DNA from: Mizuhopecten yessoensis
Taxonomy: Eukaryota
Assembly (NCBI RefSeq): GCF_002113885.1
Contig: NW_018408148.1
Coordinates: 243,508 to 307,507, forward strand
Direction of reading: 5' to 3'
DNA length: 64,000 nucleotides
Shown here: one piece after another, positions 1 through 64,000 of the stretch
How the letters are laid out: each line of letters starts with the position of its first letter
Position numbering within the stretch: the first letter of the stretch is position 1
The notes under the pieces: generated by a model
Told to the model about the DNA's origin: nothing
Database searches by the model: none
Seen by the model: the letters and a program-made list of their open reading frames with translations, nothing else
Translations under genes and position numbers: made by a program

Positions 1-2
1 AG

Positions 3-115
3 AGATTATCACTGGCATTCCCCCCTACTTTGATAAGAAACCCAAATTCCAGAACGTGGAGACCGGGTCAACTGTTCACTTTGAGGCCGTGGTCAGAGCT
101 TTACCACAGCCAGAT
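3..115 (+). CDS. Ig exon, N-half (IITGIPPYFDKKPKFQNVETGSTVHFEAVVRALPQPD)
   Basis: AG at 1-2, GTAAGT donor at 116; acceptor context truncated by window edge. Confidence 0.8.
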
Positions 116-229
116 GTAAGTAGAGTGGTCGAATAGTAGAAACAAATATTCTTCTTTTTATTTTGTTATAAATACAATGTATCATATTAATATTGAAAAA
201 TGAATTGTGTTAATTTGAAAAAGGTACTG

Positions 230-336
230 ACTCGGGTCGGTGGTTTTTCTCCAGGTACTTCAGCTTTCCTCCACCACCTTCTTTGCACGTTCTTAAATGA
301 CCGTAGCTGTAATTGGATGTAAAACACAACCAAACG
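230..336 (+). mobile_element. SINE fragment (V-SINE-like core and 3' tail)
   Basis: ggtcggtggtttttctccaggtacttcagctttcctccacc resembles the V-domain SINE core; recognised from memory only. Confidence 0.55.
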
Positions 337-521
337 AAATATGAAATAATGCAAATATTTCAGAATGTACAGAAAAAAGCAGAATGAAAGACTAGAGACG
401 TATCTTAATGTAATGCCAGTAGATTTATTCAGAAAGATGACACATTTAAGAGTCGAGTCACTCAGTAAATTGATGAATCTGTTCTTGATATTAAAGACGT
501 GATTATTGAATTCTGTTACAG

Positions 522-720
522 ATTATGTGGACACGGGAGGGAGCCATTATTTCCTCGTCAGACAAATACAGTGTGGAGACAGCCCCTCTACCTGAGGAGA
601 ACACCTACCACACCAGTCTGACACTGAACCAGGTCACATTGGGTGACGCTGGCACATACAAAGTCAGAGCGTCCAACGAGGAAGGCGACGCCAATGTGTC
701 TGTCTCGCTCCTCGTCAGAG
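522..720 (+). CDS. Ig exon, C-half (IMWTREG...DAGTYKVRASNEEG...LLVR)
   Basis: ttacag acceptor, gtaggt donor, in frame with the previous exon. Confidence 0.9.
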
Positions 721-1217
721 GTAGGTATCTCCGCGAAAGGAGGGTGGGTTGGGGGATAATATCTACGTTACTGACAGAAGAATAGGTCAGGGGAGTTCAT
801 TATTTTTACGCAGAACACTTGATACATTTACTGCTGGCTGAAACAGCTTTACAAGGTATTTTATTATAAAGGTTTACCTCCATTTTTTCAATTTTAAAAG
901 TATTTTATTGACAATACATATATAATACAAACATATAAGTTAACATTAAAGAAGATATTAGAACAGTAGTGACAAAAGAATCAGACAACAGGCTATGCCT
1001 ATATCAGTCTACTTCTTTACCTCCATGACACGATAGTTAGTCAGCGGAGTTCATTATTTGGCCGAAGAACACTGCTGGTGGAAACAGCTTTGCAGGGTAT
1101 TTTATGGAATATTCTTGAGTAGACAGAAAACAAGTTCTTATTTTAGAATTTTTCACAACATATCATGTATAAGTAGTGCTTATAAAGATAGAAATAATTT
1201 CTGTTTTGTTTGTCTAG

Positions 1218-1266
1218 ACGAAGGACCCAAGACGACAGACTTCCGTGATAGTCTCAAAAAAGAAGT
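1218..1266 (+). CDS. DFRxxL mini-exon 1 (DEGPKTTDFRDSLKKEV)
   Basis: tctag / gtaagt; phase 1 to 2. Confidence 0.85.
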
Positions 1267-1741
1267 GTAAGTACTGCATGATGTATTTTTAATCTGTTAA
1301 AGAGTATAATTTATCAAAGCTTTGGTTAGAGAGGATGTTGACCTGGCAGTAAGTGGTAGGTACCTGCTCTTGATTCAACTGATTAAGTTTGAATAAATGG
1401 TACAAAGATTGTTATTTTAACTTAACCATTTTTTTCTCTTTTTCTAGATGTGTGCTTAACTAATTTAGCTAGAAATTAGATGCGAGATATTTCAGTTTTA
1501 TTATTTTCCATTAATATTTGTTGCAATTTCAATTTCAGTTTCTCTAACTTAGATTTAGACTGTGTGAATTACTAATGAACTGTTTATCTCTAACTTCACA
1601 AATTATTTATTTTTTGAAATATTATTTTAGTTTATTAGCCCTGTAATTATAATACACTTGATTTTAGTTCATTACGAGGTAAAATCATCCACTGAACTAA
1701 CTTAATGTAATTTTGTAAATCACTTATTGTTCACAATGGAA

Positions 1742-1832
1742 TTAACCCTTTCACCCCTATGTAACTTTAGTAGACTCTACCATGTATTGATGTGGATGAG
1801 TCCATTATGGTCTACAGTGGTGAAAGGGTTGA
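1742..1832. mobile_element. ~90-bp piggyBac-like MITE, family A
   Basis: ttaa-ccctttcacc ... ggtgaaaggg-ttga inverted termini; opposite-orientation copy at 8738-8828. Confidence 0.65.
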
Positions 1833-2072
1833 ATTTGAGTTCATTATTCCAAGCAGAAGCTAACAGACTTGCATTGTTACAGTCGTAAAATTGAATATTT
1901 GGAAACAGTTGATTTTTAGCAATTTTATTTATGAAATTCCGGAATTGTAAGTGATTAACAAATTACAGTTTGGATTATGGTCACGTGACTAAAATCTAAA
2001 ATAAAAGTGATGTGCCATAACAGTGATCCGATAATTAAAATCATAAATTTCATTAATGCTGTCCACTCACAG

Positions 2073-2144
2073 GAAAACCAGGGTGGGCTTCAAATTAAAA
2101 AAGCCAAAACCACAAGTGGATTTCAGAGCTCATCTAAAGGAAGT
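2073..2144 (+). CDS. DFRxxL mini-exon 2 (KTRVGFKLKKPKPQVDFRAHLKEV)
   Basis: cacag / gtgagt; 72 nt; phase 2-2. Confidence 0.85.
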
Positions 2145-2199
2145 GTGAGTTACTACACCAGAGAAATGCGTTGGTGACACCTGTATTTTGTAACGCTTG

Positions 2200-2710
2200 C
2201 TTTGATTGGATGTTGTCAGAAAATCAAACCATACCTGTCGTGTTTTCTGATTGGATGTCAATCGAAATATACAACCAATATTATTCACCCGTTATGAATA
2301 TTTTTCCTGAATGGTTAAATATATCAACCAATGAAATAGCCTCTCTGTCTGAATGTCCTTGGAAACATCAAAAACCTTTCCTGTCGTGTTTTCTGATTGG
2401 ACGTCTATGGAAATATACAACCAATATTATTCACCCGTTATGAATATTTTTCCTGAATGGATATATACATCAACCAATGAAATAGTCTTCCTGACTGAAT
2501 GTCCTTTGAATCATCAACAACCTTTCCTGTCGTGTTTTCTGATTGGATGTCCGTTGAAATATACAACCAATACATGTAATCCCCTGTTAGGATTTATTTC
2601 CTGAATGGTTTTAAATATGTCAGAGAATGAAATGTCCTTGGAAACATCAACAATCTTTCCTTTGCCTGTTATATTTGTGTTCTATTGGCTTAAATATCAA
2701 CCAATGAAAA
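2200..2710. repeat. Intronic tandem repeat, ~146-bp unit, ~3.5 copies, rich in CCAAT/ATTGG
   Basis: ctgtcgtgttttctgattgg recurs at about 2235, 2381 and 2528. Confidence 0.85.
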
Positions 2711-3203
2711 ACCCTGTCTTCTATATTAGCACAATCATTTAACAACGAATTAGTCCAATATTTGGAATGAATTTTCCTTATAAACAACACCAAAAGTATT
2801 TGTGTAAAAAGGAGCTTTTGTTATTTTTCTAGCATGCTTTGACAGAATTCACAAATCAGCTTCATTTTTACACCTTGCAGAAACCAGGATGTATCATTTG
2901 TATAGCCTGCATTGATTGGTTGGTAGCCAAAAAACAATTGACCACTGAAATTCCTTCTTTTATTTGCTATATAAATGAAGTATAGTTTTTGTGTTGCCTC
3001 CATTTATTCATATCATGGATGAATTTAAGAAGTAAATCTTGTTTTCATGAATGTGTATTACAATGGTGTGCATGAATATAAATGGATGTATTGCACATTT
3101 TTAAATTCTGTTTCATTTTTGTTTCATGTGCATTTTTGATGATTTGCCACGAGGTTATCTTTCTTGCATGTTGTTGTAATTAGCATGTGATTGTGTTATA
3201 CAG

Positions 3204-3272
3204 AAAAACCAGGGTTGGAATAAAACATGCACCAGCACAGAAGGACTTCAGGGAAAATCTCAAAACTGAAGT
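3204..3272 (+). CDS. DFRxxL mini-exon 3 (KTRVGIKHAPAQKDFRENLKTEV)
   Basis: tacag / gtgagt; 69 nt; phase 2-2. Confidence 0.85.
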
Positions 3273-3622
3273 GTGAGTAAAATGGTTGTTAGGGGGAGAT
3301 TTCAAAAAGGAATTTCCATCAGTATCTAGGTAAATTTTCAAAACAGTTTAACAGATTGCAATTTCTTGTTTTTACATATATACAATAATGTATATATATT
3401 GAAAAGATAATGAATAAGTATTAAATAATAACAAGCTAAATGGGATCACTTAGGGAATTAGTTAAAGTAAAACTAACATCACATATAAACATTAAATGTG
3501 TCATGTATATTAGATAGCTTAATGTTAAAAATAACCAATTTGGGCCAATGCTAAGTGAAAGCGAAGCTCAAGATTTTCGATAAATAGTTTAGTTCACTTA
3601 TTGTTATCAAATTTGTGAACAG

Positions 3623-3691
3623 GAAAACGAAGGTCGGTGTATCACATGGTCCTGAGCAAATCGACTTCCGTGACAAACTCAAATCACAGGT
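3623..3691 (+). CDS. DFRxxL mini-exon 4 (KTKVGVSHGPEQIDFRDKLKSQV)
   Basis: aacag / gtaagt; 69 nt; phase 2-2. Confidence 0.85.
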
Positions 3692-4070
3692 GTAAGTACC
3701 TGACTCTCAAGGGTATGGACCCCTTACAATGTGATAATTACCTTCAGAAACTGTTGACACACTCTCACTCTGTGCACCTGTACAAATTACTCGTCTTTCT
3801 TTCCTATATCTCAGTTCTTTAACTCAGAACAAACTTGTTTTTGATGAAAAAATAATTATTAGTTCACTATTACATTTGTCCGATCTGGTATGATAAGCAT
3901 CCAGTTTTATCCATCCTAACATCGTTTATGTGTGTATTTTGCGTAATTTTGTCATTTGTATATTACATCATTGTTTTGTGTGTATGACATCATTGTTTTT
4001 TGTGTCTGAGATCATGTGTTTGTGTGTATGACATGCATGCTAATGAGATTTGTTATTGCCTTGGTAACAG

Positions 4071-4139
4071 TCGGACTAAGGAAGGGGTTTCCTTTGGAGC
4101 AGAACAATTAGACTTTAGGGATAGTCTCAAAAGCAAAGT
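4071..4139 (+). CDS. DFRxxL mini-exon 5 (RTKEGVSFGAEQLDFRDSLKSKV)
   Basis: aacag / gtgagt; 69 nt; phase 2-2. Confidence 0.85.
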
Positions 4140-4442
4140 GTGAGTATAGCAAATGGTTTCTGAAAGAAACCTTTAAAAAAATAAGAAAAAAATATTAACT
4201 CAAAGTCAGCTGTAAAAATTATCTCTACTTTTCATAAAGTGCTTGGAAATAGCTCTATATGTGGTTCAACAAATATAATTAAAAATAAGTTTGATGAAAT
4301 AAAAGGATACATAAAATATATTAAAATAAAATGAAGGGGAGGGAATTATGTCATGAGAAATACATCATGTGACTTTGTCATGTGATATATGTAATGTATG
4401 TCATGGGACATTTTCAAATTTGCATGAACTTTAACATGTTAG

Positions 4443-4511
4443 GAAAACCAAAGTCGGCATGTCCTATCAGGCGGAACAGGTGGATTATAGGGATGCGCTC
4501 CAGCGACAGGT
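4443..4511 (+). CDS. DYRxxL mini-exon 6 (KTKVGMSYQAEQVDYRDALQRQV)
   Basis: gttag / gtaagt; 69 nt; phase 2-2. Confidence 0.85.
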
Positions 4512-4770
4512 GTAAGTAGTAAATTTAAGTCATTTTAGCACAAGCTTATAAGTTTTTTGAGAAGTTATTAAATGATAAATGATTTAAAAAAAAAAGAAAC
4601 TAACAAAAACAACCTGTCTGCAGATTCTTACCTGAAGATTTTCCAAAATGGTAATTTAGAACTTTGTTAGCGGATTGAATCATTCTGAGTGACTGAATAA
4701 ATTACTTGCTGGTTATTTTCCGATGCATTGCATGACTGTGTTTTAACCTGCATGAACTTTGATGAAATAG

Positions 4771-4839
4771 GAAAACCAAAGTTGGAACAACCTTTGCGAC
4801 AGAACAGGTTGATCACAGAGATGCTCTTCAAAAGCAGGT
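4771..4839 (+). CDS. DHRxxL mini-exon 7 (KTKVGTTFATEQVDHRDALQKQV)
   Basis: aatag / gtaagt; 69 nt; phase 2-2. Confidence 0.85.
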
Positions 4840-5060
4840 GTAAGTAGTGAACGTTGAAACTTTTTTTTCGTTCTAGAAAGTTTTCCCAAATTTCAAAATA
4901 TCAAACAGCATTATTAATATTTCATAAAAAATGTAGCTAAAATGGATGCAAGTCCTTTGAATAAAATAAAATACCAAAACTAATAATACATTATAAAACT
5001 ATGTGTCGTAACATGATAAATGACGCTCTACTGATTGGCATGTCAAACTTCCATACATAG

Positions 5061-5129
5061 GCAAACCAAGGTGGGCACGTCTTTTGCCACGGAACAAGTT
5101 GATTATAGAGATGCGCTTCAGCGCCAGGT
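5061..5129 (+). CDS. DYRxxL mini-exon 8 (QTKVGTSFATEQVDYRDALQRQV)
   Basis: catag / gtaagt; 69 nt; phase 2-2. Confidence 0.85.
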
Positions 5130-5501
5130 GTAAGTAGTTAATAATGTTTTGTTAGAAATTCAAATTTTAGCTTTTTAGTTTTGAAAGATATTCCTTTTTT
5201 CAAAATAGACATAGCTTTAAAACAAATATCAGAAATGTAATTTTACTTTTAAACGGCAGATGAGACTAATTTCATAAACCATTGTATCCAAATATCACAT
5301 TTAGTCACGATTACATTTTGTACACTCTATCATCATTGGATGTCTCTTTACCATTATAAAGACAAATGTTGAACAGAATTTATAAAACAGGTCTGTTAAT
5401 GACTTTTACTGCGAGCTTTAATCAGCGAATCCTATTTTCATTATGTAATTTGCATGTTTGCTCTCATTGTGTGTCTTACTTGCATGGTTTTGATGATACA
5501 G

Positions 5502-5570
5502 CGATACCAAGGTCGGCACAGTCTATGCTTCAGAACAGGTGGACTATAGAGACACGCTCCAGAGGGAAGT
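5502..5570 (+). CDS. DYRxxL mini-exon 9 (DTKVGTVYASEQVDYRDTLQREV)
   Basis: tacag / gtgagt; 69 nt; phase 2-2. Confidence 0.85.
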
Positions 5571-5642
5571 GTGAGTACTTCTTAAACAAAGGGAGATAAG
5601 CAAAGAGAATCCACGCACTGAGAGAGGATATCTATATAGTTC

Positions 5643-6065
5643 AAGGGGGGTAACTCTAGAATAGGACCAAAGGGGGTAACTCTAGAATAGGACTAAAGGG
5701 GGTAACTGTAGAATAGGACCAAAGGGTGGTAACTCTAGAATGGGACCAAAGGGGGGTAACTCTAGAATAGGACCAAAGGGGGGTAACTCTAGAATAGGAC
5801 CAAAGGGGGGTAACTGTAGAATAGGACCAAAGGGGGATAACTGTAGAATAATACCAAAGGGGGTAACTCTAGAATAGGACTAAAGGGGAATAGCTCTAAA
5901 ATGGGACCGCAAGGGGGTTAACTATAGAATAAGATCACACAGTTTTTACTATAGAGGAGGACCACAGGGGGATAACTCTAGGTTAGGACCAAAGAGAGAA
6001 CTGCTCTAGGTTAGGACCAAAGACTGGACAACTCTAGATTAGGACCAAAGAGAGGACAACTCTTA
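5643..6065. repeat. Minisatellite, ~24-25-bp unit (aggggggtaactctagaataggacca)
   Basis: Directly visible tandem copies that degenerate toward the 3' end. Confidence 0.9.
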
Positions 6066-6270
6066 AGGGAGAACAAATCCTGATTTTTTTTTTCTAAATT
6101 AGGAATAACTCTGTTGAAGGAACTCAAGGATTACATACTGAACAGAAAATTGAAATAGGATTGTTTTAATGATTTTCATTGATAATAAAAACTGTTTTGA
6201 AAAGTTTTGAACTGATGTTTGTTTTGCATGTAATTATATTGTGATGTGCATGGTGGTTTGTGTTACACAG

Positions 6271-6339
6271 AACGACAAAGGTTGGGGTCACTTACGAATC
6301 TGAGCAGGTTGACTACCGCGATGCCTTACAGACAAAGGT
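6271..6339 (+). CDS. DYRxxL mini-exon 10 (TTKVGVTYESEQVDYRDALQTKV)
   Basis: cacag / gtaagt; 69 nt; phase 2-2. Confidence 0.85.
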
Positions 6340-6803
6340 GTAAGTATTTCGCCCTGCCGTAGGGCAGAGAGAATGAGACGATTACCTGTCTAACGATGCA
6401 AACAAAAAAATAAAAAAACATTACAGAGAGTTTATTTAATATTTAATTAAATTTCAAACAATTTCTTTCTGATATCAACATTTTTACCAAAAGTAATACT
6501 TACAGAATAAGATGTTGGAAGAAAAAGATTTTACAGAAGAACATCAACATTCTTGAACCTAAAATTCTGATGAAAAAATGAAAGATCTTTGAAGTATGAA
6601 GTAAAACTAGATAACATAATGAGTTGAAATTAAGTTTTAATGAATTTTTACCTAACACAATGACATCTAAAGAGAAATGTTAATGTCATAATCATATCGA
6701 AATTTTCAATTTACTTATAAATTGGAGAGAAATATTTATTGTCTAGAAACAGTAAAATTGCATTGGTTTTGCATGTTGCATGGTTTGCTTGTGTTTGCAA
6801 TAG

Positions 6804-6872
6804 GACAACCAAGGTAGGGACCCAAGGTTACCAGGCCGAGCAAATAGACTTCCGCGAAGTTTTACAAAAACA
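6804..6872 (+). CDS. DFRxxL mini-exon 11 (TTKVGTQGYQAEQIDFREVLQKQ)
   Basis: aatag / gtgagt; 69 nt; phase 2-2. Confidence 0.85.
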
Positions 6873-7110
6873 GTGAGTGGAATTTATTTCAGAATCATCC
6901 TCATCAGACGGATTCTTCTCCTTTTTTTGCAGGATTTATGCATTTGTTGAACCATCATATTTTATAGATCATTTATTTAATTGAATTTTTTTTTATGTAA
7001 AGATATCATTCATAAGAGATGTATCAATTACTATGATTTGAAATGTCAAGTCTATCTCAGACGTTAAAATATGGAGTATTTTATTATCATATTATCGTAC
7101 CTATTTTATC

Positions 7111-7201
7111 TTTACTCATTCACCCCTGAAATTTCATGATAAACTATTCCAACATTTTAATTGGAAGAGTTCAAATGTGTCTTCAGGGGTGAATGAGTGA
7201 A
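7111..7201. mobile_element. ~90-bp TTAA-type MITE, family B (copies near 8461-8560, 9243-9333, 10545-10644, 24231-24326, 42394-42484)
   Basis: ctcattcacccct ... aggggtgaatgag inverted termini, often TTAA-flanked. Confidence 0.7.
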
Positions 7202-7412
7202 GGTGTATCATTATGAATAAATGTTTCTTCGATCCCGATACCAGTGTGTGATGCCTACAGAGGTTTGTGTGACACCTGTAGCTATGTCTGTGAAGGACTT
7301 ATAAATAGATGTTTGCGTGACCCCTACAGGTGTGTTTGTGAAGGACTTATAAATAGATGTTTGCGTGACCCCTACAGGTGTGTTTGTCAATGGTTTATTT
7401 CTGTTGTTTCAG

Positions 7413-7482
7413 GACTTTGGAGGAATCCCAGACGGAAGTCCTGACAGCCGAACAGGTAGACTTCCGTGATGTTCTCCAGCAT
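7413..7482 (+). CDS. DFRxxL mini-exon 12 (TLEESQTEVLTAEQVDFRDVLQH)
   Basis: ttcag / gtaagt; phase 2 to 0, closes the array. Confidence 0.85.
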
Positions 7483-7661
7483 GTAAGTCTGTCGATGGCA
7501 TTATAAAGTCACTCTGCATCCTAATCTTACCCCAATGTACACGTTAAAATTCATAAACGATATTTTATCAATTTTTTATGTGGAACTCTTTTAGAATGGA
7601 GAAGCATATAACATTAAGGTAGCATTCATCCTTAAACACATCTATATATCACTCTGTTTAG

Positions 7662-7953
7662 GTCGAAGTGGTCGCACCAAGATTCGAGACCAGGATCGAG
7701 AGCGTGGTTACCAAGGAAGGTGAACCCGCCAAATTTTTCGTGAAAGTCACAGGAAAGCCGGCCCCCACCATTTCGTGGCACCATGACGACCAAGTTCTCA
7801 CCACTGACGAGATCTACAGGGTCACAGAGGGTGAGGAAGGGGAGAGCACTCTTGAACTGCCTGAAGTGTTCCTAGAGGACACTGGCAGGTATACAGTCAA
7901 AGCTGTCAACGAAGCTGGTGAAGCTATCGCCACAGCAGCACTAACAGTGACAG
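7662..7953 (+). CDS. Ig I-set exon (VEVVAPRFETRIES...LTVT), copy 1
   Basis: tttag / gtatgt; complete I-set domain. Confidence 0.9.
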
Positions 7954-8306
7954 GTATGTTCGAGCCTTTATCCTTACTTGCTATGTTTTCCATGTATGTA
8001 ATTTTATGTGAAATTCAATCATGGAGAAAAAGAAAAAAATGAGAAAAATTGAGAAAGAAATTTTATATGTCTGATTGTATCAGATTTCTTTCCAGAACAA
8101 AAGGTTGTTGCTGTGTGCTTAGGAAAATCAGAGCATAAATGATTTTGTCAATTCAATATTGAAAGGAAATGGAAAGAAAATATTCTAGGAGAAAATATAC
8201 TGAAATGATATCTATAACTATCTGATGAAGATTTTCTCAAAACCAAAATGAGGTATAGTTATTGTCCAAAGAAAATCTGAGGAGACCTTTTTTCTCAATT
8301 TTGCAG

Positions 8307-8439
8307 AGGAAATCGTTCAAGAGGAAACTTTCTCAACAACAGAAATCATTCAACAGGAAGTTACGCAGACAGTCGAATCGGAACAAGTGGTTTCTGTCCA
8401 GCAAACCATAGAAACCTCTGATGTCACCAGAACACAAGT
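8307..8439 (+). CDS. E/Q/T/V-rich linker exon (EIVQEETFSTTEII...TRTQV), copy 1
   Basis: tgcag / gtatgt; phase 1 to 2; open frame. Confidence 0.8.
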
Positions 8440-8737
8440 GTATGTAGCATTTCAGTTTTTTTAACTCATTCACTCCTACATATTTAAAATGGACTTGCCC
8501 GGTCTGTGAATTCTGTGATTTGGTAAGGTTCAAATGTTACTTTAGGGGTGAATGGGTTAAATAGTTCTGAACACAAGTGTTTGTAGCGTTTAATCTTCTT
8601 TTTCCAAGTAGTTTTGCAGGATTCTGTTGTTCAGAGCACTTTGAAATTAATGAGAAGATAATCTAAATTTTAAAAAAATACTATAATTTTTTTCATCAGC
8701 ATCTGATATTGATATGGTGTTTGCTTTTATATGAGCG

Positions 8738-8828
8738 TTAATCCTTTCTCCACTGTAGACAATAATGGACTCATCCAGATAAATGTATGATAGAGTCTAC
8801 TAAAGCTACCTAGGGGTGAAAGGGTTAA
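8738..8828. mobile_element. MITE family A copy
   Basis: ttaa ... ggggtgaaaggg-ttaa; reverse complement of 1742-1832. Confidence 0.65.
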
Positions 8829-8913
8829 AGGTCCTTACATATGTATCTTGTGAAGACAATATCCCGTCACATTGCCAGGTTCTGTAATTTCTTCTTCTGT
8901 ACAATTCTCACAG

Positions 8914-8994
8914 GCGACAATTTTTTGGTTATAAGTCTCCACCAGGACTTCTAGACTTCAGAAATGTTTTACGACCTATTACAATGAGGTCAAG
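8914..8994 (+). CDS. DFRxxL mini-exon 13 (RQFFGYKSPPGLLDFRNVLRPITMRS), copy 1
   Basis: cacag / gtgaga; 81 nt; phase 2-2. Confidence 0.75.
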
Positions 8995-9495
8995 GTGAGA
9001 AATGGGTTCTGTTACCGCGGCAACAAGGCCCATAACACAGAGTTGGATTGAAGTTTGATTGCTGAGGATAAAAAGTGTTGTTTTTTTGTTAGTTTTTTTC
9101 CAGTAAAAACATGCTAGATAAGTTTTGCTAGAAAAAAGAAAGTAGCCTCTTTCCATGGGTATTTGAAAAATTAAAAAAATTAATGAATTGAGTAATGTTT
9201 TGTGTGATGAAGTTTTTCAATTAATGTCGTACCTATTTTATCTTTACTCATTCACCCCTGAAATTTCATGATAAACTATTCCAACATTTTAATTGGAAGA
9301 GTTCAAATGTGTCTTCAGGGGTGAATGAGTGAAGGTGTATCATTATGAATAAATGTTTCTTCGATCCCGATACCAGTGTGTGATGCCTACAGAGGTTTGT
9401 GTGACCCCTGTAGCTAGTCTGTGAAGGACTTATAAATAGATGTTTGCGTGACCCCTACAGGTGTGTTTGTCAATGGTTTATTTCTGTTGTTTCAG

Positions 9496-9565
9496 GACTT
9501 TGGAGGAATCCCAGACGGAAGTCCTGACAGCCGAACAGGTAGACTTCCGTGATGTTCTCCAGCAT
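9496..9565 (+). pseudogene. Duplicated mini-exon 12 with destroyed donor (GT to TT at 9566)
   Basis: cagcat|ttaagt versus cagcat|gtaagt in copy 1. Confidence 0.75.
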
Positions 9566-9744
9566 TTAAGTCTGTCGATTGCATTATAAAGTCACTCTGC
9601 ATCCTAATCTTACCCCAATGTACACGTTAAAATTCATAAACGATATTTTATCAATTTTTTATGTGGAACTCTTTTAGAATGGAGAAGCATATAACATTAA
9701 GGTAGCATTCATCCTTAAATACATCTATATATCACTCTGTTTAG

Positions 9745-10036
9745 GTCGAAGTGGTCGCACCAAGATTCGAGACCATGATCGAGAGCGTGGTTACCAAGGA
9801 AGGTGAACCCGCCAAATTTTTCGTGAAAGTCACAGGAAAGCCGGCCCCCACCATTTCGTGGCACCATGACGACCAAGTTCTCACCACTGACGAGATCTAC
9901 AGGGTCACAGAGGGTGAGGAAGGGGAGAGCACTCTTGAACTGCCTGAAGTGTTCCCAGAGGACACTGGCAGGTATACAGTCAAAGCTGTCAACGAAGCTG
10001 GTGAAGCTATCGCCACAGCAGCACTAACAGTGACAG
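9745..10036 (+). CDS. Ig I-set exon, copy 2 (M and P where copy 1 has R and L)
   Basis: Intact splice sites; 292 nt as in copy 1. Confidence 0.8.
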
Positions 10037-10389
10037 GTATGTTCGAGCCTTTATCCTTACTTGCTATGTTTTCCATGTATGTAATTTTATGTGAAATTCA
10101 ATCATGGAGAAAAAGAAAAAAATGAGAAAAATTGAGAAAGAAATTTTATATGTCTGATTGTATCAGATTTCTTTCCAGAACAAAAGGTTGTTGCTGTGTG
10201 CTTAGGAAAATCAGAGCATAAATGATTTTGTCAATTCAATATTGAAAGGAAATGGAAAGAAAATATTCTAGGAGAAAATATACTGAAATGATATCTATAA
10301 CTATCTAATGAAGATTTTCTCAAAACCAAAATGAGGTATAGTTATTGTCCAAAGAAAATCTGAGGAGACCTTTTTTCTCAATTTTGCAG

Positions 10390-10522
10390 AGGAAATCGTT
10401 CAAGAGGAAACTTTCTCAACAACAGAAATCATTCAACAGGAAGTTACGCAGACAGTTGAATCGGAACAAGTGGTTTCTGTCCAGCAAACCATAGAAACCT
10501 CTGATGTCACCAGAACACAAGT
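10390..10522 (+). CDS. E/Q/T/V-rich linker exon, copy 2
   Basis: Duplicate of 8307-8439 with intact sites. Confidence 0.75.
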
Positions 10523-10997
10523 GTATGTAGCATTTCAGTTTTTTTTAACTCATTCACGCCTACATATTTAAAATGGACTTGCTCGGTCTGTGAATTCTGT
10601 GATTTGGTAAGGTTCAAATGTTACTTTAGGGGTGAATGGGTTAAATAGTTCTGAACACAAGTGTTTGTAGCGTTTAATCTTCTTTTTCCAAGTAGTTTTG
10701 CAGGATTCTGTTGTTCAGAGCACTTTGAAATTAATGAGAAGATAATCTAAATTTTAAAAAAATATTATAATTTTTTTCATCAGCATCTGATATTGATATG
10801 GTGTTTGCTTTTATATGAGCGTTAATCCTTTCTCCACTATAGACAATAATGGACTCATCCAGATAAATGTATGATAGAGTCTACTAAAGCTACCTAGGGG
10901 TGAAAGGGTTAAAGGTCCTTACATATGTATCTTGTGAAGACAATATCCCGTCACATTGCCAGGTTCTGTAATTTCTTCTTCTGTACAATTCTCACAG

Positions 10998-11078
10998 GCG
11001 ACAATTTTTTGGTTATAAGTCTCCACCAGGACTTCTAGACTTCAGAAATGTTTTACGACCTATTACAATGAGGTCAAG
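10998..11078 (+). CDS. DFRNVL mini-exon, copy 2
   Basis: Duplicate of 8914-8994. Confidence 0.7.
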
Positions 11079-11781
11079 GTGAGAAATGGGTTCTGTTACC
11101 GCGGCAACAAGGCCCATAACACAGAGTTGGATTGAAGTTTGATTGCTGAGGATAAAAAGTGTTGTTTTTTTGTTTGTTTTTTTTCCAGTAAAAACATGCT
11201 AGATAAGTTTTGCTAGAAAAAAGAAAGTAACCTCTTTCCATGGGTATTTGAAAAATTAAAAAATTAATGAATTGAGTAATGTTTTGTGTGATGAAGTTTT
11301 TCAATTAATGTTATTTGAAAGTGTTGATTTTTATGCCAGATAAAGTAAAATATAGTTCATAAGAAAGGTCTTAATTAATCTATGTTTTGATAATTGACCA
11401 ATATATTTGTATTAACACTGTTTGAAGTTTGTACTGATTGTGATTTTTTCAGCGTTTTTTTTGCTTTGTGACTGTTGACCTTAATCGGTCTAAATATGGC
11501 TATGCTAAAATGAAGGACACATACTTTATGTCAAATTGTAGATGATTATTGAGTAATTCAAAAGTAGACCTAATTATAACAGAAGTGATTTCTCCCGATG
11601 GGCGAACAATTTTCCGTACGATAGGATAATTCTAACAGATTTCTTATTCTTATTGTCTTATTAGTTATGTAACAAGCTGATATGTTTATGTTGATTTAGT
11701 TTTCCTGCTCTTACTTGCGGCAGTTTATGAATTCCCTGTAATATATAGCCAACGTAACTTTACTTTTGATTCCTCCAACAG

Positions 11782-11833
11782 AGACGTCTCAGCCGGCCTC
11801 ATTGCAGAGGAACAGGTCTCAGAGATCCAGAAG
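11782..11833 (+). CDS. Linker mini-exon (DVSAGLIAEEQVSEIQK)
   Basis: aacag / gtgggt; supplies the required phase 2 to 0 transition. Confidence 0.75.
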
Positions 11834-11976
11834 GTGGGTGATCAACCACATGAGATAATAACATGTCTGTTGGAGACACAGATAGAGCCAAACGTATCAT
11901 CAAGTTAATTTCTGATATGTTTTTTCTGAAGTTAGACATACAATGGATTCCTTTTGTGTAAATATCTGTAAAGACA

Positions 11977-12182
11977 GTTAAACCTGCTCAAGTTTACTTT
12001 AAGAGTAATCAAGAGACCACCTGTGTTAAGAGACCACTTTTAATGTTTCCCATTGTAGTAATTTTGTTGCAAACTGAACCTGTGTTAAGAGACCACCTGT
12101 ATTAAGAGACCACCTGTGTTATGAAACCACCTTTGAAAATAAATTGTAATTCTTCAGCGAGGTCTGTTAATGCAGGTTTGGT
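11977..12182. mobile_element. MITE-like element with internal taagagaccac repeats
   Basis: aaacctgc ... gcaggttt ends; 4-5 copies of aagagaccac. Confidence 0.5.
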
Positions 12183-12411
12183 TTTATACAAATTAAGTGT
12201 TACAAATGATGAAAACTATACCAAAGGTAATTTCTTTTTTTAATTTGAAACAGATGTACTTTCATATAAACATAAAATGCATGTCTTACAATTTCTTTGA
12301 TAAACTTAACCATCATGATAGCTATAGAATTCTTTTTTGAAAGGTAGTTTTCCGTATTACTACAGAAATTTTGAAATATCGTAGACATTCCAATGTTGTT
12401 GTGGTTTGCAG

Positions 12412-12706
12412 GTTGGTGACCTCGTTGCTCCGGCAGTTACTGTCGAGATTGACAAAGCGGTTGCAAAGGAAGGAGAGCCTGTCCAGTTCATCGCCAAGGC
12501 GTCTGGTTCACCGGCCCCGACCCTCCAATGGTACTATGGCACAGAGCCAATCACCACCGACGAGATCTACAAGGTCACAGAGAGTAAGGAAGGGGAGAGC
12601 ACTCTGGAGTTGGCCGAAGTCTTCCCAGAGGATGCTGGTCAATATACAGTCAAGGCTGTCAATGGGGCAGGAGAGGCCGTCGCTACAACAACACTCAACA
12701 TCGTTG
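12412..12706 (+). CDS. Ig I-set exon (VGDLVAPAVTVEIDK...LNIV), older paralog of 7662-7953
   Basis: tgcag / gtaggt; shares TTDEIY.VTE..EGESTLEL.EVF.ED.G.YTVKAVN. Confidence 0.9.
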
Positions 12707-13090
12707 GTAGGTTTTCATTTTTCGCCGTAACATTATTTACGTTTTTTCTTCATTTTACCAGAAGATCCACCATCCAAATTACACTGAAGGTGAAATTTAA
12801 CACGGGAAATCAGGTGTTACTATAACTACAATCAAACCTCAATGTGATGTTCGTCGTTTCATTAACCATTTACTATTCTGTCATTTAATTGCATTATCTC
12901 ATATTCCTTGCATTTGAATTTATTCAAACGTCTCCTTGGAGATAATGTTGATAGTCTCTATAATGCTGAAATTTCTCTATTCAAATCGAGGCAATATTAC
13001 GTTTTAACAGTTTTCCAACAATCTCTAACTGGTATTTTTTAATTGTTGTACAGGATTATAACTTTTCATTTAAATATTTTATCATTGTAG

Positions 13091-13152
13091 AATATGCAGA
13101 GGAACAACCAGAAATGGCAGCTGAAGTATCAGTGAAACTCGCTTCAGAAGAG
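13091..13152 (+). CDS. Acidic linker mini-exon (YAEEQPEMAAEVSVKLASEE)
   Basis: tgtag / gtaggc; phase 1 to 0. Confidence 0.75.
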
Positions 13153-15256
13153 GTAGGCTCAAACCCTTTCTACATCATATATCCATATCATTTTAAAAAT
13201 TTATTCTTAAATATTTATTACACTGGTAAAATGGTACACAATATGCTAAAAGCTACAGGTGTTTTTTTTTAATATAAAAATAAATTTATATTAAAAAAAA
13301 TACTTTAATGTTAAATATAACAATTATATGACAGTGATATAAAATTATATTGAAAAAAAAACAAAAAAAATCCAGATTGAATATATTCTAATAAATCTAT
13401 GTTGAAAGGCTTTGATAAAAATTAAAAAATAATAATGATAGATCAAATGGATTCCTGCGGATATTCCCTTAAATGTCTAACATTTAAAATAGTACCGGAT
13501 GTTTCAGTTTTTAAGTGCTTCATGTATCTCACACTAATAGTGCAATCATAATATAAAATATGTATTTTGTTGTTGTCCAAACCACAAAAATACGATTTCA
13601 GTGATTTTGATTTAAAATATAAAGTCAAAATAGAAGCAAAAAAATTTTATTTTTTATTTTTTTATTAAAAATTTTGTAGAATATCTGCTGGAATCCGTTT
13701 TCATATAAATTTGTTTTTGATTTAATATTTCTCTGAGCTATGGTGAAAACTTTTGGAGTGCAAGACAAACACAGCTTTTACTAATATTGTAGTGGTATGA
13801 ACGGATTTACTCTAATACTTAGACAGAGTCAAGACTATGTTAATTTTAACTAACAGCTTTTGAAAAATATTATCAAATCCATCTGAATAACATAAACAAA
13901 AAATTATGTTTGTTTAACTAAATAGTAGCACATAACTCTTTATTAAAATCAAGTTTATTCTGTTCTTGGAACATTTTTTTATTTCCTTATAATTATTTTT
14001 TAATCCCCAAATATTAATAACAAGATTGCTTTATAATATATGCATTGTTTGCCTTTTTTGAGATATGTTAAAATTGTTTAATTTAAAAAAGTTTGTTTTA
14101 AAATTTAATTTTCAATTTGATTATCATTTAAATGTTTTAATTTTTGTATCATTTATCATTTCATCTTATTGCGTATTGTTCTATGATTTTGAAATTTGAG
14201 CATGAATATTTGTTATTTATATTTATTTAAAGTATATGCATGTAAACATTTAAAACAATACTTTGACATTTTGTGAACAAAAGCCTGAACTGATTCAGCT
14301 ATCAAAAACTGTTATGGACTCGCAAATAGTCAGATTTTGTTGATAAAAATATCAAAAATCATTTCTAAAATTTAAATTTAAATTCCAGATGTGGCAAAAA
14401 AATCTTTAAAATTCTCATTAATTATTCATGACTCAAGCAATTAATGATATCAAGGATATATTCTGGATGGATTTGTACATCTATACAAAAACCAATTCTG
14501 GATACCTGTTATAATTTGGTATATATCACGCAAATATTTTTGCAGTTGAAAAAAAAGTTTCAAAGTTCATAATACAAAATATATTGTCTGAACCAGTTTG
14601 ACTAGAATAGAAAAGGTTTGAGTAATGTGAAATATAAAGTTTGGCATGTTCTGGTTGTCATGGTGACCGCATGGCTGGGGTTCTATATCATGTAAATGGT
14701 GACAGCATGGGTCTCGGATATAAGACATCGTCAGCTTTCAAGCAAATAGCTCTGAATATTTGTCTTTTAAATTATATCTGCCTTCTCGTCAATCAAAACT
14801 TTCTTTCAACAATAAATCAACCAATTACATTGGGCTAACTTTGCATCGGAATGGGGGTGATGTGGTATTTTATATTTCAAAATATATCTAATATTTATCT
14901 TGTACATTCTATGGATTCGAGAGTAACAGGTTATGTTTGTTACGTTGGGAAATGTGTACTTCGGATGTTATTTATATTTATGGAAAGTTTGGGATACAAT
15001 TGAATGCTCTTTGTATGATACATTATTATCTCTAAAAAGAATACTGCAGGGCGATGTCTGTATTCTGTTTTCTTCCAAAATTTATGTTTTCTCCTCAAAT
15101 AATATAAATTCAATGAATTCTATAAAGATGTAAATTAGCGAAAACAGACATCGGGAAATGCAGAGCCGTGAATGCATTGACAAGATGTATGGTATGGCGA
15201 TGAAAAATTATACGGGGGATGTTGACAAGGAATGCAATATTGTGAAACATTGAGTC

Positions 15257-15291
15257 ATGTATGGTATGGTATGGTATGGTATGGTATGGTG
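15257..15291. repeat. (TATGG)n microsatellite
   Basis: Directly visible, about 6 units. Confidence 0.85.
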
Positions 15292-15741
15292 ATGAAAAAT
15301 TATACGGGGGATGTTGACAAGGAATGCTGTATTGGAAATGCATCTTGAAATGTCTTGATAAAGTGACTTAGGCCGGAGCTAGATTTGAAAGCTGATGATG
15401 TCCTATATACAGAAAATATTGGTGACAAGAATATCCTAACAACCCTATTTTATACACTTAACCTTTGTTTTTAGAGAGCAAACATTCACTGCAATTCCCT
15501 ACAAAATGCTCACCAATTTGTAGAGGGGACTGTCTCATAATCAAAAAATGATTTCATTGAATCAAAAAATTCTTTTTGACATTATTGATGAAGATTGGAA
15601 ATGTTAACAAATTTAACTATGAAAAAAATATCTTTTCAAAAAAGTAATGTCAAACTTAATTTTTGATTTTGAGATTTTCCCCATTTTTTAATCAGAAAGC
15701 ATGCTGGTAAACGCTTGCCCTTTTGCTTCCTTTTCACACAG

Positions 15742-17346
15742 TCTTCGCATGCCTTCCCCGACACACAGTACGAAGTAGGTACAAAAGTTTTCACATGGCA
15801 CCTCCGTTCGGAGGGCATGCAGGACGCGGGTAACTTACCCACACCCACTCTATTGAAGGAGGAAGTCGAGGTTATCGGTGACGACGAGGAATTCTATGAA
15901 GCTGAAGAATCAGTACCGCAATTCAGCTTCGAGGCGAAGGTTGATACTGATGAAGAATCTGACGTTGTGTCAGATACTGAAGAGAAACCAGAATATACCT
16001 TCAACGCCGATTTCAGTATTGACAGTCAGATTATAAAAGACAAAGAATCTGAGGAGGAATTCACATTCATCCTCAAAGAGGATGTCCCTGAACGGTCTCC
16101 GGAGAAGGACGTTGATGAGACAGATGAGTTTACCTTTGTCACCAAAGATGACATCCCAAAATTGGATCTGCCTCACTCTTCATCAGATGAAGAAGAGGAG
16201 GTACGAAGACCCAGACCGGTACAGGATGATGACTTGTCTATATCCAGTTCAGAGGAATATATCTCAGACGAGGAGGTTGTTGTATCCTCTGCCAGCTCAG
16301 ATTCGGAGCCTGAAACAGACAAGGAACAACGTAAAGTATTGATGCCGGACGTAGTCCCTAAACATAAAGAGCCCATCAAAGTCTACCCCACTTCATCCTC
16401 CTCATCTACCTCTGAGGAAGAAGAAGAAGAAGATGAGGTGAAGGATCAGACTTTTGATGCAACTGTCTTTGTGGAGGAGAAGCTACAACCAGACAGTGTA
16501 CCAGTAGAAGAAGCAATGGTTCCGGTAGATGAGCCCTTTGTGTCCTCGTTCGAGATTGTGTCCAGGGATGAATACATGTCCAGACAGGCGATACTCGAGC
16601 CAGACGACGTGACATATGAGGCAAAATTAGAAGACAAGGAAGTTGAACAGCCTTTTACATCCACAGCAGAAGAAGCTGTCTTCACCCTCAAAACAGATGA
16701 GGAAGAGGAACCGTCTGCTCCGCATACAGAACATGACTTTGATGTCCGTCTTGAAACTGATGAAGAACCTCGAGAGGATGTTGTAGTCCAGATGTACATG
16801 GATAAGAAGTCCGACGATGAAGAACTTTTGGAGGAGTTTACTATCTCGGCTCCTAAAGACAAGAGGGAGGAGATCATGTTTGAGGAAAAGCAACCTGACG
16901 TGAGCGTGGAAGAACTGATGGAAGAACAAGATCAGGAATTAAAACCGACACCAGAGTTTTCCTTTGAGGCGGAGATTCAGGAAGAAAGACTAGATGATGA
17001 GGATATTGGTGAAGTGTCCTATGAGATTGAGGTATCAGAACCGAGAGAATCGGATGTCTCATTTGATGACCAGTCACTGAACGTCGTGATGACTGTCGAT
17101 AACGATATTTCACTGCCAAGTGACATCTCATCCGAAGGCATTGAAGAAGATGATGAGCTTTACGAGGACATTGAAGAGTTCCAGGGAACGACAGTGTCTG
17201 TTCTCGAGACTGTGCCAGAGGAATCATCGCTGGAGGAGAGTCGATCCGCAGACATCACACCCGAGGTGGATCAAGATGTCTCGTTCTCATTCTCCGTGGA
17301 CGACGGACCGAAGGATGAGGTTCAGGAATCATTCTCAATCTCAGAG
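15742..17346 (+). CDS. Large acidic (E/D/S/V/P-rich) disordered exon, 535 aa
   Basis: Pyrimidine tract plus cacag acceptor; GAG|gtaatg donor; phase 0-0; ORF 15715-17415. Confidence 0.85.
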
Positions 17347-19412
17347 GTAATGAATGGAGGACACGTTTATACAGGGGGAGAGCTGGTGAAGGGAGATAAT
17401 TTCTCCAGTTTATAGAGTTTCCCTTAAAGGGAGATCACTGTCCCAAAATAGATTAATGGTTCACAAAGGGGAGACCACTTCCACAACTTTTCAGAGTCCT
17501 TAAAAAATGGCACCGTACTTTTGCGCAAATTTCTAAAATTAAAGGGAGATAATTAGTTTAACCAGAACAGTGCTGCTTTCTAACTAATCAATTTATAAGT
17601 GGTACAGTTCTTACGCCCTAACCAACACTATAGTTAAATCTATAGAAAAAAGTCCTAAAATATTCATTAAATTATAAGATTTCGCATTACTATTCATAAC
17701 CATTTCATTCATCTGAGGTTTTGGTCCTCTAATCATTTCATATCTGTAACGTTCATCCTTAATAATAACACTTAAGACTATTTCATGTTTTCTTCTTCTC
17801 CTTAATATTGCCATTTGTGACGTGGTTTGAGAAGGATTTAAATACCATATGAAAAACAGCGCTTTGTATTGAAGTGTGAATTTAAAGCTAATTCATGCTG
17901 AGCATGCAGATGTGCTATATTTGTGGTTGTGACCATCAAGTTCATCAGCTACTTGGCAACTCATCAGTGTCCCAGTTCTTCATGTAAAATTCTGAATTCC
18001 CAAAATTATATGTAAACATGTTTAAATAAATTCCAAAGCTATATAAAATCTGTATACTTACAAAAGTAGATATGTATATAGACCAAGAGATTTTTATTAA
18101 TATATTCCTGAAGATATATTGGGGAAAAAACGTTGCAAGGATCACATTGGGGAAAAAACTGCTCTCTCAAAGCTGGATTTCATATCAAGTTTACTTAAAA
18201 GAATTTTATCAAAATATCTTGAATTTTAATCTTGATTTAAAATGAAAACATCAGTTCTGATATTGGTCAATAATGCTAATGCTATATTGTGGCTTAGATA
18301 CACATTTTAAAATTTCATTCGTAGAAATATATCCGCGAACACGCCACACCAGCTAGCTAGCACTATCTTCACCTGTTCCTAAATTGTACTGCTGAAATCC
18401 TATATTTATATATACACTCCACTTTATGCTCCCAATCTCTGTAAACAATCCAGTCTGTCCCTCCCTGCATATTTACACCATCCATTTATCTGCCCCTTTG
18501 TCATTGCCTGTAATACAGGCAGACATTGTCCAACACAGTTGCCTCCCCTTGTTTGAAGCTCTCCATATTGAAGTGTATTTGTTGTGTGATGTGGTATGGA
18601 GAATTGCGCTGCTCTATTGTGGGATTTTATGAGTAGGTGTTGTCTGTGAATTGTTTTACAGAGTATCAAGCCTTCGATATATTTCCGTGAACAAGAAGCC
18701 ATTTATTCAAAATCATATCTTTATTCACCTTTAAGGCTTTTTAAAAAAATTGTGAGTTTAGTCAGTGTAGAATTTCCAATATTGTATCTCAACGATTAGA
18801 ATCAAGATATAATGAAGATTATAGCTTCTTGAATGTTTCAATTTCTGAGAAGCTAACATTTTTTTTTTTATTAATTATTATTTTATGTTATAGATAATAA
18901 TCTGTTCCCTTTATTATTTAGCCATTAGACAGACATTTTACTTTTATTGTACTTCTGTTACAAGACAGCAATTTCTTTCCTAGAAATAGAGTTTGATCAG
19001 AGTAGATTTTTCTTTTATTTATTTATTGAAGAAAAAACCCACAAGAGTTATCTTTCCTTGAGTGGGTTTGTTACCTACCTAAATGGTTTATTGTGGTGCT
19101 ATGACCAGAGAAAGGTGTAGTTGCATACCTTTGGTGTTTTATGAATGGGTGTGAGCTCTTTTTATTTTTTTTTGCATCTTTTATATTGTGAAATTTTGGG
19201 AAAATCAAATGAAAATGTTCTTGAATTCTAATGAAACTTTTAATATGCCTGTATGGGATTATTCCTTATCCCTTTGAAATTCTTTCCTTCAAAACATTTC
19301 CAGAACATTTTCATGCTTTTTTGTTGTGGCAATAATTTTAGAATGAGATATTTTGTAATTGCATGGATACAACTTTGAATTGTTTTACTAAATGACCTTG
19401 AACTTTGATTAG

Positions 19413-19552
19413 GTCAAGACTGTAGAGTCTGTTGAGGTTGAGGTCACCATCCCAAGGTTCATGAGAGAGCTATCAGACCAGGAGGTTACCGAGGGTGACA
19501 CTGTCACCTTCATTGTGGAGGTCCTCGGCAGCCCATTCCCAGACATCTCATG
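19413..19552 (+). CDS. Ig N-half exon (VKTVESVEVEVTIPRFMRELSDQEVTEGD...PDISW)
   Basis: attag / gtaagg. Confidence 0.85.
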
Positions 19553-19857
19553 GTAAGGTTAAAGTTCACACTGCCAAGGTCAAATAGGTCAAACATATAT
19601 ATCACTTAAATATTGTACATGACAATGTTAGGGGGAAAATATCAAAATCTTAACATCTATGATGAAAATAAACGAGAAAAAAATGTTGATTTTGGTTAAA
19701 CTGTTGGAGTAAAATGTACATAATTGTATTTTTTGAAAATAAGGGAAACAATGAATTTGTGGTAAACTTTCCTCAGGATCTGTTAGATTAATTTATCACT
19801 TTGCGTGTGACTTCTGAACTTTATCAGGTATATAACCTTTGACCTTTAACCACCTAG

Positions 19858-20036
19858 GTTCAAGGATGGTGTTGAGATCACCCCCGACGACCACTTCCAA
19901 ATGGAAGTCCGTGGAAACTTTGCCTCACTTATTGTCAAGGATGTTGTTACCAACGATGATGCTGAATATGTTGTCAAGGCAACTAACCAGGCTGGAACTG
20001 CCTCCAGTATGGGAGAGCTCTTCGTCAATCCATCAG
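19858..20036 (+). CDS. Ig C-half exon (FKDGVEITPDDHFQMEVRG...FVNPS)
   Basis: cctag / gtactg. Confidence 0.85.
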
Positions 20037-20423
20037 GTACTGTCATTATCAGAGCAGGTATACTGATTGGTTTAAACATTAAGGGGTTAAGTACCTATTG
20101 TTTTTGCATAAATTTTCAATTTCTGAATCAATTAACTTTTTCCAAATCTTGAAGGAATTTTTGTTTTAATGAATCAATAAACTTTTCCAGCATTAAGAAA
20201 CTTGATTTATCCCAAGAATATTTTTTTTTAAATTCTTTAATTGTTGATGTTAAAACACCGACAGAAATGTCAAACTTAATTAATTTTTGTGTAATTGAAA
20301 AGCTTAATCTGTGGTCATTTATTTCTATAAGTATCAGTTTTTTTGCATATTCTTCTGGTTTAATGGATGGTTTAATGAATCAAAGAAAATCTATATAATA
20401 TTTGCGTTTCTGTTTATTCTCAG

Positions 20424-20571
20424 GAGAAGCCCCTACATTTGTGGTCCGACTTGAAGATCAGACTATCGAACTTGGCACACCAATCAAATTGGAGTGCCAG
20501 GTCAAAGGTCATCCTAAACCTAAGGTCACATGGCTGAAGGATGGAGAGGAAGTCAAAGATGAACGATACAC
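20424..20571 (+). CDS. Ig N-half exon (EAPTFVVRLEDQ...KDERYT)
   Basis: ctcag / gtacgt. Confidence 0.85.
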
Positions 20572-20932
20572 GTACGTGTTCCCTAAAATAGATTTATGTT
20601 GAAGAATTTAAGCTTGTTTTCGTGTTTGTGAAATATTTGAATAGTTTAGCCGTTTCACTTAAAGCGTTGTATAAATCGCATGTCATAAGATAAATTTTGT
20701 GTGTTTACAGAATAATTTTTTTCAGAATATTTTATTGTACTGATCTTATGTACAAAAGGAATTGGGCAACAGGCATAGCCTATATAAGCCCTCTCCTTAC
20801 AAACATAACAGTATATACATATCATATAAATGTTACTTTTACAGGTATTTCTTTAAGTATTAAAATAAGAGATTATTTGTACTTTGAATTTGATTTGACA
20901 ATACATATTTCAAATATCACAATTGTTTACAG

Positions 20933-21348
20933 AATTGAGTTTATCGAGGAGACAGCGACACTTCAGATTGCAGAAAGCGTGCCATCAGATGAGGGAGACT
21001 ACTCCGTAAAGGCAGTTAACGACCGTGGTGCTGCCACCTGCAACGCCGAAGTCCTTGTGAACCTGGAGGCTCCAAAATTCACCAAACCCCTATCAAACGT
21101 TTCAGTTGACATTGATGACATTGCCACTCTCGAGTGTACAGTTATCGGTAAACCGACTCCGAAGGTCACCTGGTTAGCCAATCAAACAATAATCGAAGAA
21201 AGTGTCAAATATCACGCCAGTTTCCATGACAGCGTTGCGACCTTGGAGGTGACCTCTGTCACTGAGGAAGATGGTGACATTGTTTTCACGTGCAAGGCAG
21301 AGAATGTGGCCGGAGATACCAGCTGCAGTGCCCAACTGACCGTGCAAG
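20933..21348 (+). CDS. Exon with 1.5 Ig domains (IEFIEETATLQI...AQLTVQ)
   Basis: tacag / gtatat; read-through gives GIFV then TGA TGA. Confidence 0.85.
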
Positions 21349-24300
21349 GTATATTTGTATGATGAACACCTGTGTTGGAATGTTGTTGGAATGTTATTGT
21401 TGACCCTTGCATCCCTCCAGTTTTGTAATTGAACCAGCGTCCAATGAAGTTGGGTAAAGTCTAAGTGTTCTTAAGGGGCAGCAGGGTAGGTTTTCTCGCC
21501 ACTCTGATAAATGTTCAAATGAAAGCGATAGATGTTGCCATCATCTCTTCCCCATGTGACAGTTTACACTGGGTACTTGTTAAAGTGAATTGTATTATAC
21601 TGCCAGGCTTTATGTGAAAAAAGGGACGGATTTCTAGGCCAGTGTAACTTTGGGGAAATGCACAAAGAAGTTATATTTGATAAAGAGTTGATTTTAAGGT
21701 TGTCTTGGATGAATATGCACTTCAGGTTTGTGTTTGAAAGGGGGTTTCTAAGAGAGTTTTGATATATGAGTTATCTCCCTTGAGTGAACATTTTTATAAA
21801 TGGATATAGTTGAGAGTACAGAAGACTTTTGAATTTTCATATAGATTTATATTTTCAAAGTATACATATCGTTTCTACTTAAATGTCGGATCAAAGATTT
21901 TCTTCAAATTTTACAAATTATTTTATTTATTATTATTTACCTACTGTACAGTATATTTCGTTTTTAAATGACACATTCCAATGTAAACTTGTAAAAACCT
22001 TACATTTTTGTCAAAAACAGATACTTAATTACCTTGTTGGACTATTCAATTGAACATATAAAACTCTTATTTAATTTTACTTCGTTAATCTTTTCTCTTT
22101 AGACAATAAACTTGCTATTCCTATGGAATAGAACAAACTTGAATCTCAATGCATCATTTTCAAAAGTGCTAGATTTTTTGATTCAATGAGAACATCTTCA
22201 GGATTAATGCTTGTGAAAGCATTAAGCATTATGATCTATTTTGAAACGAGAATGTAGTTAAAAATTGATAGAAAGTAGCTGAAGATAATTACGGTTTTAG
22301 TTATTCCATTTAATGATAGGTCATTTGGCATGATATTATAATTAAGACATTTTAAGTTGCTATGTTTGTCTGAAATTTATTTGTCCGCCATATTTGCATG
22401 GATTCATCGTTAAATAATTTGTCAGTTGAGTATGTAAGTACTTGTCAATTCAAAATGTTTTCTAATCAGGTAGAATTTTTTTCATGTTGACTAAAATGCA
22501 TCCGATTTGTGTTACATGTAGTTAAAAATAAGCACGATCAAAGACTGTTTTTGTTAAAATTCGTTATTTTGTATGTCTTGCACATGTTTGTTGCATGGTT
22601 GTGAAATTTTTGCTAGACAACTGTCTAGTATATGTTACTGTACATTATAGATTTTTAGATAGATTTAAATCAAATATAGAATTAAATTCAATCCTAGAAT
22701 CAAATTAGCTTTTCTGTTTTCCATTTCCAGTCCATATTTTTAAAATTTCATTTATAGGCATTAAAGTGTTAGAATAGGACGGTAGCATAATTGTAGAAAG
22801 TGATTTGTACAGAATTTAAAAAATTTGATATCAAAATATTTTTGTAAATATTTATGGTTTATTTACTATTTACTTAACAACATTTATTATTAATTATGTA
22901 TACAGAAATCAGTGTCAAATGTTTAGAATTCATTACACATTGAACACATTCCATTATGCTTATCTGTTATCACATAAATCATTGTCAGATATTAATTTTA
23001 GGGACATTTTATTTTAGAAATTTTAATTTTAAGTCTTTTGTAAATATTTTTTTCCTCTTTCTTTTTTTAAGCCAACATTATAACAATAATTGACATCATA
23101 AATGATGTGTAAACTTTTTATCGATACAAATATTTTTTTTAAGCAATAAAATTGGCATAATTTCTCATGTATTTCATTTGTGATATTAATATGCAAATCA
23201 TTCAAAAGTTTTTCAGTTTTTAATCTATTCAAACACAACGTCCGAAAAAATAAGATCACAGATTTAATTTGAATAATACTCTTTCATTATATAGTTACAA
23301 TGCATCAGAATATTCTTCAGATTTGCTACATGTACAAATGAAACTTTTAAATATAATAACCTATATTTTGTAATATATCTCCGATTTCCATTTCAAACTG
23401 TTAATATATATCATATATCTATTATTTTCCTCACACGTTCATAACCTCACATTATCGTATATAATTCCATTTCATTTCATCTGATACTGTCTATTAACCA
23501 TGTATAACTAGCTAGAAATGAATCTCTTTAAGCAAAATTGTATAAATTCTTTCCATAATATGTCAAATTGTCATATTTATATTATTTTTGCCAGAATAAA
23601 CATTCCTTTTCTGAAAACTTTCGCATGTGTGTTATATATATATAATTTTACACATACTGCAAGCTCTTACCTTTCTTACGCATAGCAAAAAATAACAATT
23701 TAAAAACTTTAGAATTTTAACTTTATTCTGTTTTTCTTTTTATTTCATAAAAAAAAAACAATTTCTGATTAACTTTTTTGAAAAAAAAATTTAATTTCAT
23801 ACTTCTTTATTTCAATTGCTAGATTGCAATTTGATTTTCAGACTTTTTACAATTTCTCTGCGTTTAACTGTTGAGCTTGTAGTCTGATTTCCGTGTGCAT
23901 GGCGGTGGGGATGAGGCTTTGTGCGTTGGTCCTCCCCCCAGCTAACCATGTCCTCCCATCCCGACCAATGGACGTCTGTTTAAGGAGTGAGGGAGGACAG
24001 AAACAACGCAGTTGTGCATTCTTGATGCTTTGTGTTCTTCTGCGTCAAAATACACAACTCAAGTCAGACCCTTTATACTTCTGGCCAATCTGAATATCCT
24101 AATACAGTTGGGAATATTGATGAACATTTAATAAACTGTTTTAACCTCAATATATTGGGATATAAAAACAAAACTGTTGCATTTGATTGAAAATCTTGAT
24201 ACAAAAACAGTGAAAATTTTGAGTAGCAATTTAACTCATTCACCCCTGATATTTCATAAGGAACTATTTCAACCTTTGAATTGGAAGAGTTCAAATGTGT

Positions 24301-27300
24301 TTTTTTTCAGGGGTGAATGTGCTTAAAAGATATGTAAAGATCTAGTGTTGTGTTTGACTTGAGTTGTGATTCTGTTCTGAAGTAAACACTTCTTTTTCTA
24401 ACCTTGCAGACCCCTTTGTTTAAAGTACTTCTCTTCAATAGCCTTCATTTTCATTTGCACATCATCATCAATGCACAGCTAGCAGATATCTAAATTCTGT
24501 TAAAGGGAGATAACTACTGACATAGGTAATTGTGGAAGGAATAATGAGAATTAAAATTATTTGAGTTATCTCCCTTGAACAGAATTTTTGACCATGCTTA
24601 GTAGATTTAACAAAATGGTAGTCAAGTTGCACTGCTCTTGTCCACGGAGACCTGTTACCATGAAAAATGCCAAGTACTCAAGTGTCCTGGAAGCAAATCA
24701 AAATCAGTCAATGATTCAATTCATTCTAACTGACCTTTAACCTGATTCCTTTATGTGACCTTTTGACCTAATTTAACTGACTTATTCAACCTCCATACTA
24801 ATACACTGAGAGTAAGATTCAAATGTATTTAGCAACATACACCAGAAGAAATTTCTTGTGAACAATAAAGGAATGAAATAGGTTTGAGTGCATGTATAAA
24901 ACATTCTACATTTATCATGAACAGGAGAAATCATATGACGGCCATATAAAAAATTCATAAGAGACAAACGCTGTTATGACTCGAATATTTTAAGCATGTG
25001 AATGATGAATGATTGTTCTACAAACAAAAGAATTTGTCCTGGATGACTGAAACCTGCATTTTGATGTCAAACATTTACAGGGGTCAGGGGTTAATCTAGA
25101 GACTACAATTCAGAGGTCAATGGTCATACTGGAAAGGAAGACAAAGATTTGTGTGTCTGTCTACAGTAAAACAAAAGATGTGTTCCTTAATAATTAAAAC
25201 GATACGAAATTTTGATAGAATTCCCTATATAATTGTCTGTAAAACACACAATGTATATTACCAATACAAAAAGATGTTACAAGACAAAGTCTTTTGAATC
25301 TATTAAACATTCATGTACCATATTTGACCATATAAAACCCCATCCCTGAGAAGCACTCCTTTTTTCCCTTTTGATGTTTCCACTCCTTTCCCCAAAATTT
25401 ACAAACTTACTTTGAAGACAGGATATTGTTATTGCCAACAGTTGTAAGACTCTTAGAAAATTCTGTGTTCCAAAGTTTCTAAGTGCACAGAGTACGTTAT
25501 ATACCAGAAAAAAATAAGCATCATATGCCAAAAATATCAAATTTCCATTCAACTACCTATTTTGATTGGACATCTAAATTATGTTAGTAATTTTGATAAA
25601 TCTCCATGAAGACCTATAAAAATATCAGATATATAAAAGTGTAAAATATCAATACCTTTCAAACAATTGTTAATTACTTATTTTAAAAAAACTAATGTTA
25701 TAATAGCTATTTCATTTATCCTTAAAGCTGTTCTGCAATATTTACCAGGAAATATTGACATCAAATTTCACAAGCCAGTAATTATCCTTATATGCTTCAA
25801 CCAATTGGAAAATTGATTTAAAAATATCCACAATAGCCCTGTCAATTATGCTATCATATACACACAATGCATGCATTCATACATCTGCAGGTGAGAAGAT
25901 TTTTTTCCCACTTAATGATTTACACAGAGCACACAGTATGATACCTGTCAGACTTTCACCTGTATAACATACCTTTCAGGTGTGTAACGAGCTTAGGGGA
26001 CAAGTCATGTGATCAATGATTGACTTTAGTCAACACTTGTGATAGGGAAATCATCAGCTCTTACCTGTATTACACACCTGAGGGCCTTACACATAATCGC
26101 ATATTATCGTCATGGTTTCCGATTTCTCCTTATCCAGTATTAATGTCCAGCAGGTATTTGACGAGGCTCCACATGAGAGAGCCACATACACACTCGCATA
26201 GCTTAATCATCACTTCTCTCTTTGTACCTTTAGTATCTACCTTGACAGTCAGGGGAGGGTCAGATTACCCGAGTTTGTTGATAAACTGATAAATAATATA
26301 AACTTGTTGACAACATTATTTTAATACAGGTAGCTAGAATATTTTTCCCAGTGACTGGGATTTTTTTCTTTTGTGAATATTAATGTTACAAATTAGATTT
26401 ATTTATTTTTTACAAGAAATAAAAAACAGTTATTTAGAAACAAAATTACAACCACCTACAAACAATTGAATTAACCCCATTTACAAGGATTAAAACACAT
26501 TTGGAGCTAAGGGGAACCCTTTGCGTACCTCAGATGAAATATAAAGATTACAATATCTTAAGATGTTTATCCTAAGCTGTTCAAGGGTACATTAGGACAT
26601 CTGTACATTAGTTGTTAAAGGGAGTTTGAAAGTCATTCATTCATTAGAATTGCAAATGAAAATTTGATCCTCCAACGATTTTGAAGGTCATAATCCGTAT
26701 CATTTCCTTTCGCTACTTAAATGTCTTTTTCTCGAAACACTTGTTTTCACAGTTAGAAGGTTTGTCAAAGGTTTTACAAAAGATATCTACAACATTCTTC
26801 ATACAAGAAAATACACATTTGAACTAGTAAAAGTATAATCCATTTAATTCGATTTACTTTTATATCCGTTAACAAAATACTTGGGTGCAATAAACCCGTA
26901 GATTTATGAAACAGACTATAAAAATGCCCTAGTACATTTACTATGGGACAAAAACGTGAAAATGCATCCCTGTGTCTGTCTGGGGCCTTATCTTTGAGGG
27001 TCTACATGAAAACCCTAAAGCCATCAGACATTGATTTTAACTTTGTGCCCACTTGACTGAAATTGAGGCCAAAACAGCTAAAATAACCAGCTTTTTATGA
27101 AACTCATATATTTGCACACATTGTTTCCCTTTTTAGTGATTAAAAAATGAGATTTTAGCTTATATCTTAACAATTTTACTAATGCCATGTTTTCTGAAAC
27201 AGACTATAACTCACTAGGCACTTATATGTGTGTGCTTGATTACTAATAACGATAATATTTATCATTAATTAGATATGAGCGTCCGGCCGGCCTTTGTGTC

Positions 27301-30300
27301 GCCCAGGTATGGTGTATTGAGGTATTTAACAATATACAACTCTATCCCGTAACTCCTTTATCTGTCTGACCCCTAGGGGTCAACATACCAGCATGTTAAC
27401 AGTGTCACTACAATACTCAATACTGTCCTGGATAGAGTTACATAAAACAATCGTAAAAATAGTTTAAATCTTTTGATCTTTATCTCTGAAAAGCTTTTAT
27501 TGTTAAAATTGTGTATTTGTTGACAATTTTTTTATTGTGTACAAATATGTTATTTCCACATGAAAACATTTACAAGTTATTCAATAATGACTATTGGAAT
27601 TTCTGAATAGAGTTAGGATAATATAGTGGTATAGGGTTAGGTGAGGTATGGCTCCGTATAATATCATTGTTTATTGATATGTTTATTTCCTATGCAGTTA
27701 GAAAAAAAAAAGGATATTTTTCATTTTCAGATATTTCCTATTTATGATATTTACTAATTAAATATAAATATTACGACTTGAATAGTATTGTTTTTAATCT
27801 TTTCCTACATCTTTCGTATTTTTCATGATTCTTTATTCTCCAAAAGTCGAAAAGAAAGGGGTATATACAGGGGGGTATAGGAGTCATTTAAAGAGGCACT
27901 ATAAGGGTGTATGTTGGGCATTTAAAGGGGTACTTTGGGAATTATTGTTGACATTTAAAGGACACAATGGGATATAATTAAGGAATATATGATTTAAATT
28001 ACAAAAGGATATTTAAACAGTCTTAATAATTTTCACTGATAGAAAGAAAAGTATACAACACCTTCAGTTGAAGCATATGTTTGTAATATTAGTAATTAGT
28101 AATAAAAGAAATGTACATGGTTTTAGTGTAATTGGTCCAATATGTCCAATATTTCTAAAACATTCCTAAGTGAATTAAGTGATGGTACATGTGATTTGTG
28201 AAGGAAATATTTGTTAAAGATTGTAAAATGTATTTTGTATAATGATTGCAGTATGGGATTGATATAATAAAGTCTGTTTTTGTGTCTCGTGAAGTAAAAG
28301 GGGGTGGGATTTATCGTGAAAAATGGGAAGGAGCGGGGGCGATATCACCAATTCACTGATGTGTAGAGTATATATAGCTAGTACCTAAATGTTTTGTCTG
28401 ATTAGAAAATTCAGAAAAAAATTGATAGCTCTTAAGCAAAATGGTTAGTTAAAATTGAGACTAAAACTATAAAATGATTTAATTTGCTGTAAAAGTTATA
28501 ATAATTTTAACATTCACAAGAAATATATGGGAGACATCAATTAGATGGAAATGGAAAAAAAAATGGAGAATATGTTTCAAATTAAAAAGTGAATTCAATT
28601 ACAAATAATTATTTTATAGCCAAAGCTATGTTTAAAAAATTATATTGGTCTGCTAAAGTGTTTTTGTTTTATCTGTAACAAAGGTGGGTTATATACAGAT
28701 TAATACATACTTAAGAGAATTCTACACTAAATCACCAAGTATACATTCAAAACAAGGTCGGAGAGGCAGATGGACTTTTATAAGAATTTATAGAACAAAA
28801 TCAAGTTTGGACACCGTCAAAAGTTATCATGGTAGTGTACTAGGAATCCAATCTCCTGAACAAGCTTATATCTCCAGTTAAAAAGGACCTGTGGTATAAT
28901 CCCAGATTTAGGGAATCTTTGTCGAGTATTTTTGGTAAGAAGATTGGAGCTTTGTCGGTCATTGGTGTCTGTTAAAGATCATGTTCAAGTCATTGACAAC
29001 TTAATTGGACAAATGCATTATTTGTCCATGTTAGATAATGCTAATTGATGTTTATAATTAAAAGTCTATGCATAAATATTTTAAAATAATTTCATGGTGA
29101 CTAAAATAAAAGTGCCATTTTTAAGTTATTGAGATGGTTAATTAAAACAAATAACATCTTCCAAAATTTGTTTAGTGGTGGTTAAGCTAACAATACGTAA
29201 ATACGTCATGCCCAGACTTTTCACTGCTAGGGTTTTAGTAAATGGGGAGAGAGTGATTTAGAAAATGGCTTTTTAGTGTAAGGAACAAGTTAGAGTAGGG
29301 AACATCATGTACGGAGACTATAAGGGAGGAACTATGAGATTTATTCAAACAGGATAAAATGATATTTTGAAGTTATGAAGAAACGGACAAGAATTCCCAG
29401 GACAGGGATGTGATTATGAAGTGAAATTTTAAATATTCGTTGAGGAAATGATTTGAACAGAGTTATGTTTGTGGTGAAAAGGGAAATATTTGGAATTTAC
29501 CTGAAACAAAGTGATGGCATATCAAAATTTCCAAGGAGAGAAATTTTAACAGCATGTTGTGGAATTGATTATAAAATTATGGTTGTGATAGGTTATTTTC
29601 AACAGCTCCAATGTTTTGGTGTATTTTTTCAGGAAATTTATGGATTTTAAAATCAGGAACACAGTCTAGTATCAGGCTTAAAGAAATAATGAGGCAATTG
29701 ACCCAGAGTTAAAGTTGATGGGGATAACATTGTAGTGAATTTATGGTTTCAATTATTGAGAATCGAAGGGCTAATTGATTGATGGAGCCCACTGATCTGT
29801 TGCTACAAGATTCAGAAGCTGATATCTTAATTAGCACAGTATTCCCAATTATCTATGGACTGGAAAATCGTTATGATGCAGTTAACTGTTGTCTACATGT
29901 GAGATCTGTGCCGAAGGTACTGATAGTACGCTAGGGCACCCCTATGTTTGTGTGCCATGGGTTAGTATGTATATACAATAAAAGATTTCAGGGAGGGACG
30001 ATTGATTTGATCCGAGCTTATCAGGGCGAGTTGTCAGTGCGTTTTTGGATGGCCATGGCGGGGAATACCTGACCAGAGTTTACGATAAATCACTGTGTCT
30101 GTCTATTTGGAACTTTGTATTGCCTACAATGTTTTTGGTGTAGTTAAATTGTGGCCATTAGTTTGACCTCCAACTTTCAGCTTCTTCATCCAGATTGACA
30201 TTCCAGCAACTTTTACCGATCAGAATGGATTGTGTTCTGTTGTTCTGCCCAGAAGTATTTAGGCATTGGCAAAAACAACCTAAATAATGAATTTTCAGTA

Positions 30301-31144
30301 GATGTTTTTTAACTCAAAGACGAATTTCTGGCCAGATGTTTAAGAGTTGGCATGAGGACTTGTTAGAAATGATGCAAAAATATTGTTGCCACATGAGTTA
30401 GATTCTATGGTATTGGTATAGTAAATAATGATGTCAGTATCTTACTGTGTCTACAAGGGATCGGAAGGTTTAAAGACGAGGTCGTGACCCCGGGAGATAG
30501 TAAATTACCTTTATTGATCGTAAAGTTTGTTTGTTTTTTCCATCAAAGTTGTAACGCGTTGGATTTTATCAAGAAACAGTGTGTCTCTCTATCATACTAG
30601 TGGAAAGCAGAGAATATAAATTTGTGAAATGCAAATTTTGGAAATTGATTTGATTGGATGTTGATTTCGTCAGTGGAGTGTTGAAATGGAACGCTTGAAG
30701 ATCTAAATGGAGTGTAATTGGCTGAATTTGTTTCTCAAAAGAAATAATTATTTTTTGTGCACAATTTTAACAGCAGTATTGTAAATAGATTGTTACATGT
30801 GAAGAAAGACAATTATGTGTCAGTTAGTGACTTCAGTGATAAATGAAAATTGATGCGAGTTTTTAAGGGTTACTATTCAAGACAAAAAGTTGTGTTATTA
30901 TTTGAAATCTAGCCAAGTCTGAGTTTGTGAAATGCATGTAAAATATGAAAGTGTGCATAGGGATGACTTCAACAAGATCAAAATGATGAAGGATTCAGTT
31001 TTATAACGGAAAATATTGCATCAGTTTGATGACGCCACATTCCAGTGTTTGTATATTATAACTGATTGAGTGTGTAAACGCTGCGAGAGAATCATTCCGC
31101 AGTTATTTATTCATACATGGACTATATTTGTGTGAAACGCTACC

Positions 31145-31223
31145 ATGAGGAGGGGTAGAACTTATATAACTATCGTCAGCAATGCTAAGATTGAGGATAT
31201 AGTTCTTGGATATATCAACTATG
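31145..31223 (+). CDS. Candidate alternative first coding exon (MRRGRTYITIVSNAKIEDIVLGYINY)
   Basis: accATG after an in-frame stop; consensus G|gtaagt donor in phase 1 matching exon 34974. Confidence 0.45.
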
Positions 31224-34200
31224 GTAAGTCTTAATGAATTCAAACGAAAATTGTCCAAAAACATTGTAAATTTGTGTCAAAGTTTTTGCACATTTTGATT
31301 TTTAAGTGCAAGTTTTTGGTATGGGTTGGTCCAGCTTGAATTTCTGTTTTTGTCAAGTTTGGAGTATTCTTTTGAAATTGCTGTTTGAAATATTATTCTC
31401 TAAAATCTACCTACCTTCAGTTATTAGTCTGCTGTATCTTGTTAATGAAGGGAGCTTTAATTTCTTTTAAAATCCAAAGGAAAAGTATACCGTTTGCTTT
31501 TGACATTCAGATCCTTATCACAGAATTGATCAATTAACTGTTAAGATAAAACCAGGGGATTCTAGAGTGTTAAAAATTGAACGAAAATAGATAAAACTTT
31601 AAAAGATATGGTTACACTCTATAATTTATTGGAAATTGATGTTAGAGATTTTTGTACAGGTGATCAAAGTCATGTTTTAACAGAAAATAAAAGTGGCTGG
31701 GAGGTAAGACCAAAGTCTATTTAAATAGAAACTTAAAACTTGAGAAGGAAGTTCAAAGTATATTTTCTACTAAAATTTGAAGGTTGAGACATAGGATCAA
31801 AGTTGAAATGGGAGGGGGACCCCTAAAGTTAATATAAATGTCTGTTTATTTACATGTGAAAATAAACACAGGCCTGCTATGTGCTGTATGGCTGTGATGG
31901 CCCTCAGTAGGTAACCATATAGAGCTATACTGCTCTGTTTATTTAGGACAGTTTTATGGTGCTCCATTTTACTACTATATCATCATATATATGTGTAAAC
32001 AGTTTTTATAGATCCACAATGTGTAGACAGGTTTAAATAGAGGTGTAACTGCCCCATAAAACTATTAGGGAAATTATTGTAGGTCAGTCTTTTTTATTCT
32101 GTGTACTGGTTTAAATTATCTCAAGATATATTAAGAAGAAATCGTGGCACAATTACCAAAATCGAAATTGAAAAAAACACCTTTTATTAAGATGTGTTTC
32201 TTAGAAGTATTTTGTGATTACTGTTGCCCTTTATCATTCTACCTCATACATCCTTCCACTCCTCTCCCTCACTTTCACCCTCAGTATCACCTCTGTCCCC
32301 ACCCCCTCTTCCTTTTCTCTGTCTCACTTCACCTCCCTGCCTCTATCTCATACTCCTCCCTCCCCCAACCCACAGTAGATGGAATCTACCTTCTCCCTCC
32401 CTCCTAGTAGATGGGCCGAGGGAATCTTCCTCCCCCAGACTACTACACAGATATTGCTCCCCCACAGGGCCAGTAGACATTAACACCCCTCCCTCCACTG
32501 TAGACAGACAGGGCTGTTCAAACATGTTGGCTAGATCTTATCTGTTGTCAGTATACTTACAGTCGGATAAAACAAGGATAATTAGCTAATCCGAAACTGA
32601 TCATATATCATGGTATGTGGCCATTGAATGTCCAGTCTGGTCAGTTTTAGGAAACTTATTTACATAAATTTCCTTCAAAAAATATCATATTTACCAGCTC
32701 TGTCCTAAAAAGACTGACCAATAAAAACAAAACTCTTCATTTTTTTTCCCTTCAAAACAAATATTTAATTTTGCACAACATTTACAAACCTGTAATATTT
32801 CCATTGTATTGGCCTAACAAGGCTCAAAGTCAATATCTCGGGTAAAGGGAAAGGATTATAAAAACAAATATAGAAAAACAGACAGTACACTTTCAGAGAT
32901 GAATAGTTGGCTTAAGGTTTACACTGGATTTAAAGTTAAGCAGATTATAACAGGTATGTAGTGTATTATAAAGGTAAAGTGAAAGTAGACAGTATAGTAT
33001 GACTTGACACATTAGGCAAGCCTTATCTAGATTTATATTAAAAAAAAATATTGTCGTCAAAAGTTTTGATTCAAATTCACACATTTAAAAAAAACTGTGC
33101 AGCATCCTTTTTTTCTACAGCAAACGTTTAATAGTAAATAAAAGCAGCTTGGTTAATACATATAAACAAACACGTCTTTATTGTGAGAATTACATGTATA
33201 TATCTAAGCTATTATTACAGGCCCCTGTGTAGGTACAAATGTAACACATGGGAAAAAATGAAATTTATTAAGTTCATGTGTGGGAATTGTCAATTGGGTG
33301 TGAAATCCATTACTTTGTTGATGGGAGAGGCTGAGGGGGAGTCTGGAGGGGGAGAGGCTGAGGGGGAGTCTGAAGGGGGAGTCTGGGGAGAGAATGGCTG
33401 GGATTTTTATACACCATAATGGCTACATGTTAATTAGGCCTTAGACAGACAGATCACACATTAAACTAATGTGGACTTATCTCACAAATCTCCTTACATA
33501 TGTACAACACATGTACTGTATATATTTAGCTACATCATACAAACCAACTCTGTCCCATACCTTGTACCCTGGAGATTTTCTTCCCCTGAAGATTTATTGT
33601 AATCATATTATCATCGGTTGGTTTATGGTTAAAGCAACTAATTTGGTGAAATAATAATATAAATAGCTCACAAATATTTATTTAGATACATTTGAATAAA
33701 CGATGTATTTACTTTTCATCATTTCGCAAATTCATAACCTGGCAAGGAAGTCATTTGAGGGATAACCGCAAAAATGTTTATGATCAAAAAAATGTGATTA
33801 GCAGAACTCTGAATAAATTATTTGACTTTTTGAAATTATCAGAATCATTCATATTTAGTAAAATCAATAATTGAAGTAATGTGGAAAACAAAACAAATTG
33901 ACGTTTCAGGTATGATGTTTTGACATACATTGTACATTCAAGGTCGTTTGTAGGGCACGGCCCTGGTTGGTACTAGATAAGTGGTTCTACATGTATACAG
34001 CATCGGTCAGATTAAGTGGTCAGTGACTGGACCTTCAACTGGACAGTTGTGATCTGTTTGGATAAAAAGTAAACTTGAGTCAGAAACACTTACAGTCAGA
34101 GCTTGACCAGTTGGTAGAAGTTGAGTCTGGAAAGGATGGACTGTAAAAATAGAATTCTAAAGAGTCTGAGTGTAAGACAGGTGTGATATATCTTTCTGTA

Positions 34201-34973
34201 AGTTCTCAGATCCTAGCTGCCTGTTCCCTTTCATAAAAAGGCAACACCAAATTTATTTCTTATTACTGAAAAATCCACTGTCCAGAAAACTCTCTTTAGA
34301 TATTATAATCTTCTGTCTTGATTTAAGAACTTTTATTCTAGTTTATTCTATGATGTCTCTATTTTCAGTTTTTCTATTCTGGACAGGTCCTTTTAGTTCA
34401 CAAAATTTAGGAAAAGTTTGGTTTTATGTTAACTTTATAGGTATAAAGACCTTAAAAAGCATGATGATTTTCAAACCTTCAGCATGGGATTTTGCAATAC
34501 TGCATTTTCAGAATGAAAAATACTTTGGCAGAATGAAGAACTTTATTATAATTATAGGGCACATTTAAATAACAATGAACTTTAACTTTATATTATGCAA
34601 TTGTTTAATTTTTGAGTCTGCAGTGTAGAGGAGCTCTATTGACTCCTGTATTGGAAACAAACTTTAACTTTGTATACCTGGACATTTTTGTCGCAGTTTC
34701 GCCTTTTTCGCTCTTTGTAATGAGAATGCATGAATTCACCAAGAGAGCAAATACTAGTAAACAATATTATATATATATAGTAAATATATGCCAAGGATGA
34801 AATTAACATGGATTTCAATGGCAAAGCGAGAAATATACAGTATTTGATTACCATTTTTTTTTTTTTTAACAGTTAATCAATATTTATTGATCTACAGTTT
34901 GTTAGGAAGGGACCAGACATGTACAACAGTTGTAACTGATTCTGTATGTAGCTTTGTATTTTGTATTGTATAG

Positions 34974-35068
34974 GAACCAAGAAAGTGGAAACAGTGGAGG
35001 AGACCGCTGTTATCAAACCTGAGAAAGGACACGCCCCTGAGTTTGTCCTCAAGATCAAAACACAGACG
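34974..35068 (+). CDS. Linker/Ig start exon (TKKVETVEETAVIKPEKGHAPEFVLKIKTQT)
   Basis: tatag / gtaagt. Confidence 0.85.
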
Positions 35069-35510
35069 GTAAGTGATTAATTAAAGTTGGACCTTTGTAG
35101 TTAAGATAGTATGAATTAAAAACCAAATACCCAGATAGTGACTAGTTTATGAAGTTTCACATGCCTTTGGTCCTATGCAATATTCGTATAATTATATTTT
35201 TTTCGAATTTACAAGCTATTTATTGAAGCAGAGTTTTGTGGTACATACATCTGCCAGTATGAAAAAAATTGGTAAGTAACTGTTATTATTTACAATACTT
35301 ACATTTTATTTGTTAGTCGCACTGCCAAAACAAAAGCCACAAAAAATGTAATTAAACAGCAAATATTTTAAGTGATACAGTACAAAAACATTAAAAATGT
35401 TTTTACCAAGATTTACTTAAAATTGCATGTATACCCCTGTATAGTACTGAGATGATGTTCAAATCTTACTCTTCAAATTAGCAACATCGCAATTTGATTT
35501 TCTTCCACAG

Positions 35511-35751
35511 ATTACCGAAGGTGAAACAGTTGACTTTAACTGTGAAGTGATCGGCGAGCCCAAACCCGACCTGCACTGGCTGTGTAACGGCCACGAGCTC
35601 ACAGAGGAGGGTAAATACATGGTGTTCGATGACGAAAAACTTCACCACCTCGAGGTTTATGACATCACACCCGAGGATGCTGGGAAGTATGCCGTTGAGG
35701 CAGAAAACAAATTCGGCAAAGTCACCTGTACAGCTGAACTTCAAGTTACAG
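35511..35751 (+). CDS. Ig exon (ITEGETVDFNCEVIGEPKP...LQVT)
   Basis: cacag / gtaaat. Confidence 0.9.
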
Positions 35752-36079
35752 GTAAATTGTGTAAAAACTATCTCATTCTATTCATAATTTTGGTTGCCTT
35801 TGGTACATGCAATTTCATTATATTTTCATGGTTATGAATTCAAGGTAACTCTTAATGATGAACATTCCTGTTATTATTTATGAAGTCATCAATCACTGTT
35901 TTCCTATTAAATATAGAACACTGTTTCTGATGACATCATCAATAAATGTGCTTTATTAAAAAGAATTGTCTTTTCTTGATGAAAAGTCTTTGATATATTG
36001 TGCTTCGACATGTCAATGTTTAATTTTCAGCTTAAAGTATAGAATTTAGAAATTTAAGTTTTTACATTTTCTTTTAAAG

Positions 36080-36394
36080 CTAAACCAGTTGAAGAGGTGA
36101 AGGAGCTTGAAGCACCTAAATTTGTGGTTGAAATACAGACGGTTGAGACAACTGTCGGAGAAAAAGCAACATTCACTTGTCGTGCAACTGGTAAACCCAC
36201 ACCAGAGATCCTGTGGTATAAAAACGACAAAGAAATCACAAAGACCGACAACCGATTTACAATCCAATATGGCGAAGACTGTGAGTCGTCACTTCTCATC
36301 GTTGACGTTCTGCCAGAGCATGATGGGACATACACTGCCGAAGCCAAGAACGAGGCGGGCACAGCCAAATGTAAAGCAGAACTCTTCGTTGAAG
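36080..36394 (+). CDS. Ig exon (KPVEEVKELEAPKF...LFVE)
   Basis: taaag / gtaagc. Confidence 0.9.
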
Positions 36395-37686
36395 GTAAGC
36401 AAGCAATGCAAAGACGAAGTACAAAGCAGGAAAAAGATAAATATGTAAATTCACATTTATGTGCATGTGTGAATGACTTACGGAAAATTGCCACATTTCT
36501 GGCCATGAGGTGCCGAGGAAGCTATACTTAGTAGTGGTCTCCTGTTGTTGACAACCACAGTGTTTTAGAACTCTAGAATGAGGTCAGGGGTCATATCATG
36601 TCAGGGAGGCTTTAAAAAGAAAACAACCCTTGGATGCCTCCCTCTTAACCCTTCATCCTCCCAAATGTGAAGAGAATTTGGGAAAGAAACAAAAATTTAC
36701 AAAATATGAAACTAATAGTAGAAAACCATTCTTGGTGCCCCTTATCTCCACCTTCCCCCGGTGCCCCTTATCTCCCCCTCCCCTTTTCTTTACTGAATAA
36801 TGCGGTAATGGTGAAGTGCTAGTGATGCTGATTGTATTGATGTTCAGGAGGATCTGTGAACTGGGAGTAAGTCTGTAGCCTGGGGTCACACTTCTCTCCT
36901 CAGGGTACACAATACACTTACCTGTATATTTTTTACCTGATAATCACTGCCCCCTGCTGGCAAAGGCATCACTTTGTCAATATGTACCTTATGTAACAGT
37001 GGCGAGCTGACACAACTTATCTGTGATAGACAGGTATTCCAGGTGCTATATATATATATACATGGAGAGGGGTGGTCAGGTAGATACCCAAACATTAGCT
37101 ATATATAGGCTTTACCTGTACTGGACCAGGTATCTCACCTGTTATTTAGAATGGTATAATCCAGTCTCACAGAGTCAAATGAAACTGTAGATATTTCAGT
37201 TACAACTCCAGTGGACACTGCAGGTATATACTGTTTTCTACTGTCTGGAAATTAAGCCATTTATCCTGTATGAAAAGTTGAAAAGAAACGACTTTCAGCA
37301 GGTAGGAGCAGTTAGACCATTTGTATGTGCTGTGAAATGGGGCATTGATAAGATTTTATCTGTGTGACAGACACAGGCTTGTTCACTATCATCGGTAGTT
37401 GTAACTTTACCAACTGTCATCAAGTTTGTAAATATTTTTAATCACTACATTATCCTACAAAATACTCCTATGATAATAACATAAAGCTTGATATCCTCTT
37501 GTTTGTGTTTTGTTGTTCGTGAAGTTATATTATTACCTGTAAAAATACTTAACAAGGAGTTATTATTTTAGACTATTTTTTTCTTAATCAATATGTAAGA
37601 TGTATAGATAATTATTTCTAGAAATGAAATTTGCAATGTGTAGTTATGAAAAGCAATTTTACATGTCAACATATTTCACATTGCAG

Positions 37687-37806
37687 AGCCTAAGGATGAG
37701 AAGTTATCTCCCCCTGAGTTCATCAAGGTACCAGAGAAGGTCGTTGCTAGGGAACATGAACGTGCTCAATTCCTGGTCAAGGTTGTCGGAATGCCGAAAC
37801 CAACAG
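37687..37806 (+). CDS. Ig N-half exon (PKDEKLSPPEFIKVP...GMPKPT)
   Basis: tgcag / gtaaag. Confidence 0.85.
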
Positions 37807-37969
37807 GTAAAGTCATAAACTGAATAAATCACTCATCATTTAATTATTTAATTAAAGATGAAATTCATATTTCGAAATTTGATTTTAACTGTTATAAGCG
37901 AAATTTATTGCTGAGAAATATTCCTCAAACTGACAATAGTGTTAAATATATCACTGCTGTTTTATATAG

Positions 37970-38146
37970 TTGCCTGGAAGAAGGACAAACTTCTTGAAGA
38001 CAAAGATTTGTATGACTTCGAGAAATACGAGGACACCTACTGCTTTGAGATCAAGGACACCGAGACAATTGACTCCGGTGTTTACACCTGTATTGCCACT
38101 AACGAGGCCGGAGTAGCTACCAGTGAAATCCCTCTGGAAGTCACAG
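37970..38146 (+). CDS. Ig C-half exon (AWKKDKLLED...PLEVT)
   Basis: tatag / gtatgg. Confidence 0.85.
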
Positions 38147-38515
38147 GTATGGTCATATGTTGTACCTGAAAAGTTTTAAATTGTAATCAATTTTCAAATT
38201 ACATGGTAAAATATGTAGTTTTTATCTTTAGTTGACTTCATAAGAAACATCTTAAATAAAGAAGAGGTGTTCAGACTTTATAAGAAAAAACTGAAATAAA
38301 GTAAAAGTGTTGATTATCTTATTTAATTCAATAAAATAGGAAGATTTGTTTTAGAAAAAAGCCCTTAATTAAAAACACAATTTACTTAAGAGCAACAGCT
38401 TGATAAGCACACAAGACAGGTTTTACCTACAGGGCGGATGTAGAAAGGTTTGTGTGAGCATGTTTTCATAACTAAAATTTCATTGGTAAAAACTCACATG
38501 TGACCATGTTTACAG

Positions 38516-38613
38516 AAATTGACCGTAACAAGCGTCTGTCAGAGTCTCCACTGGTCCTTAGAAACAAAGATGAGTCCAAGGCTCCAGAATTCACCGAGAT
38601 CTTCGAGGAATGT
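38516..38613 (+). CDS. Linker/Ig start exon (IDRNKRLSESPLVLRNKDESKAPEFTEIFEEC)
   Basis: tacag / gtaagt. Confidence 0.85.
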
Positions 38614-39058
38614 GTAAGTAAAGATCGCGGAGTCACAATTATCGACGAGATATCATAATTCAAGTTTCCGCCATGTAGAAAAGATATGGTGCATCATTGG
38701 AGATTTAATCATAATCCAAATACAGGATATTTGTCTCAATTTCCTTCATTGCCATTGTTAGGGTATAAACTAGGAACATATTTTTATCATTTTATTAAAA
38801 ATATATCTTAAAAAAAATGAAATTTTGAATAGAAATATGGATAGGGATTTAACATGTCATGGAAATCATTTACCTGAATTTCTGTGTATTTTGAAAAACA
38901 TTTTTCCGTCATGTTTATGAAAAACATTTTGGTGGCATGAAAAAAACTACTTCATCCCAATATACAAATTGAAACATTAAAAAACATTCTTTTAAGGATT
39001 CCTGATACATTTTCGCATTTTTAAAACTAATTTTAAAACATTTTGGTGTTATTTTCAG

Positions 39059-39302
39059 ACCGTGATGGAAGAGAGACCTTTGACCTTGATTGCCAAGGTC
39101 ACTGGACTACCTCGCCCAGAGGTTGCCTGGTTCAACAACGGCAAAGTACTGACCAACACACCAGCGGTCAAGATGTCCTATGATGACGAAACAACCACCC
39201 TCTTGATCAAGAAAACAACTGTTGATCATGAGGGCGAATTCAAATGTGTCGCCACAAACTCGGCGGGCACAGTGGAACACATCGCTAAGGTCAACGTGGA
39301 AG
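39059..39302 (+). CDS. Ig exon (TVMEERPLTLIAKVTG...VNVE)
   Basis: ttcag / gtttgt. Confidence 0.88.
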
Positions 39303-39859
39303 GTTTGTATAAGATTTCTTGTTTTGTTGTAACAGTCAGTGTTATTTCATAGTTGGTTTCTGACTTTTGACAAATCATGTAAGAACAAATTAAAAATTGA
39401 AGAAAAAAAATGAGCTTCTGATTTTTTTTACATAGAGTTTAGTTTCTGGATAGATGGAGTTCATGTTTCCATTAAAAAACAATTGTGAAAACCTTTCCTG
39501 ATCAGATCCGTCCTGTAGAAATATATTACCATAAGATACTGTTTTTCCATCCGCTGCAATATTTTCGTCCTCCGCAATAAGGGCGATTTTATCAAAACAG
39601 TGAACATTTATACACAATTTACCTTATATAGTACAAATGTAATTACATTACGGGGAAAATTTAAACTGGGCAAATACAGATTTTACCAGTAAAGGAAGAC
39701 TATGTTATACTGGGCAAAACTTTCCCAGTAAATGGTATTGTCTCGTACTAAAATCGTGATGTATAGGTTGTAGGAAAATGTCCTATCATACTTGAAACAA
39801 ATAGATATTGTTTCGCAAATGAATATCTTCAATATTTTGTGTTGTTTTTTAACCTTCAG

Positions 39860-39974
39860 GCAAGTCTATGCCCCCAGAGTTTACCCGTAAGGTGAATTCT
39901 AGGGACATTAAGGCCAGTCGTCCCGTCCGATTTGAATGTGCAGTCAAAGGTATCCCACAACCAGAAGTCGCATG
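39860..39974 (+). CDS. Ig N-half exon (KSMPPEFTRKVNSRDI...PEVAW)
   Basis: ttcag / gtaagt. Confidence 0.85.
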
Positions 39975-40232
39975 GTAAGTATTGACCAATGAGAAGGGAT
40001 GTTTCATCTCGAAGAAGCTTATAGAATTCATTTAAATTCAGATTCAACTGTATACCTTCATTTTTAAGAAGATATGAATTTAAAAAACTTTTTTAAAAAT
40101 AAGAATATATTTTTTTTTCTGATTTCAAGACTGTATCTATTCATGAATTAGTGTTCAGAAGTTTCGGATAATAGAACCATGAGAATTGAGAAGTTTAAAT
40201 TGTACATGTTTCGACATTTTTGTTATTTAAAG

Positions 40233-40417
40233 GTTTATCAATGACAAACCTATCGAGACCGGAATTCGGTTCCACATGGACGAACGTAAGGGTTACGTTG
40301 ATGTCACCCACATTCTCACTATTGACAATACGGTCCTTGAAGACGAAGGTCAAATCAAGGCCGTCGCCTCCAACAAAGCAGGAGAGATCTCCTGTGAGGG
40401 TAGACTAACCGTCGAAG
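40233..40417 (+). CDS. Ig C-half exon (FINDKPIETGIRFHM...LTVE)
   Basis: taaag / gtttgt. Confidence 0.85.
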
Positions 40418-40750
40418 GTTTGTAAAAAAAAAAAAAAAAAACTTTATTCAAAATAACACTTTTTTGTAATTGAAACATCAATTAGTCATAGAAGTTTTGA
40501 ACTTTTTGTCATAACAATTAAAAGCTGTGAAGTGATGCTCATTTTGTAGGAATACATTTTTTATACAAAATAAATTATGCCGGTTTATGCTTATATTCTT
40601 AGAGATCTGTATTCATATTTTCTCCAAGTTTGTAATGATACGAGTTGACTATATCTTGAATCCAGGATGAAATAGTAACAACTACCACAAAAGATTGATT
40701 ATCAAATTTCAGAATAAATACATACAATGTACTGTCTATCTGTCCTACAG

Positions 40751-40865
40751 AGAAGAAAGAGGGACCCAAACTGATAAAGAAGCTGGAGAATTTGGAGGTC
40801 GTTGAGAAGAGCACTGTTGTATTGGAATGCGTCATCTCCGGCAAACCCAAGCCAGATGCTGTCTG
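40751..40865 (+). CDS. Ig N-half exon (KKEGPKLIKKLENLEV...PDAVW)
   Basis: tacag / gttagt. Confidence 0.85.
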
Positions 40866-41277
40866 GTTAGTAAACATGACCAGTTCCAGTAATTTGGCAA
40901 CTAGGACAACAGGCTTTAATTAAAAATGGTTTACCTTATTGTTTCTTTGATTGAGCCTAGTGGGATTCAAGATATCTTGTTTGGTTTTGCTATTTCAATC
41001 ACCAAAATGCATTTGAAACTCAGTATAATATTATTTATTTTTTTTGGGGGGGGGTTGAACATATGTACTTGTTTTGGTGTTATTGAATGTTATTTTAAAA
41101 AGATATTAATTCTTGTGATTAACATTTATTAGATGAAATCATTTGAAATATGTTGATCTTATATATACAATCGAGAATTTTTTTTATTCGGAATTATAAG
41201 ATTTAAAATAAATAGAATTGACCAATGAAGTCATTATTCCTTTATAAAATTTCATTATTAATCTTCACCCTGTACAG

Positions 41278-41450
41278 GATGAAGAATAAGACAGAATTAG
41301 TTGAGAGCGAAGACATCAAGCTGGAGGTTGTTGACCAGACGTATCGTCTAACGATCCCGTCCACGAAAGTTTCAGACTCAGACCTCTACACAATACGTGC
41401 CAGCAACCAAGCTGGACAGGTTTCCTGTAGCTGTCGCCTCAAAGTCATGC
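41278..41450 (+). CDS. Ig C-half exon (MKNKTELVESED...LKVM)
   Basis: tacag / gtaagt. Confidence 0.85.
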
Positions 41451-41754
41451 GTAAGTGTTCAAGGTCATACAAAATCGCCAAAAAGCCAAAAATATGTCAA
41501 GTTATAAAAGTAGTTAAGCGCACAGTTTACCATTCACAATTTTACAATGCGTAGCAAATATTTTTTTTGGTGATATTTTCTCGACATGCACGGTGGTATC
41601 TTATTTTTATCTACTCAAAAATTACAGTTCTACATGTACTACCAAATGTTACTATCGTCATAGCTATCTACCAAAACCTATACTTCCAAGCTATTACAGA
41701 ATACAGTGTATTTATGTCAATCAAAAATGGATGTTTGTTTTTTTCATTTTTCAG

Positions 41755-41866
41755 CTGGTAGAAAACCATCATTTGCCAGGAAAATGTCAGACACCCTTGT
41801 ACCAGAAGACGGCGCTGTGAGCTTCGATTGTAAAGTGGAAGGCCTTCCTCTTCCCGATGTCAAATG
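41755..41866 (+). CDS. Ig N-half exon (GRKPSFARKMSD...PDVKW)
   Basis: ttcag / gtatgt. Confidence 0.85.
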
Positions 41867-42135
41867 GTATGTTACAGCCTGCAAAGCTAAACCATTGCAG
41901 ATAATTTGTATGTACATGTATAGAAATAAAAAAAATAAGTTGTTGTTGATAGTGTTGAACAATTCTTGCAGAAAAAATAATCCTTTCTTTTTCTTGTGCA
42001 AGAAACTCAAAGACAAGAAACCTAGCTGACAACTAACTATACAATTTTGCCCAACAAGGGAGTTAACCAGATTTTTTAAAATTTTAATCAGATATTAGAA
42101 AGGGAGATAACTCTATCTTTTGTCCAACCCAACAG

Positions 42136-42365
42136 GTTCATCAATGACCAAGAGATAGAGGCGGGTGAGGGCGTCCACTTCGTGTTCAACAAGCGTGACC
42201 GTACACACTCACTGGTGATAGACAAAGCATTACCTGAGCTCCAAGGTCTCATCAAGGCCGTCGCGGTCAACTCTGGTGGCGAGGAGCTATGTACTGCCGA
42301 ACTCACCGTTCGCGGCCGCGCACCTTCCTTCAAAGAAATTCCACTGAAATGTACCATACTTGAAG
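42136..42365 (+). CDS. Ig C-half plus next Ig start (FINDQEIEAGEG...PLKCTILE)
   Basis: aacag / gtgtgt. Confidence 0.85.
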
Positions 42366-42700
42366 GTGTGTTGAATACAATGTTCTAATTTCTATAACTC
42401 ATTCACCCCTGAAATTTCATAATGAACAATTCCAACCTTTGTATTGGAAGAGTTCAGATGTGTCTTCAGGGTTGAATGAGTTAATGAAAATTTTTGCTTC
42501 TGCAGTAGAAACATGATTTTTACATGACAATGGCCACATTTACTGAGATGAAAATGTCAAATGTATCAATATCGTTTACATTACTTTGGTTGCTATGGTT
42601 ACCTAATGGATGTATGTATCATTTATGTAAGTAGTGTTGCCATATTTACATGTATTCATGGTGAGAGCATGTCATTATAATAATTAACTTGATTACACAG

Positions 42701-42986
42701 GTGCCATGGCGATGTTCCGCTGCATCCCCGATGGAGAGCCCAAACCCACCATCGCGTGGTCCAAGGGTAAATGGCAGAAGATTAAAGACGATAAGAAATA
42801 CCATGTGTTTTATGATGAGGAGACTAACGAACAGGTCCTCGAGATTAGATCGGTACAGAAGAAGGATGCCGGTACCTACCTCATCACGATCACCAACGAA
42901 CACGGAACGTGTGATGCACCTGCCACTCTGATGGTTACCAATGACGAGGGAGAAGTCAATGATTGGCTGGAGCAACTCAAACACAG
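42701..42986 (+). CDS. Ig exon plus linker start (AMAMFRCIPDGEPKP...VNDWLEQLKHR)
   Basis: cacag / gtaggt. Confidence 0.88.
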
Positions 42987-43371
42987 GTAGGTCAAAGGTC
43001 AAGGACAGAAATGAACTATGGACGCTATTAGTCTGGCAAGCTTGACATGATTTATCAAAAAGCAATTGGGACCACAGGACAGTGAAAATTACAGGATGAA
43101 GTGTTATGAAATGCCATTTGTGGCTGTAAAATGTCAAGGGGTAAAATGTCAAGGGTCAGGAGGTGATGAATAGGTCACGAAGTATCATACAGGATTATAG
43201 GTCAGGATGTGACCTTCAAGATCATAGGTCAACAATTAAATCTGTTTCATTTGCTAAATGTTTTTATGAATTTTCTGTTTTTGATTCATATTTATACATA
43301 AAATGTTAATGATACATTGTATTATGAGTTTTAGTATATAGGGTCTCATAAACTAACATGTATTGTTGTAG

Positions 43372-43537
43372 GGAATTTACCCGTAACCAAGGTGATGAAG
43401 CTGTTGAATGGATGCCTCAGCTCCGCCATGTTGAACATGAGGGAGACCAGCCAGATGCCAAGAAGTTTGTACCAGGAACTAAAGAGTTGGACGAAGCTAC
43501 TGCTCATGAAATTTACCGTCGCAGCTCCCGACCCGAG
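43372..43537 (+). CDS. Unique linker exon (EFTRNQGDEAVEWMPQLRHVE...EIYRRSSRPE)
   Basis: tgtag / gtaaga; phase 2 to 0. Confidence 0.8.
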
Positions 43538-44032
43538 GTAAGATAATATCGCAGACAGCTTCCGACCCGATGTAAGATAATATCGCAGACAGCTCCCAAC
43601 CTGAGGTAAGATAATATCGCAGGCAGCTCCCGACCCTAGGTAAGATAATATCACAGACAGCTCCCGACCCGATGTAAGATAATATCGCAGAAAGCTCCCA
43701 ACCCGAGGTAAGATAATATCACAGACAGCTCCCGACCCGAGGTAAGATAATATCACAGACAGCTCCCGACCCGAGGTAAGATAATATCACAGACAGCTCC
43801 CGACCCGAGGTAAGATAATATCACAGACAGCTCCCGACCCGAGGTAAGATAATATCACAGACAGCTCCCGACCCGAGGTAAGATAATATCACAGACAGCT
43901 CCCGACCCGAGGTAAGATAATATCACAGACAGCTCCCGACCCGAGGTAAGATAATATCACAGACAGCTCCCGACCCGAGGTAAGATAATATCACAGACAG
44001 CTCCCGACCCGAGGTAAGATAATATCGCAGAC
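43522..44032. repeat. 34-bp minisatellite, 15 copies, each containing the exon end and 5' splice site
   Basis: cagctcccgacccgag|gtaagataatatcacaga; GT every 34 nt from 43538 to 44014. Confidence 0.95.
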
Positions 44033-44172
44033 TTACTGTATGCTGATTAGACTTAATTAAGAAACGATAAAATATAATCATATCATTACATATATAATAT
44101 CTGAAATGATAACATCTTCTAAAAATTAAAATATAATAGTCAAATATTTATAACATGGTGCCATGGTTACAG

Positions 44173-44364
44173 TTGACTGATGCTCAATGGGATCATGAGA
44201 TGAGCCAGAGGTCAAAGGTTGCTCTTGAGGCGTCTGCCCCAGAGAAAGGTGCCGAGGTAACAGCACCACCGAGAAAGCCCATCAAGGACAAGTACAGCCG
44301 TCTCATCAAACCCCAGAAGATCGAAGAGGCACCACCAGTCAAACTCGTCATACCAAAGGCTCAG
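44173..44364 (+). CDS. PEVK-like linker exon (LTDAQWDHEMSQRSK...PPVKLVIPKAQ)
   Basis: tacag / gtacgc; phase 0-0. Confidence 0.8.
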
Positions 44365-44779
44365 GTACGCACAGATGACATATGACAATCCAGGCACATT
44401 TATTGGGAACTACGGTGGCTGAAGTACTTTTCACCAGGGAATTTTCGGTCCTTTTTATTTTCGCCTTTTTCGCCCTTCGTAACTTACCATCACAGTGGAC
44501 ATATGTCAACAACCCTATATACATAGTAATCAAATGTGACAAGTTCTATCGGTTTAGAAATATTCCAAGTCCCTTTCTGACATTTTTGATTTAATTTTTC
44601 ACAATCGTTGCAAATTAGTTCTGTAGTCTGTGTTAAGTTCAATTGAAAATTTGTTAGATTTCAAAAGTCACAACTATTTTACGGTAATTTTCACAAAATA
44701 TCATCCGTGATCATTATAAAGCTGTCACGATTTCTTGATGTTTTGGTGCCTTCATTAGTGTTATACATATGTGTTGCAG

Positions 44780-45038
44780 TGGAAGGTCCTCCAACCTTTG
44801 CATGACCTTGAGGTAATGGAGATGGATGAGGCTCGATTTGAGTGCGAGTTCAGCGTACCAAACGTTATGGTAACCTGGAAGGTCAATGGGGAGCGTATTG
44901 AGGCCACTCCTAAGTACATGATCGAGATTGAAAAGACAAAACACACTCTGATTGTGACCAAGTGTAAACCCAAAGATTCCTGCAATGTCAGCTGCTCCTA
45001 CGCTAAACTCAACACTGAGGCAAATCTCGTTGTTAATG
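44780..45038 (+). CDS. Ig exon (WKVLQPLHDLEVME...LVVN)
   Basis: tgcag / gtaagc. Confidence 0.88.
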
Positions 45039-45180
45039 GTAAGCGGATATTAATTATAAATCTTCAAGAAAGAACTTTAGAAAATGTTCGGAGGTCTTAT
45101 ATTGTGGAGTTTATGTTCTATAAAATTTGATGTTTTCATTAAATGTGAATTTAGGAGCTTATTAATATTAAATGATAGTA

Positions 45181-45553
45181 CATTTTACCTGTCTCACAGA
45201 GCTACCTGTATAACTCACCTGTAAATATGAAACATTTTACCTGTATAATTTACCTGTAAATATGACATGTTTTACCTGTATAACTTACCTGTAAATAGGA
45301 CATGTTTTACCTGTATAACTTACCTGTACATATGACATGTTTTACCTGTCTCACAGAGCTACATGTATAACTTACCTTTAAATATGACATGTTTTACCTG
45401 TCTCACAGAGATACCTGTAAATATGACATGCTTTACCTGTCTCACAGAGCTACCTGTATAACTTACCTGTAAATATGACATGTTTTACCTGTCTCACATA
45501 GCTACCTGTATAACTTATCTGTAAATATGACATGTTTTACTTTTCTCACAGAG
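45181..45553. repeat. Composite minisatellite derived from the 3' splice site region
   Basis: Units of catgttttacctgtctcacagag, tacctgtataact and tacctgtaaatatga. Confidence 0.9.
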
Positions 45554-45818
45554 ATGCCGATTCAGTTTTTGATACCACTTGAGGACACATCTGCTGTTGA
45601 GCACACTAACGCAACTTTCACAGTGAAAATCAACGTAGAGGAGGTTGACATCGTCTGGCTGGTCGACAACGAGCCAATCCCTGATGATCAGAAGTTCAAG
45701 GTCGCTCGCAAAAACAGTCAGGTCATGCTTACCGTCTTTGACCTAAACACAGACGACACCTGTAAGATCAGTGCCAAAGCCCGCGACGTTTCTACGGAAT
45801 GTACACTGACCGTCACAG
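45552..45818 (+). CDS. 267-nt Ig exon (MPIQFLIPLED...)
   Basis: cacag / gtgagt; phase 1-1. Confidence 0.9.
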
Positions 45819-46166
45819 GTGAGTAGTGTCCCTTTGTTGTCAATAATCTTAACAAATTTAAATGTTTCTGATACTATCAAACTTTTAACTTGGGATAAGC
45901 TTTTTGCGGTATTTTTCAACTTAATATGTACTTTTGCAATGATTTAATACAACGATTTTTAAACTTCTTATGTGAAAGTTCTAGAAGAACTCTTGTAAAA
46001 AGGTATTTTTTTCCGTTTACTTTGATTTAAAGTTTTCCTGATTAAATTGTCATAAAATAATTCTATTTTGAATTGAAACAATGAATTGTTAAAAAAGTAT
46101 TACACCTTATACGTCATTATTTCATTGGAAGTGGAAAATATAAATGTGTGTTAATTTTTTTTACAG

Positions 46167-46433
46167 AAATTCCACCACAATTCATTGTACCCCTGAAGGA
46201 CATGGAAGAATTTGAACACGAATCCGTGACCTTCGTGTGTGAGGTCCAACGCGACGTCGACAAGGTCCAATGGTTCATTGACGACAGAGAACTCGTAGAG
46301 AGTGACATCATCAAATTCGTTTCTCAAGACTTTGTCCACAAACTTTACTTAAAAGACCTTGACCTTGCTGATAATGGTGTGGTCACCTTCAAGACCAAGG
46401 GCCAATCATGCTCTGCCAAACTCAAGGTCAAAG
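46167..46433 (+). CDS. 267-nt Ig exon (IPPQFIVPLKD...)
   Basis: tacag / gtgagg; phase 1-1. Confidence 0.9.
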
Positions 46434-46795
46434 GTGAGGTCAAAGGTCATTGTGTCTGTATATATTGTACTTCACCATAGCTTTTGGATTGTTTAAAGTT
46501 CTAAAAGGAATTGTCTTTTCAAATTCTAGAATATATTAGCAAATGCAGAACAAATTAAATTAATTATCATTCTTCTGAAACAAATTTGGACAGTTATTGC
46601 AAAAAATGGTCGTTCATGTTTCCTTTTGATTCCTGAGATAAAAAGACAATTTCGTCAAATGAATTCTTTTGTATAAAATTATATTTTGATGAATCACCTT
46701 GAGTGAATCAGAGTTACAATTTATTGTGAAATGTAGATAATAATGGAGTTGAATTATGAAATTGAAATTATGGTGTGTATTTTTTTTCGCGACAG

Positions 46796-47062
46796 AAACT
46801 CCAGTAGTGTTCAGCATACCTCTCTCAGATATCACCGCTATGGAGCACTCAACTGTGGAGTTCATCAGTGAAATCAACCGTGACGTTGAGAAGGTCACTT
46901 GGTTTTTGGATGAGGAGGAACTCAAGGAGGATGCCAAGGTCAAAATGGTGTCCGAAGGTCATGTACATAAATTGATTATTGAGGACATCCATGTGGAAGA
47001 TGAAGGACAAGTGACTCTCCAGGCCAAGGATAAGAAGTCCACTGCCTCCCTCTTTGTACAAG
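46796..47062 (+). CDS. 267-nt Ig exon (TPVVFSIPLSD...)
   Basis: gacag / gtgagc; phase 1-1. Confidence 0.9.
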
Positions 47063-47379
47063 GTGAGCCTCAATCAAAAATTGCAGGATAAGCTCAAAAG
47101 AAGGCAATTGGGGAGAGTTGGCAACGAAAAAACATAATCCTTCCTTTTGTTTCAAACTTATGTCTTGAATAACCAATTTTCAAGATTTATGACAAAGATG
47201 GTTGCAGAAAAACTGATGGTTTTAATATAAAATTGTGTTTTTGTTTGTGAAATTAGGAGAAAATGTCTGTTTTATATGCTTGAATATTGAAAAAAGGGGC
47301 TTCCTTCTGCCTTAATCGAATAATGAAATTCATACAATCAGAGAGATATTCAGTAATTTATAATTTGCATTTTGTACAG

Positions 47380-47646
47380 AACTCCCACCACAGTTCACCT
47401 CTCCACCCAGTGATGCTACAATCATGGAGGGCGAGACCGCAGAATTTGTCTGCAAGGTCAGCAAAGAGGGCACCACCGTGAAGTGGTTCCTTGACAACAA
47501 AGAAATCGTTGAAGATGAACGTTTCATCATCACAAAAGACAAGGGAACACACACACTCACCATCAAGGATGCTATCCTGCCCGACGGTGGGGTCATCAAC
47601 GCCAAGGTCGAGGATACAAGTGCCACGGCTACGCTAACAATCAAAG
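47380..47646 (+). CDS. 267-nt Ig exon (LPPQFTSPPSD...)
   Basis: tacag / gtaggt; phase 1-1. Confidence 0.9.
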
Positions 47647-48326
47647 GTAGGTGTGAAGAGGTCATGGTCACTGATGCAGTCGAAGTTCCGGTCAAGCTTT
47701 ATGATGAAGCTGCTGTTGAGATTGGAAATCTTTTAAGATTAATTATTTTGTCATCAAACACTGGAAGCATTTTGCATGCAAGTTTTTATTTTTTGGTTTC
47801 TTTTTGAGGATTTTTAGTATTTTTTTCAAAGACTTTTCTTATATAAATTGACACGTTTTACATGATTGAAGCCTCAATTCTCCAATGTACTTGTGTTTGA
47901 CCTTCCCATACCTTATTTCCTCTGCCAACCTGCTACCTGACACTTGAAGGATGTTGCCTCATTTCGAAATTTGCTGTCCTGATATAAGCATGACCTTTGA
48001 CCCATTAAGTCCTGTCATTTCCTGAATATTTTCCGATGATTTTGTGAGAAAAGTTAACTTAGGGAGAAGCCATTCTGTAAGATAGCCAATAATGGAGGGC
48101 CCATTCTTTAAGTTAAAGGATATTGATATTGGAGAGTCTATTCCACTAAGTAGATAGTTTTTGAATGGGGGATTAAGTTTGTGAGATCGGTGGATTTCGA
48201 TTCCACTTAGGCAGTATTTAGATAAGAGATTCCATTTTACGAGCAAGGTTGCAGGCCTGTCAGAGGAAGTAAGGTATTGGCGGGTTGGAAGTAATTTCCT
48301 AACCTGGGTCTGTCCACCCCCCACAG

Positions 48327-48593
48327 AATCTCCTGTTGAGATTGTCCTAGCACTCGAGGAACAGCATGTCGAGGAGCACCAGGCGTGCTACTTCACTTGT
48401 AACGTAAACAAGGAAGACGTAGATGTCACATGGTGCAAAAACGACGAAGTTATCTCCCCTAGCGATAAACATATCCTCAAGGATGATGGAACTAGCCACA
48501 CACTCGTCATCATGGATGCTGATGAATCAGACATCGCAGATTATACTGTCACTGTCGGTGACAGAAAAAGCTCCGCAAAACTCTGCCTCGATG
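48327..48593 (+). CDS. 267-nt Ig exon (SPVEIVLALEEQHVEEHQACYFTCNV...KLCLD), absent from the ORF track
   Basis: cctaac branch point, cacag / gtatgt; open I-set frame. Confidence 0.88.
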
Positions 48594-50572
48594 GTATGTC
48601 GACTTGGTTATGTAGATTTTAACATAGTGAAATTGATTTTGTTATTGTCAGTGGATAAAGCATGGGTTTAGAATATTGAAGTTAACAATGTTATAGTTCA
48701 AAGTTTCCATGTGAAAAATTATTTTAAGAAATTGTCTTGCATAATGTTTGTTTTGAGAACAGTTTACTTTATATCATAAAGTAGCATGTTTGTGCATAAA
48801 TTTAATTATTCTAACAATTTTAATGTCTTTAAATATTATATTTATCATTAGATATCGAAAAACTTTCAATTTGATGGGATTCAGTAAATGTCAGTATGAT
48901 ATACAAATTAAAGGTTATTGGGGGGGAAAGTTGACAAATTATGATGATATTTAATTGATATTGTTTATTACACATAACAACTACATACAGAGCTTAATAT
49001 AATACACGAGTTCATACAAAACATTACACCAAAGTTCAGAACTACATCACTTGAAACAGCATAATGCTCAGAGGACACAAAATCTGAAGCTACCTAAAAA
49101 ATAAAACAAATAAAATCAGTCTTTGACTTGAATTTCCTAACACATTTTAAAGCAGATACAGAAATAAAGATGTTCTTCAAGTCGAAATATATAAATACTC
49201 AGGATTGGAATTTGGAATTAAGTTATAGAAATAAAGAGCAGCTGTGGACTTGCCTGCAGTATTAATATTGTATTACAATATGTATCTAACAGCATGCAGG
49301 GGCCAAGCTATCGATTTGAGGTTCTACACAATTCTGGATCGGTATACAATATATATGTGCATGCATAGTCATAGTCATAATGGGTCTGAATAAAAAGTAG
49401 ACATTCCTTTAAGAATGGAATTTTATTTTTGTTCTTACAGAAGAAATAAGGTTCATATGGCTATGAACACAATAGGATCAGTGTCATTTTGATGTTTCTC
49501 TTCCCACTTTGTGTAGCCTTAGACCATCATAAGAAGCAAACATTTAGGTGATGTTGAGCTGTCCAAGAATATTGTCAGTATTTATGGTATAGATACTTTC
49601 TGCAAATGTTGAAACAAACTTACAAAACATATAAAGACAAATATTTGAACACAACTAGACAGAAATGTGTGTAGCAATCATCTATAAATAAGAGATGCAA
49701 TCAATACAATGACTAGTTTTTACAGTTGATAGATATATACAGATTCATGCTAATTTTGACACGGCTGCACTTAAACATTCATGCTGAAGGCAAGACGGTA
49801 AGGCTTGCATGTGGCCGATTTGGCGGTAAAACATTTTCACATACTTGAGGGCAGGTTTTAACACTTATGGGAGTGGTTAGCACACTATGGTTACACCACA
49901 GCTTCAAAGTTTCAACTTCTGTTATATAGATAGAAATGAGAAATAATCAAGAAAAAAACAAGTGGTTTATAAGTCTAATTCTTATAATGCATGTCGGGTA
50001 TTTTGTAGAAAACTTTTGAAAGCTGAAATAAAATTCATACTTCAAATTCGAACATCTGTTTATGTAAATTAGGAATATGGTCACCTGCACGATTGCACTC
50101 CGATTGGCACATCTGTTTAAAGAAAAAAATTGGATGTGAAAAAAAAAATGTATTAAAAATAATAATATAGATATATTCTAATAAGGTCTTTTAAAACATG
50201 CCTTAATCTGTCTTAAATCATTAAAAAGCAAAATTTAGAAAGAATATTTATGTTGAATTTTGATTAAAAGTTTGATTTTAACAAATTGAACAGTTTTTGC
50301 AGCATGGTTTATTTTAATGCATATGGAAGGTTTGTGTATGACATATTTATTTGCATGACTTTAAAATACAGAAGAACAACAAATTGAATATATATATTTG
50401 TTTTTCTTTTGTTATGTGATAAGAGGTTCACAGATCACAGTCATTGTAAGAAGTCGAAAGCTTAATCAAACTTTCTCATCAGAACAATATGTTATTTCGT
50501 AACTATCTTTATATTATCCTTAGCTTATAAGAACAGTGTAAGTAAATCTAGACGGGGTTGCTCACTGCGGTA

Positions 50573-50658
50573 ACTCGGATAGCTCAGTTGGCAGGGCAGT
50601 CGTCTAGAGTTCAGAGGTTCCAGGTTCGAATCCCAGTCTAATTTCCCATCCTATTACA
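50573..50658 (+). mobile_element. tRNA-derived SINE head / tRNA-like remnant
   Basis: A box tagctcagttgg and B box ggttcgaatccc; no good acceptor stem. Confidence 0.65.
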
Positions 50659-50963
50659 ACAGTACAATAAAGCCTCATTATAATGCCATTCATTTGATCT
50701 GTGATTTCATTTACTGCCAAGATATTTTTAGGACCCCTTTTCCTTCGCAATTCCATCCTATATCACTCTTGACATATTGCCAAATCCTTTTTAATGCCAA
50801 AGTTTTACACAAGAATTGTAATGGCAGTATAACAAGGTTTTACTGTGAAACAATAGTGATCGTCTGTGATCTGTGGGCTAATGGTGTGCCTGTGGGGACC
50901 TTGAACATGGTTGAGGTACTATTCTAATGGAATGCTCTTTTTTTCTTGCTTTTACATTTGCAG

Positions 50964-51788
50964 AAAAATCCACAGCTGAAATTCTCCATCCTCTTAACCT
51001 TGAAACCAAGAGTGATTTTCTCCAACCTATTAATCTCGAAACAGAGGCTGAAATTACCCAACCACAAAATTTCAAAACAGAAGCACAAATTATTGAGTCT
51101 TTGATAACTGAAACAAACGCTGATAATCTTCAATCTATAAACACTGATTTAGATAAAGAAAGTCTTCGGCCTGACCAAGTGGATGAAATTCTTCCATCTG
51201 AAACAGAGGCTGAAAGTTTTCAGACACATACCCTCGAAACAAATGTAGAAGTTCTCCGACCGTTTACCCCTGAAACAGTGAATCTTGAATCTATTAACTT
51301 TGAAATAGAGGCTGAAAACCCTGAGACTCTGAACATTATACATGAGACAGAAATTTGTAGTGTGGAGTCCATGGGGGATATACCCCACCCTCTAAATCTT
51401 GATCCAGATGAAGAAAGTTTTCAGTCTTCAACCCCCGAAACAGAAACTCTCCAATCTGTTAACTTTGCAACTGAGGCTGAAATTCCACATCTTCATACAA
51501 ATATGCAAGAAGTTCTAAGTGTTGAGTGTATGCCAGAAATTGTCAAACCTCTTAGTCTCGAACCAGAACCGGAAAGTTCTGAGACAGCTACTCTTGTATG
51601 TGAAGTGTCAACTGAAAATGTTTTGCCAACATGGTTGAAAGATGGACAACCACTTGGTTCATGTGACAAATACACTGTAGCCAGTGAAGACTGTGTTCAC
51701 AAACTGACTATCCATAATTTGGTAGAATCTGACAATGCAGAGTATAGTCTGATAATTGGCGAAGAAATAACGTCCATAAGTTTTGAAG
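50964..51788 (+). CDS. Candidate alternative 825-nt exon: ~11-aa acidic repeats plus a divergent Ig domain
   Basis: tgcag acceptor; weak gtcggt donor; phase 1-1; ORF 50927-51796. Confidence 0.75.
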
Positions 51789-52084
51789 GTCGGTAGCCGT
51801 GGCAACCATAGCCGATATATATTGTGATTTGCTGCTAGACTAGGTCAAAACAATAGTCTCCTAACTTACAACCTTCATAATCATCCTATTTCAAGTTAAA
51901 ATTTTATCATGGTTCCATCCCATAATATCAAAAGATTTGTCCATGCCATAATATCACTGAGTGTGTGAATTACACCCCATAATATTTCACATTTTGATGT
52001 GCAGTCCACCATTTTGTTTTTGCCCATACTAATCAGAGATTTCTATTTCTAATTAATGATCATAATCATCATCTGTACATATGC

Positions 52085-52197
52085 CCATATATGGAAATCC
52101 ATGATGATGATCATCATCTGTACAAATGACCATATATGGAAATCCATGATCATCATATGCCCTTATATGGGAAACTCAAATGTTGCCTTATAAATAG
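52085..52197. promoter_or_regulatory. Three CArG boxes plus a MEF2-type site
   Basis: CCATATATGG at 52085 and 52130, CCTTATATGG at 52161, TTATAAATAG at 52188. Confidence 0.45.
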
Positions 52198-52862
52198 AAT
52201 TCCTACCATAAGTTGAAACACTTTAATCATTATAAGTCCTCTTTAAAAGAGAGTTCCGTCCATAAAGTTCATCACATTCATTATAAACATTTCCATTAAC
52301 GTGGTCCATGCTTCATCACTTGTCCCAGCATCAAAACCACTTTTACCTCATTTAGTAAATAGATTTATAGAAGCACATATTCACTTTTATGGGTTAAATA
52401 CTGCTTAAGCACCAAACAACCTAGCACAGACCACAAAAAGAGCACAGATGTCGAACAAGACTGCAATTTAACAAACCGGTGCCAGTATAAATAAGCCAAA
52501 GGGAGAGTTTGTCTTGCCATAAATCAATAGTTGTCCCGAGAATAAAAATTGAAATCCAAATTAATTAATTCTGACTTCCGCCCTTTCTACATAAATTATA
52601 CAACAGCTACCTCAACTTGCAAATAATGAGTAAGTTTCACTCACAGTAAGGTTTAAAACTTCACTGTATCACAAGCTGATGCTGACGTAGGGTAATAATT
52701 TAATCACATCCGCCTTCCCCATCATTGTAAGTCACACTTTTATCTTTTTTCTTCTCGTATTGATTGACCTGTAGTATTGATTTGCATCTACATGAATCAA
52801 CATTGTAGTATCAAGTTCTACACAAAGAAGGGTGCTTAGTTAGAAAAGTCTTGATTTTATTA

Positions 52863-53163
52863 AGCTCCGTCCCAGTGATAGATCCACTCACCTATTGATA
52901 GCTCCTCCAATTTTATGATAGATCCACCCACCAAAGGATAGCTCCTCCAACTTTGTGATAGATCCACCCACCCACCTTAAGATAGCTCCTCCCACTTTGT
53001 GATATACACACCTGCATAATGATAGCTCCTCCCACTTTGTGATAGATCCACCCACCTAAAGATAGATCCTCCCACTTTGTGATAGACCCACCCACCCAAT
53101 GATAGCTCCTCCCACTTTGTGATAGACACACCCGCCTAAAGATAGCTCCTCCCACTTTGTGAT
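52863..53163. repeat. ~35-40-bp minisatellite (gatagctcctcccactttgtgatagatccacccacc)
   Basis: About 8 visible tandem copies. Confidence 0.9.
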
Positions 53164-53365
53164 TGCTACACTCTATTGTGAAAGCTGAACAGACATGAAG
53201 TCTAGTACTTGCACTTATAAGTACTTACACTTATTGCTAAATAGATGCTCCAATATGGAATACAGCGACATCTACACTAAATGAATCTACACTGGTCAGG
53301 CTTAATTGCACCTGTGATACGATTGACACTGAAATCTGCATGAGATCTCCATGGTTTGTTTCCAG

Positions 53366-53632
53366 ACATTCCAATCAGTCTGTCCTTGACCTTGAAGCGT
53401 TATTGTTGTCATGACGAGCATATGGCAACATTTATGTGCTCAACTTCAAAAGAGCAAATAAAGGTCACATGGTTCAAGGATGAATGTTTATTAACTCCCT
53501 CTCCGAAACACAACATTCGGGATGATGGGGACTTGCATGTTCTCACTATTCGTAATTTATGCATGAGCGACTACGGAAAATACCTTGTGGTTATTGGTCG
53601 AAAGAGGACATCTGAGGAAGGGCTTGCAAAAG
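53366..53632 (+). CDS. Divergent, basic, Cys-rich 267-nt Ig exon (IPISLSLTLKRYCCHDEH...EGLAK), candidate alternative exon
   Basis: tccag / gttggt; phase 1-1; resembles exon 48327. Confidence 0.7.
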
Positions 53633-54226
53633 GTTGGTTTTCATTAATGAATATTCATGCCTCTTTCGAGAGTTACTACATTGAATATTCATTTCTTCAA
53701 CTTTAATAATTCCTTAAAAATTACTTTGTTTGAATATATGGCAATTTTATCAATGAGAATATTGATTATTTGTTTTCTCGTTATAATTGAGATTTCTTAT
53801 TGTAATCGGAATTCTATTGTCCTGCTAAAATAATTGCATGATTTCTGAAACTTTATGTAACCATTGATCATTTTGTAACATTGATATGTACATAAAAAGC
53901 ATGTGTATCATGTTAATTGTATTTCAGGGTTCACAGCAAAATTTATTTCTGCTCAAAGCATGAAATTTTGCAGAAACTTTATAAAATTATTATTGATGTT
54001 TTCATTTCACAAGTTGTTTCAACTTTTATGGAAATAATTTTAAATTTTCTGATTAAAAGTGTTTAAATACATGCATTTTTATACTTAATTCATAAATCCA
54101 TATCCTGATCACAATCTGCTCTTTATGGTTATTCTGATTTTTATAATAATTATACAATTAGTGTTCTGCAACCTTGAACGAATTAACTTTGAGTTATTAT
54201 TAAATGAGAGTTATTCCCCTTTGCAG

Positions 54227-54493
54227 AACTCCCCATCAAGTTCATGGTGCCACTGGAGGAACAGACCTGTATGGAGGGCGAGAGTGTGACCTTCCTGTGT
54301 GAGGTCAGTAAAGAGGATGCACCAGCCAAGTGGTACTGTGACGGGGAGGAGCTTGTACCCTCTGACCGCATAGAGATGACCGCCAAGGGCAAAGTTCACG
54401 AACTGACCATCAAGGATGCGGTCCTGGATGATCGCGCAGAGTACACAATTAAGCTGGAAGATAAATCTAGCACTGCCCCATTGTTTGTAGAAG
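54227..54493 (+). CDS. 267-nt Ig exon (LPIKFMVPLEE...)
   Basis: tgcag / gtaagt. Confidence 0.9.
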
Positions 54494-54787
54494 GTAAGTC
54501 ATTAGTTTTAAACTTCCTGCTGTACTATTGATCTTTTCAAAGAGATCCCTTTTTGAGTTCTAGAAAAGGCAAGTATCGTGCATTCAAATTTCAAAATTAA
54601 TCTAGTTGATCATGTCATATCTGGCTGACTTATAACAAGGACCCATAGAACCTAATATCACAGGCCCCATGGACATTTATGGTTGATTCTGATATTTTGT
54701 TCTGGTCTTGAATTGAATCCCTTCTTCTTCTTTGTGTTTGGTGCCTGTTACAACTTGATAACCCTTCAATGTTACCCTGCGTTACAG

Positions 54788-55057
54788 AAGTCCCACTAAG
54801 GATCACAGTCCCTCTCAAAGACCGGTACGACTGCTCCGAGGGAGAGCCCATTACTATGGAATGTACGGTCAACAAGACTGGACTTCCTGCAATGTGGCTC
54901 AAGGATGGTGAACAGATTACGGTTGCCGATGGTTACGAAATCACCGTGGACGGAAACCGACACATCCTCACGATCCCGGTAGCTTACCTGGATCATGAGG
55001 CCGACTATAGCGTGATGATCGGCAGTCAAGTTTCATCTTCTGTACTGTATGTGGAAG
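54788..55057 (+). CDS. 270-nt Ig exon (VPLRITVPLKD...)
   Basis: tacag / gtacgt. Confidence 0.9.
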
Positions 55058-55481
55058 GTACGTCACCATGTCACAAGGCCAAGGACAATATTCCCTTAAA
55101 CAGATTCATATGGTGACATTTTATAGATAAATGGAAACATTGTTTGTTACAAAGAAGTACCATCATAAAAAAATAACAATACTTTGAAAAGAAATCTTTC
55201 TCCCCTTGATGATAAAGCATTTCTGGACATTTTGCATTATGAGTTGTCTCCCATTGTTTATGAAATTGTCTCCCTTGCACTTCTTAGTTGTCCAATTTAT
55301 ATTACTGAGTTGTCCCTAATTTGTTACTTTGTTGTCACCATTTTGTTACTACATCGTCCTATGTGCATTACTGAGTTGTCCCCCTTTTGTTACTTAGTTG
55401 ATATTTGTGTTACTGAGTTTCCCTTTTGTTACTGAGTTGTCCCCCTTGCATTCATCAGTCAATTTTTGTTGTCGTCTCCAG

Positions 55482-55751
55482 AGGTTGCGGCTGCGTTCAC
55501 ACACAGATTGACCGACTTAACCGGTATGGAAGGAGAAGATGTGGAACTCTCGGTCGAACTCAGCAAGCCAGACGTCAACGTGAGCTGGATGAAGAACAAG
55601 AAACCATTGACCGCCAGTGACCGCATTAAGATCCTGTGTAACCGTTACCGCCACGTCTTACAGATTCAGGAAGTCATTCCAGAGGACGAGGGCGAATACA
55701 CCATACAACTCAACGACAAATCGGAATCGTCAGCAATACTCACTATCAAAG
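55482..55751 (+). CDS. 270-nt Ig exon (VAAAFTHRLTD...)
   Basis: tccag / gtataa. Confidence 0.9.
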
Positions 55752-56347
55752 GTATAACAGGGGTAATAAAACGTGGGTGAGGGGTTAGGTGGTGGTGCGG
55801 GGGATAGGGGGGATGGAGGTGTCTTGTCCTCAAGATAGGGGTAAAATAATATAAAATGGATACTGCAAATCCTTAAAATGATTTCATCAGACGTATATTT
55901 TCTCACAGCAACAAGAATTGATCTAAAATTATAATACATGTATCTTGTGAAATATTTTTGAACTGTATGTACAAAAGGGGTCACATTTATATTTTGTTGT
56001 TCCTGTCATGAATTTGATCTTCACAAATCAATTATTTGAAGCGAATTTGCATTTTTTTTGTTAAATTTGGTGTTCACAAAAAATTTGGTGATTTAGTAGC
56101 TATCAAGTGTTTTAATGTAAATAGATGTGTCTCTCCATGACATTTTCGCTTATATTTCTTCTTTAAAATGCCGTCATTATGTGTTCAAAATAAATCATAT
56201 CAGTAGTTTATCATAATACAAACATCCCATGTTCTAACATAGAGATATCTGAAAACTTCTTATCCAAGCAACTTGATGGCACAAAATCTTTAAATGTATT
56301 GATGCAAATAACAAATAATTCACCTATGTGTTTTGTTGCATTGCCAG

Positions 56348-56614
56348 AACTTCCGCCAGCATTCAAGCGCCCACTTGAGGACGTGAAAGCGACGGAGAAG
56401 GATAACGTGAAACTCGAGTGTGAAGTCAACAAGGAGGAAATCCCTGTCAAGTGGTTCAAGGACGGAAAAGAAATTACGCCCACGAAACGCATGGAAATTA
56501 TTTCAAATGGCTGTGTACAGCAGCTGGTCATAGATGACGTCACCCTTGACGACATGGGCAAATACACCTGTATGTGTGGAGATGCCTCAACCGAGGCTGT
56601 CCTCTCTGTCGAAG
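56348..56614 (+). CDS. 267-nt Ig exon (LPPAFKRPLED...)
   Basis: gccag / gtcagt. Confidence 0.9.
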
Positions 56615-56972
56615 GTCAGTGTCATGTTATCATAGTAATGAACTGAGATAGAATCAAATATTTTCTGTTTGAAGAAAATTTCTGTCCGTATAAACTAAAA
56701 TTGGATGCTGGGAAATGTTCACTGCGGTTTAATTTTTCGCTGTAATGAGTGGAATTGATCATTACAGCGAAAAATTGTAAACAAATTTCCCGTTATACAG
56801 TGTAATGTTATGTTGATATGAATTCTTTATTATAAAATTACTTTTAACTGGTGTATGTAAAAAAGAAGGAAAAAGTAGTGGAACATGTCCTTGAAATGTA
56901 AAGATAAAGTGATCTCTTAGTATAAAAACTGAAGATGTTTAACTTCACATATCATCCCATCTCTTTTTTCAG

Positions 56973-57239
56973 AACTACCACTAGAGTTCCGTAAACTTCT
57001 GGAGGACCAGACATCGTTGGAGAAACTGACCGTGACCTTGGAGTGTGAACTTTCCAAACCTGACATCCCAGTCAAGTGGCTCAAAGACGGAGAAGAGATT
57101 TCTCCAACGGACAATATCACAATTGTAACAGATGGTTACCTACAACAACTCCTCTTTGCCGAGGTATCACTGGCAGACAGCGCCATCTACACCTGTGTGT
57201 GTGGTGACGTATCTACCAAGGCCACCCTCAAGATCGAAG
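56973..57239 (+). CDS. 267-nt Ig exon (LPLEFRKLLED...)
   Basis: ttcag / gtaagg. Confidence 0.9.
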
Positions 57240-57564
57240 GTAAGGTCAAATTCAAGGCCAAAGGTCATGTATAGTGTATTTTCATATCTTTAAATTCATA
57301 TCATCTCATACATTTTTTTCCCCAAAGATGATATTTTGATAAGCGTAAAGATCAGTAATTGGTAACAAGTTCAGGTGTTCTCATAAAATTTCAAGAAGAT
57401 TCTAACTTTGAGGGAAAAAAATCCATATGGAAAATAGTTAGTGCTTTCCCAGGTATCACATTTATAGAATTATCAACATTTTCATTAATTTCTAACAACA
57501 GCTCAAATATCATGAATTGTTCAGACATTACTTTAAACATCAGTGTTCCATTTCTGTATTACAG

Positions 57565-57831
57565 AAGAGGCCCCAAAATTCACCAAGCCTCTGGAAGACC
57601 AGAGCGTGACAGAGGAGGCGACACTCGTCCTGGAGTGTGCACTGAGTAAACCCAACTACAAGGTTCAGTGGTTTAAGGATGGAGAACAAATCAAGCCTAG
57701 CGACCGTGTCAGCATCACCACGGATGGCTGCACACAGCGCCTGGAGATCCTCGACGTCACGCTTGATGACAAGGCCAAGTACTCATGTGTCTGTGGCGAC
57801 GTTTCAACCGAAGCTACCGTCACAATTGAAG
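57565..57831 (+). CDS. 267-nt Ig exon (EAPKFTKPLED...)
   Basis: tacag / gtgcgc. Confidence 0.9.
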
Positions 57832-58035
57832 GTGCGCATGTGAAAATGTTGTCTTATACTGCAGTTACCTCTGAAATGTACAACTCTTCTTTAGATGAAA
57901 GGTTAATAAGTAAAAGTTCTTGACACAAAAACATATTCTTAGTGTCCAAAATATTCCGAAAAAAACCCTGTAATGTCCTTGCAAAATACTCAACTAGAGA
58001 CAATATGATTGATACTTATTTTGTTATATTTGTAG

Positions 58036-58302
58036 AAATCGTACTGGCATTCCGCAAACCTCTTGAAGAGCTTGAGGTTCTTGAAGGAACCACCGTGAAA
58101 CTGGAATGTGAGCTGAATAAGAAAAATATGCCCTCTAAGTGGTGTAAAGATGATGTGGAGATTGTGCCAAACGACCAGTTCTCTATCTCCGTCGACCAGT
58201 ACCAACATTCTCTCACGATTACCGACATCACTCTCGACGACGAGGCCGACTACAAGTGTAAAGTCAAAGACGTATCCACTTCAGCAACTGTCTTTGTAGA
58301 AG
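58036..58302 (+). CDS. 267-nt Ig exon (IVLAFRKPLEE...)
   Basis: tgtag / gtgagg. Confidence 0.9.
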
Positions 58303-58476
58303 GTGAGGTCATAATTCAAGGTCAGGTCAAATGTCAAGGTCATTTGATTGTTCTTTTATTTTCAAAATTTGTGCTCACCGTCATTACTTTTGTAAATGTT
58401 TTGTGTCGCAAATCATTGTTTCATTATTGTATGAATAATTTCTTCAAATTTGCATTCATTATTGCCATGGTTACAG

Positions 58477-58743
58477 AACTTCCTGTGGAGTTCCTCATCC
58501 CTCTGGCAGACATCACTGTCATGGAGAACGATGCCATCTGTCTCAACTGTGAAGTCAACAAACCAGATTACCCAGCCACGTGGCTGAAGGATGGCAAGGA
58601 AATCAAACCACGGGAAGGACTCAAGTTGATCCATGACAATGCATGCCATCGTATCATTATTGAGGCGGCTGAACTTGACGATGAGGCTGAATACAGTGTT
58701 GTCATCAATGAAGCCAAGTCACGTGCCATTGTCTTGGTCGAAG
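58477..58743 (+). CDS. 267-nt Ig exon (LPVEFLIPLAD...)
   Basis: tacag / gtttgt. Confidence 0.9.
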
Positions 58744-59067
58744 GTTTGTATCTTTTTCTTTTTTCTTTATATTTTAATTTTCTTAAAACAATCTCAGCTT
58801 TTGTGATCATGGTAACGAAGAAAGAATTGTTGGTATTGAAGTTGTCTTACACAAACAAATGGTAGAGCATAGAGATGATGCATGGATGAATGAGAAAGAA
58901 TTACAAAAGAAAAATATCACCTACATTGTGAAATGTAATCAAACCCAAAAACTAGGTTTTCAGGAAAATGTTAAAAAATAAATAAAAAATAGTGTGTTTA
59001 AAATATGAGGTTCACAAGACGTTTTCTGCTCCTGTCCACAAGTCAATAATTTTTCACACTTTCACAG

Positions 59068-59334
59068 AGGCCCCTGTCGAGTACCTGAAGCCCCTGAAGG
59101 ATACCCAAGTAACCGAGGGCGACAGCGTAACAATGGAGTGTGAGGTCAGTAAGTCGGATGAGGTTGCGAAATGGTACCTGGACGGCGAGGAGATTAAGGG
59201 TTCCGACCGCATAGAGCTGGTCGTCTATAGCAAAACCCACCAACTCATCATTCACGAAGCCAAGATCAGCGACGAAGGTTCAGTCTCCATCAAAATCGGC
59301 GACAAGAAATCCACAGCCAATCTGCTTGTTGATG
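59068..59334 (+). CDS. 267-nt Ig exon (APVEYLKPLKD...)
   Basis: cacag / gtaggt. Confidence 0.9.
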
Positions 59335-59619
59335 GTAGGTATTTAGTTGTATGTTACTCTGTAATGATGAGACTTTGTAAAAGAATGTCACAGAGTACAC
59401 TTGTAGCCTATAGTCACATTATCCTAATGTGTTCGTGTCATCTTAAGGATCCTTGTACCACTGCCAAAAACGGTAACCATGCTTTGGAAACTTTTTTTCC
59501 AGCATGACTATACCTTTGATAAATCTTTTCTGAAAAGAAAAGCATCCCTTACAGGACTTTTATGAGAAATATTAAAGATGAAGTAATCAAAATGTAATCA
59601 ACGAGAGTATTCTAAGGAG

Positions 59620-59706
59620 AAAAGTTCAGCAGGGCTCGACCGGGGTTCAGACATTGGACTTAAGGTTGTTATACTATCACTCTAACCTATTGAGATACCT
59701 GGTCAA
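59620..59706 (-). mobile_element. Degenerate tRNA-derived SINE head
   Basis: Minus strand reads gaccaggtatctcaataggttagag ... gtctgaaccccggtc, resembling A and B boxes. Confidence 0.35.
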
Positions 59707-60308
59707 GGGAAGTGATCTGGCCTAACTGTGCTACAGTTATATACAAACAGAAGTTAAAGCGAGGTTACTGTGTATACGATACACCACAGTGCAGTGGGAC
59801 AGGGATCCTTAAAATGCAGTATTCTGGTCCTTCTTGCAGTCACACGTGCACATGACATGGAATTCTCAGTGATTTTGAGCGTATGACAATGTTTTCCTAT
59901 GGTGTACAATGTCTTTTTCTGTATGATCTTCCCTGTTTGACCGGAATGACCTTGAACCATGTGTCACTTGTAACCGTATTGCAGTTTTTCTTCGTTTCCT
60001 GGCTTAAGACCTTTTTTGTACCATTTGACTACCCATGATGTACACTGTCAAATATCCCATGATGCAATTTGCCATCACACAGTACCAATTATGCAACACC
60101 TCATTTAATTATTACCTATAATGCCATACCCTATATAAATGCTCATTGTTCCCTGCCCCAAATAAACCCCAAAAGGCCCTGCTTTATTCAAATATATGTA
60201 ATGCACTTTAATTTATAAATACCCATAATGCACTTTCCTACTTGAGACCCAGAATTCCACATCCTGTCCTGTAGTTTCCTACTTTAGCCATAACTCTGCT
60301 TTCTGTAG

Positions 60309-60575
60309 AACTACCGGCTGAGCTGGTCCAGGAACTGCATGACTTGAAGGTGCCTGAGAGAGGTACGGCTGTGTTTGAGTGTGAAGTGTCGCGTCCCAAG
60401 GTCAAGGGCAAATGGTACAAAGATGACGAACCAATCACAATCAGTGATGGTTACGACATTCGGGTGGACGGCACCTGCCATCTTCTGTACCTCCAGCGTG
60501 TCTCGGGCGAAGACGTGGGCACATACAAATTTGCATTTGATGACACAGAAACTAGTGCAGTGTTATCGGTGAAAG
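60309..60575 (+). CDS. 267-nt Ig exon (LPAELVQELHD...)
   Basis: tgtag / gtacac. Confidence 0.9.
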
Positions 60576-60979
60576 GTACACTGTTGTATAGGGCACTGTT
60601 TATTGTAGTCGTAACCATAGTAACATAGATCGTAGCCATTACATTACCGTCTCTTCCAGTTGCCTTGTGGGCTCATTATTTTTTTAAACATTTGTCAGCA
60701 ATTTTTGCAACAGATTGTCACACATTTTACCTGAATTTTTTTTTTTTCATTGAATCCTTCCAGGAAAATTCTCAACAGTCTGATTTGGATCGATATTTTG
60801 AGGAAAAAAAATCCTTATTTACAAAAATGTTCATTTTGTGAAACTCCCAATTGAATATTTCTCAAGTAATTGCCATCAAACAAGTGGAAGAGAAAGTAGT
60901 TGTTCCCCTAGTTGATTCTTGAGTTGCTAAATCTCAATTGTATCTTTCTCATAGTGATATTTCTTCCCTCTTTCCACAG

Positions 60980-61014
60980 GTGTCTGCGCCTTTTCAAATG
61001 GGAAAATATGGTGA
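60980..61014 (+). CDS. Candidate alternative terminal exon (GVCAFSNGKIW*)
   Basis: Strong ttcttccctctttccacag acceptor; phase-1 frame reaches TGA; AATAAA near 61130 and 61228. Confidence 0.4.
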
Positions 61015-62197
61015 CATTTTCTCAAGAATTGAAAATTGTGTCAATTTTCAAAGAAAACAATTAACAAATTCATTGATGCATTTTAAAACTTTTGATGAAT
61101 AGATGCATTGTTGACACTTCATTTATTTTAATAAATCAAGAAAAAAAAATTGAAGGACATGTGTCATGATTTTAGGAAAATATAGCTCAACTTCTCAAAG
61201 AGAAAAAGGCTGAAATGTGTTGCCCTGAATAAACAGCAAATGTCACTGTTCCCTTGTAGTGTAGTCGGATTGTAGCGACACTTTTTACATTAGAAATTAC
61301 TTACCTTAAGTTGATTCTCAAATCTGACTATTTGCTCTTTAGAAGTAGTTTTTCATATTTTCTGTCATTTATAATTCATTTGAATAGATGGTTTGGTTAC
61401 AGTTTTTATTCAAACCTATTTAAATGTACAGTTGATTAACAGAATATATTTTGAAGATTTATCGTAGATATATTTGATTTGATTTATTGATTTCGCCATT
61501 TCCGTTGATAAGCTAACCCACTAAATTTTGAGCTAGCAGCATGCCTTTCTGTACATAGTAAACACTTATCAATTTTCAGCCTTGATCTTAATTTACGTTA
61601 TTTTTTTTTATTTGTGTGAGATATTTGACTTCAAGGTCATTTCTCTTCACAAATGAACAAAGAAATATTTATCTAATAAACAAAAAAGGTTTAACAATAG
61701 TTATTCAGAATAATTGTTCTGAATAAGTGTGTTGGCTGTCTTTTGAAATATTGACTGTTTAGATTTCAAAAATTAACACTTTTACTTTTGTTACAGGGTT
61801 TTGTTACATTTGTAGTTATTTTGATGTACAATAATTCTGTTACTTTTTTTCAGCATGTATATATTTCAGATGTTTTAATTTAACTGACAGAATGTTTCTC
61901 ATTGATTTAGTACAATTAAGTTTAATATTTTATAATTGGTTAAAATAATATGTTAATATTTTGATTGTGAAATTGACTGTTGCAATGTGTATCTTATTTT
62001 CAAGATTTAAGACTACACCATCATTTCCAAAGTTATGAAATAGAATTTCATAAACCCCTCATTTTGTGAAATAATTGATAAATTTGGCTGATACTTTTCA
62101 CTCCCTACAGAAAAAGAAATTCATTTCACTAAAATATTCCATTCTCTGTAGAAAAGAATAACTTACTGATTTAGTTGTTACTTTTCACTCCCCACAG

Positions 62198-62464
62198 AAA
62201 TACCACTCAAGATTGTCAAGCCTCTGACTGACACAGAAATCTTTGAAAAGGAGGAAATGACCTTCACCTGTGAGTTGAACAAGGTCAATGTCAAGGCAAC
62301 TTGGTACAAGGATGGAGTAGAAATAGTTCCATCTGACCATATACATGTGACTGTGAAAGAAATGGTTCACACATTGAAGATCACCGATGCCAAATTAGAC
62401 GACAGTGCCATCTACCTTTGCCAGTTTGCAGACAAGAAGTCTACAGCTACACTTACCGTCAAAG
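62198..62464 (+). CDS. 267-nt Ig exon (IPLKIVKPLTD...)
   Basis: cacag / gtagga. Confidence 0.9.
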
Positions 62465-62688
62465 GTAGGAAAATATAACAGGATTCAGTGTTTTTAAAAG
62501 AACAGATTTCAAATATTGGTCTTTAAAATAAAATAAAAAATAATCATGAATTAATTTCCTGTCTGTTAAATTTCTTCCCGTAGTTTATCAAGTCTCTCAG
62601 TGATATTGAAGCTTTGTACAAAGTTTTACCTTGCAAACCAGATGAACTTGTCATGGATTCTGATCTGTAAAACTCTTGACATTTGTAG

Positions 62689-62955
62689 AAGAGCCCCTGC
62701 AGTTTATCAAGCCTCTGGGTGATGTTGAGGTTATGGAGGGTAAGACCGCTGTACTGGAGTGTATCGTGTCTCGACCCAATGTTAAGTCCAGCTGGATTTG
62801 TGAGGGCAAAACATTGACCAAGAGTGACCGAATCAAGATGACCAGTCATGACAACATCCACACACTGACCATCACAGCTGCTGAACTGGACGATGAGGCA
62901 GAATATACGATTAATGTCATGGATACTCTTTCTACTGGGGCTATCTTTGTAGAAG
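62689..62955 (+). CDS. 267-nt Ig exon (EPLQFIKPLGD...)
   Basis: tgtag / gtacac. Confidence 0.9.
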
Positions 62956-63280
62956 GTACACATTTGTCATCAATATCTATAACAACAATTGTATACTATT
63001 GAGAAATTGTAATTAAATATTACTAAATATTTATGTCCTTAGCAATTCTTATATTCATTAAGATGTAAATATCTTTGATTACAGAACAAAGTTAAAAATC
63101 ATTTCCATCACCTTTCCATCAAATCAAAGCTGTACCCCTGGATATCATTCATGCAAAGTCTTTGTAATCTTAAAAGTGATTTATTTAGAACTTTTCTGTT
63201 TCAATTATCAGCAGAAATTACTTTTTTTTTAAAATGGAAACAGACATCTCTATAAAAGAGGTTTCTTGTACATATGTACG

Positions 63281-63469
63281 TATTCCGTCTTTGCGTCTTG
63301 CAGAGTTATCTTCTCTTGGAGCAGGTATTGATTGTTACGTTACTTGTTTGTGAAAGTAACGTCATCAATTTTTGAGAAAATGACGTAATTTTCTCATACA
63401 GACCAATGACGTAACAATCAATACCTGCTCCCAAGAGAAGATAACTCTGCAATACGCAAAGACGAAATA
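63281..63469. mobile_element. Foldback MITE with long inverted arms
   Basis: cgtctttgcgt..gcagagttatcttctcttggagcaggtattgattgttacgt is mirrored by acgtaacaatcaatacctgctcccaagagaagataactctgc..acgcaaagacg. Confidence 0.8.
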
Positions 63470-63532
63470 AGAAATAAATAAATAAAAAAGTCAATAAAAG
63501 AAATTTAAAATTAAAATTTTCTATACCCACAG

Positions 63533-63802
63533 AAGAGGCAGTCGACTATGTCCGTAAGTTGGAGAACCTGGAAGTGCACACCATCCCATCTTCTGCGACC
63601 TTTGAGGCAGAGGTCACCAAGGCTGATCTTGTCAGCAAATGGTTCCGTGACGGTAAACCTCTCGCTGAATCAGACAAATACAAGATGGAGGTCGTAGGCA
63701 CTGTGCACCGACTGACCATCAATGATATTGATGGCGAGGATGAGGCGGACTACAAGGTGGTCGTCAGGGGCAAGAAATCGGAGGCAGAACTCATTGTTGA
63801 AG
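63533..63802 (+). CDS. 270-nt Ig exon (EAVDYVRKLENLEV...LIVE)
   Basis: cacag / gtacat. Confidence 0.9.
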
Positions 63803-64000
63803 GTACATATCTGAAGTATAACGTTTTTTATTTCAAGGTTATCTGGATTTTACAGTTTGAATATTGTTGGATAATGAGGATAATAAGTTCAGACATTCTG
63901 TACTCAAATTAATAATTTGTCTAGTTATACTATGATTCTATTTACATGTGAAGCAAAAACATTAATGATATATGGTACCTTACACTAATATGTATCTCCA

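What the first reader, a model, noticed from the sequence alone, without database searches (positions are those of the whole stretch)
1218..7482. Hidden array of 12 one-repeat-per-exon mini-exons encoding MLCK-type DFRxxL actin-binding-like motifs in a titin-like protein
Seen: 12 short exons mostly missed by the ORF track. Ten are symmetric phase 2-2 (nine of 69 nt, one of 72 nt). Each encodes a ~23-aa unit with consensus KTKVG.S..(A/S/T)EQVD(F/Y)RD.L(K/Q).(E/Q/K)V. A 13th (DFRNVL) lies at 8914. Established: DFRxxL is the actin-filament-binding motif of vertebrate smooth-muscle MLCK (3 copies in the short form, 5 in the long form, ~28-aa spacing), with contexts such as EQMDFRANLQRQV that closely resemble EQVDYRDALQRQV here. 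Inference: a multivalent thin-filament-binding segment whose copy number (about 2-12) can be set by frame-preserving exon skipping, tuning actin avidity between muscle types (e.g. catch versus striated).
Basis: partly seen in the sequence, partly recalled or inferred. Interest (0 to 1): 0.92.

Follow-up and report, generated by a model that had tools for sequence, protein, structure and literature searches.

The report
Spliceable actin-grip repeats in mollusc titin
A mollusc's giant muscle protein titin carries twelve copies of a short motif that smooth-muscle myosin kinase uses to hold on to actin, each copy on its own tiny exon, and RNA reads show that some of these exons are left out, so a muscle can probably set how firmly its titin grips the thin filament.

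Summary
Confirmed. Twelve mini-exons (1218-7482), ten of them symmetric phase 2-2, each encode one ~23-residue unit around D(F/Y/H)RxxL, between two Ig exons of a mollusc titin gene (collinear with Aplysia and Elysia titins). RNA from four studies shows splicing at the predicted sites for exons 1 and 3-9, with exon 2 usually skipped and exon 4 skipped in one sample only; exons 5-9 stayed chained; one sample hints at skipping of the whole block. A profile built from these units alone retrieves vertebrate MLCK and tunicate MLCK-like proteins. Orthologues hold 4-10 units, often in one large exon, so one-unit-per-exon is lineage-specific. (T)GCATG Rbfox sites lie before 8/10 cassette exons versus 1/32 other acceptors; the two exons without them are the two skipped singly. 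Best reading: a disordered, multivalent F-actin anchor, switched mainly as a block and fine-tuned by single exons. Actin binding, Rbfox action and any catch-versus-striated role are inferred, not tested; only 7 of 12 units are strict DFRxxL. The scan had noted the Rbfox sites on this same stretch; nothing on other DNA.

The parts
522..720 (+). E0: second half of the Ig domain that precedes the array (ends phase 1)
   Evidence: sequence; joint 720>1218 in 17 reads, 3 runs; matches Aplysia titin Ig before its units
1218..1266 (+). E1: unit 1, 49 nt, phase 1-2, needed for frame
   Evidence: orthologue in L008 has the same 49 nt and phases
1275..1280 (+). TGCATG 9 nt downstream of the E1 donor (position that usually favours inclusion)
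   Evidence: function inferred
2073..2144 (+). E2: unit 2, 72 nt, basic (+6), no upstream GCATG, mostly skipped
3204..3272 (+). E3: unit 3, 69 nt; GCATG sites at 3165 and 3183
3623..3691 (+). E4: unit 4, 69 nt, no upstream GCATG, skipped in run X24 only
4071..4139 (+). E5: unit 5; TGCATG at 4034
4443..4511 (+). E6: unit 6 (DYR); TGCATG at 4421; in-frame ATG at 4459
4771..4839 (+). E7: unit 7 (DHR variant); TGCATG at 4729 and 4749
5061..5129 (+). E8: unit 8 (DYR); GCATG at 5038
5502..5570 (+). E9: unit 9 (DYR); TGCATG at 5451 and 5481
6271..6339 (+). E10: unit 10 (DYR); TGCATG at 6225 and 6247
   Evidence: not covered by the read test
6804..6872 (+). E11: unit 11; TGCATG at 6770 and 6777
   Evidence: not covered by the read test
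7413..7482 (+). E12: unit 12, 70 nt, phase 2-0, needed for frame
   Evidence: orthologous unit in gastropod titins; not covered by the read test
7662..7953 (+). Ig exon that follows the array
8914..8994 (+). 81-nt phase 2-2 candidate exon with the bare hexamer (weak 13th unit)
   Evidence: not tested with reads, absent from gastropod models
9227..11311 (+). second copy of 7095-9227 (E12, Ig, linker exon, 13th exon); the E12 copy has lost its GT donor at 9566

Best explanation
The array is a disordered, multivalent thin-filament anchor in the I-band part of a mollusc titin. Each ~23-residue unit is an MLCK-type DFRxxL module that binds one actin protomer (inferred from MLCK, where three motifs cover three actins). 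E1 and E12 are fixed by reading frame, so every product keeps at least two units; the ten cassettes between them are added without changing frame (shown by sequence). Eight cassettes (E3, E5-E11) have weak polypyrimidine tracts and (U)GCAUG sites 20-50 nt before the acceptor, where Fox-1-family proteins block branch-point recognition, so they are probably silenced together in cells with Rbfox activity (inferred), giving a roughly 2-unit versus 10-11-unit switch; E2 and E4 lack the site and vary on their own (skipping shown in RNA). More units would mean higher avidity for actin and a shorter free spring or more drag between titin and the thin filament in that muscle type (inferred).
For: Exons real and spliced, E2 and E4 skipped, E4 skipping sample-dependent (10 skip vs 4 inclusion reads in X24; 0 vs 10 in X19+X23; p=0.013 by read starts). 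Profile of the units retrieves vertebrate MYLK and kinase-bearing MLCK-like proteins; the conserved columns are D, R, L plus the preceding EQ, the residues modelled against actin in PMC2196421. Units kept between the same two Ig domains in Aplysia, Elysia, Plakobranchus and three other genomes. Repeat segment has no predicted fold (pLDDT 22-36, single-sequence model). GCATG 8/10 vs 1/32 acceptors, p=3e-6; flanks otherwise at chance identity (0.30); weaker pyrimidine tracts, p=8e-4; same site kept before both exons of L003 and the exon of L006. Upstream (U)GCAUG represses exons, including a -34 site that blocks SF1 (PMC2777236). In X22 at least one read runs 54 or more letters past the E1 donor into sequence outside 500-5635 and E2-E9 have zero depth.
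Against: No binding experiment; five units have Y or H in place of F and most units are near neutral in charge, while MLCK binding is partly electrostatic. Read counts are low (1-14 per joint and run), tissues unknown. Block skipping rests on arithmetic on binned depth for two reads, not on a listed joint. Runs X19 and X23 cover the array but hardly E0, which this model does not explain. The eight GCATG sites are paralogous and so not fully independent.
Confidence: 0.68

Rival explanations
1. Same actin anchor, but isoforms arise mainly from an internal promoter (or an upstream exon that bypasses E0-E3): a shorter titin product begins in or near the array and carries the units at its N-terminus, as short smooth-muscle MLCK does.
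For: E0 depth 0.2x and 0x against 7x and 3x on E5-E9 in X19 and X23, while X22 and X24 cover E0 well; in-frame ATG in E6 (sequence); several database hits begin with Met just before a unit (P0032, P0045).
Against: No spliced novel first exon and no pile-up of read starts (tables 5 and 6); E0-E1-E3 and E1-E3 reads exist in X19 and X23; few molecules per joint.
Confidence: 0.14
2. The units are spring or spacer modules like PEVK exons: splicing tunes the contour length of titin, and the hexamer is a relic or binds weakly.
For: Disordered prediction; titins tune elasticity by exon skipping (established knowledge); F replaced by Y/H in five units.
Against: D, R and L are invariant in all 12 units and across phyla while the rest varies, which a spacer does not need; 230 residues is a small length change beside the 580-residue acidic exon at 15673-17412.
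Confidence: 0.1
3. The units bind a partner other than actin (for example alpha-actinin or a dense-body protein), working like vertebrate titin Z-repeats whose copy number differs between fibre types.
For: Same design principle as titin Z-repeats, 2-7 copies by muscle type (PMC2799012).
Against: Sequence family is the MLCK motif, not the 45-residue Z-repeat; the array lies deep in the protein, behind an SH3 region in orthologues, not at the N-terminus.
Confidence: 0.05
4. The exons are effectively constitutive; skipping of E2 and E4 is splicing noise or an allele of one animal, and GCATG is carried along by duplication.
For: E5-E9 never skipped singly; E4 skipping seen in one run only.
Against: E2 skipped in three studies; E4 skip is the major form in X24 with 7 read starts; intron flanks have diverged to chance while GCATG stayed and it is kept in another species.
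Confidence: 0.03

Closest known systems
DFRxxL actin-binding motifs of vertebrate smooth/non-muscle MLCK (MYLK)
   Same: Same repeat family by profile search; tandem units in a disordered segment behind an Ig domain; in tunicate MLCK-like proteins the Ig domains flanking the units are mostly the best matches of the flanking Igs here (small margins).
   Different: 12 units rather than 3 or 5; 23- rather than 28-residue period; host is a titin with no kinase in this window; number set by cassette exons; Y/H variants.
Mollusc twitchin D1 region
   Same: A single DFRxxL occurs in twitchin-like proteins (Babylonia, residue 1075), where Mytilus twitchin has its D1 site (Ser-1075, PMC12040844). From memory, Funabara et al. 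2003 named a DFRXXL motif there; that paper was not held.
   Different: One motif next to a PKA site in a 530-kDa thick-filament protein, not a 12-unit spliced array; this gene matches titin models at 43-72% but Babylonia twitchin only at about 30%.
Titin Z-repeats and nebulin Z-repeats
   Same: Short binding repeats whose copy number is set by alternative splicing according to muscle type (PMC2799012, PMC7754682).
   Different: Unrelated sequence; different position and partner (alpha-actinin for titin Z-repeats).
Fox-1/Rbfox-repressed cassette exons (F1-gamma exon 9, calcitonin exon 4, egl-15 exon 5B)
   Same: (U)GCAUG in the upstream intron near the branch point, often with GU-rich neighbours.
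   Different: Here the element is repeated before eight tandem paralogous exons; regulation not tested.

Membership tests
MLCK-type DFRxxL actin-binding repeat | D-F-R-x-x-L hexamer | tested here: met
   strict in 7 of 12 units; DYR in 4, DHR in 1
MLCK-type DFRxxL actin-binding repeat | similarity beyond the hexamer, in tandem copies | tested here: met
   profile of the window's units finds vertebrate MYLK fragments at E 1e-6 to 1e-3 among 1.84 billion proteins
MLCK-type DFRxxL actin-binding repeat | about 28-residue spacing | tested here: not met
   23 residues here; the family ranges from 23 to over 30
MLCK-type DFRxxL actin-binding repeat | binds F-actin, one motif per protomer, lost on alanine change | not testable with these tools
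   needs co-sedimentation
MLCK (MYLK) gene family | Ig-Ig-Fn3-kinase-Ig module shortly after the units | tested here: not met
   no kinase match in the 56 kb downstream; more than 30 Ig exons follow instead
titin/connectin (mollusc) | collinear with annotated mollusc titins | tested here: met
   Aplysia, Elysia, Plakobranchus models match in order from 519 to about 48,600; these names are automatic annotations
titin/connectin (mollusc) | N2A-like element followed by distal-type tandem Ig | tested here: met
   Ig at 44783 has titin entry 7AHS as best solved match, E 1e-21, then I27-type domains; that 7AHS is the N2A I81-I83 region, and the KGKW signature at 42.7 kb, rest on my own knowledge
titin/connectin (mollusc) | A-band Fn3/Ig super-repeats and kinase at the C-terminus | not testable with these tools
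   gene runs off both ends of the window
Rbfox-regulated cassette exons | (U)GCAUG enriched in the upstream flank and conserved | tested here: met
Rbfox-regulated cassette exons | inclusion changes with Rbfox level or site mutation | not testable with these tools
   needs minigene or knock-down
copy-number-spliced repeat array (Z-repeat principle) | frame-preserving exons skipped in transcripts | tested here: met
   E2 and E4 skipping
copy-number-spliced repeat array (Z-repeat principle) | copy number differs by muscle type | tested here: inconclusive
   differs between runs but tissues are not given and counts are low

The most novel reading that the evidence does not exclude
Lophotrochozoan titin has a dedicated, MLCK-homologous thin-filament clamp whose valency is switched by an Rbfox-read splicing code (about 2 versus 10-12 units) between muscle types, and which supplies part of the load-bearing thick-thin filament linkage in catch or other tonic muscle; the MLCK actin anchor would then be an ancient titin-family module.
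Probability: 0.3. Interest if true: 0.85.

Novelty: new variant of a known kind. Interest (0 to 1): 0.62.

Why it matters
How titins engage the thin filament, and what carries force in molluscan catch, are open questions; the review PMC12040844 states that twitchin is too scarce to be the catch link alone. A titin segment with up to twelve copies of a characterised actin-binding motif, each removable by splicing, gives a direct test: affinity against unit number in vitro, and unit number against muscle type in RNA. The repeat has no Pfam model and the paper library holds the term DFRXXL only for vertebrate MLCK, yet the same unit occurs in 3-9 copies in many invertebrate proteins, so a widespread actin-binding repeat family is unannotated.

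Tried and rejected
Homologue search with the Ig exon 7662-7952 found nothing (length window of the tool). PDB search with the unit profile: no relative. Pfam: no family for the unit, no WH2 or thymosin match. No further units hidden in the window. MLCK gene identity rejected (no kinase); twitchin identity rejected. The single-sequence structure model is low-confidence and was not searched against fold libraries. Primary twitchin and myosin III papers were not held, so those comparisons rest on memory. The single read-laying run covered 500-5635 only (6,000-letter limit), so E10-E13, the 1266>7413 block skip and the duplication junction were not tested directly. Thousands of reads laid at 1741-1830 and about 850-1000 are interspersed repeats, not expression of this gene.
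Full report
OBSERVATION. A six-frame search finds twelve D[FYH]RxxL units on the + strand between 1238 and 7459, each inside a short exon with canonical AG/GT ends. E1 (1218-1266) is phase 1-2, E2-E11 are phase 2-2 (one of 72 nt, nine of 69 nt), E12 (7413-7482) is phase 2-0. Shuffles give 0.13 such hits on average. Twelve of the fourteen strong donor sites in the region end these exons, and third codon positions have diverged far more than first and second (0.36 versus 0.67 and 0.75). Seven units are strict DFRxxL, four DYRxxL, one DHRxxL. The '13th' unit at 8914-8994 has the hexamer only (3.8 bits).

TRANSCRIPTS. Raw RNA reads of four studies laid on 500-5635 show joints at exactly the predicted sites: 720>1218 (17 reads), 3272>3623 (4), 3691>4071 (14), 4139>4443 (21), 4511>4771 (12), 4839>5061 (13), 5129>5502 (15). 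Two frame-preserving skips are seen: 1266>3204, leaving out E2 (5 reads, three runs; no E1-E2 joint reached the listing threshold and E2 has depth only in X24), and 3272>4071, leaving out E4 (10 reads from 7 starts, X24 only; p=0.013 by starts against X19+X23). The tool marks these two joints, and the ordinary E3-E4 joint, 'between: not known'. E5-E9 were never skipped singly. In X22, E2-E9 have no depth while two reads cross 720>1218 and cover all of E1; from the binned depths at least one of them continues 54 or more letters into sequence outside the stretch. That fits a jump to E11, E12 or beyond, but it is an inference from two reads. X19 and X23 cover the array but hardly E0, which is unexplained. 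Tissues are not given.

THE GENE. The window is part of one giant Ig-domain gene. Aplysia titin (P0024/P0083), Elysia (P0080) and Plakobranchus titin (P0111) match in order from 519 to about 48,600; the Ig at 44783 has a human titin entry as its best solved match. No kinase lies in the window. The animal is therefore most likely a mollusc; I could not name it, and that it has catch muscle is not shown. Orthologous loci L007 and L008 place an SH3-bearing exon and two Ig domains before the units and an Ig and IQ motif after them.

THE UNIT. A 23-position profile made only from the window's twelve exons retrieves 50 proteins from 1.84 billion, most with 3-9 tandem units. They include vertebrate MYLK fragments with 28-residue spacing (one named from the frog Hymenochirus), an Ig-Fn3-kinase protein of MLCK architecture (P0044) and gastropod titin. 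In the MLCK-like proteins P0014, P0044 and P0090 the Ig domains flanking the units are mostly the best matches of the flanking Igs of mollusc titin (margins are small), which suggests descent of the whole Ig-units-Ig module. In MLCK the motif binds F-actin, three motifs to three protomers, Kd 0.26 uM, and the long form has five (PMC2196421); binding is partly ionic and allows sliding along actin (PMC4586593). The segment has no predicted fold and no Pfam family.

EXON LAYOUT ACROSS SPECIES. Gastropod titin models have four units. L008 has a 49-nt phase 1-2 exon like E1 followed by one large exon with nine units; L007 and L001 have four units in one exon (L001 phase 2-2); L003 and L005 have 69-nt one-unit exons like the window. 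The array is old; its splitting into one unit per exon and its growth to twelve are lineage-specific.

SPLICING CODE. GCATG is the most enriched 5-mer before the cassette exons: 8 of 10 have it 20-50 nt upstream of the acceptor against 1 of 32 other acceptors of the gene (p=3e-6); the flanks are otherwise at chance identity, and the pyrimidine tracts are weaker than elsewhere (0.54 versus 0.68). The site is kept in L003 and L006, not in the one L005 exon with enough flank. One more lies 9 nt after the E1 donor. Fox-1-family proteins repress exons from this upstream position and enhance from downstream (PMC2777236). E2 and E4, the only cassettes without the site, are the two seen skipped singly. 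I found this before consulting the scan's notes; note s1-529747 on the same stretch says the same and is not independent support.

MECHANISM. Shown: exons, frames, splicing, single skips, family membership by sequence, motif enrichment. Inferred: each unit binds an actin protomer; E1 and E12 give a floor of two; Rbfox silences E3 and E5-E11 together; the result is a low- versus high-avidity anchor of titin's I-band part to the thin filament, with E2 and E4 as fine tuning. Rivals: internal promoter (0.14), plain spring (0.10), another partner (0.05), noise (0.03).

COMPARISON AND NOVELTY. The motif is known (MLCK; from memory also once in Mytilus twitchin and in myosin III tails; a single copy at residue 1075 of Babylonia twitchin-like agrees). 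Setting repeat number by splicing is known from titin and nebulin Z-repeats. The combination, a twelve-unit MLCK-type array in titin, one unit per exon, with a shared Rbfox-type code, was not found in the papers searched, a library that lacks most subscription journals. It is a new variant of a known kind. It works like the MLCK actin anchor by sequence; it is not an MLCK gene.

LIMITS.

Noticed in passing
window 7095-9227 and 9227-11311: Recent tandem duplication (15 substitutions and a 48-nt indel in 2.1 kb) of E12, the Ig exon, a linker exon and the 13th exon; the E12 copy has GT changed to TT at 9566, so frame allows only one Ig copy per transcript. Could also be an assembly or haplotype artefact.
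   Followed up: partly
window 11782-12707: Older paralogue of the E12-Ig pair: a phase 2-0 linker exon without the motif and an Ig exon 80% identical to 7662-7953; gastropods have one Ig here.
   Followed up: partly
window 500-720 versus 4071-5570: Runs X19 and X23 cover the array at 3-7x but E0 at 0-0.2x; X22 shows the opposite.
   Followed up: partly
window 1741-1830 (also 8740-8828, 10824-10912) and about 850-1000: Palindromic high-copy interspersed element in introns; thousands of RNA reads from other loci lay on it.
   Followed up: no
window 5643-6050 and 2226-2572: Intronic tandem repeats, 27 nt x 15 and 146 nt x 2.4.
   Followed up: no
window 15673-17412: Single very acidic open frame of about 580 residues, PEVK-like spring exon.
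   Followed up: no
window 42688-45037: Titin N2A-like layout: Ig with a KGKW signature, short unique inserts, then distal-type Ig domains.
   Followed up: partly
window 43522-44032: 34-nt minisatellite next to the N2A-like exons.
   Followed up: no
protein P0030/P0055: A protein assigned to the heterolobosean Percolomonas has six similar units, so the repeat may occur outside animals (or be convergent or contaminating).
   Followed up: no
proteins P0070, P0066: Drosophila and Limulus kettin-type titins carry a single DYRxVL right after an Ig domain near their C-terminus.
   Followed up: no
L007 and L001, whole loci: TGCATG is about three times denser on the sense than on the antisense strand in these orthologous loci too.
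   Followed up: no

Follow-up and report, generated by a model that had tools for sequence, protein, structure and literature searches.

Gene and repeat array

The window, the whole 64,000-nucleotide stretch of Mizuhopecten yessoensis contig NW_018408148.1 analysed here, carries on its forward (+) strand what, judged by its encoded domains, is an invertebrate titin (connectin)-like gene. Its tandem I-set Ig domains find their best matches among titin I-band domains, as befits the titin/connectin family, and I-set domains recognized by Pfam flank an array of short repeats on both sides. An exon for the second half of an Ig (I-set) domain, ending in phase 1, precedes the array (522..720, Pfam I-set match and sequence) and an Ig (I-set) exon at 7662..7953 forms its 3′ boundary (Pfam, RNA joint 7482-7662). 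With single exons as queries, the top PDB match of a downstream exon at 44780 is titin 7AHS (E 1e-21), a likeness to the I-band of vertebrate titin; a second exon matches Robo2 and titin about equally, and an Ig exon used as homolog query gave no match at E 1e-15. Some protein matches resembled vertebrate MLCK, possibly mammalian (P0020-22, P0041, P0053). The part of the window between 21.3 and 35 kb is exon-poor.

The linker between the two Ig domains is made up of 12 short repeats, every exon encoding a single repeat with its DFRxxL-like motif; a 13th repeat exon lies at 8914. Exons 2-11 are symmetric cassettes of 69-72 nt, phase 2-2. The reading phase is altered by exons 1 and 12, at the array ends, neither of which could be skipped alone in frame. 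Exon 1 (1218..1266, 49 nt, phase 1 to 2, assigned from sequence) encodes DFRDSL; exon 2 (2073..2144, 72 nt, phase 2-2, sequence and RNA) is lysine-rich and has the lowest RNA coverage. The next nine are each 69 nt long. Exon 3 (3204..3272, phase 2-2) is placed by sequence and RNA depth, its own joints not being among the joints listed, and exon 4 (3623..3691, phase 2-2) by RNA joint 3691-4071. RNA joints define exons 5 (4071..4139), 6 (4443..4511), 7 (4771..4839, a DHRDAL variant), 8 (5061..5129) and 11 (6804..6872), and also exons 9 (5502..5570, joint 5129-5502) and 10 (6271..6339, joint 6339-6804). Exon 12 (7413..7482, 70 nt, phase 2 to 0, sequence and RNA) has an internal donor after 7455, the use of which, seen in RNA, removes the DFRxxL motif in frame.

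Alignment of exons 2-12 reveals invariant Q, D, R and L residues, with F often replaced by Y and once by H. The D-F-R-x-x-L consensus, repeated at short spacing, is the point of likeness to smooth and non-muscle MLCK, and the repeats are putative actin-binding motifs, F-actin binding being predicted from the motif. In MLCK the DFRxxL count, three in the short and five in the long form, determines how many actin monomers are engaged (PMC2196421). The scallop array differs in having 12-13 motifs rather than 3-5, one per exon and several of them DYR or DHR, within a titin-like Ig chain. Unlike MLCK, its putative motif number would be set by cassette splicing.

(U)GCAUG sites upstream of the cassettes

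Distances are measured from the first base of the hexamer to the acceptor. Exon 3 is preceded by TGCATG at 3069..3074 (-135) and by a second group at 3165..3187, comprising TGCATG (-39) and an AGCATG at 3182 (-22); this AGCATG is absent from the site list of an earlier note on this DNA. Single TGCATG copies precede exon 5 (4034..4039, -37), where the branch-point-like word CTAAT follows immediately, and exon 6 (4421..4426, -22). Two copies precede exon 7 (4729..4754, -42 and -22), exon 9 (5451..5486, -51 and -21), exon 10 (6225..6252, -46 and -24, in a GU-rich context) and exon 11, where they are adjacent (6770..6782, -34 and -27). The site of exon 8 is GGCATG (5037..5042, -24). The 150 nt preceding exons 1, 2, 4, 12 and the 13th are free of GCATG, and the only downstream-flank site of the array is a TGCATG 9 nt into the intron 3′ of exon 1 (1275..1280).

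The (T)GCATG sites listed in the earlier note are all present at their positions, and exons 2, 4 and 12 lack one as it described. Its placement of nearly all sites 20-55 nt before the acceptor is correct for those at -21 to -51 but not for the site at 3069, which at -135 falls outside that zone.

The hexamer enrichment that the note proposed to examine is evident: GCATG occurs between -60 and -5 of 8 of 13 repeat exons against 4 of 47 other window exons (Fisher p 1.7e-4), though this and the other within-window p values overstate the evidence, since the proximal sites stand in a common register to the branch-point-like word and so are probably not of independent origin. Eleven of the 13 TGCATG words in the array introns (5.45 kb) lie within the acceptor-proximal 11% (p 2e-9), and among 4096 hexamers only TGCATG passes Bonferroni correction (p 4e-4). 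Chance and multiple testing are rejected on these tests. The motif is also strand-biased, with 12 sense and 2 antisense copies in the array and 38 and 12, respectively, in the window, so that an element working as DNA or as a palindrome is unlikely. Prokaryotic and viral collections, scanned for DNA patterns, gave no match, as expected.

Sense (U)GCAUG is thus above background in the proximal upstream intron, and the exons concerned are genuine, frame-preserving and bounded by GT..AG joints. Their acceptors are weak, being pyrimidine-poor (0.54 vs 0.67, p 0.0015), and several sites lie in TG-rich context. With branch points inferred from consensus, and with an offset picked post hoc after inspection, the proximal GCATG lies 4 nt past a branch-point-like A in five of eight exons compared to 2 of 63 other GCATG words in the window. 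That GCATG is itself the branch point is unlikely, as it misfits the consensus and a better branch-point-like word adjoins it in most exons. Extra GCATG copies occur at varying distances from the acceptor. The introns are otherwise diverged, as the note had held: without GCATG they are unalignable (z near 0), exons 7/9 being the exception with z about 3. Exons 6-9 share 67-77% identity; among the paralogous exons 60% of synonymous codons have changed, yet GCATG precedes eight of them.

Comparison with relatives

Conservation in related genomes, a further check suggested in the note, bears out the pattern. In relatives L001-L011 (T)GCATG precedes 8 of 12 cassette-type repeat exons but 0 of 14 other exons (p 3e-4, exon classes assigned by hand). 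Wherever the flanking Ig domains of these relatives were recovered, they show approximately 41-59% identity. Between species the motif is retained although the intron sequence diverges. The first four repeat exons of L008 have none, none, present and none, the order seen in the window. Sites have turned over between L001 and the window: the L001 exon resembling exon 7 has a site near -50, and that resembling exon 8 has two TGCATG.

In L010 and L007 six repeats are contained in one exon, with two TGCATG upstream in each. A tree of the 63-nt repeat units gave no resolution of one-to-one orthology between exons 5-10 and the six fused units. In L011, L013, L014, L016 and L017 the array mostly takes the form of one large exon, that of L014 being split differently. 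No proximal GCATG occurs at the inspected array acceptors of L011, L013, L014 and L016, nor at the fused exon of L004, and the motif is missing from array acceptors of more distant lineages. A protein record from a relative, P0031, has four motifs at the array position, the third resembling an exon-11-like unit.

Taken together, the enrichment, strand bias, branch-point position, conservation and site turnover in relatives provide good support for the view that some of the in-frame cassette exons carry a conserved (U)GCAUG element, specific in its position and operating in RNA.

RNA reads

RNA reads, from samples that carry no tissue labels and with a depth of at most 25x on exons 2-12 (exon 1 is outside the stretch compared), bear out the splice sites and show a long form with its exons joined in succession. 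The joints listed are 4-5, 5-6, 6-7, 7-8, 8-9, 10-11 and 11-12, all consecutive, plus 12-Ig, and they lead us to reject a mutually exclusive tandem array. The 11-12 joints, with 25 reads, are close to the canonical 12-Ig joints, with 30, so most transcripts in these samples retain exon 11. No 2-4 or 4-12 skipping joint is among the joints listed, beyond which there are ten weaker ones, at low depth. Coverage is uneven across the cassettes. Exon 4 is below exons 5-11, and exon 3, with its three sites, is covered no better than exon 4. The motif-less exon 2 has about 2 read-equivalents as opposed to 12-30 for exons 3-11, and 158 covered bases against 860 for exon 3. The long form thus seems mostly to be without exon 2, which seems to be an alternative exon independently of the others, with possibly reciprocal use.

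Regulatory interpretation

Fox-1 repression from upstream flanks is documented. In calcitonin/CGRP exon 4 a UGCAUG at -34 blocks SF1 at the branch point through Fox-1/Fox-2, and in C. elegans ASD-1/FOX-1, together with SUP-12, acts from the upstream flank to repress exon 5B of egl-15, where there is a GU-rich cofactor site (PMC2777236). The mechanism is already known. The scallop sites resemble that of calcitonin in position, mostly -21 to -51 and beside branch-point-like words, and several share the TG-rich context of egl-15. However calcitonin involves one exon with an added exonic site and biochemical proof, whereas in the scallop the sites, none of them noted within an exon, belong to eight in-frame cassettes in tandem and are known from sequence. 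Muscle-related repression through upstream-flank (U)GCAUG is likewise the common feature with egl-15 exon 5B, human F1-gamma exon 9 and the alpha-actinin NM exon (PMC2777236), although those exons are single or mutually exclusive and the array exons are joined consecutively. The tandem array arrangement of Rbfox sites was not found in the literature searched.

We marginally favour the view that Rbfox sites act as upstream silencers at the array cassettes and adjust the number of DFRxxL motifs from one muscle cell type or stage to another, binding and skipping being predicted from the position of the sites. In eight of the ten cassettes (U)GCAUG coincides with or adjoins the presumed branch point, and the acceptor is pyrimidine-poor. 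An abundant Rbfox-family protein bound there would block access of SF1/U2AF and the exon would be skipped; with Rbfox low the exons would be joined consecutively, as in the long form observed. One factor would then probably set the number of putative actin-gripping motifs in a giant protein according to muscle cell type or stage, probably in graded fashion. Against silencing stands the lack of a skipping joint among the RNA joints listed.

Rbfox is typically high in muscle. Titin being a muscle gene, inclusion of the cassettes would need Rbfox-low fibres or a missing cofactor. In Drosophila Rbfox1 controls fibre-type sarcomere isoforms and motifs occur in sls and Strn-Mlck, but those splicing events of the two genes that were tested required Bru1 rather than Rbfox1 (PMC8742874). 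That work resembles the present case in that muscle structural genes of an invertebrate are spliced under the influence of Rbfox; it does not describe a DFRxxL exon array (PMC8742874).

Could the sites instead form a strict binary switch, with Rbfox removing exons 3 and 5-11 together so that only 1-2-4-12 or all twelve are made? The earlier note proposed these two isoforms; its conserved upstream element on a cassette subset stands, but the two-isoform model lacks support from RNA, since the joints listed are consecutive, with no 2-4 or 4-12, and exon 2 is nearly absent where exons 3-11 are included. The uneven cassette coverage also counts against such a switch. L008 has the same motif pattern in its first four repeat exons; the joining of the six central repeats into one exon preceded by TGCATG, as in L007 and L010, would suit block control; and P0031 has four motifs, but these map uncleanly onto 1, 2, 4 and 12, the third being exon-11-like. 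We consider this switch unlikely.

It is also doubtful that the element is functional with a positive or neutral sign, Rbfox or another UGCAUG/GU-rich binder helping weak acceptors towards inclusion in muscle. The acceptors are weak, motif-bearing exons 5-11 are better covered than exon 4 while motif-less exon 2 is covered least, and Fox effects are described as context-dependent (PMC8742874). However published upstream-flank sites repress, the overlap with branch point and pyrimidines predicts occlusion (PMC2777236), and the three sites of exon 3 bring it no better coverage than exon 4. Passive inheritance of a functionless chance TGCATG, copied from an ancestral exon by tandem duplication, would explain the shared register and, with exons 6-9 so alike, common descent is likely, but it is largely excluded and very improbable given the divergence of neighbouring intron letters and synonymous sites, the extra copies at different distances, and retention of the word in relatives about 41-59% identical in flanking Ig domains, off their non-cassette exons.

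Biological implications

The silencer reading can be extended, tentatively and with less confidence, to a splicing rheostat. An exon would have been duplicated tandemly with its branch-point and Rbfox module, and Rbfox dose would set from some 3-4 to 11-12 motifs, with exon 2 used reciprocally, so that thin-filament tethering would be adjusted between fast striated fibres and those of slow or catch type. Lineages with fused exons would then have block control, the six repeats of their single exon being governed by the same site.

In vertebrate titin, RBM20 is the main regulator of exon blocks; for the array in the window the candidate is Rbfox. Titin isoforms differ between the fast striated and catch muscles of scallops, probably via splicing (PMC5963113), and the literature found gives neither a regulator nor an exon map for molluscan titin. 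For the fibre-type titin isoforms of an invertebrate group, earlier reported without mechanism (PMC5963113), our analysis offers a candidate regulator together with the exact cis-sites, and it predicts that Rbfox level would anticorrelate with DFRxxL number and titin-actin tethering. The array would also illustrate clearly how a splicing silencer is duplicated together with its exon and retained in every copy, as compared with lineages in which the block is one exon.

The gene and its repeat exons

The window spans part of a giant muscle gene on the + strand, AT-rich and intron-rich, with many I-set Ig exons. Titin entry 7AHS, from the N2A region, is the top PDB match of the exon at 44780 (E 1e-21). 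The Ig domains flanking the repeat-exon array align collinearly with a 3654-residue protein from a relative (P0031), which carries four DFRxxL motifs at the position of the array. On these sequence matches the gene is called titin-like. Twelve small exons lie between Ig exons at 522-720 and 7662-7953 (+ strand), each encoding one repeat that ends in a DFRxxL-like motif. Exons 1 (49 nt) and 12 (70 nt) are phase-changing and skipping either singly breaks the frame; exons 2-11 are phase 2-2 with a length of 72 or 69 nt, so that any subset is removable in frame. F-actin is bound by the DFRxxL repeats of MLCK, where three motifs engage three monomers and, by prediction, five engage five (PMC2196421), and by analogy the repeats here are putative F-actin binders.

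Past the Ig exon lies a 13th DFRxxL exon (8914-8994, 81 nt, phase 2-2), with a copy at 10998 and no GCATG upstream. A tandem 2.08-kb duplicate (7095-9200 versus approximately 9180-11300, 98.7% identity) takes in two further exons besides exon 12 and the Ig exon, and its exon 12 donor has TT in place of GT (9566). The duplication may be polymorphic, or else one allelic copy may have entered the assembly twice. The segment 7114-7198 is a dispersed repeat, with similar copies near 9250, 24240 and 42405, which draws thousands of RNA reads from elsewhere. The 13.6 kb at 21350-34970 hold no recognisable Ig exons and represent either a long intron or a transcription-unit boundary.

TGCATG sites at the acceptors

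The sites listed in the earlier note are all present, and GCATG occurs between -60 and -5 of the acceptor before exons 3 and 5-11 and no other repeat exon. It is found there in eight of 13 repeat exons against four of the window's 47 remaining exons (p 1.7e-4), and 11 of the 13 TGCATG in array introns fall within the acceptor-proximal 11% (p 2e-9); since the exons are paralogs these p values overstate independence and the cross-species test weighs more. TGCATG is the sole hexamer to survive correction for 4096, and its single-letter variants are not enriched. Sense copies outnumber antisense by 12:2 within the array and by 38:12 over the whole window, a bias expected of an RNA element. The introns had been described as otherwise diverged; this is correct for upstream flanks, which are unalignable apart from GCATG, except that those of exons 7 and 9 still align.

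The proximal GCATG of exons 3, 7, 8, 9 and 10 starts 4 nt past a branch-point-like A, an offset, picked post hoc, seen in five of eight cases against two of 63 other GCATG; at exon 5 GCATG is immediately ahead of CTAAT. The shared register suggests that exon and acceptor were duplicated together as a module. Motif-bearing exons have weak, pyrimidine-poor acceptors (0.54 versus 0.67, p 0.0015). The placement agrees with that at calcitonin exon 4, whose -34 site, when bound by Fox proteins, excludes SF1 from the branch point, and likewise with that at egl-15 exon 5B (PMC2777236).

The sense bias is gene-wide (26:10 outside the array, p 0.011). TGCATG also lies at 1275-1280, 9 nt past the exon 1 donor (approximately 130 nt downstream of the exon-1-like unit in L008, a fragment from another animal), at 19360 (-53 of the Ig exon acceptor 19413) and at 35424 (-87 of acceptor 35511). 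A divergent, frame-symmetric Ig exon at 53366-53632 has TGCATG at -29, with further copies within the exon at 53534 and 53560 and downstream of it at 53835, and this region (53337-53840) holds a second candidate Rbfox-repressed exon.

Comparison with relatives

Genomic fragments of other animals were recovered with a repeat-exon profile and a degenerate DNA pattern. Fragment L001, from a near relative, contains exon-7-like and exon-8-like units with a longer intron between them. The former has its proximal site changed and a site near -50 present; the latter has two TGCATG upstream, as opposed to GGCATG in the window, differences that indicate site turnover. L008 and L009, with 41% identity in the preceding Ig half-domain, reproduce the pattern of the window over the first four repeat exons (none, none, present, none). 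In L007 and L010, the latter approximately 48-59% identical in the next Ig, six repeats occupy one exon with two TGCATG upstream in each, and the next repeat exon of L010 has two further sites; six exons were matched to the six fused units by position alone, the repeat-unit tree being without resolution. L008 and L010 are non-overlapping, from the same project and possibly one species. The word is also present in L003 and, in L002, at one of the two exons that could be scored. Pooled over relatives, it stands at eight of 12 cassette-type exons against none of 14 others (p 3e-4, exons hand-classified, some six species, with a 4-24% background for a window of 55 nt).

In more distant lineages a DFRxxL array persists in the same or a nearby position, for the most part as a single large exon, and the word is absent at the array acceptors inspected, so the module belongs to a subgroup. 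Ig-linker arrays with 4-9 motifs and differing exon structures occur in L011, L013, L014, L016, L017, P0010 (a second protein record) and P0031; in L011, L016 and P0031, Ig and IQ come next. Given this recurrence the array looks old, with variable copy number.

Splicing of the array

About one fifth of each of four raw M. yessoensis RNA runs (four studies, tissue not given) was aligned to 2020-8000; one run was too sparse in reads to be informative. Summed over runs, GT..AG joints link exons 4-5 (14 reads), 5-6 (21), 6-7 (12), 7-8 (13), 8-9 (15), 10-11 (17), 11-12 (25) and 12-Ig (30). These consecutive joints confirm the exons as real, demonstrate a long form and rule out a mutually exclusive array. 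Among the joints listed for 2020-8000, a stretch that starts past exon 1, in these unlabelled tissues there were no 2-4 or 4-12 joints, and likewise no 2-3, 3-4 or 9-10; ten weaker joints fell below the listing. An inner donor of exon 12 (12 reads; 7455 to 7662, 11 in one run and one in another) removes the nine-residue end VDFRDVLQH, motif included, in frame. Binned depth is approximately 2 at exon 2, 13 at exons 3 and 4, 16-24 at exons 5-10, 31 at exon 11 and 50 at exon 12, where reads from the duplicate are included. Core coverage below that of exon 12 is compatible with partial skipping, which it allows and does not prove.

Does the array act as a splicing switch? The positioned motif behind the Rbfox proposal is real and probably functional, with the isoform model unproven. 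On balance we favour a reading in which an Rbfox-family protein would bind the motif before the cassette exons and occlude branch-point or U2AF recognition, so that the exons would be skipped in some cell type or stage poorly sampled by these runs. Sites in the intron separating exons 2 and 3 lie downstream of the former as well, and a reciprocal switch, in which high Rbfox favours exon 2, is a possible if speculative extension that fits the low coverage of that exon. The strict form of the earlier note, one switch between a 1-2-4-12 isoform and the long one, is doubtful: it always keeps exon 2, and this motif-less exon is the least used in the RNA. That the element has a positive role instead is improbable. 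Passive inheritance of the word can be largely discounted, since 60% of synonymous codons have changed among the paralogous exons, yet the word stands before eight of them.

Upstream-flank repression by Rbfox is already well known; within the incomplete literature coverage, no publication on a DFRxxL exon array turned up, nor one describing Rbfox sites in molluscan titin. Skipping by Rbfox occlusion would shorten a putative actin-binding linker. Titin isoforms differ between scallop striated and catch muscle, probably by splicing (PMC5963113), and fibre-type isoforms of the fly sarcomere are shaped by Rbfox1 (PMC8742874), a plausible setting for the model and not evidence at this locus. What is new is how the parts are arranged: a candidate silencer recurs with each exon of a tandem array, as against the single fused exon of other lineages.
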